A stretch of DNA of 64,000 nucleotides from Azolla caroliniana (Eukaryota > Plantae > Polypodiophyta): the NCBI GenBank assembly GCA_043228905.1, contig JBHGNT010000007.1, forward strand, positions 12,028,001-12,092,000, given 5' to 3'. The notes under the pieces are model-generated. The model did no database searches. It was not told where the DNA came from and saw only the letters and a program-made list of their open reading frames with translations. Positions 1 through 64,000 of this stretch are shown here, in pieces; the first letter of the stretch is position 1, and each line of letters opens with the position of its first letter. The translations under genes and the position numbers were made by a program.

Positions 1-180
1 GTTGCCTCTGAGTCTCACATTGTATTCCTCCCCTCATAGTGATAGTTGGAGTCCCTGGGCTACTGTCGTCTTTCTTGTTTAGGGTTTTCCAGGTAAACAT
101 CCTGTGTCATCTCGGTTTTAGTTTGTTCTCTTCTATTCCTTGTTGAAGACTCGGTTGTGGCTGAGCGTTATTTCCGCACA
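1..180 (+). repeat. 5' LTR of copia A (partial)
   Basis: Similar to ~9986-10167 and followed by a PBS remnant. Confidence 0.88.
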
Positions 181-206
181 ATCTAGTATCCGAGCGAACA
201 AGAAAA

Positions 207-2849
207 TAGAAGAGCCATTCACAAGCATGTTCAAGCTCATCGGCTCCAACTACCCAATGTGGAAGTCGAAGATGAGGGACGTGCTCGTGGTCAAAGAATC
301 TGGTTGCTAATACTGTTTGGGGACAAGAAACCGGACAAGATCGATGCCATGACATGGGAGGTGATGAACATGAAGACAACGGCGTACATTCGGTGCTTCA
401 TCAACATGAGCCTATATAACAACTTCAATGAAGAAAGTAAAGCTCATGTGCTCTAGGAGAAAATTGGCACCATGCTGGAGAGTAAAAATGTTGTAAATCG
501 GGTTTCGGTATTCAGGAAATTAGTGAGACTCTGGTACCAAGACAGATCCAGCATGGCGGAGCACATGAACACATTTTAGGGGCTCATTAACCAAACAACT
601 TCGCTCCAAGTACCTCTAGTCAACGAGGTCATTGCATTGCTCATGCTTGGGGGGTTCCCTCCCGGATAGTTGGGAGACACTAGTTGTCACTTTGGGCAAC
701 GCCGGGCCGGAAGGAAAGCAGTTGTCCCTAGCAAGGGTAAAATCAATCTTGGTAGATGAAGAAGCTCGCCGAAAGGACCAGGAGTTCGGAACCGATCCGA
801 AGGCCTTGGTCACAAAAGATGACCATAACCGGGGAAGAGGGTGGTATAGGAGTCCCCAAAACCTGGACAAATCGGGGACGAGGTCAAAGTCAAGGGGAAG
901 ACCCACTTGCTTTAATTGCGGAAAGCCAAGGCAATTCAAGAAGAATTGTCGGCACTTCCAGAAATCCAAAGGGGGGGCCGATGAACCAGAACCGAAGAAG
1001 ATTTCGGAGAGAAGAGGAACATCGGCGATCGCGACAAGTGAAGAAGAATTGATGCTCATTACCGAGGAGAATGAGTTAAACCTTGTCGACGATGAAACAA
1101 CGTGGGTTGTCGATTCCGGAGCATTGTTCCATCTGACACCGGACCGGAAATGCTTCTCATCCTACACAACCGGAGATCACGGTTGTGTCCGGATGGGGAA
1201 TGAAGGGACCTGCCGAATCATTGGCATAGGAGATGTGTTGTTGACGACATCAACCGGATGCAAGTTGCTGTTGAAGGATGTCTGACACGTTCCGGAGGTT
1301 CAATTGAACCTGATATCGGCCGGTCGGCTAGATGATAAAGGCTACACAGGTAACATCCGGAACGGAGTCATGAAGTTTAGCAAGGGAACCTTGATTGTGG
1401 CTCGAGCTCGGAAGATCAACACACTGTACCTGATACATGCCCGGATATGCTAGGAAGAAATAAACATAGCATCCAACACTACCGATGAGCTGGCACATGA
1501 GACTGTGTCATATGAGCCAGAAGGGCATGAGAAGACTTACCGAAGACAACCTCATTCCGGAGGTGGAAGACGTGCATCTTGAGAAGTGCACCGATTGCTT
1601 GCCTGGCAACCAAAACCGAACCTCCTTCCGGTCAAGACCACCGATGAGACGGAATGCACCACTGGAGATGGTGCATACCGGTGTGTGTATGGTGGACACG
1701 AAGTCACATGCCGGATCGTAGTACTTCATGACATTCATAGATGACCATAGCCAGAGGCTGTGGGTGTCATCTTTGAAGACGAAGGATTAAGTGTTGTCTG
1801 TCTTCAAGGAGCTCCATGCGAGAGTGGAAAGAGAAACCGGTCGGAAGATGAAGGCAGTTCGAGCAGATAACGGAGGAGAATATCGGGGGCAGTTCGAGGA
1901 GTACTGCTGGTTGAAGGGAATTCGGCTCAAACTCACCATGCCAAAGACACCAGAATTGAACGGGTTGGTCAAACAGATGAGTTGGACCATAATGGAGAGA
2001 GTATGAAGCATGCTAGCACATGCAAAGTTACCCAAGACATTTTGGGCTGAGGTGCTGATGATGACAACGTACGTGATTTACAGGTCACCCTTGGCACCCT
2101 TGGAAGGAGACACACCACAAAGAGTATGGACCGGTAAAGACGTGTCTTACTGGCATCTGAAGGTGTTTGGGTGTCTCGCATATGTGCATGTTGTAAAGGA
2201 CAAGAGAGCAAAGCTGGATCCGAAGTCCAGGCCATGCATATTCCTCGGATACGGTGATGATGAGTTCGTTCACTGGGTGTGGGATTTGGTCGACAAGAAG
2301 GTGTTCCGGAGTCGAGACATAGTCTTCATGGAAGACAAGACCATTGCCGACTGGGAGTCGGAGAAGAAGGTGAGAAGAAGGTGATGAACTCCGGATCATC
2401 CAATGGAAACCGGCTTGAGGACACAAGGACTTACCCGGTTGAAAACCGGATGACACTCGACGAACCGGCCGGATTCAGACAAGAAACCGAACCGACCGAA
2501 GAAGAAGAAGAAGAAGAAGAAGAAGAAGAAGAAGAAGAAGAAGAAGAAGAAGAAGAAGACACCAGAACCAGACAAGATCCTGAATCGGATGAGGATGAGG
2601 AATAAATGGAGGAACCGGTAGTCAGAAACCAAGGATGAAGATACCCTTTGAGAGAGAGAAGAGGCCCCTAGAGATTTCCGGATGTAGAGCACGTATTGCT
2701 GACCGATGAGGGCGAGCAAAGAAAGACACCCACAACCACAAGTGGTTGAGTGCCATGCAGGACGAGATGGATTCCTTGCATGGGAACTACACATGCGAAC
2801 TAGCGGAGCTACTGAAAGGAAAGAGGGCACTTCGGAACAAGTGGGTGTA
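207..2849 (+). pseudogene. Copia A gag-PR-INT and start of RT, with many stops and frameshifts
   Basis: Zinc knuckle CFNCGKPRQFKKNC, protease WVVDSGA, integrase VRADNGGEY, and LKVFGCLAY in ORFs 632-1285, 1791-2006 and 2010-2384. Confidence 0.92.
2498..2557 (+). repeat. (GAA)20 microsatellite encoding poly-Glu in the INT-RT linker
   Basis: Read directly from the sequence. Confidence 0.97.
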
Positions 2850-3460
2850 TGTTGGGAATCGACGCTTCGATTCACCTTCACCACTCGGCCACAACCGAGT
2901 AAGCGCGAATCAATGCAGCAGAAAATAGGAACCACAGAGAGAAACACACGAATGCACAGGGATTAACGTGGAAAACCCTATACGGGAAAAACCACGGGAG
3001 TACAAGACTCCAAACCAACACTATACAAAGAGAAGTATACAATGGCGAGCTGCAAGGCGACGACCTTGAGCTCGCTGTCCTCGCCACAGGCGGCGGAAAT
3101 ACACAGAAGCGTCGTCCTCTTCCTCTCCCACGCTCTATCTCTCTCTCTCTCTCACGGCTGCTCACTCTTCACTCCTCTTGAGTGGAAAAACAGAAAAATG
3201 ATCAACAACAGTAAAAACTATTTGCCCTAAGTCATATTTATACATATATGACTTTGGGGCTATTTACAGCTATAGCCTCAGGGGCCCTTAGCAAAACGCT
3301 TTCACGGATATGTCCCTGCATCCGGATCTCTCTCCGGGTACATTCGTCATCCGGCTCCGAAGCCGGGGTCTTCATCATCTGGTTCCGAAACCGAAACCGG
3401 GCTTGTCGGCATTCAGTCCGACATCCGACTATCCCATCCGAAGGGACCGTAATCCCAACA
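2850..3460 (-). repeat. 3' LTR of copia B
   Basis: Direct repeat of 7578-8188; I found one substitution (acagaagcg vs acagaggcg). Confidence 0.96.
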
Positions 3461-3470
3461 AACTCCCCCT

Positions 3471-6400
3471 TCACTTCGGCATGGGATGTCTCTCCAATCC
3501 GATCCTCTTCCGGCATGCTTCCAGCTTGTCGGGTGTGAGCACCTTGGTCAGCATATCCGACCCGTTCTCGTCCGTGTGGATCTTTGTCAGCACGAACTCC
3601 TTGTCTTCTATCCTTTCTCGGATCCAGTGATATCTTCGCTGGATGTGCTTCGTCCGGGAGTGATAGGCCGCGTTCTTCGCAAGGTGGATTGCACTCTGAC
3701 TGTCGCAGTAGAGTCGGTACTCCTCCTGCCGGATACCGAGCTCTCTAATGAAGTCCTTCATCCATATTATTTCCTTGCCGGCTTCAACAGCCGCCATGTA
3801 CTCCGCCTCCGTGGTTGACAACGCAACCGTCTTCTGCAGCCTCGACTGCCACGAAACGGCTCCCCCTGCATACGTCATCACATACCCTGATGTGGACCGG
3901 CTGGTATCTGCATCAGCCGACATATCCGAATCGGTGAAGCCGTCGAGTTCGGGCTTACCGGAGCCGAATCGGAGGCACACGTTTGCCGTGCCCTTCAGGT
4001 ATCGGAGTATCCACTTGGCCGCGTTCCAATGCTCTTTGCCGGGATTGCTCATGTACCGGCTCACCACTCCGACTGCATATCCGATGTCCGGTCTCGTACA
4101 CACCATGGCGTACATCAAGCTCCCGACGGCTGAGGCATACGGCACTTTCATCATATCCTCCTTTTCAGCCTTTGTCTTGGGACTTTGCTTGCTGGACAGC
4201 TTGCAGTTTGCCGGGAGGGTCGATCCGACCGGTCTTGCTTCCGACATGTTGAACCGTTTAAGCACCTTTGTCACGTACTTCTCCTGTGACAGCCACAACT
4301 ACTTCTTGCTCCGGTCCCGGATGATGTGCATCCCTAGTATTTGTCTCGCCGGACCCAAGTCCTTCATTGAGAAGGTTCGGTGAAGAGCCTTCTTCAGCAT
4401 CCGTATCTTGACCTGGTCCCGTCCGACGATCAACATGTCGTCCACGTACAGGAGGAGTATTAGAAAGTCTCCTCCTTCGAACTTCTTCACAAACACGCAG
4501 TGGTCGGACTGCGTTTTGAGGTACCCTTCGTCGGTCATGAAGGAGTCGAACTTCCGGTACCATTGCCGGGGAGCCTGCTTCAGTCCGTAAAGGCTCTTCT
4601 TCAACCGGCATACCAGGTGCTCCTTCCCTTTCTTCTCGAATCCTTCCGGTTGCTGCATGTAGATCTCTTCATCGAGGTCACCGTGAAGGAATGCCGTCTT
4701 CACGTCCATCTGTTCTACCTCGAGGTCCATGCTTGCCGCTATGCTCAGCACCGTCCGGATGGAGGTCATCTTCACTACCGGGGCAAATATCTCGTCGAAG
4801 TCGACGCCCTTCTTCTGCTGAAACCCCTTCACCACGATCCTGGCTTTGTATCTCGGGGGGTTTCCGGCATCTCCCGGTTTCAGCTTGAACACCCACTTGT
4901 TTCGAAGTGTCCGCTTTCCTTTCGGCAACTCCACAAGTTCATATGTGTGGTTCTCATGCAGGGAATCCATCTCGTCCTGCATGGCACTCAACCACCTGCG
5001 GCTCTGGGTGTCGTGCTTTGCTTCTTCAAAGCTCTCCGGCTCCCCCTCGTCGGTTAGCAGCACGTGCTCTGGATCCGGAAATCTCCGGGGGGCCCTCCTC
5101 TCTCTTAGAGGATATCTCCGTTCAGGAGCTTCGGTAACCGGTTCTTCCGATTCTTCTTCTTCATCCGAATCCATTTCGGGATCGGGACCGGTTCCGGTAT
5201 CATTTTCATCTTCTTCGGCCGGTTCTGTTTCTTCACCGTCTTCGGCCGGATCCTCGAGTGCTAACCGGTCCCTTGCCGGTCGGGACTGCTCCTCATAAAG
5301 TTGATCCTCACCGGTTGACTTGGAGCTCTTCATCTTCTTCTCCGACTCCCAGTCGGCGAGTGTCTTGTTCTCCATGAAGATGATATCGCGACTCCGGAAT
5401 ATCTTCTTGTCAACCGGGTCCCATACTCGGTAGCCGAACTCGTCATCGCCGTAACCGAGGAATATGCATGGCCGGGTCTTTGGATCTAGCTTTCCTCTCC
5501 GGTCCTTTGCCACATGCACGTATGCGAGACACCCGAACACCTTCAGATGCCGGTAGGACACTTCCTTGCCGGTCCACACTTTCTGCGGCGTGTCTCCGTC
5601 CAAAGGTACTGAGGGTGATCTGTTTATCACGTATGTCGCCGTCGACATTGCCTCAGCCCAAAACCCCTTGGGTAATTTCGCATGCGCCAGCATACTCCGG
5701 ACCCTCTCCATTATGGTCCGGTTCATCCTCTCGGCCAGCCCGTTCAGTTCCGGCGTCTTCGGCATAGTAAACTCGAGTCGGATTCCCTTCGAGCGACAGT
5801 ACTCCTGGAACTGCCCCCGGTATTCCCCTCCGTTATCCGCTCGTATCGCTTTCAGCTTCTTGCCGGATTCCCTTTCCACTCTCGCGTGGAGTTCTTTGAA
5901 GACGCACAACACTTGGTCCTTTGTCTTCAACGGTGCCGTCCACAGCTTCCGGCTGTGATCATCAATGAATGTTACGAAGTACTGGGCTCCGCCATGTGAC
6001 TTCGTTTCTACCTGACACACATCAGTGTGCACCAACTCCAGTGGTGCGCCACGTCTCGTCGGTGGCCTTGAGTGGAAGGAGGTTCGGTTCTGCTTACCGG
6101 CCAGGCAATCGGTGCACTTCTCCAGGTGCACATGCTTCACTGGAATAAGGTTGTCTTCTGCAAGCCTCTTCATCCCCTTCTCACTCATGTGGCACAGTCT
6201 CTTGTGCCACAGCTCACCGGCAGTGTCGGCTGCCACGTTCAACTCTTCCGGACACAACCGGGCATTCATCAGGTACAGTGTGTTGTCTTTCCGGGCCCGA
6301 GCCACTATCAGGCTCCCCTTGCTGAACTTCATTACGCCGTTCCGTATGCTACCTGTGTAGCCTTCATCGTCTAGCCTCCCGGCCGAAATCAGGTTCAATC

Positions 6401-7547
6401 GAACCTCCGGAACGTGTCGGACATCCTTCAGCAGCATTTTGCATCCGGTCGGGGTTGTCAACCACACGTCTCCGATGCCGGCAATCCGGCACGTACCTTC
6501 ATTTCCCATCCGAACACAGCCATGCTCACCGGCTGTGTAGGATGAGAAGTATCTTCTCTCCGGGGTCAGGTGGAACGATGCTCCGGAATCGACCACCCAG
6601 GTCGTCTCATCGCCGGCAATGTTTACTTCACTTTCTTCGGTGATGAGCATGATTTCTTCCTCACTTGCCGCGAGTGCCGTTGTTCCTTTCCGGTCCTGCC
6701 CTCGCCGATCCGAACCTCTCCGGTCCGTGGCTCCCCGGTATGCACCGTTTCTCTCCGGTGACTTCTTCGAATCGGTGTCATCGGCTCCGTTGTCTTTTCG
6801 GTAATGCCGACAATTCTTTCGGAAGTGCCCCGGCTTCCCACAGTGGAAGCATGTGGGCCTTCCTCTTGACTGTGACCGGGTCCCCGACTTCTCCCGTCTT
6901 TGCGGACTCCGGTTCCATTGTCTTCCCCGATCCGATTCGGTAAGCAGCGCCTTCGAGTCGGAGGCCGGTTCTTTATCTCTCCGACGCGCTTCTTCGTTCA
7001 AAATACTTGTCTTTACCGTTTGTAAGGACAAGTTATCTTCTGTGCAGGAGGTGCTGAGAGTCACCACCAAGTTCTCCCAGCTTTCCGGCAATGTACACAT
7101 CAGGATGATGGCTTGCATTGCATCCTCCAACGGGAACTTGATCGCCGCAAGCTGATTCACGAATCCCATGAACGTGCTTACGTGTTCCACCATACTCTCG
7201 CCGTCCCGGTACTTGAGATTCACTATCTTCCTCATCAGGGAGGTCCGGTTCAACGCATTCTTCCTCTCGTAGAGGCCCGACAGCTTCCGCCACATCTCAT
7301 ATGCGTTGGTGTCGTTCGCCACATGTTGTAGAACGCTCACGTCGACGTATTGCCGAATGGTTGCAACGGCTTTCCGGTTCAGAAGCCTCCATTCCGACTC
7401 AAGTACCCCTTTCGGTATTTCCGACCTGTCAATCGGTTCGTACAGGTCCCGAACAATCAGAAGATCCTCCATCTTGATCTTCCAGTCGGCGTAATTCTGC
7501 GCAGTCAGCACCATCATCCCTGGCTGCCCGCTGCCGCCGCCTTCCAT
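3471..7547 (-). pseudogene. Copia B gag-pol polyprotein with a single in-frame TAG at 4299-4301
   Basis: ORFs 4299-7622 and 3471-4298 are in the same frame. ATG (MEGGGSG) at 7547. Motifs: CFHCGKPGHFRKNC, WVVDSGAS, IRADNGGEY, LLYVDDMLI, GFTDSD and KHIQRRYHWIRE. Confidence 0.95.
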
Positions 7548-7562
7548 TTTCTGCAGCAACCC

Positions 7563-7574
7563 GCTCTGATACCA
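7563..7574 (-). promoter_or_regulatory. Primer binding site for tRNA-iMet (TGGTATCAGAGC), copia B
   Basis: Exact canonical motif 3 nt inside the 5' LTR. Confidence 0.95.
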
Positions 7575-7577
7575 GTT

Positions 7578-8188
7578 TGTTGGGAATCGACGCTTCGATT
7601 CACCTTCACCACTCGGCCACAACCGAGTAAGCGCGAATCAATGCAGCAGAAAATAGGAACCACAGAGAGAAACACACGAATGCACAGGGATTAACGTGGA
7701 AAACCCTATACGGGAAAAACCACGGGAGTACAAGACTCCAAACCAACACTATACAAAGAGAAGTATACAATGGCGAGCTGCAAGGCGACGACCTTGAGCT
7801 CGCTGTCCTCGCCACAGGCGGCGGAAATACACAGAGGCGTCGTCCTCTTCCTCTCCCACGCTCTATCTCTCTCTCTCTCTCACGGCTGCTCACTCTTCAC
7901 TCCTCTTGAGTGGAAAAACAGAAAAATGATCAACAACAGTAAAAACTATTTGCCCTAAGTCATATTTATACATATATGACTTTGGGGCTATTTACAGCTA
8001 TAGCCTCAGGGGCCCTTAGCAAAACGCTTTCACGGATATGTCCCTGCATCCGGATCTCTCTCCGGGTACATTCGTCATCCGGCTCCGAAGCCGGGGTCTT
8101 CATCATCTGGTTCCGAAACCGAAACCGGGCTTGTCGGCATTCAGTCCGACATCCGACTATCCCATCCGAAGGGACCGTAATCCCAACA
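7578..8188 (-). repeat. 5' LTR of copia B
   Basis: Direct repeat of 2850-3460. Confidence 0.96.
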
Positions 8189-8193
8189 GTGTA

Positions 8194-9613
8194 CAAGCTG
8201 AAATCGGTAGACACTGGAAATCCACCAAGGTACAAAGCACGGATCGTGGTGAAGGGGTTCTAGTAGAAGAAAGGAGTGGATTTCGACAAGATCTTCGCCC
8301 TGGTAGTAAAGATGACATCCATCCGGACGGTATTGAGCATAGCGGCAAGCATGGACCTGGAGGTAGAGCAATTGGACGTCAAGACGGAATTCGTACATGG
8401 CGACCTCGGAGAAGAGATCTACATGCATCAACCGGAAGGATTTGAGAAGAAAGGGAAGGAGTACCTGGTATGCTGACTGAAGAAGAGCTTGTACGAATTG
8501 AAGCAAGCTCCCCCCCGGCAATGGTACTAGAAGTTCGACTCCTTCATGACCGACCAAGGGTACGACAAGATGCAAGTTGACCACTGCGTGTTTGTGAAGA
8601 AATTTGTCGGAGGTGGCTCCTTGATACTCCTGCTATATGTGGATGATATGCTGATCGTCAGAGGAGACCAAGCCAATATCCAAATGCTGAAGAAGGCTCT
8701 AAACCGGACCTTCTCAATGAAAGACTTGGGTCTGACAAGACAGATTTTGGGGATGCACATCATCCAGGACTAGTTGAAGAAGTTGTTGTGGTTGTCACAA
8801 GAGAAGTACGTGACAAAGGTGTTTCAAAGGTTGAACATGTCGGAGGCGAAACCGGTCGGATCGACACTTCCGGCAAATTGGAAGTTGTCTGGAAAGCAGA
8901 GTGGAAAGACAAAGGTAGAGAAGTCGGATATGATGGAGATACCATATGCCTCTATCGTTGGAAGCTTGATGTACGCAATGGTGTGCACCCAGCCGGATAT
9001 TGCATATGTTGTCGGAGTAGTTAGCCGGTTCATGAGCAATCCAGGAAGAGAGCCCTGGAATGCGGTCAAATGGATACTCTGGTATTTGAAAGGCACCTCG
9101 AGTATGTGCATCCGGTTTGGCTTCGGTAAACCCCAACTTGACGGATTCATGGATTCGGATATGTCGATTGATGCGGATACTAGCCGGTCTACATCCGTAT
9201 ATGTCATGAGTTATGTAGGGGGAGATGTATGATGGTTGTCGAGGTTGCAGAAGTCTATTGCATTGTCGACAATGCAAGCTGAGTAAATGGCAATTGTGGA
9301 AGCCGGCAAGGAGAAAATCTGGATGAAGGACTTCATCGGAGAGCTAGGGATCCGGTAGGAGGAATTCCGGCTCTACTGCGATAGTCAAAGTGCCATCCAT
9401 CTTGCGAAGAATGTGGCCTACCATTCCCGGACCAAGCACATCCAGAGGAGATATCACTGGCTCCGGGAGAAGGTAGAAGATCAAGACTTCGTGCTGACGA
9501 AGATCCACACGAAGGAGAACGGATCGGATATGCTGACCAAGGTGCTTTCAACCGACAAGCTGGATGCATGCCCAAGACGGATCGGATTAACGAGAAATCC
9601 CATGCCGGAGTGA
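8194..9613 (+). pseudogene. Copia A RT-RNaseH, continuing after B
   Basis: NKWVY|[22 protein letters not shown] rejoins across B. LLYVDDMLI and RTKHIQRRYHWLRE are present, with several stops. Confidence 0.93.
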
Positions 9614-9623
9614 AGGGGGAGTT

Positions 9624-10167
9624 TGTTGGGAATTCGGTCGCTCCAGATAGGATCCGGATGAGAACCGGAGGAGCTGGATCAAACGAACTGGATGAAGGAA
9701 CCGGATCCGGAAGGGACCCGGAAACCGGATCGAGTGAATCCGGATGGATCTAGTGCAAACCGGATCCAAGAACATATGTGTAAATATGTTTCATAGTGAG
9801 CCCATCGAGGCTATCTTTGTAAATAGCCCTAAAGTCATATAAGTATAAATATGACTTAGGTCAATCACTTTATGTGTAATGAGAGTTGTTGATAGAGTAT
9901 GTACACAGTGAGTGAGAGAGAAAGAGAGACACATAACGAGTTTTCTGTTGTAACCGTAGGTTGGCGAAGACATAGAGCTCGAGGTCGTTGCCTCTAAGTC
10001 TCACATTGTATTCCTCCCCTCATAGTGATACTTGGAGTCCGTGGTCTTCCGTGGTTTTTCCCATTTAGGGTTTCCACATAAACATCTTGTGTCATCTAGT
10101 TTTTAGTTTGTCTTTCTTCCATTCGTTGTTTAAGACTTGGTTGTGGCTGAGCACTATTTTCCGCACA
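9624..10167 (+). repeat. 3' LTR of copia A
   Basis: Starts TGTTGGG after the PPT; its end matches 1-180. Confidence 0.9.
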
Positions 10168-10208
10168 TATTCAACCTCCGTGAAGGCATACAGAACATAG
10201 GACATCCC

Positions 10209-10598
10209 TGTTGAGAATCAAGCTCAACTTGGTCTAGTGTGTGAACTCACCTTGAGAGTGCATAGACACTCCAACGGTCAAGAGTCACCATTAAGTCACC
10301 CCTTTGTATTCTAGCATTTAGTATGAGTCATACAATCATATTCTATGACACATAACTTATGAGCTTTCACATTCCCCATGCTCCATGAGTCTTGTAGTTA
10401 ATGAAGAGAGAGGGTGACTATATAAAGCACCTTCCTCCCGCCTTGTATTACGTTGAGTCTTTCTCCCTTGTTAATACAATCTACCTTGCGTATTCTCTGT
10501 GTATTATTTCTTGTCTCTCTCACTCTCTCTCTCTCCCTCATACACACACATAACTCACATCTCTTCCGCTTCACAAGAATCATACCCGATTCTTTACA
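10209..10598 (+). repeat. 5' LTR of copia C
   Basis: TGTTGAGAATC...TTTACA, repeated at 13785-14167. Confidence 0.93.
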
Positions 10599-10757
10599 TG
10601 GTATCAGAGCGATTTGGTAGCTTGATCTAGCCCATTCGCCTCATCGTGATCGTGTGTTGTGCTCTACGCCGACGACCAAGAACCGGCTCATCGCTATCGT
10701 AGCTTCGCTACATAGCTCGCATTCGAAGAGAGAAGAAGAAGAAGAAGAATCGACATA

Positions 10758-11544
10758 ATGAATACTCAAATGGGGAGTGCTCTCCCTACCGAGAAGTTGG
10801 ATCGAAACAACATCGCATCTTGTGAGTACAAGATGCACCAATACCTTGTCGGACAAGGCTATTGGAGCTACATCAAAGGAGCGCATGAAGACCGACCTGC
10901 CGAAGCGGCTCCCGGATACGTGACATGGGAGCAAGCCGCAAGCCGCGTGATGTATTGCTTGGCGACATGTGTTCACGATCACATGCTCGGCTACATTCGA
11001 GAAGCCAAGACGTCGAAGGAAGCTTTGACTCCGCCAAGAGTTGAACAACATTCAACAAAGGGACATGGCCATCACGACATACACTTCGAAGATCAAGGAG
11101 CTTTGCGATTCGCTCAGCTCAAAAACCGTAAATATCGATGATGATGAGATGGTTCAAATATGCCTCGGCGGCCTCGCACCACGGTTCGGCGCGATGCGAA
11201 CCGTCGTTCTAGCACGGCAGAAATCTCCCTCCTTCTTCAAGCTCCAATCAATGCTATTGGTCGAAGAAAACCATGTGCGTACAAGGAGCAATGAGTCGGA
11301 AGGCCACATGCTCTACACACACTCGAATGGAGGAAGAGGACGCGGACGGTCGAGAGGCCGATTCGGCCAAGAACAAGGCGGACGAGGTTCGACCTACGAT
11401 AACAACTCCCAATTTCAGCCGCAAAACGGAAGCCAACGAGGAACCTTCGCAAGAAGGGGGAGCTTCCACTCCGGCCCGAGCCGTCAAAACGCAACCGAAT
11501 GCGGATATTGCGGAAATCTCGGCCACCACGAAGAAGAATGCTGA
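10758..11544 (+). pseudogene. Copia C gag (frameshifted)
   Basis: LPTEKLDRNN..YKMHQYLVGQGYW and zinc knuckle CGYCGNLGHHEEEC; homologous to E gag. Confidence 0.88.
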
Positions 11545-11696
11545 AAGAAGATGTGTGAATCGGCTTCTACAAGCTGACAACCTAGCGAGAAACAACTTCG
11601 ACTCCGACTCCGCTCGACCCAGAATCCGCTGAACAAGAGATAGAGGATGAAGATCATTTTACGCGCATGTTCGAAGAAAGTCCGATCACGACTTGA

Positions 11697-13567
11697 ATGA
11701 GCGGACCACAAGAGCCTCCGAGCGATCAAAGCACATCACAACCTAGCCCGAAGATGGACAAAGGCAAGGCGAAAATGGCGGAATACGAAGACGATCACTT
11801 CGACGACGATGAATCTACTCACTCACTCGACAGTGAGTTTGGTGGCTTTGATGTACCAATCGGAGCTAAGAAAGCCCTCATCTCTGCAAATGAAAACCTC
11901 TGCTGCTCCACCCGTGAAAAGAATCCAGTTAGCCGATTCGGCTACAATGACTACATGGCATATTACTATGCCTTTATGATGAAGGTGGCGATAGTACGCA
12001 AGCTCGAAAAATTCTCCGAAGCAGCCAAGGATCCGCGATGGATCAAAGCCATGAACGAGGAGATGCAAGTACTATGCAAGAACGAGACGTGGGATCTCGT
12101 TCCCATCTCACCACACAAAAAGGCGATCGGATGCAGATGGATTTACAAAGTGAAGTACAATGCCGACGGCTCCGTCAACCGCTACAAAGTGCAACTCGTA
12201 GCGAAAGGCTATGCCCAAACGCACGGAGTTGACTACGAGGAGACCTTTGCCCCGGTGGCAAAGATGACGACGGTACGGACCGTAATTGCGCTTGCCGCGG
12301 CACAAGGGTGGCACCTCCATCAAATGGACGTCAAGAATGCCTTTCTACAAGGCGAATTAGAAGAGGAGGTGTACATGATACAACCACCTGGCTTTGAATC
12401 GTGCATTCATCCAAAAGCCACATGCCAACTCAAGAAGCCACTCTACGGCCTCAAGCAAGCACCGCGTGGTTGACATTCGAAGATAACGCAATATCTTCAT
12501 CAAATCGGCTTCCGTATGTCAAAATCGGACAAGTCCCTCTACATACGAAGCGATTCCGCCAGTCTGATCATCATCATCTTATATGTGGATGACCTAGTCA
12601 TTGGAGGTGAGCATCTCGTCGAACTTAATAAGGTCAAATCCCTCCTTTCCGACAAGTTCAAGATGACGGACATGAGGGAGCTCCACTACTTCCTCGGCAT
12701 CGAGGTAATTCGGACTCCGGCCGGAATCATGATCTCTCAACGGCACTACATCCTCAACTTGTTATACAAGTTCGGGATGGCTGAGTGGAAATCCATGGCA
12801 ACCCCGCTCGATCACAACCTCAAACTAGATGCGAACTCTGGCACCAAAGCATGTGAGCCAACTCAGTATCGGCAACTCATCGGGAGTCTCATCTACCTCA
12901 CGATCACACAACCCGATCTTAGTTATCCGGTCGGTCTCATTAGCCAATTCATGCAAACTCCGCATGATACTTACTTGGATTGCGCCAAGCGAGTTCTACG
13001 ATACGTGAGCGGTACAATGGATTGCGGCATCCTCTACAAGACCGCGATGCCAATATGACTCGAGGGGTACACAGATGCCGATTGGGCTGGCTACAAAGTT
13101 GATAGAAGATCAACCTCCGGATTTATTTTCTCCCTCGACAACGGAGCAATATCCTGGAGCAGCAAAAAGCAACCAATCGTCGCTCTTTCGAGTACGGAGG
13201 CGGAATACAGGGGCGCAACCGTTGCTGCGTGTGAAGCCATATGGCTCAAGAGGATTTTGAAGGATCTGGGCGTACCCATCAAGGATCCGACCTCCCTTTA
13301 CTGCGACAACATGAGCAATATCTATCTGGCTCAGAACCCGGTGTTCCACGCGTGGACAAAGCACATCGAAGTGCACTATCACTTCATCTAAGAGCGCGTT
13401 CCAACTGGCGATGTCGACCTACAACACATTTGCACAAATCTTCAAACGACCGACATATTCACTAAAGCCTTAGGAGCCGACAAGTTGTAGCAATTCATGA
13501 TCGATCTCGGAGTGACGATCCCTGACTTGCCAAGTTTGAGGGGGAGGACTGAAGATATTACGCAATA
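11697..13567 (+). pseudogene. Copia C RT-RNaseH with stops
   Basis: [25 protein letters not shown] and KHIEVHYHF motifs. Confidence 0.9.
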
Positions 13568-13784
13568 ACGCGTGGATTACAGTACACAACCACGCAACAA
13601 AGCCGCGAAGAAAGACGCAAGCCGAAGCACAACCTTCGCAACTATGCACAATGCAAGCTGGAGCATGGATTCCGTAAGTCCGCATAAAAGTGAGTTGACG
13701 CGAGTCGACGCGGACTCCGGAACACGATTCGACCCGGATTTTGGATATCGTCTGAAACCGACCTGACTTGAGCTTGAGGGGGCG

Positions 13785-14167
13785 TGTTGAGAATCAAGCT
13801 CAACTTGGTCTAGTGTGTGAACTCACCTTGAGAGTGAATAGACACTCCAACGGTCACCATTAAGTTACCAGTTTGTATTCTAGCATTTAGTATGAGTCAT
13901 AGAATCATATTCTATGACACATAACTTATGAGCTTTCACATTCCCCATGCTCCATGAGTCTTGTAGTTAATGAAGAGAGAGGGTGACTATATAAAGCACC
14001 CTCCTCCCACCTTGTATTACGTTGAGTCTTTCTCCCTTGTTAATACAATCTACCTTGCGTATTCTCTGTGTATTATTTCTTGTCTCTCTCACTCACTCTC
14101 TCTCCCTCATACACACACATAACTCACATCTCTTCCGCTTCACAAGAATCATACCCGATTCTTTACA
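13785..14167 (+). repeat. 3' LTR of copia C, also followed by a second PBS and leader
   Basis: Repeat of 10209-10598, followed by tggtattagagcgatttgg..., which matches 10599-10680. Confidence 0.93.
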
Positions 14168-14244
14168 TGGTATTAGAGCGATTTGGAAGCTCGATCTAGC
14201 CCATTCGCCTCATCATGATTGTGTGTTGTGCTCTACACCGACTA

Positions 14245-14290
<46 letters not shown>

Positions 14291-14575
14291 CGATAAGAAA
14301 AGATATATATTATGTGAAGAAAATGTACAGTAGCTAGGAGGCTTAAGACTGACGTTGAACCGATTTGGTTCGAAATAATGCCTTGTGCCTCCTTTTATAG
14401 TGTTCTAAGGAATTCTCCTGAAGTTTCTAGAATGTTCCAGAGAAATCTGGAATGTACATCAATTTTCTATAATAAAACATAAATGAAAATAATATTTTAC
14501 ATATTACAATGTATAGTCTAATGGTCAAGAGCTTGACCCATGTAGCATAAGGTCATGGGTTCGAGTCTTGCCATA

Positions 14576-15591
14576 TCATGACACTATCTCCCCTTTAAAA
14601 CGACGAGTGTAACGAGTCGTTTTGGATTGAGGACCCGGTTTGTCTGGATATTGATGATGGAAGTCTTCAAGAAGAGCACGAGCATTGGTGACATTATCTA
14701 TCAGTTCCCAAGTACGCTCACTGGGATTATATCCTAGCCAATCGACTAGATAGTAGAGCTTGTTGCAAACAAGCTTGGAATCAAGGATGGCGGCAACCTC
14801 GTACTCAGGTCCATCTTCAAGCTCGATCAGGGGTGGAGGCTGTGTAATACATCCTGGGATGGTGCTCTCTTGATAGGGTTCGAGAAGAGAACTATGAAAA
14901 CACCGGATGTATCCAAAGTTGTGGAGGTAGATCAAGACGAAAAGCGACATCATTAATCTTTCCTATAACACGGAAATGACCTAATTGTCGATAATCCAAC
15001 TTCTCGCATGGGCGAGTAGTCTTGATGTGTCGTCGGAGTAGCCATACCCGATCTCCAATGTTAAAACTAGATGGGAGTCGATGACGATCCGCATAAACCT
15101 TGTGTGTTTGTTGAGCTTGTTGGAGATGAGTAGATAAATGCGCTTGTATCTTGCGTAACCTCTCCAAACAATCCTCTGCGCAAGGATTTGTGGACACCTC
15201 TAGGGTTTCAAGTACACATCACCGGGGGTGACATCCCGTATAAGCATAAAATGGTGTAACTTTAGTGGATGCGTGGATAGAGTTGTTATAGGCAAATTCA
15301 GCGAAGTGGAGAATATCTGCCTAGTCATCCTGATGATAGCTGAGAAAGCACCGTAGATACTACTCCAGCGTTTGATTGGTTCGTTCAGCTTGGCCGTCGG
15401 TTTGTGGGTGGTAGTTGGAGGAGAGGTTACAAGTGACCTTAAGCATGTTAAAAAGGTGCTTCCAGAATTTTGACACGAACTGGGGTCCACAGTCGCTGAT
15501 GATACTATCGGGAAGTCCATGATGCCGACATACTTCATGCATGACAATTTCAGCAGTGTCTTCATTGGAGATCTCCTTAATACATGGCAAG
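14576..15591 (-). pseudogene. D1 integrase C-terminus and chromodomain
   Basis: [13 protein letters not shown] and EYEVAAILDSK...YYLVDWLGYNPSERTWE. Confidence 0.9.
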
Positions 15592-18500
15592 TGTTGAGAG
15601 ACAAGCTCAACATCGGCCGGATCGGCTGAAGAAGCCGAGGACCGGATCAGTTGGGACCGATCGGTTAGGCCGAGTGCGTAAACCGGGAGGTCGTTAGGAA
15701 AGATATTCCGTGAGGAATATATTTGGGAGTTAGTGTAGGGGCTCTTGATGAGCATTGAAGTACTGTCAGTACTTCGGTCAGTCCTTTTAGGACTTGTATA
15801 AAAGTGCTCACTGAGCACGTCTTATGTACACAGAGATTGAGTATTATTGTGAAATATAGTTTTTTGTGTTCTCTCTCTCTGTCTCTCCTGCGTATACCGT
15901 GTAAGCTCAAGCTCTCCATTAAACCTTTGTTTCCTTCCTCTGTTCTGTCTTAATACCTGCTTCAGCATGCTACTTTCTTCATGGTATTAGAGCGCAAGGG
16001 TTGAGAACCTCTCTGCAGCCGACACAGCTTGACGAAGAAGAACAAGAAGAACGATTGATACAGGCATGGCGAGCTCGCTTCCAACAGAGAAGCTCGACAG
16101 AACCAACTACGCGTCTTGGTCCTACAAGATGCACCAGTACCTGCTCGGGCATGGCTATTGGAGTTATGTCGAAGGAGCTAATGACACGGCACCCGAATCG
16201 ACACACAGAGACTTCCCGTCGTGGGAGCAATCAGCGAGCAGGGTACTATACTGCTTCGCGTCGTTTGTGGGCGAACAACTATTGAGCTATGTTCGGGATG
16301 CAAAGACGCCAAAGGGTGCGTGGGAAAATCTGAAGAAGATTTTCGCCGCAAGCAACACAGCCAGGAAGCTTCAGATCCGACAGGAGTTGAGCAACCTACG
16401 ACAACGCGACTTGTCGATGGCGGACTATACCTCGAAGATCAAGGATATCAGCGACTCCCTCGCCTCCATAGAGGTGAAGATCGAGGAGAGCGAGATGGTC
16501 CAGATCTGTCTCGGAGGTTTGGCGTCGAAGTTCGGAGTGTTCCGAACGGCTGTGTGTACCCGGGAGAATACGCCGTCCTTTTTCGACTTACAGTCGATGC
16601 TCCTGGTAGAGGAGAACCACGCGGGTGCGTCGACAAGCACGCACACCGACAACAAGATGTTGTACATGGAGGGAGAAAGGCCCCGTGGTCGTGGCGGACG
16701 AGGCGAGTCAGTACGCAATGGAAGCGGCCGACGAGATCAAGGAAGAAGGCACCGATGTGATGCCGACAGCAACTCTGGACCCTCCGGAAACAGGGGGAGT
16801 CGAAGCGATGAGAACCGGCAAGGGAAGGCCATCGCGGAGTGCTGGTACTGTGCCAAGAAAGGCCATAGGGAAAGCGAGTGCTGGAAGAAGTGCGCCGATT
16901 CGGAGAGAACTGGTTTCGGGAACGGCTCCAGACATACCGACAAGGGAAATCGGCAGCGATCGCACTACGCCAAAGACTCCGGGAGAGCCGGAGAAGGGAC
17001 TGCCTTCGTGACGAGACACAAAGCAAACTCAATGAAGCAAACCACCCCGAGATCGGACCAGGTGTGGTACGTAGACTCCGGCGCGTCAAACCACATGACG
17101 AGCCATAAGGAGTGGTTCTCGTACCTTGAAAAACCGATACAACCTAGAGTAGTCGCAACAGGAGACGACACTCCGCATCCGATCGTGAATGTCGGAGAAG
17201 TTCCCTTTAGCCATGTCGGGTAGAAAGGGAAACTCATGAACGTGTTGCACGTTCCGACAATCACAAAATACTTGGTCTCGATCGGACAGATCGTCGACCA
17301 AGGGATGGAGGTTCGGTTTACACACCTCGGGTGCTTCATTGAGGAAGAAGGCCGTGTGATTGCGCAAGGGCACAGAGACGGGAGGATGTTCATCCTCGAC
17401 TCCACTGACGGCGGCACCGCAATGTTCGCGAAGGGACAAAAGACCGAGTCGGACATCGACTTGTGGCACAAGTGGATAGGCCACGTCAACTACCAGCGGC
17501 TTCAAGATCTGCAAACGAAACAGGTAGTGTTCGGATTGCCCAAATTTAGTGGCCGAAAGGCACAAATTTGTGAAGCCTGCCAGCTCGGGAAGCAACACCG
17601 ACTTCCTTTCCCCAATGAGCGAAACCGGAGCCGGAACAAGCTCAACCTTATACACTCCGATGTGTGGGGACCGGCACAAAACGTTAGTCTTGGCGGGAGC
17701 CGATATTTCGTCTCCTTCATCGACGACCACACGCGGCACACGTGGATCTACCTCATTGAGAGGAAGAGCGAAGTCTTCGACTGTTTCCGGGACCTCAAGG
17801 AGTTCGTGGAAACCGAAACGGGATGAAAGATCAAGTGCCTGCAGTCGGATGGCGGGAAAGAGTACTTTTCCGGTCAATTCAACGGTTATCTACAACAAAT
17901 GGGAATTCGGCGCGAATTCAGTTGTAGATACACACTGGAGCAGAACGGCGTGGCCGAGAGAAAGAATCGGTCGATTGTGGAAGCGGCACGGGCAATGCTG
18001 GAGGAGAAGAGCTTGCCCAAGTTCTACTGGGCCGAGGCAGTAAGGACCGCGGTATACATCCAGAACCGGATTGGAGACAAAGTGTCAGCGCACGAGCTAT
18101 ATTTCGGAACGAAGCCGAACTTGCGACACTTGAAGGTGTTCGGTAGCATTGCATATGTGCATATACCGAAGGAGAAAAGGAGGAAGCTGGACGCAAAGGC
18201 CGAGAAATGCATCTTGGTCGGTTACTCGGACGAGCAGAAGGGTTATAAGTGCTATAACCCTTGCACCAAACAAGCGCGTGTCAGCCGCGACGTTGTGTTT
18301 GACGAGTCCGCGTCTTGGTACCTGCCCCCGACTACGAACCTTGACTCCAATCCGAGTTCTGACGATGAGGTCAACGAGGCCGAGATGCCTCCGGATGAGC
18401 CCGAAATCGAGACCCGCGAAGAGAGTCCGATTTCATTCCGGTTAAGTGGACTGATTGGACGATTGAGTCGGTACGACCAGTCCGATGAGGAGCCGACGAG

Positions 18501-20653
18501 TAGTGGAGACTCGGCCGTGCATTCCCCGCGCAGGAAGCCGAGGAGACGGCTTACGCGCAAAGAGAAAGGGAAGAAGAAGGTGTCGGATTCCGGCACGGAA
18601 AGGAACGAGTCAGACCGATGCGAGTCTGACTCCGAGGGAACCGGTGACAGGTCTTTAAAGATGAAGACTGCGTCGACCGAGAAGGCCTCGACATCGGCTA
18701 ATGTGAGATTATGCCGATCTACCCGCCAAAAGAACCCAGTTGTGCGGTTCGGTTACAACGAGTACATGGCACATCATTATGCGTACATGACCCGCGTAGC
18801 GGAAGTGTGTGAGCCGGAGAGCTATGCAGAAGCGGCTAAAGACGCGAATTGGCGTGCCGCGATGGAGGAAGAGATGCACGCATTGGCGGAGAACGAGACC
18901 TGGGACCCGGTTGACGCACCGAAGGGTGTGAAGCCGATCGGGTGTAGGTGGGTGTACAAGGTCAAGTACAACACCGATGGCTCGGTCAACCGGTACAAGG
19001 CTCGGCTAATGGCAAAGGGCTACGCGCAGAAACACGACATCGACTACAATGAGACGTTTGCGCCGGTCGCGAAAATGACGACCTCCGTGTTTTGCTGGCA
19101 GTAGCTGCGGCGAAGGGGTGGCACTTACATCAGATGGATGTAAAGAATGTGTTCCTGCAAGGTGACCTTGAGGAACAGGTGTACATGGTACAGCCCCCCG
19201 GATTTCACTCCGAAACGAACTCCTCGGCAGTATGCCGACTGAAGAAGTCCCTTTACGGACTGAAACAAGCCCCGCGTGCCTGGAACGCGAAGATCATGCA
19301 ACAACTGCGTCGGATGGGCTTCGTCACGTTAAAATCGGACTCTTCCCTGTTCATCTGGAAAGGTCGACTCGGACCGGTTAGTATTTTACTATATGTTGAT
19401 GACTTGGTCATCACCGGCGCCGACCTAGGTGAAATCGACCGTGTGAAGCTCCAGCTTGCGGCATCGTTCAACATGAAGGATCTGGGAGACCTTCATTACT
19501 TCCTCGGGATCGAAGTGATCCGTACCCCCGAAGGCATATTGATCAGCCAACGTCATTACGTGCTGAATATGCTCTTCAAACTCGGGATGGCCAACTGTAA
19601 GTCCATCTCGACTCCTCTGGACAAAACCGTCAAGCTTCGTCCCGATACAGGAAAGGTATGCGACCCGATGAGGTTCCGACAAATTGTCGGAAACCTCATA
19701 TACTTGACCATCACCCGACCTGACCTCAGTTATCCGGTCGGGGTGATCAATCAGTTCATGGCGCGACCAACCGAGGAGCACCTTCAGTGTGCGCAACGCA
19801 TACTTCGGTATGTCAACGGCACTAAGGACCGGGGACTGCTATATCGGACCGATGCAGCCGCGCAGCTAGTCGGCTACACCGATGCTGATTGGGTTGGCAA
19901 CGCCGCCGATAGCCGATCCACGTCTGGATACGCGTTCTCCCTCGGGAGTGCCGCGATCGCGTGGAGCAGTAAGAAGCAGCCGACAGTTTCCCTGTCGAGC
20001 ACCGAAGCTGAGTACCGAGGAGCGGCTGTCGCAACATGCGAAGCCATCTGGTTGAAGCGGCTCCTTAAGGATCTGCAAGTGGAGGTGTCAAATCCGACGA
20101 CGATCTACTGCGACAACCTCAGCAGCATCCAGCTCGCGAAGAACCCCGTCTTCCATGCACGGACCAAGCACATTGAGGTGCACTACCATTTCGTTTGTGA
20201 GCGTGTCCTTTCCGGTGAAGTCGAACTTCAGTATGTTCCAACGGATCGGCAGGCTGCCGACATCTTCACCAAGCCTCTTGGTCTGGACAAGTTGCGGCAA
20301 TTCTCAGGTGCACTCGGATTGCGTCACCTTGACGTGCCGAACTTGAGGGGGAGAACAGTCTCGAACGACCAAGCAAAGGAGCAGGAAAGGAGCGGACACC
20401 GCGACACCGAGTCGGTTGTCGAGTTCGACATCGGATCGGCTGAAGAAGCCGAGGGCGGACCCACGGAAAGGTTCGGAAGTAGACAGAAGGGGAGCAACCG
20501 AAGGAGAGAGCCGATGCCAACCACGCATGGGGAAGATAACGCCATCGAGGGCGAGAAGACCGAAGACGAGTTGGAGACAGCCAACTCGGACGAGAGCGAA
20601 AACCGATCGGAGGTAGCCGAGTCGGTTCGGATGTTTGATTCAGACACGTTGAA
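15592..20653 (+). mobile_element. Ty1/copia element E (related to C); 5' LTR present, 3' LTR absent
   Basis: LTR 15592-15981 (TG...CA), PBS tggtattagagc at 15982-15993, and a complete gag-pol. It ends abruptly at 20653. Confidence 0.92.
16066..20653 (+). pseudogene. Copia E gag-pol with stops at 17221 and 17824 and a frameshift near 19085
   Basis: CWYCAKKGHRESEC, WYVDSGASNHM, SFIDDHTR, LLYVDDLVI, GYTDADW and ADIFTKPL, followed by an acidic C-terminal extension. Confidence 0.93.
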
Positions 20654-21700
20654 TTCACTGGAGATCTCCTTAGTACATGGCAAGAAATGAGCCATCTTCG
20701 TGTATCGATTGACCACCGCTAGAATTGCATTGAACCCCTTAGAGACTGGAAGATCTGTGATGAAGTCTAGAGCAATGGATTGCCACGGGTTGCTTGGAAT
20801 TGGTAATGGTTCTAATAAACCATATGGATGATGCCTTGGCATTTTCGTTCTGCAGCATGTATCACAAGTCCGAACAAAATCCTTGACAAATTGTCACATA
20901 CAGGGCCACCAGAATGATCGTTGTACTAAATGCAATGTTTTAGTACTACCAAAATGCCCAGTTGTATATGTGTCATGACAGTTTTGTACTACTTGAAGGC
21001 GGCAAGAACCATTAGGAACATACAAAAGTTCTTTAAAGAAGAGTAATCCATCATGGTATTTGAATTGCCGATAGTCCGTACCTGGTGGTTGCGACTGTGA
21101 ACACGACGCTCGAGAGGGATCAATTTGTGCTAGTATAGCTTGGGCGAACGCATCAGTCTTTTAGTCTTCGCGTATGGTATCGATAACGCGGGAATCCATG
21201 GGCATGTCAAAGATCTGTGTTGCTTGTAGTCATGCCAGTCCCAAGATGACTTGTTTTTGGTTATCGAAAGTTGGCTCGCCGGGACGGGGTGCTAGATACG
21301 AACGCCGTGATAATGGATCTGCCTTCCCTTGGTGCTTCCCCGGACGATATGTAATTTTGAAGTCGAAATGCATGAGGAAGTGGGCCCACCGAGCTTGACG
21401 TCGATTTAACACACGAGCATCCTGAAAGTAGGCAAGGTTCTTGTGGTCACTAAATACGGTGATCGGATGAGAGGATCCCTGCAGAAAATGCCTCCATTGC
21501 ATAAAAGAATCCACTATTACCAATAGCTCCTTATCATGAATTTCGTAGTTGATTTCGGCAGCGTCAAACTTGCGTGAGTGAAAAGCCACAGGATGTAGCT
21601 TCTCATCATTCCCTTGTTGTGACAGAATGCTCCCCAATGCAAAATCTGATGCGTCAGCTTCGATAATGAATGGTTTTTCCGGATCGGCATGAGCTAGAAT
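20654..21700 (-). pseudogene. D1 RNaseH and integrase N-terminus
   Basis: [16 protein letters not shown] and PWQSIALDFITDLP. Confidence 0.9.
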
Positions 21701-22105
21701 TACCGATTTGGTTCAAAATAATGCCTTGTGCCTCCTTTTATAGTGTTCTAAGGAATACTCCTGAAGTTTCTAGAATGTTCCAGAGAAATATGGAATATAC
21801 ATCAATTTTCTATAATAAAATATAAATGAAAATAATATTCTACGTATTACAATGTATAGTCTAATGGTCAAGAGCTCGGCCCATGTAGCATAAGGTCATG
21901 GGTTCGAGTCTTGCCATATCATGACAGTGTTTGCCCTAACTCATATTTATACTTATATGAACTTAGGGCTATTTACAAATATAGCCTCATTAGGATTACT
22001 CAAAACATATTCACAGATATGTCTTCTCTTCTGGTTCTCACCGGGTCCTCTTCATTCAACACCGGATCCCATCTGGAGGGACCGATTACCCAAAAATCTC
22101 CCCCT

Positions 22106-25035
22106 TCACTTCGGCATGGGATGTCACGTTAGCCCGATCCGCTTTCGGCATGCATCCAGCTTGTCTGTTGTCAACACCTTGGTCAGCATATCTGACCCGT
22201 TCTCCTCCGTGTGGGTCTTCGTCAGCACGAACTCTTGATTTTCTACTCTTTCCCAGATCTAGTGGTACCTCCATTGGATATGTTTCGTCCGGGAATGGTA
22301 GGCCGCGTTCATTGCAAGGTGGATGACACTTTTGACTGTCGCAGTAGAGCCGATAATCCTCCTATTGGATCCCTAGCTCTCCAATGAAGTCCTTCATCCA
22401 GATTATCTCCTTGCCGGCTTCTACAGCTGCCATGTACACCGCCTCCATGGTTGACAACGCAACCATCTTCTGCAGCCTCAACTGCCACGAAACAACTCCC
22501 CATGCATAAGTCATGACATATCCAGATGTAGACCGGCTGGTATCCACATCAGTTGACATATCCGAATCGGTGAATCCGTCAAGTTGGGGATTACCGGAGC
22601 CGAACTGGAGGCACATACTCGAGGTGCCTTTTAGATACCGGAGTATCCACTTGACCGCCTTCCAGTGCCATTTTCCGGGATTGCTCATGAACCGGCTTAC
22701 CACTCCAACTGCATATCCAATATCCGGCCATGTACATACCATTGCTTACATCAAGCTTCTGACGGCAGAGGCATATGGTATCTTCATCATATTTGTCTTC
22801 TCTGCCTTTGTCTTTGTTCTTTGCTTTCCGGGCAACTTGCAATTTGTTGGAAGTGTCAATCCGACCAGTTTCGCCTCTGACATGTTGAACCTTTGAAGCA
22901 CCTTTGTCACGTTCTTCTCTTATGACAACCACAATAACTTCTTCAACCGGTCCCGGATGATGTGCATTCCCAATATGCATGTTGCCGGACCCAAGTCTTT
23001 CATTGAGAAGGTCCGGTTCAGAGCCTTCTTCAGCATCCGCATCTTGCCTTGGTCTCGTCCGATGATCAAGATATCATCCACATATAGGAGAAGTATCAAG
23101 ATGTCTCCTCCATCAAATTTCGTCACAAACACGCAGTGATCAACCTGTGTCTTGTGGTACCCTTGGTCGGTCATGAAGGAGTCGAACTTCTGGTACTATT
23201 GCCGGGGAGCTTGCTTTAGTCCGTAAAAGCTCTTCTTCAGCCGGCACACTAGGTGCTCCTTCCCTTTCTTCTCAAATCCTTCTGGTTGATGCATGTAGAT
23301 CTCTTCTTCGAGGTCACCATGTAGGAATTCCGTCTTGACGTCTAGTTGCTCTACCTCGAGGTCCAATACCGTCCGGATAGATGTCATCTTTACTACTGTG
23401 GCAAAGATCTCATCGAAATCCACTCCTTTCTTTTGCTGGAACCCCTTCACCACGATCCGGGCTTTGTATCTCAGTGGGTTTCCGGCATATCTTAGTTTCA
23501 GCTTGTACACCCACTTGTTCCGAAGTGCCCTCTTTTCTTTCGCCAACTCCGTCAGTTTATACGTGTGGTTCTCATGTAGGGAATCCATCTCATCCTGCAT
23601 GGCACTCAACCACTTTCGGTTGTGGGTGTCTCTCTTTGCTTCTTCGAAGCTTTCCGGCTCCCCCTCATCAGTTAGCAATACGTCCTCTACATCCGGAAAT
23701 CTCCAGGGGGCTCTTTTCTCTCGGAGAGGGTATCTCCGTCCTTGGTTTCTGACTACCGGTTCCTCCATATGTTCCAAATCCGAATCCGATTCGGGATCTT
23801 GTCCGATTCCAGTGTCTTCTTCTTCTTCTTCTTCGATCGGTTCGGTTTCTTGTCCGTATTGATCGAGTTGTCATCCAGTTCGATCGGTTCGGTTTCTTGG
23901 CCGGTTCATCGAGTGTCATCCGGTTACCGGCTAACATCCGGTTCTCAACCGGGTAAGTCCTTGTGTCCTCAAGCCGGTCTTCATTGGATGATCCGGAGTT
24001 CATCACCTTTGTCTCCGACTCCCAGTCGGCAATGGTCCTGCCTTCCATGAAGACTATGTCTCGGCTCCGGAACACCTTCTTGTCGACAAGTTCCTACACC
24101 TGGTAACTGAACTCATCATTGCCGTATCCAAGGAATATGCATGGCTGAGACTTCGGATCCAGCTTTGTTTTCTTGTCCTTCGCCACATGCATGTATGCAA
24201 GACACCCGAACACCTTCAGATGTTGGTAAGATACATGTCTAACGGTCAATACTTTATGAGGTGAGTCTCTTCCCAAGGGTACTCGGGGTGATCTGTTTAT
24301 CACGTAGGTCGTCGTCGTCAGCGCCTCAGCCCAAAACGTCTTGGGTAACTTGGCATGTGAGAGCATGCTCCGAAATTTCTCCATTATGGTCCGGTTCATC
24401 GGTTCAGCCAGCCCGTTGAATTCCAACGTCTTCGACATGGTGAATTCGAGTTAGATTTCCTTTGACCGGCATTACTCCTCGAACTGCCCCCGGTATTCTC
24501 CTCCATTGTCCGCTCGAACCGCCTTCAGCTTTCGACCGGTTTCTCTTTCCACTCTCGCGTGGAGTTCCTTGAAGATGGATAGCACCTGATCCTTCATCTT
24601 CAACGGTGAGATCAACAGCTTCTGACTATGGTCATCTATGAACATTACAAAGTACTGTGATCTGGCATGTGACTTCGTGTCCACTTGACACACATCGGTG
24701 TGCACCAGCTCCAATGGTGCATTCTATCTCATCAGTGGTTTTGATCGGAAGGAGGTTCGGTTTTGCTTGACGGGCAAGCAATCGACACTTCTCAAGTTGC
24801 ACGTCTTTGACCTCCGGAATGAGTTTATCCTCGGCAAGCCTTCTCATCCCCCTCTGGCTCACATGACACAACCTCTTGTGCCATAGCTCATCGGCAGTGT
24901 TAGATGCTACGTTCACTTCTTCTCGGTATATCTGGGCATTCATCAAGTACAGTGTGTTGCCTTCTGGGCTTGATCCACTATTAGGCGTCCGTTGCAGAAG
25001 TTCATGACTCCGTTTCGGATGCTACCCGTGTAACC
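22106..25035 (-). pseudogene. Copia F integrase-RT-RNaseH
   Basis: VRADNGGEY, LLYVDDILI and GFTDSD, spread over many broken ORFs. Confidence 0.9.
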
Positions 25036-25205
25036 TCATTCCAGTGAAGAACGTGCACTTGGAGAAGTGCACTGATTGTCTGGCCGGTAAGCAAAACCGG
25101 ACCTCTTTCCGACCAAGGCCACCGATGAGACGTAATGCACCATTGGAGTTGGTGCATACGGATGTGTGTCAAGGGGACATGAAGTCACATGTAGGATCGC
25201 AGTAC
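25032..25205 (+). pseudogene. Inverted fragment of copia GAG-pre-integrase/integrase start (B-like)
   Basis: NLIPVKNVHLEKCTDCLAGKQNRTSF...LELVHTDVCQ on the + strand inside minus-strand F. Confidence 0.85.
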
Positions 25206-25702
25206 TGTACGCTCCGTATGCACAACGCTCGGCCACAACCGAGCTTAGAGTCATACACAGAAAACGGGAAATAAAGCACGACACGAAGAAGAGAAAAAAA
25301 GTACGTAGGATGTTTACGTGGAAAACCCAAACTAAGGGAAAAACCACGGCAGCCCACAGGCTGCAAACTATTGCTATGTTAGAATGTACAATAGTGAGTT
25401 CACAGAGGCAACGACCTCGTGCTCACGATCCTCGCCACAAGCGGCGGTTACAACAGAGGCAACGACCTCTTTCTCTCTCTCTCTCTCTCTCTGTACACAG
25501 TTACGCGCTCTCTCTCTTTCCTTGCACCAACAAGAATGACAACAACTACAAAAGTTTGCCCTAAGTCATATTTATACTAATATGAATTTTTGGCTATTTA
25601 CAAATATAGCCTCTATGGACTCTCGGAAACATATTTACTTATATGTCTCCTCATCTGGTTCTCACCGGGTCTGCACCATCCGGAGGGACCTGTCTCCCAA
25701 CA
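25206..25702 (-). repeat. Copia solo LTR (A/B/F superfamily) without a TSD
   Basis: TG...CCCAACA ends. Shares ggccacaaccgag, tggaaaaccc and tttgccctaagtcatatttata blocks with the B and F LTRs. Flanks agtac and attcg differ. Confidence 0.85.
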
Positions 25703-25863
25703 ATTCGGTCTCTTTTCCCCGAACTGAATTGGCAACCAAAGATCTTTAACCACCAACATATCTCTCATCTTCGATTTCCACAGTGAGTAGTTGGAGCCGG
25801 TGAGCTTGAACATGCTGCCGAACGATTCTTCCATTTCCTGTGTTGGTTGCTCTGATATCAGAT

Positions 25864-26345
25864 TGAAGAGAATAATGCAGAATATCGCTAGGCCACAACC
25901 GAGTCTTGAATCACTTCAATGAGAATCAAACACACAAATGGGAAATGGGGAGAGAACGCACGTACACACAGACAATAGAGAGTACATAGGATGTTTACGT
26001 GGAAAACCCTAATAGGGAAAAACAACAGGAGCCCACAGACTCCAAACTATCAAATATATAGAAAAAGGTACAAACAGAGACTCAAAGGCAACGACCTCGA
26101 CCTCTGTATCTCTCTCTCTCCTTGTCACTATACAACAGTTATGCACATACCACAATATGATAACAACTCCACTAAATTGTTTGCCCTAAGTCATATTTAT
26201 ACTTATATGAACTTAAGGCTATTTAGAAATATAGCCTCAATAGGCTTACTCAAAACATATTCACAAATATGTCTTCTCTTCCGGTTCTCACCGGGTCCTC
26301 TTCATTCAACACCGGATCCCATCCAGAGCGACCGATTTCCCAACA
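25864..26345 (-). repeat. 5' LTR of copia F
   Basis: Adjacent to the PBS; its end matches 21931-22095. Confidence 0.88.
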
Positions 26346-26728
26346 GATGCGAACTCGCTAAAGCAATGGCGGTGGTTGTAGACCGCCTAGTTAACGCTCG
26401 CGAGGGCGCGAGCACCCTTCATAGGATCGTAGAAGCGATGGTTGACAAGATAGGCCGGTTTAATGGGAAAGACGCAACAAGCTACCTGGAGGCCTACATG
26501 GCCGAGATGTTGATGAGGAATATTCCGGAGGAAAGACGCTTGTCCAGATTTGCTTGGGTCGTAACGCCGAACATCCATGTGGAGGTGCTCGAAGTGCAAG
26601 TGGATTACCGTAATTGGGCAGACTTCAAGGGGCGGCTGCTCGAGAAGTACGGCTTCGATGATTCTCTCCGGTTGTCGAAGAAAGATTTTATGGATTGGGT
26701 CGAGAGCCCCGACAAAGGTCGGAACGAC
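26346..26728 (+). pseudogene. Gag-like N-terminal fragment of another, probably gypsy, element
   Basis: IGRFNGKDATSYLEAY...WADFKGRLLEKY resembles a retrotransposon capsid N-terminus. This is the only credible coding part of ORF 25991-26893. Confidence 0.6.
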
Positions 26729-26805
26729 AAACGGCGAGACTCGAAAATTGTGGGGCCATCAACAGTTGAATTGGTTGCGGATATAAGGGTTGAGTTGGCG
26801 CTTGT

Positions 26806-26806
<1 letters not shown>

Positions 26807-26877
<71 letters not shown>
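26807..26877. repeat. (GA)n microsatellite in the G LTR
   Basis: Read directly from the sequence. Confidence 0.95.
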
Positions 26878-26879
<2 letters not shown>

Positions 26880-27313
26880 AGATAGAGAGATAATTGAAAA
26901 GGAATTATTATATTGAAGAGCAAATGGATTACAAAGAGTAGGCAACAGACTACTACAAAATGGCGTTGAACCAATTTAGGTTTGGGATGAGTGGTAGATC
27001 CCAATTTATAAGTAATAGAGAACACTCTAGAATATTCTAGGTTATCCTAGAATGTAGAGTAATCTAGAATATCTCTAGAGTATTCTAGAAGGTTCTAGTG
27101 TATAGAACACTCTAGAAAATTCTAGGTCATTCTAGAATGTAGAGTAATATAGAATATTCTTATGATATTAGATTTCATATTCTAAAAACTATACATACAA
27201 GAATATTAATACAATGGCTAAGGATTTGACATGTGTACAACAAGGTCGTGGGTTCAAATCCTTTCGAGGCATAATGTGAGTGTCATGATCCTTTCGATGC
27301 ATGATGTGAGTGT

Positions 27314-27449
27314 TATCATGACACTATCCCCCTTCTTCGACGACATGTCTCACAGGTTGTAGGGTTTGTATTAGGACCTGGTATCATGACACTATCCCCC
27401 TTCTTCGACGACATGTCTCACAGGTTGTAGGGTTTGTATTAGGACCTGG
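27314..27449. repeat. Perfect 68-bp tandem duplication spanning the LTR tip, PPT and pol end of G
   Basis: 27314-27381 equals 27382-27449. Confidence 0.93.
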
Positions 27450-28830
27450 TTTACGAGGATATTGGTGATGAAATGCAGTGACGAGTTCCGCAGCATTAGA
27501 AAGATTTGCAGCAGGTTCCCATGTTTGATCATTGGGGGTATAGCCTAGCCAATCGACTAAGTAATACAACTTGTTGCACACGATTTTAGAATCGAGAATG
27601 GCCACAACTTCAAATTCGGGTCCGTCCAAGAACTCGACAGGTGGTGGGGGTGTCGTAAGACGGCCCGAAATTGAACTTGTAGTATAAGGTTCCAAAAGGG
27701 ATACATCAAACACCGGATGAAGACGCATGTGTGCAGGGAGGCCAAGTCGAAATGCCACATCACTTATCTTACCAGTGATCATGTAAGGGCCAAAACGTTG
27801 GTAATCCAATTTACTACAAGGTCAAGTGGTCTTGATGTTGTGTTGGAGAAGCCATACATGATCCCCAACGCGGAACATTTTTGAGGAGTCTAGACGATGA
27901 CGATTGGCAAGCCTCTTGTGTGTAACTTGAGCATCGTGCAAATTGTGGAGAATGGTAGCGTGAATTTCTTGGAGGCGACTAAGACGATCCTCGACAGTAG
28001 GGTTGGTAAGAACGTCTGGATGCGCATTCATCCTCTACCAAGGACGACAATCCGTATTTGCGAAAAATGGGGAATATCCTGTAGAAGAATGGGCTGAGTT
28101 GTTGTAAGCAAATTCCTCCAAGTGCAAAAAATCAACCCAATCATCTTGTTGATAGTTGATGAAAGAACGAAGATATTGCTCCAACATCTGGTTGGTACGC
28201 TCAGTTTGGCCATTTGTTTTGGGATGATAGCCCGAAGAAAGCTTAATAGAAATGTGGAGAAGTTTGAACATGTGCTTCCAAAACTTTGAGATGAATTGTG
28301 GACCACGATCACTAATAATATCATCCGGCAGACCATGATGCTTAAATACCTCCCCGCATAACAAGATTGACCACCTCTCAACTAGTAATCGACTTCATAC
28401 ATGGCAAGAAATGTGCCATTTTGGTAAATCGATCAACCATTGTGAGAATTGTATCATAACCTTTTGAAACTGGGAGATCGGTAATGAAATCCAAGGATAT
28501 AGACTTCCAAGGATTTTCCGGAATGGGAAGTGGTTGTAGTAAGCCATAGGATCGGTGACGAGGACTCTTTGATCGACAACATATACCACAACTGTGAACA
28601 TACTCAACAAAATGATGAAGGCGAGGCCACCAATAGCGTCGAGAAATTAATTCTAGAGTCTTGCGAACTCCAAAATGACCAGCCATTAGCGAGTCATGGC
28701 AATGTTGTAAAACTTGTAGTTGTGTGGGATCATCAGGAACATACAATAGGTTTTGTCGAAACAGAAAACCACCATGCCAATAGAACTGACGATAGTCCTT
28801 ACGAGGATTTTTCGACCCTGAGGAAGAAAC

Positions 28831-31800
28831 TGTCAGGAGCAGTACTAAGACAGAGACGTATTGTCAGGAATAGTACTAAAACAGAGAAGGAGTTAGTACT
28901 AAAAGATGAGGATTAGTACTAAGGGAGGTGTAGAACTCTCGAGAGAAGGAAAGAGTGAGTGAGAGAGAGAGAGCGAGAGAGAGAGAGAGAATGAGGATAA
29001 CAAAAGATATATATTATTTTAAGGGAATATACAATAGTAGCTAGGAGGCTTAAGACTAGCGTTGAACCGATTTGGTTCAAAATAATGCCTTGTGCCTCCT
29101 TTTATAGTGTTCTCAGGAGTACTCCTGAAGTTTCTAGAATTTTCCAAAGAAATGTGGAATATACATCAATTTTCTATAGTAAAACTTAAATGAAAATAAT
29201 ATCCTTCGTATTACAACATATAGTCTAATGGTCAAGAGCTCGACCCGTGTAACATAAGGTCATGGGTTCACGTCTTGAAATATCATGACACTATCCTTCC
29301 TTTAAAACGACGAGTGTGATGAGTCGTTTTGGATTGAGGACCTGGTTTGTCTCGATATTAATGATGGAATTCTTCAAGAAGAGCACGAGCATTGGTCACA
29401 TTCTCTATTGGTTCCCAAGTACGCTCGCTGGGACTATATCCTAGCCAATCGACTAAATAGTAGAGCTTGTTGCGAACAATCTTGGAATCGAGGATGGTGA
29501 CAACCTCGTACTCAAGTCCATCTTCAAGCTCGATCGGGGGTGGAGGTTGTTTAATACGACCTGGGATGTTGCTGTCTTGATAGGGTTTGAGGAGAGAACT
29601 GTGAAACACTGGATGTATCCGAAGTTGTGGAGGTAGAGTGAGACGAAAAGCGATATCATTAATTTTTCCGATGATACGGAAAGGACCTAATTGCCGGTAA
29701 TCCAACTTCTCACATGGGCGAGTAGTCTTGATGTGTCATCATAGTAGCCACACCCAATCTCCAATGTCAAAACTGGATGGAAGTCAATGACGATCCGTGT
29801 AAACCTTCTGTGTTTGTTGAGCTTGCTGTAGATGAGTAGATAAATCCGTTTGTATCTTACGTAGATGCTCCAAACGATCCTCTGTCCAAGGATTTGTAGG
29901 TAACTCTAGGGTTCAAATACACACCACCGGGGGTGACAGCCCGTGTAAGCATAAAATGGTGTCACCATTGTTGATGAGTGGACAGAGTTATTATATGCAA
30001 ATTTGGTGAAGTGGAGAATATCCGCCTAGTCATCTTGATGATAGCTTAAAAAGCACCGAAGATACTGCTCCAGCGTTAGATTTGTTCGTTCTGCTTGGCC
30101 GTCTGTTTGCGGGTGGTAGCCGGAGGAGAGGTTACAAGTGACCTTAAGCATTTTAAAGAGGTGCTTCTAGAACTTCGTGACGAACTAGGGTCCACGGTCG
30201 CTGATGATACTATCAGGAAGGCCATGATGCCGACATACTTCATGCATGACAATTTCGGCGGTTTCTTCATTGGAGATTTCCTTAGTACATGGCAGGAAAT
30301 GGGCCATCTTCGTATATCGATCTACTACTGTTAAGATCGCATCGAATCCCTTAGAGATCGGAAGATCTGTGATGAAATCTAGGGCAATGGATTGCCATGG
30401 CTTGCTTGGAATTGGTAATAGTTCTAATAAACCATATGGATGATGCCTTGGCATTTTTGCTCTGCAACATGAATCACAAGTCCGAACAAAATCTTCGACA
30501 AATTGTCGCATATGGTGCCACCAGAATGATTGTTGTACTAAATCTAGTGTTTTGGTACTACCAAAATGTCCAGCTGTATATGTGTCATGATAGTTTTGGA
30601 CTACTTGAAGCCGACAAGTACCACTAGGAACATACAAGAGTTTGTTAAAGAATAGTAATTCATAATGACATTTGAATTGTTGATAGTCCGTACTTGGTTG
30701 TGGCAACTGTGAACAAGATGCTCAAGAGGGATCAATTTGTGCTAGAATGGCTTGAGCGAAAACATCTGTCTTCAAGTCCTCATGTATGGTATCGATAACA
30801 TGGGAATCCAAGGGCATACCGAAGACCTGCATTGCTTGTAGTCGTGCTGGTTCCAAGATTACTTGCTTTTGGTTATTGAAAGCCGGCTCGCCGGCTCACT
30901 GGGACGCCGTGCTAGATACGAATGCTGTGATAATGCATCTGCCTTCACTTGTTGCTTCCCCGGACGAATTTTGAAATTTGAAGTCGAAACGAGTGAGGAA
31001 TTGGGTGCACCGAGCTTAACGTCGATTTAATACACGAGCATTCTAAAAGTAGGCAAGGTTTTTGTGATCACTAAATATGATGACTTGATGAGATGACCCC
31101 CTCTAGAAAATGCCTCCATTGCGTAAAAGAGTCCACTATTGCTAATAGCTCCTTATCATGAATTTCATAGTTCATTTCTGCGGCGTCAAACTTGCGTGAA
31201 TGGAAAGCCACAGGATGTAGCTTTTCATCATCACCCCTATTGAGATAGAATGCTACCCAAGCTGAATTCCGACGCGTCTACTTCAATGATGAATGGTTTT
31301 TCTAGATCAACATAAGCTAAACTAGGAGCTGATGTAAATGCCTTCTTAAGACTCTCAAAAGCAATGTCCGCTTCTTCAGACCCAACGAACGATTTTCCCT
31401 TCGTAGTAAGTTGTGTGCGAGGCAGAACAAGCTTTGAGTAATCCTATATGAACTTGCAGTAAAAATTGGCAAAGCCTAAAAAGCATTGCACATCTCGCAA
31501 CGAACGCGGAGTTTGCCACTCTACCACCGTTTTGACCTTAGCTAGATCCATGGAGATGCCTTCCGAGGAAATGACATAGCCCAAAAATTCTACTTGGTTG
31601 CACCCGAAACTACATTATTCCAGTTTTGGATAAAGACCATGTTCTCGAAGTCGTTTTAGTACTAATAGTACATGAGAATCATACTCTTCTTGGGTCTTCG
31701 AATAAACCAGTAGATCATCCAAATAGATGATCAAAAAGTCATCCAAGAGATCTCAGAATATATCATTTGCCATGTGCTGGAAGACTGTTGGCGCATTAGT

Positions 31801-34138
31801 GAGGCTGAATGGCATGACCGTATACTCGAAGTGCCCATATATGGTCCAAAACATAGTCTTCCATTCATCTCCTAGTCGGATTCGTACAAGGTTATACGCT
31901 CCTCGTAAGTCAATCTTTGTGAAGAACCTTGCACCATTGATCCGTTCTAAAAGACTTGAGATAAGGGGAAGTGCATACCTATTCCTGATGGTGACTTTAT
32001 TCAACCGATGGTAATCTACGACGAGACGAAGTGATCCATCCTTTTTCTTGACGAAGAAAATGGGTGCGCCGGCTGGAGATTTCGAATGTCGAATGAAACC
32101 ATTTGCCAAATTCTCCTCTATATAGGCTCGAAGCACTTCTAGTTCGGTTGGTGACAAATTGTAGATTGGTCCCCGGTTGTAAATCGATGGGGCAATCATA
32201 CGGGTCGATGGTGAGGAAGCGTATTAGCTCGTACTTTATCGAACACATAGGCATAATGATGATACTTCTCTAGAAGTTGAACGGTGGACTCCTCTTTATT
32301 GATACTGGAGGGGTTTACTGATATTGCGAAGAGAAACATTTCTTCCTTGTGTCCTTCCTCACACAACTAATGTAGCAAAATGGTTGCAATGTTATGAGTA
32401 GATCCTCGGGTTTGTCGACACCATATTTCTCTTGTTCTCCAATCTATGGCTGAGTTATGTAATTCGAACCATGGTAATCCCAAAACAATGGGATGTTCTG
32501 GGATACTAATGGGCTGCATAGATCTAGGCTTGTCCAACCAAACAGTTCCTATTTTGGCTGGATTTAATCGTTTAACTCTTCTTCTAGTTGACTAAGGATT
32601 TCAAATTTGTTTGAAAGGCTTGGGTTATTAGGACTATCAGACACACCTAGAGAAATAGACTCGGGTTTAGTACTATTAATACTAGCGGTTAATTGATATA
32701 CCTATCTTTTCTGCCGATGGGGGTAGTTCACTACAATATGCGTCGGTCCACCGCAATAAAGACATAATCAATTTGCCTTGCTTCGCTGCTTTTCTTCTTC
32801 CGATAGTGGTCCACGACGACGTGTGGTGTCAATTTCCATTGGAGATGTATTGAATGACTCCTTTGGGAAAGGCTTTGCTACGATTGAAGCGTAGGTGGGA
32901 TCCGATCTTGTTCGTGGCATTTGGAACTATCGTTCCAAACGTCGTTCGAAGAGGAGATTATCGCATCGCACCGCACGACTGATTGCTTCTGTCAATGACT
33001 TTGGCTCCTCAGGTAAATTTAAGCATAAGCCGAGGCCGGCCACTCACCTTGGCACAATCTTCGAATTTTGTTGATTGATGTCCTAACACTGTCGGTATCT
33101 CCAAAACAAGCTTTAAACTCGGTAATAAACTCTTTGAAATTATTTAACAAGGGAGAGCTTTTTCCTAAGATGGGGGGGAACCATGCCAAAGCCGTGTCAT
33201 TAAGTAGAGTGCTTACTAGTTCCACTCGTGATGCGTCGGTGGGATATCAAGAAGGATGCATTTGAATGACTAATCGTACCTGATTAAGGAATCCTCTAAA
33301 TTGCGATCGTGTTTCATCAAATTTCATGGGAAGGACGATCTTGGGTTCTTTATGAATCCCTTGCATACTAGGTCCTTGTTGTTGCATCGCTACTAAGGTT
33401 GCTTCAAGTTGTTGCATGCGTACCACTAGTTCCCCATGTTGTTGTTGTGTCTGCCGCTTTTCTAAGGAGATTTGTTGAAGATCCCCCAACAACCATTGAT
33501 TTTCTTGTTCCAAAGCAAGGAACTTCTCCTTCAAGCATTGCAGCTCTGAGAAAATGGATTGATATTCTTGAGCGCTAATAGTGGCCATAGTATGAGAGAA
33601 AAGAGGAATAAGAGATTAGTATGAAGGGAGGGAGAAGGAAGAAGATAAAGGAAGAGAAGGAAGGAGAGAAAAATCGGTTCAAACTATCAGGAGTAGTACT
33701 AAGACAAAGAAGTACTGTCAGGAATAGTACTAAAACTGAGAAGGAATTAGTACTAAAAGATGAGGATTAGTACTAAGGCAGGTATAGAACTCTCGAGAGA
33801 AGGAAAGAGTGAATGAGAGAGAGAGAGATCAAGAGAGAATTAGGATAACAAAAGATATATATTATGTTAAGGTAATATACAATAGTAGCTAGGAGGCTTA
33901 AGACTGGCGTTGAACCGATTTGGTTCGAAACAATGCCTTGTGCCTCCTTTTATAGTGTTCTCAAGAGTACTCCTGAAGTTTCTAGAATGTTCCAGAGAAA
34001 TCTGGAATATACATCAATTTTCTATAGTAAAACTTAAATGAAAATAATATCTTTCGTATTATAACATATAGTTTAATGGTCAAGAGCTCAACCCATGTAA
34101 CATAAGGTCATGGGTTCGAGTCTTGTCATATCATGACA
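28831..34138 (-). mobile_element. Chromovirus D2 nested in G, degenerate, protease deleted
   Basis: LTRs at 28831-29290 and 33685-34138. TSD GAAAC/GAAGC (4 of 5 match). Gag starts MATISAQEYQ at 33588; RT, RH, INT and chromodomain remnants follow. Confidence 0.92.
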
Positions 34139-37100
34139 GAAGCATGATCCAGGACGATATGATCCAAAACATCGTTGGCGAAATCATCAGTGTCCATATG
34201 ATCTCAAATGGAATCTTCATGAGTTGTTATGGCATTAACTACCATTAATCGTAAGCGATTAGGACCCAAAAAGATTTGTTCTTTGATGCTCAAATGTAGG
34301 TTCCCCTAGATGAAGTTCCATATAAGACTGCCGAGAAAGAGCATCTGCTTTGCCTTGCTGCATCCCAGGGCGATATATGATGATAAAGTCGAAGTGAGTC
34401 AAAAATTGCGCCCATTGGGCTTGTCACTGACTCAAGATTCGAGCATTTTGGAAATAAGTCAGGTTCTTATGATCATTGTAGACAAGGATTTGTTGAGAAG
34501 AACCTTCTAGAAAATGTCGCCATTGTTGAAACGAATCCACAATTGCAAGAAGCTCTTTGTCATGGATCTCGTAGTTGATCTTTGCAGCATCAAACTTTCA
34601 TGAATGAAAGTCGACAGGGTGTAGCTGTCCATCATCTCTAGTCTGCGAGAGGATACTCCCTAATGCAAAATCGGATGCATCGGCTTCGAGGATGAAGCGT
34701 TTTGTTGGGTTGACATGTGCTAAGATAGGTGTCGTTGTAAATGCTCTTTTTAAGCTTTTGAATGCCTCTATTGCATCTGAACTCCATATAAATGGCTGAT
34801 TTTTATGTGTGAGTTGACTAAGCGGAAGCACCACCTTGGAATAATCTTTAATAAATTTTTGATAAAAATTTGCAAACCCGAGAAAACATTGCACATCATG
34901 CATTGAAAGGGGCATTTGCCACTCTAAAATTGCGTGTACCTTCATGGGGTCCATAACAATACCATCTGATGATACAACATACCCCAAAACTTCCACTTGA
35001 TTCTAGCCGAAACTATAGTTTTCTAATTTTGCGTAGAGACCATATTCTCGGAGTTGACGCAGTACCTGACGAACATGTTCGTCATGCTCCTCTTGGGTCT
35101 TCGAGTAGATTAAAATATCATCTTGGTAAACTATAGTGAAGATATCAAGAAAATCTCGAAAAATATCGTTAGCCAGATGTTGGAAAACAACAGGTGCATT
35201 CGTGAGACTGAATGGCATCACAATATACTCCAAATGTCCATAGAGAGTGCGAAAAGCTGTCTTCCATTCATCCCCCGGGCGAATCTGAACTAGATTATAT
35301 GCTCCACGAAGGTCCAACTTCGTGAAATATTTTGCACCATTGAGACGTTCCAAAAGATTCGGGATTAACGGTAGAGCATATCTATTCCGGATAGTCACTT
35401 TGTTTAGCCCTCGATAATCCACGACCAAATGAAGAGTCCCATTCTTCTTCTTAATGAAGATGATAGGTGCACTAGTAGGGGATCTAGAATGCCGAATGAA
35501 TCCATTTGTGTTATGGGCATGACCATATAATATCCCGTGGTGAGAATTTACCGTAGTATTCTATACACGTGGATAAGTGTGAGGGTTAAACAAGAGTGTA
35601 AAGAAGGGATCTTTTTGACTACATCGAGACTCTGCTCTTGTGGTGGGTCAACTCTTGTAGCGAGCACACCAGCTCCAGGTACGACTCGACGCCACGGCGG
35701 TGATATGGGACGCCGATTGAGGCTCGAGTCCGTCTCGATCCCTTCGCTCGGGGGTGGTTGGGTGGATCGGTACCCTTCTTTCTCTTTCTCCTTTCTATCT
35801 ATCATTACTTTATCCTTATCTTAAGCTTACTTTAGTACCTTGATCTTTAATATTTGGTATCAGATTTATGTACTAATGTTTCTTTGTTTTTCATTTGTCT
35901 TTTGATTGATGTTGATCGATCGATGTGCGGTCGGCCTTGATCCAAACAACGATCAACAAAGAACTTCGGTAACTCTTTCCGTAATTTTTTTCTTTCTATT
36001 CTCTCTTCTCCCATCTAATCATGTGTTTAGTTTATATGTCATTTTTTCATTAAGTCAATGATGTTGTAGTGGTCTTTAATTGATTATCTAAAACGTTTAC
36101 ATATGTGCACGAGGTCAATACCTTGTTTGACATATAAATAATATGTGATGAGTGTCGTATGCATACGAGGTTAATACCTCAATTACGTATTACGTTCACG
36201 AACATATGTTACGTTTGCGTATGAGTTTAATACCTTGATTTGTTGTAAAGGATATGCGTTTGGTCTCATATGCGTAAGAGGTCAATACCTCAATTGCGTA
36301 TTACGATGATCTCTTATTTGTGGATGTTTCGTGTGCATAGAGGTATATACCTCAATTACGTATCTCGATCACATCATTTGTGGCTATTTAATATAAGGAT
36401 ATGTTAATATAGGCATATGTGGTCACGTATATATGTATTTGATCGTATATATGTGATAAGTAAACATACGTGTATATTCGTTACTACGTAATTATATTGA
36501 AAGTTGTCCTTGTTGGGAAAAGGATGTTGGTGGCCGTCCTCACATTTTTGTGAGAATGGCGTTGTCACCATCCCTTTTTCAACAATTTTTTATTGTTGAC
36601 AACCCCGTTGATGACCTCGATTTCGTTACGTAAAGAAACGCCTATAGCCATAATGATGTTGAGTATGTAGGGCTTGACCCACTTCAAGTGAGGTCACTCC
36701 AATGACACACGTATCCAACATCCCTCCCTCGTTACATGGATACGATGCCACCATGAGCTCGTTCTTATGAGAGGCATTCGTAATGACATGACCATGTGAT
36801 GGGCCATGTGGGCCTACTACGAAACGAAGGCTCATTTGGCTTGACCATTAGGTTGCAATTTGGCGTATGCCATCGTAATTACGAGACTTGAGGTTAGGTA
36901 ACGTACAAACATAGTTTTGGTAAATGAGGGCGAAATAAGGACCCTTGAAATATATGTTCTTTTAAAAAAAACATATATGATCAATTGCCTCGCATATCTC
37001 TTATACGCATCAAACATTAAGCATTCGAGAAGAGCAACTTACTTGGTTGGCTCAAGTGTTTAATGTATTTGTTCTCGAGGTCTCGAGAAGACCATACAAC

Positions 37101-37528
37101 ATCCTTGATACATATGACTATAACACATGTTTAGACTTAAGGTCTAAGTGCACCTCGGGGTCCTCGTAATAGGACTTAAAGAGCCGAAACCACATATGTG
37201 AGCACCGAAACATAGTTTATTGTTAACATTATTTTCGTGTATAAACTACTCATGACGCGAACATACATGGTTGAGCCTCGGGGAGCCGCCATGAAAAAAT
37301 CGATATAGAGATCAGGGAAAGACATTAAATTGTCACCCCCATGGTTTTTAAAACACCTTTGTGTTACCATAGTAACCTGATCTTGAACCTCATCTCATAT
37401 GTCTAGAGGGGTATTGACGTGAGATCATGATATCGATTAATGTTTGCCCATGATATGTTTACATCACGACATGATGTTATGACTATCTCTCTGACCTTAT
37501 CCTATTTCTTTTCTAGAAATAATCTTTA

Positions 37529-38624
37529 ATGGCTCAAATTAACAACCCGATGTCATCCGCTCAAGCGGAAGGAACTCAAGGGAATCCTCTTTGACAAATG
37601 TCCACTGAGATGTATTTGGCACAAATAACGCAATACCTTAGTTTCACCGCTCAACAGATGATCGAACTTCAGCAATCTCAGAGTGCTCTTGAGGCACGTG
37701 TCATTAGTCTACAACGTGAGACTAATAGACCTGATGAGCGACAAGGTGAACCGTCATTTGTCGTTAAGCCATTTACGGGAGAATAAAAGGAAAGAACCGA
37801 AGAAGCAATCTGCACATGACTGGGACGATGGGAGTCTCATTTTGAGCTCTATCCCATGCCAGATAGTACGAAGATTGCATATGTCGGCCGAGAACTTGAG
37901 GGTAAGGCTGCCACCTGGTGGCGTGGGCTCCGTACTATGGGGAAATTGCCCGATACCTAGACAGATTTTATCACGGTTTTTAAGGGCCAATTTCTGCAAC
38001 CTCCCTCTCGAACCGAGGCAGCATAAGCTTTAATGAACCTCTCTAGCAGGAAATTTTCCTCACTAGAAGACTATGTTCACCATGCTAGAACCCAAATCCA
38101 GAAATCGGGTCTAGAAGGGGACAATTAGTTGATAGCTTGTTTTGTCAATGGCATCCCCAATTCAGACTATCACTGGATAGTGCACAATAAGGATCCAAAA
38201 TCCTTCGAAGAGGTCGTTGAAATAGTTCTTCGCTATCAACGCACTTCGAAGAAGGACCACAACAAACCCAACGAAGCGCCCGAGACTAAGCAGTCACAAT
38301 TTGTTGGGAAACACAAGACACCCAACGAATTCCTGGATCGCGATTGTAAGCGACAACATCCTTTTTGCGTATTCTGCAAAAAGAAGGGTCATACAAAAGA
38401 TCAATGTCGAAAGCTCCTACGGAAAGAGCACGACTACAAAGCTAAAATTGCAGACCATAAAGGTCAGATTCCTAATGTCCTTCAGATCTATACACATCAT
38501 TTAAGTAATTGTCAATGTTTCTTTCCCTCACTATGTATTAGGTCCCAATGATTTACTACGTGCAAACGGGTATATCAATGGATCTCCCGTACAATTTTTA
38601 TTTGATTCGGGAAGCTCACACAAT
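37529..38624 (+). pseudogene. H1 gag and start of protease
   Basis: Near-identical to the H2 ORF start, with stops; breaks at FDSGSSHN. Confidence 0.92.
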
Positions 38625-39093
38625 TGTTATTGCTAGGGCCGGACAACAGCCTAACATAGGGTGTCCACTTAAGAACATCACCAAAGGGTGGTACGGCAGA
38701 ATGACTTACGTCACAACGCTTAATTAGACCTTAATCGATTACTTAGACATTCGTAATTAACACGCGTAAGATATGACAATAATCACAGAACGGTAATCAA
38801 CAATTGAAGATTAAGACCATAAGCTTTATTAATTATCCGCTACTGATTACATTGTAACCGGGCCTTTATATAGGTCTCCGGTGCGAAATACAAAACGGTG
38901 CCAAACTACACCTTTACGGAATCGTTCCGGATCCGGATCGGCATACCGATTCCGGTCCGTCCGTCCACATCTTCTTATATAATAATATGTATATATTAAG
39001 ACTACTAATTCCAACAGTTCCCGAATAACTATTCCTTTCACACTCTAGTTTGGAGTTTGGACCTCCTTTAGCCTTCTTTGCCGGCCGGTAACA
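38625..39093 (-). repeat. 3' LTR of element I
   Basis: TGTTA...TAACA, repeat of 60274-60743 with several substitutions and one indel. Confidence 0.94.
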
Positions 39094-39400
39094 CATGGCA
39101 CGCCCATGGGACAGTACCTTGTACGTCGAACTCACTATCCGGCCCTTTTACGCTGTGGTTGTGGCTGTGGTTGTGGCTGCTGCTCTGTTTGTGGCTTTGG
39201 CACCGGTGTTTCCGTCATTGGTTCCTCCGTCGGAGTTGTCTGTGGCTGACTGACCCCGGCCTATTCCCCCTCCGGTCTTTGCACCGGCGACGGTTCCTCA
39301 TCACTAAGGTTGACCGTTGCCGTCTTCCGCGCTTTTTCTTCCCGGAGCCGGGACCGCTCATAACTTTCGAACTGGATTTGAGCCTCCAGTCGATCATCAT

Positions 39401-39855
39401 TGTTACGGGCATGACCATATAATATCCCGTGGTAAGAATTTACCGTAGTATTCTATACACGTGGATAAGTGTGAGGGTTAAATGAGAGTGTAAAGAAGGG
39501 GAGGATTACTTTTAATCCTCGGGATTGAGACAACCCATTAGGTCAAGTGTGAACTTGCCTGGGGGCCTTGGGTTTCGCTATAAATAAGAGGCCTAGCTAC
39601 CCTCATTTGATGATCTTTGGACTACATCGAGACTCTGCTCGTGTGGTGGGTCAACTCTTGTAGCGAGCGCGCCAGCACCAGGTACGACTCGACGCCACGG
39701 CGGTGGTATGGGACGCCGATCGAGGCTCGAGTCCGTCTCGATCCCTTCGCTCGGGGGTGGTCGGGTGGATCGGCACCCTTCTTTCTCTTTCTCCTTTCTA
39801 TCTATCTTTTCATTATCCTTATCTTAAGCTTACATTAGTACTATGATCTATAATA
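39401..39855 (+). repeat. 5' LTR of H2 (TG...TA termini; TATA box at 39579-39585)
   Basis: Direct repeat of 45963-46417. Confidence 0.96.
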
Positions 39856-40104
39856 TTTGGTATCAGATTTTTTTACTAATGTTTCTTTGTTTTTCATTTG
39901 TCTTTTGATTGATGCTGATCGATCATTGTGCGGTTGGCCTTGATCCAGACAACGATCAACAAAGAACTTCGGTAACTCTTTCCATATTTTTTTTTCTATT
40001 CTCTCTTCTCCCATCTAATCATGTGTTTAGTTTATATGTAATTTTTTTCATTAAATCAATGATGTTGTAGTGGTCTTTAATTGATTATCTAAAACGTTTA
40101 CATA

Positions 40105-40365
40105 TGTGCACGAGGTCAATACCTCGTTTGACATATTAATAATATGTGATGAGTGTCGTATGCGTACGAGGTTAATACCTCAATTACGTATTACGTTCAC
40201 GAACATATGTTACGTTTGCGTATGAGTTTAATACCTTAATTTGTTGTAAACGATATGCGTTTGGTCTCGTATGCGTAAGAGGTCAATACCTCCATTGCGT
40301 ATTACGATGATCTCTTATTTGTGGATGTTTCGTGTGCGTGGAGGTATATACCTCGATTACGTATC
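40105..40365 (+). repeat. Array of five GAGGT-N4-ACCTC-type hairpin motifs in the H leader
   Basis: Cores at 40112, 40168, 40224, 40279 and 40341 (the third is degenerate); also present in H1 at ~36110-36360. Confidence 0.85.
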
Positions 40366-41542
40366 TCGATCACATCATTTGTGGCTATTTAATATAACGA
40401 TATGTTTAATATAGGCATATGTGGTCACATATATACGTATTTGATCGTATATATGTGAAAAGTAAACATATGTGTATATTCGTTATTACGTGATTATGTC
40501 GAAAGTTGTCATGGTCGGGAAAAGGATGTTGGTGGCCGTCCTCACATTTTTGTGAGAATGGCGTTGTCACCATTCCTTTTTCAACAATTTTTTATTGTTG
40601 ATAACCCCGTTGATGACCTCGATTTCGTTACGTAAAGAAACGCAATAGCCATAATGATGTTGAGTACGTAGGGCTTGACCCACTTCAAGTGAGGTCGCTC
40701 CAATGACGCACGTATCCAACATCCTTCCCTCGTCACATGGATACGATGCCACCATGAGCTCGTTCTTACGAGAGGCATTCGTAATGACGTGACCATGTGA
40801 TGGCCCACGTGAGCCTACTACGAAACGAGGGCTCATTTGGCTTCACCATTAGGTTGCACTTTGGCGTATGCCATCGTAATTACGAGACTTGAGGTTAGGT
40901 AACGTACCAACATAGTGTTGGTAAATGAGGGCGAAATAAGGACCCTTGACATATATGTTCTTTTAAAAAAACGTATATGATCAATTGCCTCGCATATCTC
41001 TTATACGCATCAAACATTAAGCATTCGAGAAGAGCAACTTACTTGGTTGGCTCAAGTGTTTAATGTATTTGTTCTCGAGGTCTCGAGTTCAAATATGACC
41101 AAGACCATACAACATCCTTGATACATATGACTATAACACATGTTTAGACTTAAGGTCTAAGTGCACCTCGGGGTCCTCGTAATAGGACTTAAAGAGCCGA
41201 AACCACTTATGTGGGCACCGAAACATAGTTTATTGTTAACATTTTTTTTCGTGTATAAACTATTCATGACGCGAACATACATGGTTGAGCCTCGGGGAGC
41301 CACCATGAAAAAATCGATATAGAGATCAGGGAAAGACATTTATTTGTCACCCCCATGGTTTTTAAAACACCTTTGTGTTACCATAGTAACCTGATCTTGA
41401 ACCTCATCTCATACGTCTAGAGGGGTATTGACGTGAGATAATGATATCGATTAATGCTCGCCCATGATATGTTTACATCACGACAACATGTTATGACTAT
41501 ATCTCTGACCTTATCCTATTTCTTTTCCAGAAATAATCTTTA

Positions 41543-44500
41543 ATGGCTCAAATTAACGACCCGATGTCATCCGCTCAAGCGGAAGGAACTCAAGGGAATC
41601 CTCCTGGACAAATGTCCACTGAGATGTATTTGGCACAAATAACCCAATACCTTAGTTTCACCGCTCAACAGATGACCGAACTTCGGCAATCTCAGAGTGC
41701 TCTTGAGGCACGTGTCATTAGTCTACAACGTGAGACTAATAGACCTGATGAGCGACAAGGTGAACCATCATTTGTCGTTAAGCCATTTACGGGAGACAAA
41801 AAGGAAAGAACCGAAGAAGCAATCTGCACATGGCTTGGACGATGGGAGTCTCATTTTGAGCTCTATCCCACGCCAGATAGTACGAAGATTGCATATGTCG
41901 GCCGAGAACTCGGGGGTAAGGCCGCCGCTTGGTCGCGTGGCCTCCGTACTATGGGGAAATTGCCCGATACCTGGACAGATTTTGTCACGGTTTTTAAGGG
42001 CCAATTTCTGCAACCTCCCTCTCGAACCGAGGCAGCACAAGCTTTAATGAACCTCTCTAGCAGGAAATTTTCCTCGCTAGAAGACTATGTTCACCATGCT
42101 AGAACCCAAATCCAAAAATCGGGTCTAGAAGGGGACAATTGGTTGATAGCTTGTTTTGTCAATGGCATCCCCAATTCGGACTATCACTGGATAGTGCACG
42201 ATAAGGATCCAAAATCCTTCGAAGAGGCCGTTGAAATAGTTCTTCGCTATCAACGCACTTCGAAGAAGGACCATAACAAACCCAACGAAGTGCCCGGGAC
42301 TAAGCAGTCGCAATTTGTTGGGAAACGCAAGACACCCAACGAATTCCTGGATCGCGATTGTAAGCGACAACATCCTTTTTGTGTATTCTGCAAAAAGAAG
42401 GGTCATACAAAAGATCAATGTCGAAAGCTCCAACGGAAAGAGCACGACAACAAAGCTAAAGCTGTAGACCATAAAGGTCAGATTCCTAATGTCCTTCAGG
42501 TCTATACACACCATTTAAGTAATTGTCAATGTTCTTTTCCTCACTATGTATTGGGTCCCAATGATTTACTACGTGCAAACGGGTATATCAATGGATCTCC
42601 CGTACAATTTTTATTTGATTCGGGAAGCTCACACAATTTTGTGAATGATCGTTTGGTTCAGATATGGGGAATCCAACCCACCGTAAGTGATCACACCTAC
42701 ACGGTGCACTTGGCTGATGGAAGAGTACAATACATCAACGGGGCGATTCATTCATTAGGAATTTCTATTGATACTTATATAGAGGAAGTAGACTTCCATG
42801 TAATGAATCTTTGTACCACCGATGTAATACTGGGTTATCCCTGGTTTTATAATAAAAACTCTTCTTTATTTATTGATTGGGTTCGACATTCCATTTCTTT
42901 TGTACTGAACGATTGTACGCATTTTATTCAATGTGTAAAAAAACAATCCCTCTCGATTGTTTCCTCGTGTCCATCAATATCCGAGTTGTCTTGTTCTACG
43001 TTATTTTATTGTGTACTTGATCCGGACATTCACGTTTACAATATCGATAATGTCCCGATTCAGTTAACATATTTTGAACAACAACAACTTGATGAAATCT
43101 TAAATGATTTTCATGATGTTTTTCCAAGTGAACTACCTGATGGGTTACCTCCTAAACGTAATATAGACCATCGTATAGATATTGTACCTGGTGTTGCACC
43201 AATAAGTATACCTCCGTATCGCTTAAGTCGATCCGAAGAAGATGAGGTATCTAAGCAACTCAAGGACTATTTACGAATGGGTTATATACGTTATAGTAAA
43301 TCTCCATGGGGTGCACCAGTTCTCTTGGTTAAAAAGAAAGAGGGCACATGGCGTATGTGTATTAATTACCGACGCTTGAATAAAGTGACGATCAAGAATT
43401 CGTATCCATTGCCCCGGGCTGACGATCTAATTGACCGTCTCCAGGGAGCTCGGTATTTTACGAAACTTGATCTCCGTACTGGCTACCATCAAATACGAAT
43501 AAGTGAGGACGATGTTCCTAAAACGGCATTTCGTACGCGCTATGGCCATTACGAGTTTTTGGTTATGCCTTTTGGTTTGACCAATGCTCCGGCTACTTTC
43601 CAACAAGAAATGAATGACATTTTCCGAGAACAACTTGGAAAATTTGTCGTTATTTTCTTGGATGATATTTTAGTTTATAGCCGTACATTACAAGAACATG
43701 CTAGACATGTCCGCTTTGTTTTACAAACATTGCGTGACAAACAGTTTTATGCGAAGATCTCAAAATGTGAGTTCTTCAAGAAATCAATTACTTATCTAGG
43801 ACATCTCATAACCGAACGAGGAGTTGAAATTGATCCTTCTCGCATTGAGAAAATCAAGCTTTGGCCCACTCTTCGGAATATTCGAGAAGTTCGATCATTC
43901 CTTGGTTTTGTGGGGTTTTTGCGAAAGTCTCTTCGTAATTACTCCCAATTGACGACGCCGTTTACTGATCTTTTAAAAGGTCAAACGCGTAAGTCTACAA
44001 AACCTATTGTGTGGAATGCTACACTAGACCTTGCCTTTAAGGAACTCAAGGACTTGGTTTGCAAGGCTCCTTCACTTCTTTTACCCGATCCTTCAAAACC
44101 TTTTGAGGTTGAAACCGATGCCAGCGATTATGCTATAGGTGCTGTCTTGTATCAAGATGGTAAACCAATAGCATTCGAGAGTAAGAAACTTGATTCTGCT
44201 CAATGTCGGTATACCGTTCAAGAAAAGGAATTATTTGCAGTTATACATGCGCTCAAAACATGGCGCCATTATCTTTATGGAAATCACTTTGTGGTAACTA
44301 CGGACCACGAGTCCTTGAAATATTTTTGTGACCAACAAGACCTGAAAGGTCGTAAGGCACGATGGGCTGATCTCATCCAGGACTTTGATTTTTCCATACG
44401 ATATCGTAAAGGTTCCATGAACACTGTCGCTGATGCACTAAGTCGCATCCGTGAAGTTAACACGCTTAGCTTCACTGAAATATCATCAGATCTTTATGAT

Positions 44501-45976
44501 CACCTTCGAGGAAAGTATCCTGATGACAGTTATTTCGCAAAATACTGGGCAAGAGTTGAGTCTGGAACAGACACCACCACATCCTCGAAGGAATACTTCC
44601 ACATTGCTAACGGTTTGCTCTACCGTAATGGGAAGGTTTGTGTTCCAGATTTACCCGAGGTCAAAAAGAGGATTCTTTTTGAATGCCATGATGCACCCTC
44701 AGCAGGGCACCCTGGAATACATCGTACACTCGTTCTCATCTCCACTCAATTTTATTGGCCTAAGATGCGTCCTGACATACATAGCTATGTGACTAAATGT
44801 CACCAGTGTCAGGTTAACAAAGCCGAGCGACTTAAAGCCGCAGGACTTTTACATCCCTTGGACATTCCCAATAATAAGTGGGAAAGTATATCCATGGATT
44901 TTATTGTTAGCCTTCCTCGCACCCAAAAAGGTCATGATGCCATCTGGGTTGTCGTTGATCGACTAACTAAAATGGCCAGATTTATTGCTACTAAAACCAC
45001 GGTAACAGCTCCTGAATTGGCTTACCAATTCGTTGACGAATTGTTTCGTTTTTATGGGTTACCGATGGATATCGTGAGTGATCGAGATCCAAAGTTTACT
45101 AGTGACTTCTGGACACAAGTCTTTAAGAAGTTAGAAACTACGTTGAGCATGAGCTCCACGGATCATCCTCAATCCGATGGACAGACAGAACGAGTAAATC
45201 AAATTATTGAGGACATGCTTCGAGCATACGTTGGTGCAAAACCAACAAAATGGGAACGTTATCTCCCAATTTTGGAGTTTGCTTATAACAGCTCCAAGCA
45301 TACGTCGACGGGATATAGTCCTTTTATGTTGATGTATGGTTTTCAGCCACGAGCCCCGATTGATGTTACTATACATCATGATGAGTTGCGAAGTACGCAA
45401 AACTTTCTTCGGGATATGCAAGATATGTTGCATATTGCACGAGATAATATAAAAACAGCTCAAGATAGAGCGCGTTTTTATGCCGATCATCATAGGCAAC
45501 CTCGTGTATTCAACCCTGGACAGAAGGTATTTTTACGTGTACCTCACAATTCTAAGACATTGTCTACGGGTAAGTGCGCTAAGTTAGCCCCACGGTTTTG
45601 TGGACCTTTTACAGTCCTCAAACGCATTGGGTCATCAGCCTATCGTCTCGCTCTTCCCGATGGTGTCGGAATTCATCCAGTCTTTCATGTGAGTCGTCTA
45701 AAAGAACTTCTAGGTTCTGGCGACAATACAGTTACGACTGAAACTCTGGTTACTTCTGAAGAATTATCTTCTAAACCACATGTACCAGAAAGAATTCTCG
45801 ATGTTAAAACAAAAAAATTACGTACTAAAGAAATCCGAGAATTCAAAATAAAATGGATGGATAAATCAATAAAAGATGCCACATGGGAACGCGAAAATAC
45901 TCTTAGAACTAACTTCCCTAACTTTCCATTGCAAGAGTGCAATGTTTTAAAGAGGGGGAGTATGTTACGGGCATGA
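41543..45976 (+). CDS. Gag-Pol polyprotein (Gag, zinc knuckle, PR, RT, RNaseH, INT, chromodomain), 1477 aa
   Basis: Uninterrupted ORF with [53 protein letters not shown] and [20 protein letters not shown]. Confidence 0.97.
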
Positions 45977-46417
45977 CCATATAATATCCCGTGGTAAGAA
46001 TTTACCGTAGTATTCTATACACGTGGATAAGTGTGAGGGTTAAATGAGAGTGTAAAGAAGGGGAGGATTACTTTTAATCCTCGGGATTGAGACAACCCAT
46101 TAGGTCAAGTGTGAACTTGCCTGGGGGCCTTGGGTTTCGCTATAAATAAGAGGCCTAGCTACCCTCATTTGATGATCTTTGGACTACATCGAGACTCTGC
46201 TCGTGTGGTGGGTCAACTCTTGTAGCGAGCGCGCCAGCACCAGGTACGACTCGACGCCACGGCGGTGGTATGGGACGCCGATCGAGGCTCGAGTCCGTCT
46301 CGATCCCTTCGCTCGGGGGTGGTCGGGTGGATCGGCACCCTTCTTTCTCTTTCTCCTTTCTATCTATCTTTTCATTATCCTTATCTTAAGCTTACATTAG
46401 TACTATGATCTATAATA
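45963..46417 (+). repeat. 3' LTR of H2
   Basis: Direct repeat of 39401-39855. Confidence 0.96.
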
Positions 46418-46422
46418 ATCAT

Positions 46423-49153
46423 CTAGTTGAGCTACGAGCCGCCGGACCTGCACCAATTGTTCATCCGCCAGGGATGTGAAATCTTCCGCCAACTCGTCCC
46501 TGATGGTGGTGAAGTCCTCCGAGGTCAGCATATAGCAATCGTCGCCCTCCTTTCGCTGATTTTCAATGTCCGCCCTAAGCAATTGGAGTTCCGCGGTATT
46601 CTGTGCCCATTTTGCCCACCAACGCACAGAGCTGTCATCAATCAAGCTTTTGGTTTTAGTGAGCCAGGACCGGAGGATGCACTGGATCCGTTCGGCTCCC
46701 ATCTGTGATTTATTTTCTGCGGCTTGTCGCTCTTCCTTCAATTGCTTGATGATCCGAACCGTGTCCGCCTCCTGCTCCCTATAATGTGACAATTGAGTTT
46801 GATAGGTTGTTTGCAACCTCTGTAGTACTATTGTCGCCCTTTCCTTGTCTTCATGGTTCTGTTTGTGGAGCTCCATCCGGGCATTCGCCGCTTCCTCCAA
46901 TAGCCTGGAACTTTCCGCTCGTTCTTCAGCAAGTGCCGTTGTGGCCTTATCAACCTCTTGCCGGAGCTCGGCCATCCGTTGCTGATGCTCCGTCTCCAAC
47001 TGCTTGTAGTCCCGATGAAGATGATCGAAATCATCAGTCTTCTGCTTCAGCCTTTGGTTTATCTAACGGCGCGCGCGGTCGTCCCGGTCCTTTTGTTGCC
47101 GGAGCTCTTCCTTCAGCCGCTCGATTTCCGTTTCCGCCATCCGTCGTAGCTTGTCTTTTTCCTGCAACACTTTCTCTTTTTCCTCCTTCAGCCGGTCGTA
47201 AGCGTGATGTCCTTTACGCAGGTTTTCCTCTGCCCGACGAAGGTTCTCAGCAGTCTTTCTTAATTCTTCTTCGGCCGCCTTCTTCAAGTCGCGTTCGCAG
47301 CTCCGTAATGCTTCTTGTGCGGCTAGCTCATCTCGTAATTCCGCAAGCTCTTGGGCTTGCGCCGCCTCTTTCTTTGGGACCGTTTGTGTCTCCGGGGTCT
47401 TATTCTTCTGTACATCAACTGGAGTCACCGGTACTTGGACCTGCGTTGCGGTTAAGGCCATTTTGGCCATATCTCCTGTGATCCAATCCAAGTCTTGTTC
47501 CAGGAACCGGATCCTTGACCAGGCCGTCTCCAGTTCATCGGTTGTGACGAGCAACCGTTCCGTTTGCGCTCTTTCCTCCGCCTCTATGCATCCGACTACT
47601 CCGGCAATGTGGTCTCCTATCCACCGGAGCCATTGGCTACCGGTGCACTGTTGTTGCGCTTGCACGGAGAGTTGGCTGATGGGTTCACTCGCCGGTGGCT
47701 GGTCCCGCCTTTCTGCGTCAAGCTGCGTTTCTGGTTCTGTCAGCTGACCAATTTGCTGTTCCGGCTCTGAGTGTGTTTCGTCTGGTCACCCCTTGTCTGC
47801 TTGTTCTTGGTCGGCGGGGGCGGTTGGCCTTTGTATCTCCAGCTCTTGGGTGACGGGGCTTGCCGGGGCTGCCTGTTGTGCCGGGACTTCTGTGACCGGT
47901 TCCATCCGAACCGGTTCCGGTGCCTCCCTTGGCATGGGTTGCTCAGAGTGAGTTGTGGATGTTCCATCCTTCTGTGGGTCTGAACGTTTCCCGGTAGATT
48001 CTACGGTGCTCTTCACCGACCGCCGCTAGAGGTGCTCCGTGGGTTCTTCCTCCATCTCTTCTGCCTGAGTCCCGGCATTCATTCTTGCCGCCAAGGTGTC
48101 CGTTTCCTGTTGCACCGGTCGGTGGAGTGGGCTCTTCAAGGCCTGTGCCGGTGTCTCCTCGTGCGTGTCCGCCGGTCGCTTCCGGTCGGCGCACTCCTTC
48201 GCTGCCTTCTCTGCTTCGGCAGTCTTCCCCTTAGTGGCCTTGGAAGCCAATAGTTGTTGCCGTTTCGACGCAGGTTTCGGGGTGCCGTCCGTTGTTCTTC
48301 CCCGCTTCTTGGTTTGGACGGGCTCGACCGGTGGCACCAACAGGGTGAGCCATTGTGTCACTGCATGCCATATTTTCCGGCCTTCCTTGCCATCCTTTCC
48401 CCTTACTATATCAATGGCCGTACACAGCTTGTCGGCGATCAGCACCGGCCAATCTACCTTGACCCCTTCTTACGTTGTGATGATCAAGCCTGCTCGGTTC
48501 TAAGGCATGACGGGGGGTCGAGGGTACACGTGGCCGAACTCGTGGAGCACTCGGGCAATTTCTCGGAATAGCATATCTTCGCTGCCCTGTGTCCTATAGC
48601 CCTTGCTGGCTAGAGAGTACTCACCGAAATATTTGATGAGTTGCTCGGGGGTAGGATTGTCGATCATGTAGATAACGCCCTCTGGAAGGCCTATTAACGC
48701 ACGGATCGCTTCCTCCGTGTCGATTTCTTTTATAATCTTCTCAGCCTCTTTGTGTGGCGCTGCCTCCATGATCGTTAAGAAACCCTCCAGACCGTGCTGC
48801 TGTAACCATTTCTTGGCGGCTTCAGACAGCATTTGGCAGTCCATCTCTGCGTCGAGGTCGGAGAGCGTCGGAGAGGTCTGATGGTGGGGAGAATGTGAGA
48901 GAGAAAGTTCTGAGGGAGGGGGTTCTCTGTGTGCGAGCTCTCTACGATTTATCTTCACATGTCGCTCTGCGTCTGTTCTCCTTGGTTTACGATAGGAGAA
49001 GGTCTCAATGCGTGGGGGTTTTTCTCTCTGCATCTTGGCGCCTTTTTCGAGCCTCCGCATGTGTAGGTCGTGTACTATAATAGCATTGCGTGCCATGTGG
49101 CGGTGGTTTAATGTCCTATTCATAGCCCCTCGTACCTTTTCGACATGCCTCAT
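46423..49153 (-). pseudogene. Extra ORF of element I (globular N-terminus, P/Q/E-rich middle, coiled-coil C-terminus); continues at 39395-39135 beyond H2
   Basis: Collinear ORF pieces at 48500-49153, 48026-48445, 47786-48016, 47063-47665 and 46403-46999. The frame rejoins across H2 (..AQLDD|DRLEAQIQF..). Confidence 0.75.
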
Positions 49154-49266
49154 TACTCCTCGTGTGCATGGCCGTTTCCACCACTCCTTTTCATGATTTA
49201 TTCGATTCCATTCGATTTTTTACTTCTTCTTCTTCTTCTTCTTCTTTTTTGAACTTATTTGTGTGG

Positions 49267-52200
49267 TTAGTTGTTCTTCGAAGCGTGCAACTCGCCGGCC
49301 TCTTGTCGGTTTGCCGGCTCATGCTTCTCCTTACTGCCTTGGTGGTAGCCGTCGTCTTCACCGGTTGCCATTATGGTTGGCCTGCCGGCGTTTGATTCGG
49401 TTTCGGTCCTTCGTTCAAATGGGTTCTTAGGCATAGGTCCTTTGTATGGTTTTAATCTAAATCTGTTGACCCATTTTCCCAGCACTTCTCTGGCAAGTGT
49501 CCCCAACTAGTAGGACCCATTGAACTCGCGTGTGATCCAGTACGGTCCGGTCCATCTAAACCGTAGTTTACTTGGCATTTTGCCCATCCGGGTCTGGAAC
49601 ATGAGTACTGGCTTGCCGGTCCCGAACATTTTTTCGTTTCCCTTCCGGTGCCGATCTACAAATGCTTTCCGTCTCCGTTGTTCCAATTCCAGGTGCATAA
49701 TGCTCGCCAGTCGGTGTTCTTCTAGTTCGCACAGAGCCTTTAACCGAATTGCCTCCGATTCCTTTTCGTTCAATCGTTCCTTAATCTGAATCCGTAAGCT
49801 TGGTACTTGGAACTCGACCGGCATGACTGCCTCCAATCCGAATGCTAACTGGAACGGTGTTGTCCGGATGCTTGTTTTGTACGCTGTCCGGTAAGCCCAG
49901 AGCGCATTGTGCAGCTTTGTGTCCCAATTTGTCCGATTTTCATTGACGATCTTCCGGAGGATATTTTGGAGCGTTTTGTTCGTCGACTCAGCTAACCCAT
50001 TTGCTTGCGGATAGTATGGTGTGCTTCTTTTATGTACTACCGCATAGAACGTCATCAAACTTTCTACCACCTGTCCAAGAAAGTGCCCTCCTTGGTCGCT
50101 TATCAGTTCTATGGGGCATCCGTACTAGCACCAAATGGATTCGTATAAGAATTTCGTTGTTGACGCCGCGGTGTTGTCTCGTAAGGCTTTCGCTTCCACC
50201 CACTTAGTGCAGTAATCCGTCGCGACGATCACGTACCGGTTGTCGGTTCTCATTGCTGGTGGTTTGAATGGCCCGACGAAATCCAGCCCCCATTTCTGGA
50301 ATGGTTCTAGTGGCAGGACTGGCTAGTGTGGCATCCGAGCTTGTTCCGTTGGCTGACCCATTCGTTGGCATAGATCACACTCCTTCGCATACCGGAGTGC
50401 ATCTTTCAATGTGGTTGGCCACCATAGGCCACTTTGCCATACTTTTCTTGCCATCGCATCTCCGGCATAATGGCCTCCGGCGACTCCGCAGTGTGCCTCC
50501 CGTAGTATTACCTCCTTCTCGTCGCTGCGCACCGCTCGTCGCTAGATACCGTCTGCGCCTTTGTGGTATAGCGTGTCCTGTAATAAACAGAAGTGCTGGC
50601 TCTGTACCGCCAGGCGTTTTCTCTCGTCCCGGTTCATCTCCTCCGGCGGCAATCCGGTGCTCAGAAACTGGTGCATATTAGTTAGCCACTTATCTTCTTG
50701 TGCCACCGTTTCATCTGTTGCCGTTTTAGTGGTGACTCGAAAAAGCTCTGCATCCGGAAACTCGTCCGGTACTCCGTCCCCTGTCTCCCCAGAATCTAGC
50801 CGGCTTAGATAATCTGCGACCGCATACTGTATGCCGGGTTAGTGGAATATCTCGAATTCAAACTCTTGCAACAACAAAGTCCACCGGGCCAGCTTACCGG
50901 TAAGTGACACTTTGGATACTAGGTAAAGGAGTGTTGAATAATCCACATGGAAGGAGAACTTTCTTCCCAATAAATAATGCCTGAATTTTGTTACATTGTA
51001 GATCATTCCTAAAGCTTCCCTTTCCGTGGTAGAATAATTTCGCTGCGCTTGGGATAGCTTCTGGCTGGCATAGTACACTGGCCGGTACCACCTTGGCTCG
51101 GTAAGCTGCATGAGCGCGCTGTCGATTGCGATATCGGAAGCGTCTACGAACACATGAAATTCTTTACTCCAATCGGGAGGCTGCACTACCAGTGCTTGTG
51201 ATAATAACAACTTTAGTGCCCGGTACGCCTTGTCTTCGATGTCGGTCCATTGGAACGGTGTTCGATGTACTGCCGTATGCAGAGGAACACTTGCATAAAA
51301 GACGGTGAAGTCATCAAGGAACACCTGCATAAAAGACGGTATGTATTCGCCAAAGATCTCCATGATGATCCGTTAGAATGTTGTTGGTGCCCTTTTCAGC
51401 CCGAACATCATCACCACCGCAACAAACACTCCCCATTCGGTGACAAAAGTCGTTTTCTCCTGATCCTCAGGGTGCATCCGGATCTGATTATACCCGTTGA
51501 ATCCGTCTAAGAAACTGTAGACTTCATGGCTGGCGATGACATCCAAAACTCCATCCGTAAACGGAAGTGGAAAGGCATCTGTTACCGTTGACGCATTGAG
51601 CTTCCGGTAGTCGACACAAACTCTAATTTTTCCGTTCTTTTTCGGTACGACTACAATCGGGCTCAGCCATGTAGATTTCTTTACGGGACGGATGAAGCCG
51701 ACCCTCAGTAATTTGTCGATCTCCTCCTTAACTTTGGCGGCGTAGTGTGGGTTCATCCGGTACCGACGCTGTGCCACCGGCTTGGTGTCTTTGCTCAGAT
51801 GTATCTGGTGCTAATACAACTGAGGATCCAGGCCTCTCATATCCTCGTACGACTAGGCAAAGACGTCACGAAACTCGTTGAGGAGTGTAATTATCGCCGT
51901 TTTGTTCTCTGCATTCATTTCTTTGGCTATGTGCACCGGTTTTGCCTACTCCGCCGTTCCTAGATTTACTTCTTCTAATTGGGACGCTTTTACGCGCTGG
52001 GATACAGCCATTTCCCTTTCCAACGCCTCCTGCGCATGCCGTAACTCCCGGATTGCTTCTTTATCCGGTTCCGCTTCAGTTTTGTCCGGTTGCAGTAAGT
52101 AGGGTGATACCGCCTCCGCGACGTCAATTTCGAAGAGGGGTACAATCTTTGGGTTCTCCAGCAAGTACTGCTCTTCTTCTTCGTCTGCTAATCCCTCCAG

Positions 52201-52600
52201 CATATTGACACACTCCGCATATAACGGTGTCAGGTCCTTGCCAGTGCCCTTCCTTTGTTGTGTTGGTACCCGTACCTTTACTTTTCCCCGCCAGAACGTA
52301 ATCATATTCCTCCTCCAGTTCTGCTTGATATGTGCCATTTTTAACCATGGTCGTTCCAACAATAATGGGTACGCTCCTTGAGCCTACAATTGGAGAACTA
52401 TGGCTGAGATTCGGAATGTGTGGCCCCCGATGGTTACTTCCAAATTCCGTATTAATCCTGTCGGTCGCACCGAACTTGTGTCAGCCATTCGGAGCTAGAA
52501 CGGACATGGCTCCCACTCTCGGATTCCAAGAGCATCGCATGTCGGGAGGCTGATTACATTAACGCCGGAGCCTCCGTCTAGGACTGACTGCTTCCGGCGA
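49267..52600 (-). pseudogene. Element I pol (PR remnant, RT with internal deletion, RNaseH, INT)
   Basis: VLDGGSGVN, VCVDYRKLN, FLDDFTVF, VFVDASD, NYSTTEREAL, YPQANGLAESTNK and WTGPY. Confidence 0.9.
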
Positions 52601-53749
52601 GCTCTTTGGTGTTCTCCTTCTGTTGCGCAAGTTCTGCTACGTTTTTCTCATTGGCCTTTTTTACCCATTCCGTTGCTTGTTTCCGGATGGCCTCTTGTGT
52701 CTCCCATTTCGTAGTCTTCCCCTTCGACCTTGTGGTGACCTACTGGAGGTCTGCGACTTCGGCGACTACCATGTTTACTGCCGGTCGCTTATCTTAGCTT
52801 TTTGCCGGACATTGATTACTATAATGTCCTTCTTGCCGGCAGTAATAGCAATATGCTTTCCGGGTGTTGCTAGACTCGGCATTGTTTCCTTTACCCGGTG
52901 GAGGACTTGTGGTAACTGCGGGGCTCTGGTCTGGTTGGCTGCTTGAGGCGCCTTTTTCCGGTTCACGTGGGTGGCTCCCGTTTTTGAAATGTCGTTTTTT
53001 ATTAAAGTTCTTTTTGTTGCGGTACCCTTGCCGGGCTTGGTCGTCATACCTCTCGTACTCTTCCCGTTGTTGGTGATACTCGGGGAAGTGATCCCGGTTG
53101 TGATGCTCGTACCGTCCATTGTATTCTCGGTACTTGTTGTATCTCTTGTAACGGTCGTAGTTGTCTCACCGATTGTCGTACCGGACATCTTGTGCCGGTC
53201 GATATCGCTCCTCTCGTCGCCAGCGTTCGTCTTCTTCGTCCCGGCTGCTACGTGGCTCGATTTGCCGGACTGGTGGAGCTTGCCGATTCAATAAGTTATA
53301 TTCGCACCGATCCATCGTGTGGCTCGTAGATTGGCAGAGTAAGCAGTGCGTCCTCATGGTGCACTCCAGTGACGAGTGTCCGGAATTCAAGCAAGTCGTG
53401 CATTGGATTGCTTGCTGGAAACAGAGATCCTCATTGGTTGGTAATGCTTGTTGGAGGGCTCCCATTGTTAGCCAACAACTTGTTTTCTCCATTTCTCGAA
53501 CCCGGTCGATGACCTGGTCGACGGTGCTTGTGCGTAAGTCAATGACCATGCATACCGTTCGTAGAGGTTCCTGGAGCGCGGCTAAAAATATAGCCCGTGT
53601 TTCTTCCTCCGGAGGTGCACGGGTTAGCTGACTATGCATCCATTCATCGGGGTCCTGCCGAATTGTGTAAAACTAGCCCACCATTTCTCGTAGATCCACC
53701 TCCTTCTGGAAGAAGTGCAAGAATTTGTCTTTCAGGTCCGCAAAGGTGG
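52601..53749 (-). pseudogene. Element I gag, C-terminal part with Cys/His knuckles
   Basis: CTTCLNSGHSSLEC..CLLCQSTSHTMDRC plus a further CYYC-type knuckle near 52850. Confidence 0.8.
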
Positions 53750-54045
53750 TGTCATGATATGGCAAGACTCGAACCCATGACCTTAACTTATATGGGTTGA
53801 GCTCTTGACCATTAGATCATCTATTGTAATACGTAGGATATTATTTTCATTTACATTTTATTATAGGAAATTAGTGTATATTCCAGAGTTCTCTGGAACA
53901 TTCTAGAAACTTTAGGATTACTCCTGAAAACACTATAAAAGAGAGCACTAGGCATTATGTTGAACCAAATTGGTTCAACGCTAGTCTTAAACCTTTTAGC
54001 CACCATTGTATATTCTCTTCATATAATACATATCTTTCTTATCAT

Positions 54046-54090
<45 letters not shown>

Positions 54091-54268
54091 CGTCTCGCTC
54101 ACTTCTTCCTTCTCTCGAAGAAGTTCTACACCTCTCATAGTACTAATCCTTCGTTTAGTACTAATTCCTTCTCTGTCTCAGTACTGTTCCTGACAGTTTG
54201 AACCAATTTTCCTACCTTCTGTCTCTTTCATTTCCTACTAATCGTTTATTCCTCTTTTCTTTCATCCC

Positions 54269-55420
54269 ATGGCCACTGTTAGCGCTGAAGAATATCAATC
54301 TGTTTTCTCAAAATTTCAATGCTTGAAGGAGAAGTTCCATGCTTTGGAACAAGAAAACCAACGGTTGCTGGGGGATCTTCAGCAAATCTCCTTAGAAAAG
54401 TAGCAAACGCAACAACAGCATGGGGAACTTGCGTTACGCGTGCAACAACTCGAAGCAACCATTGTAGCGATGCAACAACAAGGGCCCAGAACACAAGGGA
54501 TTCATAAAGAACCCAAGATTGGCCTTCCCACGAAGTTCGATGGAACGCGATCGCAGTTTAGAGGGTTCCTTAACTAGGTACGATTAGTTATTCAAATGCA
54601 TCCTTCCCGATATCCCACCGATGCATCACGAGTGGGTTTAGTAGGCACTTTGTTAAGTGGCTCAGCGTTGTCATGGTTCGCTCCACTATTAGAAAAGGAA
54701 TCTCCGTTACTCAACAATTTTGAAGAGTTTCTAGGGGAGTTTAAAGCATGTTTCGGAGATACTGACAGCATCAGGACCGCAATCAACAAAATCCGGTGAT
54801 TACGCCAAGGTGACCGTCCAGCCTCCGCATACGCTGCAGATTTTCGCCTACTCGCTGCTGATATCCCTTGGGATGATCAAGCGTTGATGGTGCAATTCCG
54901 TTATGGTTTATGCAACGACGTCAAGGATTTACTCTTGACCTTCCCCGAAGAGCCAAAGTCCTTAACAGAAGCAATCAGTCGCGCGGTGAGATGTGACAAC
55001 CGCCTCTTTGAGTGACGTTCGGAACGACAGCTACAGATGCCGAGGGCAAGATCAGAGCCCACCTACGCCTCAGTGGTAGCAAGACCTTTTCCGAGGGAGT
55101 CATATAATGCGCCTCCAGGGAATACTCCGACTCCGATGGAGAATGACACTGCACGTCGTCGAGGGCCATTATCTGAAGAAGAAAAGCAGCGACGTCGTCG
55201 AGGGCCATTATGTCTTTACTGCGGTGGACCAGGACATATCGCAATAAATTGCCCCCATAGGCCAAGAAGATAGGTAAACCAAATAGTCGCTAGTTCTAAT
55301 TGTACTAAACTCGAGCCTATTTTAGTAGGGATATTTGATAGTCCTAATAGTACTAATATCCCAGATCTAGCAAACAAATTTGATGTCCTTAGTCAGTTAG
55401 AAGAAGAGTTAAACGACTAA
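54269..55420 (+). pseudogene. D3 gag (Sushi/Tf1-like), several stops
   Basis: EPKIGLPTKFDGTRSQFRGFL, LSGSALSWF and CLYCGGPGHIAINC. Confidence 0.88.
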
Positions 55421-55452
55421 GTCCAGCCAAAATAGGAGCCGTTTGGTTGGAC
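55408..55452 (+). promoter_or_regulatory. Putative -1 ribosomal frameshift signal (G TTA AAC, 6-nt spacer, 11-bp stem-loop)
   Basis: Pol is in the -1 frame relative to gag. gtccagccaaa pairs with tttggttggac. Conserved in D2 at ~32531-32577. Confidence 0.72.
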
Positions 55453-58400
55453 AGCCCTAGATCTGTGCAACCCATTAGTGGTTCCATTCCCTCTAAGCAA
55501 GTTAGTGATGTGTTCGTAGCCCAAGTAATAGTTAGTACTAAAAGTACCCCTCCAGTACATGTCCTAGCACTCCTAGATTCCGGAGCTAACTCTTGCTTTA
55601 TGGATAAGAAATTTGCTCAAGCTCATAAGATATCCCTAAGAAAACTCCAGTGTCCAGCCTCTGTAGTAGTCATTGATGGACGTCCCATTGCTTCCTAAAA
55701 TATCATAGAAGAGTCAGAGCCCATTAATATTGTCCTAGATAACTTAGCATGTGTAGTATCATTTAATATTATTACTATCCCAGAACATCCTATAGTTTTA
55801 GGATTACCTTGGTTCGAGTTAAATAACCCAGACATAGATTGGAGAACAAGAGCAATCCGGTGTCGACAAACCCAAGGGTCAACTCAGAAGATGGCAACCA
55901 TTTCGCTACGTCAGTTGCGTAAAGAAGGGCGCAAGGAGGAAATGTTCCTCTTTGCAATATTAGTAAACCCGTCCAACACCACTAAAGAAGAATCCACCGT
56001 TCAACTTCCCCAGAAGTATCGTCATTTCGCCGATGTGTTCGATAAAGTACAAGCCAACACAGTTCCTCATCATCAACCGTACGATTGCCCCAACGATTTA
56101 CAACCGGGAAAAGAGCCGCCATGGGGACCGATCTACAATTTGTCACCAACCGAGCTGGAAGTCCTTCGGGCCTATATAGAGGAGAATTTGGAAAATGGTT
56201 TCATTCGGCATTCGAAATCTCCAGCCGGCGCGCCCATTTTCTTCGTCAAGAAAAAGGATGGATCGCTTCGTCTCGTTGTAGATTACCGTGGCTTGAATAA
56301 GGTTACAATCAGGAATAGGTATGCTCTTCCCCTTATCTCAAGTCTTTTAGAACGGATCAATGGTGCCAGGTTCTTCACGAAGATCGACTTACGGGGGGGA
56401 GCATATAATCTCGTACGGATCCGACCAGGAGACGAATGGAAGACCGCGTTTCGCGCCAGATATGGGCACTTCGAGTATACAGTCATGCCGTTCAGCCTCA
56501 CTAATGCGCCGGCAGTCTTCCAGCACATGGCTAATGATATATTCCGAGATCTATTGGATTATTGTTTGATCATCTATTTGGATGATCTACTGGTTTATTC
56601 AAAGACCCAAGAAGAACATGATTCTCATGTACTATTAGTACTAAAACGACATCGAGAACATGGTCTGTATGCAAAGCTGGAAAAATGTAGTTTCGGATGC
56701 AACCAAGTGGAATTTCTCGGCTACATCATTTCGTCAGAAGGCATCTCCATGGACCTAGCTAAGGTCAAAACAGTGGTAGAATGGCAGACTCCGCGTTCGG
56801 TGCGGGATGTGCAATGCTTCCTAGGCTTTGCCAATTTTTACCGGAAGTTCATACAAGATTACTCAAAGATCGTTCTACCTCTCACACAACTTACCAGGAA
56901 GGGACAACCGTTCATCTCGTCTGAAGAAACGGACATGGCTTTCGAGAGTCTTAAAAAGGCATTTACATCGGCTCCAATTCTAGCTCATGTCGATCAGGAA
57001 AAACCATTCATTATTGAAGCTGACGCATTGGATTTTGCATTGGGGAGCATTCTGTCACAACAGGGGAATGATGAGAAGCTACATCCTGTGGCTTTTCACT
57101 CACGCAAGTTTGACGCCGCCGAAATCAACTACGAAATTCATGATAAGGAGCTATTGGCAATAGTGGATTCTTTTATGCAATGGAGGCATTTTCTGGAGGG
57201 ATCCTCTCATCCAGTCATTGTATTTAGTGACCACAAGAATCTTGCCTACTTTCAGGATGCTCGTGTATTGAATCGATGTCAAGCTCGATGGGCCCACTTC
57301 CTCACGCGTTTCAACTTCAAAATTACATATCGTCCGGGGAGGCACCAAGGGAAGGCAGATGCGTTATCACGTCATTCGTATCTAGCACCCCGTCCCAGTG
57401 AGCCAGCTTTCGATAACCAAAAACAAGTCATCTTGGGACCGACACGACTACAAGCAACAAAGATCTTTGACATGCCTCTGGATTCCCGCGTTATCGATAC
57501 CATATGTGAAGACTTGAAGACAGATGTGTTCGCCCAAGCTATACTAGCACAAATTGATCCCTCTCGAGCGTCGTGTTCACTGTCACAACCACCAGGTACG
57601 GACTATCGGCAATTCAAATACCATGATGGATTACTCTTCTGTAAAGAACTTTTGTATGTTCCTAATGGTTCTTGCCGCCTTCGAGTAGTACAAAACTGTC
57701 ATGACACATATACAGCTAGGCATTTTGGTAGTACTAAAACATTACATTTAGTACAACGATCATTTTGGTGGCCCTGTATGCGACAATTTGTCGAGGATTT
57801 TGTTCGGACTTGTGATACATGTTGCAGAGCGAAAATGCCAAGGCATCATCCATATGGTTTATTAGAACCATTACCAAGTCCAAGCAAGCCGTGGCAATCC
57901 ATTGCTCTAGACTTCATCACAGATCTTCCAGTCTCTAAAGGGTTCAATGCGATTCTAACGGTGGTCGATCGATATACGAAGATGGCTCATTTCTTGTCAT
58001 GTACTAAGGAGATCTCCAGTGAAGACACTGCGAAATTGTCATGCGTGAAGTATGTCAGCATCATGGACTTCTCGATAGTACCATCAGCGACCGTGGACCC
58101 CAGTTCGTGTCAAAATTCTGGAAGCACCTCTTTAACATGCCCAAGGTCACTTGTAACCTCTCCTCCGGCTACCACCCACAAACCGACGACCAAGCTGAAC
58201 GAACAAATCAAACGTTGGAGCAGTATCTGCGGTGCTTTCTCAACTATCATCAGGATGATTGGGCAGATATTCTCCACTTCGCCGAATTTGCCTATAACAA
58301 CTCTATCCACGCATCCACTAAAGTTACGCCATTTTATGCTTATACGGGATGTCACCCCCGGTGGAGTGTACTTGAAACCCCAGAGGTGTCCATAAATCCG

Positions 58401-59006
58401 TGCGCGGAGTATCATTTGGAGCGGTTACGCAAGATACAAGCGGATTTATCTACTCATCTCCAACAAGCTCAACAAACACACAAGGTCTACGCGGATCGTC
58501 ATCGACTTCCATCCAGTTTTAATATTGGAGATCGGGTGTGGCTGCTACGACGACACATCAAGACTACTTGCCCATGTGAGAAGTTGGATTATCGGCGATT
58601 AGGTCCTTTCCGTATTATTGGACAGATTAATGATGTCGCTTTTCGTCTCGATCTACCTCCTCAACTTCGGATACATCCGGTGTTTCAAAGTTCTCTCCTC
58701 GAACCCTACCACGAGAGCACCATCCCAGAACGTCTTATCCAACCTCCACCCCCGATCGAGCTTGAAGATGGGCCGGAGTACGAGGTTACCGCCATCCTTG
58801 ATTCCAAGATTGTTCGTAACAAGCTCTACTATCTAGTCGATTGGCTAGGCTATAGTCCCAGCGAGCGTACTTGGAAACTGATTGAGAATGTGACCAATGC
58901 TCGTGCTCTTCTTGAAGCCTTCCATCGTCAATATCCACACAAACCGGGTCCTCAATCCAAGATGACTCGTGACACTCGTCGTTTTAAAGGGGGGATAGTG
59001 TCATGA
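55415..59006 (+). pseudogene. D3 pol (PR-RT-RH-INT-chromodomain); stop at 55696 and frameshift near 58035
   Basis: [39 protein letters not shown] and EYEVTAILDSK..LVDWLGY. Confidence 0.93.
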
Positions 59007-59432
59007 TATGGCAAAACTCGAACCCATGACCTTAGGTTATATGGGTCGAGCTCTTGACCATTAGATCATCTATTGTAATACGTAAAATATTATTTTCATT
59101 TACATTTTATTATAGGAAATTAGTGTATATTCCAGAGTTCTCTTGAACATTCTAGAAACTTTAGGATTACTCCTGAAAACACTATAAAAGAGGGCACTAG
59201 GCATTATGTTGAACCAAATTGGTTCAACGCCAGTCTTAAACCTTTTAGCCACCATTGTATATTCTCTTCATATAATACATATCTTTCTTATCATCACTCA
59301 CTCTCTCTCTCTCTCTCTCTTTCTCTCCGTCTCGCTCACTTCTTCCTTCTCTCGAAGAAGTTCTACACCTCTCATAGTACTAATCCTTCGTTTAGTACTA
59401 ATTCCTTCTCTGTCTCAGTACTGTTCCTGACA

Positions 59433-60218
59433 GGTGGTGATGGTGCTGAGATCCTGCGTCCGGTGCCATCTGGCAGCCGGTCCTTCTAATGTCACGCCGA
59501 AGTCGGCTATCTTAGATCGTTCTTCTTCTGCCGCGGTTAACCATTGTGACACATGGTTTGCTTCCCATGTTTGTTCAAATACGTGAATGTGAACCTCCGC
59601 GTCCGGGTCATCCCGATACTTGGAGTATTGGAACAGCATATCGTCGTCCGGTGTCGGTACGCGGTCTGGTGGTTTTGGTAGTCTTTCCTACTGTTTCGCC
59701 GGCGTCTGAGGTCTTTGCCGGTTTTCCTTTGGTGTTGCCGGCTCAACTTCTGATGTTGGAGGTTTTTGCCGGTGTACTTCCGTCTCTGGAGGTTGCTCCC
59801 CAACGAGTGCCGGAAGTTCTTGGTCTGCCAACTCTGGTTCCGGTGTCGGTAAAGTATCCGACTCCTCGTCCTCCGGTCTTCCTGGGGTGTCGTTACTGCT
59901 GCGATAGTTCGTATGCGCGCGGTAACCCCCTTCCGAATCCGATTCCAGTGCTGAGAATGCTTCAGACTCGCCTTCTCTTCCGGCCAGGGCCTGGAGAAGG
60001 GTTTCCGCTTCCCGGAGGCTGCTTAAGCTGCTTCCTTCGTCCGGGTAGGCGTTTTGTTGCAGACGAAGCAACTCCTCCGCCACTTTCCGGATCACTTTGG
60101 AAAATGATCGATCCGTTCGGATTTCTTCCGCTGCTTGCTGAAAAGCCTCTCGCTGTCGTCTCCGTTCAGCAAGTCTTCGTGCTCTCTCCGTAACCAGGTC
60201 GTCTGTTGGCCTCGTCAT
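59433..60218 (-). pseudogene. Element I gag, N-terminal part
   Basis: ATG about 40 nt after the PBS; YSKYRDDPDAEVHIHVFEQTWEAN...TLEGPAARWH. Confidence 0.8.
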
Positions 60219-60255
60219 CCATTCCTGCCGATGTTCTCTGCGATAATGCGGGAAT

Positions 60256-60266
60256 TGTGGTCGCCA
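60256..60266 (-). promoter_or_regulatory. PBS of element I (TGGCGACCACA), probably tRNA-Arg
   Basis: TGG-initiated motif 7 nt inside the 5' LTR; matches the 3' end of plant tRNA-Arg(UCG) as I recall it. Confidence 0.7.
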
Positions 60267-60273
60267 AAAACTG

Positions 60274-60743
60274 TGTTACTGCTAGGGCCGGACAACAGCC
60301 TAACACAGGGTGTCCACTTAAGACACGTCACCAAAGGGTGGTACGACAGAATGACTTACGGCACAATGCTTAATTAGACCTTAATCGACTACTTAGCCAT
60401 TCGTAATTAACACGCGTAAGATATGACAATAATCACAGAACGGTAATCAACACTTGAAGATTAAGACCATAAGCTTTATTAATTATCCGCTACTGATTAC
60501 ATTGTAACCAGGCCTTTATATAGGTTTCAGGTGCGAAATACAAAACGGTGCCAAACGGCACCTTTACGGAATCGTTCCGGATCCGGATCGGCATACCGAT
60601 TCCGGTCCATCCGTCCACATCTTCTTATATAATAATATGTATATATTAAGACTACTAATTCCAACAATTCCCGAATAACTATTCCTTTCACACTCTGGTT
60701 TGGAGTTTGGACCTCCTTTAGCCTTCTTTGCCGGCCGGTAACA
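60274..60743 (-). repeat. 5' LTR of element I
   Basis: Repeat of 38625-39093. Confidence 0.94.
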
Positions 60744-60748
60744 ACAAT

Positions 60749-63700
60749 TTTGTGAATGATCGTTTGGTTTAGATATGGGGAATCCAACACACCGTAAGTG
60801 ATCACACCTATACGCTGCACTTGGCTGATGGAAGAGTACAATACATCAACGGGGCGATTCATTCATTAGGAATTTCTATTGATACTTATATAGAGGAAGT
60901 AGACTTCCATGTAATGAATATTTGTACCACCGATGTAATACTGGGTTATCCCTGGTTTTATAATAAAAACTCTTCTTTATTTATTGCTTGGGTTCGCCAT
61001 TCCATTTCTTTTGTACTGAACGATTGTACGCATTTTATTCAGTGTGTAAAAAAACAATCCCTCTCGATTGTTTCCTCGTGTCCATCAATATCCGAGTTGT
61101 CTTGTTCTACGTTGTTTTATTGTGTACTTGATCCGGACATTCACGTTTACAATATTGATAATGTCCTGGTTCAATTAACATATTTAGAACAACAACTTGA
61201 TGAAATCTTAAATGATTTTCATGATGTTTTTCCAAGTGAACTACTTGATGGGTTACCTCCTAAACGTAATATAGACCATCGTATAGATATTGTACCTAGT
61301 GTTGCACCAATAAATATACCTCCGTATCGCTTGAGTAAATCTTCATGGGGTGCACCAGTTCTCTTGGTTAAAAAGAAAGAGGGCACATGGCGTATGTGTA
61401 TTAATTATCGACGCTTGAATAAAGTGACGATCAAGAATTCGTACCCATTGCCCCGGGCTGACAATCTAATTGACCGTCTCCAGGGAGCTCGGTATTTTAC
61501 GAAACTTGATCTCCATACTGGCTACCATCAAATACGAATAAGTGAGAACGATGTTCCTAAAACGGCATTTCGTACGCGCTATGGCCATTATGAGTTTTTG
61601 GTTATGCCTTTTGGTTGGACCAATGCTCCGGCTACATTTCAACAAGAAATGAATGACATTTTCCGAGAACAACTTGGAAAATTTGTCGTTATTTTCTTGG
61701 ATGATAGTTTAGTTTATAGCCGTACATTACAAGAACATGCTAGACATGTTCGCGTTGTTTTACAAACATTGCGTGACAAACAGTTTTATGCAAAGATCTC
61801 AAAATGTGAGTTCTTCAAGAAATCAATTACTTATCTAGGACATCTCATAACCGAACGAGGAGTTGAAATTGATCCTTCTCGCATTGAGAAAATCAAGCTT
61901 TGGACCACTCTTCGAAATATTCGAGAAGTTCAATCATTCCTTGGTTTTGTCGGGTTTTTGCGAAAGTCTCTTCGTAATTACTCCCAATTGACGACGCCGT
62001 TTACTAATCTTTTAAAAGGTTAAACGCGTAAGTCTACAAAACCTATTGTGTGGAATGCTACACTAGACCTCGCCTTTAAGGAACTCAAGGACCTGGTTTG
62101 CAAGGCTCCTTCACTTCTTTTACCTGATCCTTCAAAACCTTTTGAGGTTGAAATTGATGCAAGCGATTATGCTATAGGTGCTGTCTTGTATCAAGATGGT
62201 AAACCAATAGCATTCGAGAGTATAAAACTTGATTCTGCTCAATGTCGGTATACCGTTCAAGAAAAGGAATTATTTGCAGTTATACATGCGCTCAAAACAT
62301 GGCGCCATTATCTTTATGGAAATCGCTTTGTGGTAACTACGGACCACGAGTCCTTGAAATATTTTTGTGACCAACAAGACCTGAAAGGTCGTAAGGCACG
62401 ATGGGCTGATCTCATCCAGGACTTTGATTTTTCCATACGATATCGTAAAGGTTCCATGAACACTGTCGCTGATGCATTAAGTCGCATCCGTGAAGTTAAC
62501 ATGCTTAGCTTCATTGAAATAACATCAGATCTTTATGATCACCTTCGAGGAAAGTATCCTGATGACAGTTATTTTGCAAAATACTGGGCAAGAGTTGAGT
62601 CTGGAACAGACACCACCACATCCTCGAAGGAATACTTCCACATTGCTAACGGTTTGCTCTACCGTAATGGGAAGGTTTGTGTTCCAGATTTATCCGAGGT
62701 CAAAAAGAGGCTTTTTGAATGCCATGATGCACCCTCAGTAGGGCACCTTGGAATACATCGTACACTCATTCTCATCTCCACTCAATTTTATTGGCCTAAG
62801 ATGCGTCCTGACATACATAGCTATGTGACTAAATGTCACCAGTGTCAGGTTAACAAAGCCGAACGACTTAAAGCCGCAAGACTTTTACATCCCTTGGGCA
62901 TTCCCAATAATAAGTGGGAAAGTATATCCATGGATTTTATTGTTAGCCTTCCTCTCACCCAAAAAGGTCATGATGCCATCTGGGTTGTCGTTGATCGACT
63001 AACTAAAATGGCCAGATTTATTGCTACTAAAACCACGGTAACAGCTCCTGAATTGGCTTACCAATTCGTTGATGAATTGTTTCGTTTTTATGGGTTACCG
63101 ATGGATATTGTGAGTGATCGAGATCCAAAGTTTACTAGTGACTTCTAGAAGCAAGTCTTTAAGAAGTTAGAAACTACGTTGAGCATGAGCTCCACAGATC
63201 ATCCTCAATCCGATGGACAGATAGAACGAGCAAATCAAATTATTGAGGACATGCTTCGAGCATACGTTGGTGCAAAACCAACAAAATGGGAACGTTATCT
63301 CCCAATTTTGGAGTTTGCTTATAACAGCTCCAAGCATACGTCGACGGGATATATTCCTTTTATGTTGATGTATGGTTTTCAGCCACAAGCCCCGATTGAT
63401 GTTAATATACATCATGATGAGTTGCGAAGTACACAAAACTTTCTTCAGGATATGCAAGATATGTTGCATATTGCACGAGATAATATAAAAACAGCTCAAG
63501 ATAGAGCGCGTTTTTATGCCGATCATCATAGGCAACCTCATGTATTAAACCCTGGACAGAAGGTATTTTTACGTGTACCTCACAATTCTAAGACATTGTC
63601 TACGGGTAAGTGCGCTAAGTTAGCCCCACGGTTTTGTGGACCTTTTACAGTCCTCAAACGCATTGGGTCATCAGCCTATCGTCTTGCTCTTCCCGATGGT

Positions 63701-64000
63701 GTTGGAATTCATCCAGTCTTCCATGTGAGTCGTCTAAAAGAACTTCTAGGTTCTGGCGACAATACAGTTACAACTGAAACTCTGGTTACTTTTGAAGAAT
63801 TATCTTCTAAACCACATGTACCAGAAAGAATTCTCGATGTTAAAACAAAAACATTACGTACTAAAGAAATCCGAGAATTTAAAATAAAATGGATGGATAA
63901 ATCAATAAAAGATGCCACATGGGAACGCGAAAATACTCTTAGAACTAACTTCCCTAACTTTCCATTGCAAGAGTGCAATGTTTTAAAGAGGGGGAGTATG
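60749..64000 (+). pseudogene. H1 pol (PR-RT-RH-INT-chromodomain) with stops and a deletion near 61337
   Basis: Near-identical to H2 42638-45964. Confidence 0.94.

What the first reader, a model, noticed from the sequence alone, without database searches (positions are those of the whole stretch)
14514..14570. Antisense tRNA-like (Pol III A-box/B-box) cassette in the U3 tip of chromovirus LTRs, conserved across two families
Seen: D1 and D2 LTRs carry TAGTCTAATGG...AGGTC-ATGGG-TTCGAGT-C or a close variant. That reads as a tRNA A box, the classic AGGUC variable loop and a T-loop/B box. The distance from T8 to T54 is 46 nt, as in a standard tRNA. Copies are at 14514, 21857, 29221 and 34069; D3 has more degenerate minus-strand copies at ~53763-53819 and ~59012-59068. 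The otherwise divergent G LTR has the same cassette with the same 46-nt spacing (27207-27261: TAATACAATGG...AGGTCGTGGGTTCAAATCC). The acceptor and anticodon stems are not preserved, so the promoter boxes rather than the cloverleaf appear to be what is kept. The cassette is antisense to the element. Known analogue: Cassandra TRIMs carry 5S-derived Pol III promoters in their LTRs, and TFIIIC-bound B boxes act as chromatin barriers in yeast. Inference: this is either a TFIIIC insulator shielding the LTR promoter in heterochromatin, or a Pol III antisense promoter reading from the 3' LTR into the PPT and chromodomain. These elements also lack a tRNA PBS. I do not know of a description of this, but I cannot search the literature.
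Basis: partly seen in the sequence, partly recalled or inferred. Interest (0 to 1): 0.85.

Follow-up and report, generated by a model that had tools for sequence, protein, structure and literature searches.

The report
Backward tRNA promoter inside retrotransposon ends
A whole branch of plant (likely moss) jumping genes keeps, at the outer tip of each terminal repeat and facing outwards, the promoter letters of a tRNA gene but not its fold, which likely recruits the tRNA-gene transcription factors and may keep the element's own promoter open inside silent chromatin.

Summary
All seven cassettes lie at the stated coordinates, antisense, at the U3 tip of Tcn1-type chromovirus LTRs. Among 77 relatives chosen by protein alone, 56 of 59 assessable loci of this branch carry the cassette. 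None of 9 more distant elements does (six look like RLG1), nor do published RLG1 and SM-Tcn1 LTRs by eye. Across 21 LTR clusters, tRNA positions 8-9, 14-21, 44-48 and 52-61 and a 45/46-nt T8-T54 spacing are kept. Stems, anticodon arm and flanks diverge, with no covariation, no Rfam tRNA hit and no default-threshold ARAGORN hit. That pattern fits the published TFIIIC contacts, including +44 to +47, and an AT-rich block lies where TFIIIB would load. Best reading (inferred, untested): a DNA-level Pol III type-2 promoter pointing away from the Pol II TATA 107-189 nt inward, acting as a barrier or open-chromatin module. The missing tRNA PBS is ordinary, because these elements self-prime like Tf1. 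The nearest known case, Helenus TRIMs, has sense cassettes in non-autonomous elements. I found no expression or binding data.

The parts
14514..14567 (+). Cassette (tRNA positions 8-61) in the D1 3' LTR, antisense to the element
   Evidence: a-priori score 14/14
21857..21910 (+). Cassette in the D1 5' LTR remnant
   Evidence: 14/14
27207..27260 (+). Cassette in the G 3' LTR
   Evidence: 13/14
29221..29274 (+). Cassette in the D2 3' LTR (B box damaged in this copy)
   Evidence: 13/14
34069..34122 (+). Cassette in the D2 5' LTR
   Evidence: 14/14
53766..53819 (-). Cassette in the D3 5' LTR
   Evidence: 13/14
59015..59068 (-). Cassette in the D3 3' LTR
   Evidence: 12/14
53750..59432 (+). D3 chromovirus, both ends intact: LTRs 53750-54195 and 58999-59432 (97.7% identical), 5-bp target-site duplication
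53837..53856 (-). AT-rich block at -30 to -11 of the cassette in the D3 5' LTR; inferred TFIIIB site
   Evidence: family-wide AT 0.83 vs 0.60; coordinates derived from T8
53896..53908 (+). Three-unit heat-shock-element-type array in U3
   Evidence: HSE consensus recalled
53934..53940 (+). TATA box of the element's Pol II promoter, 33 nt before the self-primer
53967..53978 (+). 12-nt self-primer at the inferred start of R
54198..54209 (+). Primer-binding site complementary to the self-primer, 2 nt after the 5' LTR
55699..58395 (+). RT, RNase H and integrase zinc-finger frame of D3
58023..59006 (+). Integrase C-terminus, SH3 and chromodomain frame of D3
58981..58998 (+). Polypurine tract before the D3 3' LTR
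28831..34138 (-). D2 chromovirus: 5' LTR 33685-34138, 3' LTR 28831-29290 (93% identical), self-priming PBS after the 5' LTR
14248..21926 (-). D1 chromovirus, broken: 5' LTR remnant 21702-21926, 3' LTR 14248-14583 cut by a copia element, another copia element nested inside
26800..27323 (-). G 3' LTR (left end approximate), TATA at 27010, self-primer at 26977

Best explanation
The cassette is a conserved, tRNA-like Pol III type-2 promoter facing outwards at the U3 tip of one Tcn1-type chromovirus branch, and it likely works as DNA, by binding TFIIIC and loading TFIIIB, which would keep the element's own Pol II promoter open against neighbouring heterochromatin. Shown: position, orientation, lineage-wide conservation of positions 8-9, 14-21, 44-48 and 52-61 and of the 45/46-nt spacing, loss of the fold, an AT-rich block at -30 to -11, a TATA box 107-189 nt further in, and self-primer/PBS complementarity. 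Inferred: (1) origin by capture of a tRNA gene or tRNA-derived SINE head, probably once; (2) TFIIIC binding and TFIIIB loading (about 0.75); (3) benefit as a barrier or nucleosome-poor edge at the 5' LTR, pointing away from the Pol II start so the two polymerases would not collide. Some Pol III read-out is likely a by-product.
For: Identity among 21 cluster medoids: 44-48 0.82, 52-61 0.73, 14-21 0.69, 8-9 0.66, against 10-13 0.35, 27-43 0.39, 62-72 0.36, 1-7 0.33 and upstream 0.38. T55, A58, G46 and T47 are invariant, and positions 9, 48 and 57 vary only by transition. No stem covaries (row-permutation p 0.07-0.75 for the four full stems). Spacing is 45 or 46 in 21 of 21 cluster representatives with 44-50 allowed, while box-to-tip distance ranges 11-63 nt. 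Yeast TFIIIC contacts a base upstream of the B box, changes at +44 to +47 alter binding and transcription, the A box is needed to position TFIIIB, and 32 bp is the commonest A/B distance (PMC11724288, passages). AT at -30 to -11 is 0.83 vs 0.60, higher in 16 of 17, where plant TFIIIB binds (PMC13578239 section 20). Among 1250-2361 family contigs per run in 4 DNA runs, no listed box-column variant exceeds 15%, while 8 non-box columns reach 20% or more. Chromodomain integrases are thought to target heterochromatin (PMC7466625, passages). tRNA genes have insulator activity in yeast and animals (PMC11346459, passages).
Against: There are no binding, chromatin or transcript data: three RNA runs laid nothing, and one possible-RNA run gave only divergent contigs. 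G10 of the standard A box is not kept (T is commonest, 0.52). CAA (4 of 20) and TATA words (7 of 20) upstream are not enriched over shuffles. The AT block could instead serve the adjacent heat-shock elements. RLG1, the most abundant element of P. patens, and SM-Tcn1 lack the cassette (by eye), so it is not needed for Tcn1 success. The B box carries a CpG that decays (7-10% C56 to T), and methylation impairs TFIIIC binding (PMC11346459). TFIIIC tolerates A/B distances up to 93 bp, so the strict spacing is only partly explained. Clusters are related, so p-values are optimistic. under-reports near the LTR tip: position 61, where the reference itself deviates, was not listed.
Confidence: 0.5

Rival explanations
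1. The cassette is a TFIIIC/TFIIIB-bound promoter, but the selected function is its antisense Pol III transcript, which reads from the 3' LTR across the PPT into the chromodomain and tunes copy number or silencing.
For: The A box and AT-rich block are kept, which a B-box-only site would not need. A T4 run lies between position 59 and the LTR tip in 9 of 21 clusters, against 5.0 in shuffles (p 0.03). Only 1 of 21 cassettes has an internal T4.
Against: Distance from +1 to the first T4 ranges from 33 to 1650 nt across 21 clusters, and five of six D copies have none inside the LTR. There is no conserved RNA fold (median z -0.7). No transcript was seen.
Confidence: 0.17
2. The genomic RNA uses these U3 stretches to pair with the D, variable and T loops of a host tRNA, as the Ty3 bipartite PBS does, to aid packaging, circularisation or strand transfer.
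For: The sense RNA is complementary to tRNA loops and sits in U3. Ty3 pairs the T and D arms of its primer tRNA with U3 (PMC5371799, passages). This reading would explain the fixed spacing.
Against: These elements self-prime. Positions that identify one tRNA (10-13, 49-51, 62-72) diverge to 0.35-0.46 identity. There is no G:U-wobble bias: tolerated G>A 9/126 and T>C 9/147, against non-tolerated C>T 9/63 and A>G 7/105. No tRNA 3' end or CCA is kept. With two real plant tRNAs from L026 only about 15 of 22 positions could pair (two tRNAs only).
Confidence: 0.12
3. It is a neutral relic of an old tRNA or SINE insertion, carried along in the LTR.
For: Kojima notes that 'not a few' Repbase LTRs hold partial tRNA similarity (PMC10886601). 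RLG1-like relatives do without it.
Against: Neutral decay would erode box and non-box columns alike. Here non-box columns have fallen to about 0.35-0.46 identity while box columns stay at 0.66-0.82, and indels are confined to one D-loop position in cluster representatives.
Confidence: 0.06
4. TFIIIC bound to the cDNA ends tethers the integration complex to Pol III sites or to other copies and steers insertion, as in Ty3.
For: The site lies within about 120 nt of the cDNA end. Pol III-directed targeting is known for Ty3 (search listing).
Against: No B-box core lies in the 150-nt outer flank of three 5' LTRs; one of two 3' flanks has one at 140 nt. The integrase has a chromodomain. Only five flanks were examined.
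Confidence: 0.08
5. What matters is a long hairpin just after the PPT, and the tRNA likeness is incidental.
For: D copies fold strongly (antisense z -2.3 to -5.2), and G keeps part of the stem.
Against: Only 5 of 21 clusters reach z < -2 on the antisense strand and 4 of 21 on the sense strand; the median is -0.7.
Confidence: 0.03

Closest known systems
Helenus TRIMs (Kojima 2024, PMC10886601; parts 1-4 of 6, figure legends and supplement passages read)
   Same: tRNA-derived sequence in both LTRs, conservation centred on boxes A and B, mostly not a functional tRNA, promoter role inferred and untested.
   Different: Helenus is non-autonomous, 311-1263 bp long, with tRNA-type PBSs. In the consensus sequences I saw, including Selaginella Helenus-1_SMo, the tRNA part is in sense, mid-LTR, and is thought to transcribe the element. 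Here the carriers are autonomous 5.3-5.7 kb elements with a separate TATA promoter, and the cassette is antisense at the U3 tip. The paper expects autonomous partners not to share such LTR sequence.
Cassandra and Ajax TRIMs (as described in PMC10886601)
   Same: Small-RNA-derived Pol III promoter maintained inside an LTR.
   Different: 5S-derived type-1 promoter that drives the element's own RNA (shown for Cassandra); non-autonomous.
Tcn1-clade chromoviruses: SM-Tcn1 and P. patens RLG1 (PMC2864245 passages and supplement 3; PMC6317226 passages; PMC7466625 passages and supplement)
   Same: Chromodomain integrase, 5-bp TSD, no tRNA PBS, self-priming. By eye, SM-Tcn1 has the same PBS/self-primer layout as the D family.
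   Different: Neither the SM-Tcn1 LTR nor the first 400 nt of the RLG1 transcript shows the cassette (by eye). None of 9 distant loci with a visible LTR tip has it.
Ty3 bipartite primer-binding site (PMC5371799, passages)
   Same: U3 sequence complementary to tRNA T and D arms.
   Different: Ty3 pairs with one primer tRNA. These elements self-prime, and only generic tRNA positions are conserved.
tDNA insulators and extra-TFIIIC (ETC) sites (PMC11346459, passages; barrier details recalled)
   Same: Proposed mode of action.
   Different: Those are host loci in yeast and animals. ETC sites lack TFIIIB, whereas this cassette keeps the A box and an AT-rich upstream block and travels inside a retrotransposon.

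Membership tests
Tcn1 chromovirus | Ty3/gypsy pol with C-terminal chromodomain | tested here: met
   Pfam hits; aromatic-cage residues visible in alignment A2, (cage positions recalled)
Tcn1 chromovirus | No tRNA PBS; predicted self-priming | tested here: met
   12-nt primer/PBS complement in D2, D3 and loci of clusters 4, 8, 11, 16, 20, 23, with covarying sequence; 83% of Tcn1 self-prime
Tcn1 chromovirus | 5-bp target-site duplication | tested here: met
   D3 exact, D2 4 of 5
Tcn1 chromovirus | Phylogenetic placement with reference Tcn1 proteins | tested here: inconclusive
   Reference proteins could not be put in the tree; likeness to SM-Tcn1 and of L066 to RLG1 is by eye
Helenus / TRIMp3 | Non-autonomous, short element | tested here: not met
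   D3 is 5.7 kb with pol domains
Helenus / TRIMp3 | tRNA-like sequence in both LTRs with conserved A/B boxes | tested here: met
Helenus / TRIMp3 | Pol III promoter oriented to transcribe the element | tested here: not met
   antisense here; sense in the Helenus consensus sequences seen
tRNA gene | Cloverleaf with paired, covarying stems, U33/R37 loop | tested here: not met
Pol III type-2 promoter | B box with conserved 53-58 and 61 | tested here: met
   majority frequency 0.76-1.0; position 57 always a purine
Pol III type-2 promoter | A box T8 R9 G10 A14 G18 G19 | tested here: inconclusive
   all kept at 0.81-1.0 except G10
Pol III type-2 promoter | AT-rich upstream TFIIIB site; CAA motif; terminator | tested here: inconclusive
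   AT block met; CAA and TATA words not enriched; terminator weak and variable
Pol III type-2 promoter | TFIIIC/TFIIIB/Pol III occupancy and transcript | not testable with these tools
   only assembled contigs were served; uninformative
Ty3-type bipartite PBS | tRNA-primed element with U3 complementary to that tRNA | tested here: not met
   self-priming; no tRNA-specific conservation or wobble bias

The most novel reading that the evidence does not exclude
An autonomous, heterochromatin-seeking retrotransposon lineage has domesticated a tRNA-gene promoter as a portable TFIIIC/TFIIIB chromatin barrier at its own border, and so spreads Pol III factor sites through the host's heterochromatin; this would be the first mobile tDNA-type insulator and the first tDNA barrier in plants that I know of.
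Probability: 0.35. Interest if true: 0.87.

Novelty: new variant of a known kind. Interest (0 to 1): 0.7.

Why it matters
Elements whose chromodomain steers them into silent chromatin must still be transcribed there, and how they manage is open. A built-in, outward-facing Pol III factor site is a concrete, mutable candidate. It comes with a natural control, because RLG1-like sister elements lack it. It would also make tDNA-type insulation testable in a plant and would add many candidate TFIIIC sites to these genomes. It extends Pol III promoter capture from tiny non-autonomous elements to full-length ones, in a new role.

Tried and rejected
No whole genome is held, so no genome-wide LTR alignment or insertion-site test was possible. 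Rfam and ARAGORN found no tRNA signal. Relaxed ARAGORN hit 0 of 21 tips at 95% and 90%, 1 of 21 at 85% (1 of 420 shuffles) and 4 of 21 at 80% (16 of 420 shuffles). The long hairpin was rejected as the conserved feature. A B-box-like word inside the D self-primer was rejected as a second promoter: it changes register or disappears in other clusters. Pairing of self-primer with the cassette was rejected by eye, as they do not covary. The viral-contig scan found nothing. The genome-contig scan gave one short contig, L077, without an LTR. RNA runs X15, X16 and X20 laid nothing, and X23 may be DNA; this is no evidence either way. Cluster look-up gave no host names, so 'moss' is inferred from the published range of Tcn1. 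My early note calling the distant loci 'likely fungal' was wrong for six or seven of them, which look like RLG1. The tree is the quick version; the careful search did not finish. Literature searches found no description of this cassette. One search, for an HIV-1 U3 tRNA-like sequence that I recall, found nothing, so that parallel is unverified. Repbase/REXdb records and large or .doc supplements of PMC6317226 and PMC2864245 could not be read and may annotate it.

Full report
Setting. The window is a nest of LTR retrotransposons. The D and G elements are Ty3/gypsy chromoviruses. D3 (53750-59432, +) has both ends, LTRs 97.7% identical and a 5-bp duplication. D2 (28831-34138, -) has LTRs 93% identical. 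D1 and G are broken. No whole genome was available. The host is inferred to be a moss or club-moss from the published range of Tcn1 (PMC6317226, passages).

Observation. The seven cassettes are at the stated places, all antisense, 16 nt (D) or 62 nt (G) inside the LTR tip, with T8-T54 = 46 nt. The copia LTRs and the F-family LTRs, which have a tRNA-Met-type PBS (motif recalled), give no matrix hit. There is no cloverleaf: ARAGORN found 0 and Rfam gave no tRNA hit at E<=10.

Relatives chosen without bias. I searched with the integrase C-terminus and chromodomain only (alignment A2). The metagenome scan confirmed 296 relatives, kept the best 80 and gave 76 loci; one more came from genome contigs. 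Of the 77, nine cannot be assessed: seven end too early, L052 is interrupted before its LTR, and L077 lacks an LTR. Nine are distant elements with a visible LTR tip (L046, L048, L049, L053, L055, L058, L063, L066, L071), and none has the cassette. Of the other 59, 56 have it; L040, L060 and L073 are deleted or interrupted at that spot. The matrix was trained on 21 sequences (20 of these loci and the window's G LTR), so that count is partly circular. The independent test follows.

A-priori test. Sixty-three LTR tips of at least 100 nt (56 loci, 7 window copies) form 23 clusters at 75% identity. I scored only standard tRNA promoter positions (14 points). In 17 of 21 in-branch clusters the first member beat dinucleotide shuffles at p<=0.05; 0 of 2 distant clusters did; sense-strand scores were 8-11, near the shuffle mean of about 9.4. 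Spacing was 45 or 46 in all 21, with 44-50 allowed, while the distance to the tip ranged 11-63 nt. In a quick IQ-TREE tree of 75 rows (79 of 82 sequences gave a segment of 120 aa or more; 4 duplicates dropped), a 62-row clade (SH-aLRT 99) holds 52 carriers, 3 damaged copies and 7 unassessable rows. Two more carriers, L045 and L050, sit at an unresolved node beside it. One origin is likely but not shown.

What is conserved. Mean pairwise identity among 21 medoids is 0.66 at positions 8-9, 0.69 at 14-21, 0.82 at 44-48 and 0.73 at 52-61, against 0.33-0.46 for all other blocks. None of the four full stems covaries (p 0.07-0.75; T-stem pairs 49-52 alone reach p 0.05 for Watson-Crick pairs but 0.33 with G:U), nor does the 15-48 pair; U33 is lost. 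The strong hairpin of the D family is family-specific (5 of 21 below z -2). Contigs of four DNA runs laid on the D3 tip show variants concentrated in non-box columns, with the caveat that the table under-reports near the tip.

Mechanism. Conservation of 44-48, outside the textbook B box, first looked odd. The yeast TFIIIC-tRNA-gene structure explains it: a winged-helix residue contacts a base upstream of the B box, and changes at +44 to +47 alter binding and transcription. The same paper shows the A box is needed to position TFIIIB and that 32 bp is the commonest A/B distance (PMC11724288, passages; human B-box contacts in PMC11811891, passages). An AT-rich block at -30 to -11 (0.83 vs 0.60, 16 of 17) lies where plant TFIIIB binds (PMC3082873 passages; PMC13578239 section 20). 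CAA and TATA words are not enriched, and G10 is not kept. I infer a DNA-level type-2 promoter. U3 reads, from the tip: cassette, AT block, heat-shock-type array (9 of 16 long tips, shuffle mean 0.05), TATA 107-189 nt from the cassette's +1 (10 of 21 medoids where found), self-primer. The cassette sits between flanking DNA and the Pol II promoter and points away from it. A barrier or open-chromatin role is the most economical benefit for an element thought to target heterochromatin (PMC7466625, passages; PMC11346459, passages). This step is inference. No conserved terminator distance was found (33-1650 nt), though T4 runs before the tip are slightly enriched (9 of 21 vs 5.0).

The missing PBS. 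A 12-nt stretch 33 nt after the TATA is the exact complement of the sequence 2 nt after the 5' LTR in D2 and D3, and the two covary across clusters and in distant relatives without the cassette. Self-priming is predicted for 83% of Tcn1 elements and is described for Tf1 (bioRxiv 2022.12.06.519325, passages). It is ordinary, and it weakens the Ty3-like rival (PMC5371799, passages), as does the absence of wobble bias.

Comparison and novelty. Helenus TRIMs are the closest known case but are non-autonomous with sense cassettes. That paper notes other Repbase LTRs with partial tRNA similarity and does not analyse them in the parts I read. SM-Tcn1 and RLG1 lack the cassette by eye. Searches returned no description, judged from listings, in a library limited to open-access papers. 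Two look-ups of earlier findings were empty. A third listed a different lineage whose PPT is replaced by a tRNA 3' end; here the PPT is intact and no tRNA 3' end is kept.

Verdict. The feature is real and lineage-wide, and its conservation pattern implies selection. It is a new variant of Pol III promoter capture in LTRs. TFIIIC binding is likely (about 0.75); the barrier role is the best guess (0.5). Interest 0.7.

Noticed in passing
window 53896-53908, 59145-59157, 14420-14437, 27083-27095; loci: U3 carries perfect three-unit heat-shock-element-type arrays (consensus recalled) in all 7 window LTRs and 9 of 16 long medoid tips, against a shuffle mean of 0.05; likely heat-inducible elements.
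   Followed up: partly
window 53955-53982 and 59204-59231; loci L005, L023, L037, L022, L025: The last bases of U3 can pair with the 3' copy of the self-primer in many clusters but not all, which could mask the 3' R copy from competing for the PBS.
   Followed up: partly
PMC2864245 supplement 3 (SM-Tcn1 record): By eye, SM-Tcn1 has a 12-nt self-primer complementary to the bases after its 5' LTR, although the paper reports no evidence for self-priming.
   Followed up: partly
L026 552-627 and 831-906: Two genuine plant-type tRNA genes (Asn, Thr), facing each other, beside a 5'-truncated chromovirus fragment; probably incidental.
   Followed up: partly
window 39401-46417: F-family chromovirus with two 455-nt LTRs 100% identical and an open 1479-aa frame: a very recent insertion, without the cassette.
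   Followed up: no
window 2847-8188: Copia element with 614-nt LTRs 99.7% identical, also recent; its long pol frame ends at a stop near 4299 and continues in the next frame listed.
   Followed up: no
window 27317-27458: Tandem duplication of about 71 nt spanning the G element's PPT and LTR tip, plus a short internal repeat that pushes the cassette 62 nt from the tip.
   Followed up: no
window 24678-25184: Long inverted repeat in a copia integrase region; it explains the sub-threshold Rfam MIR5638 match.
   Followed up: no
L077: An RLG1-like plant retrotransposon fragment filed in a Streptomyces assembly; probably contamination.
   Followed up: no
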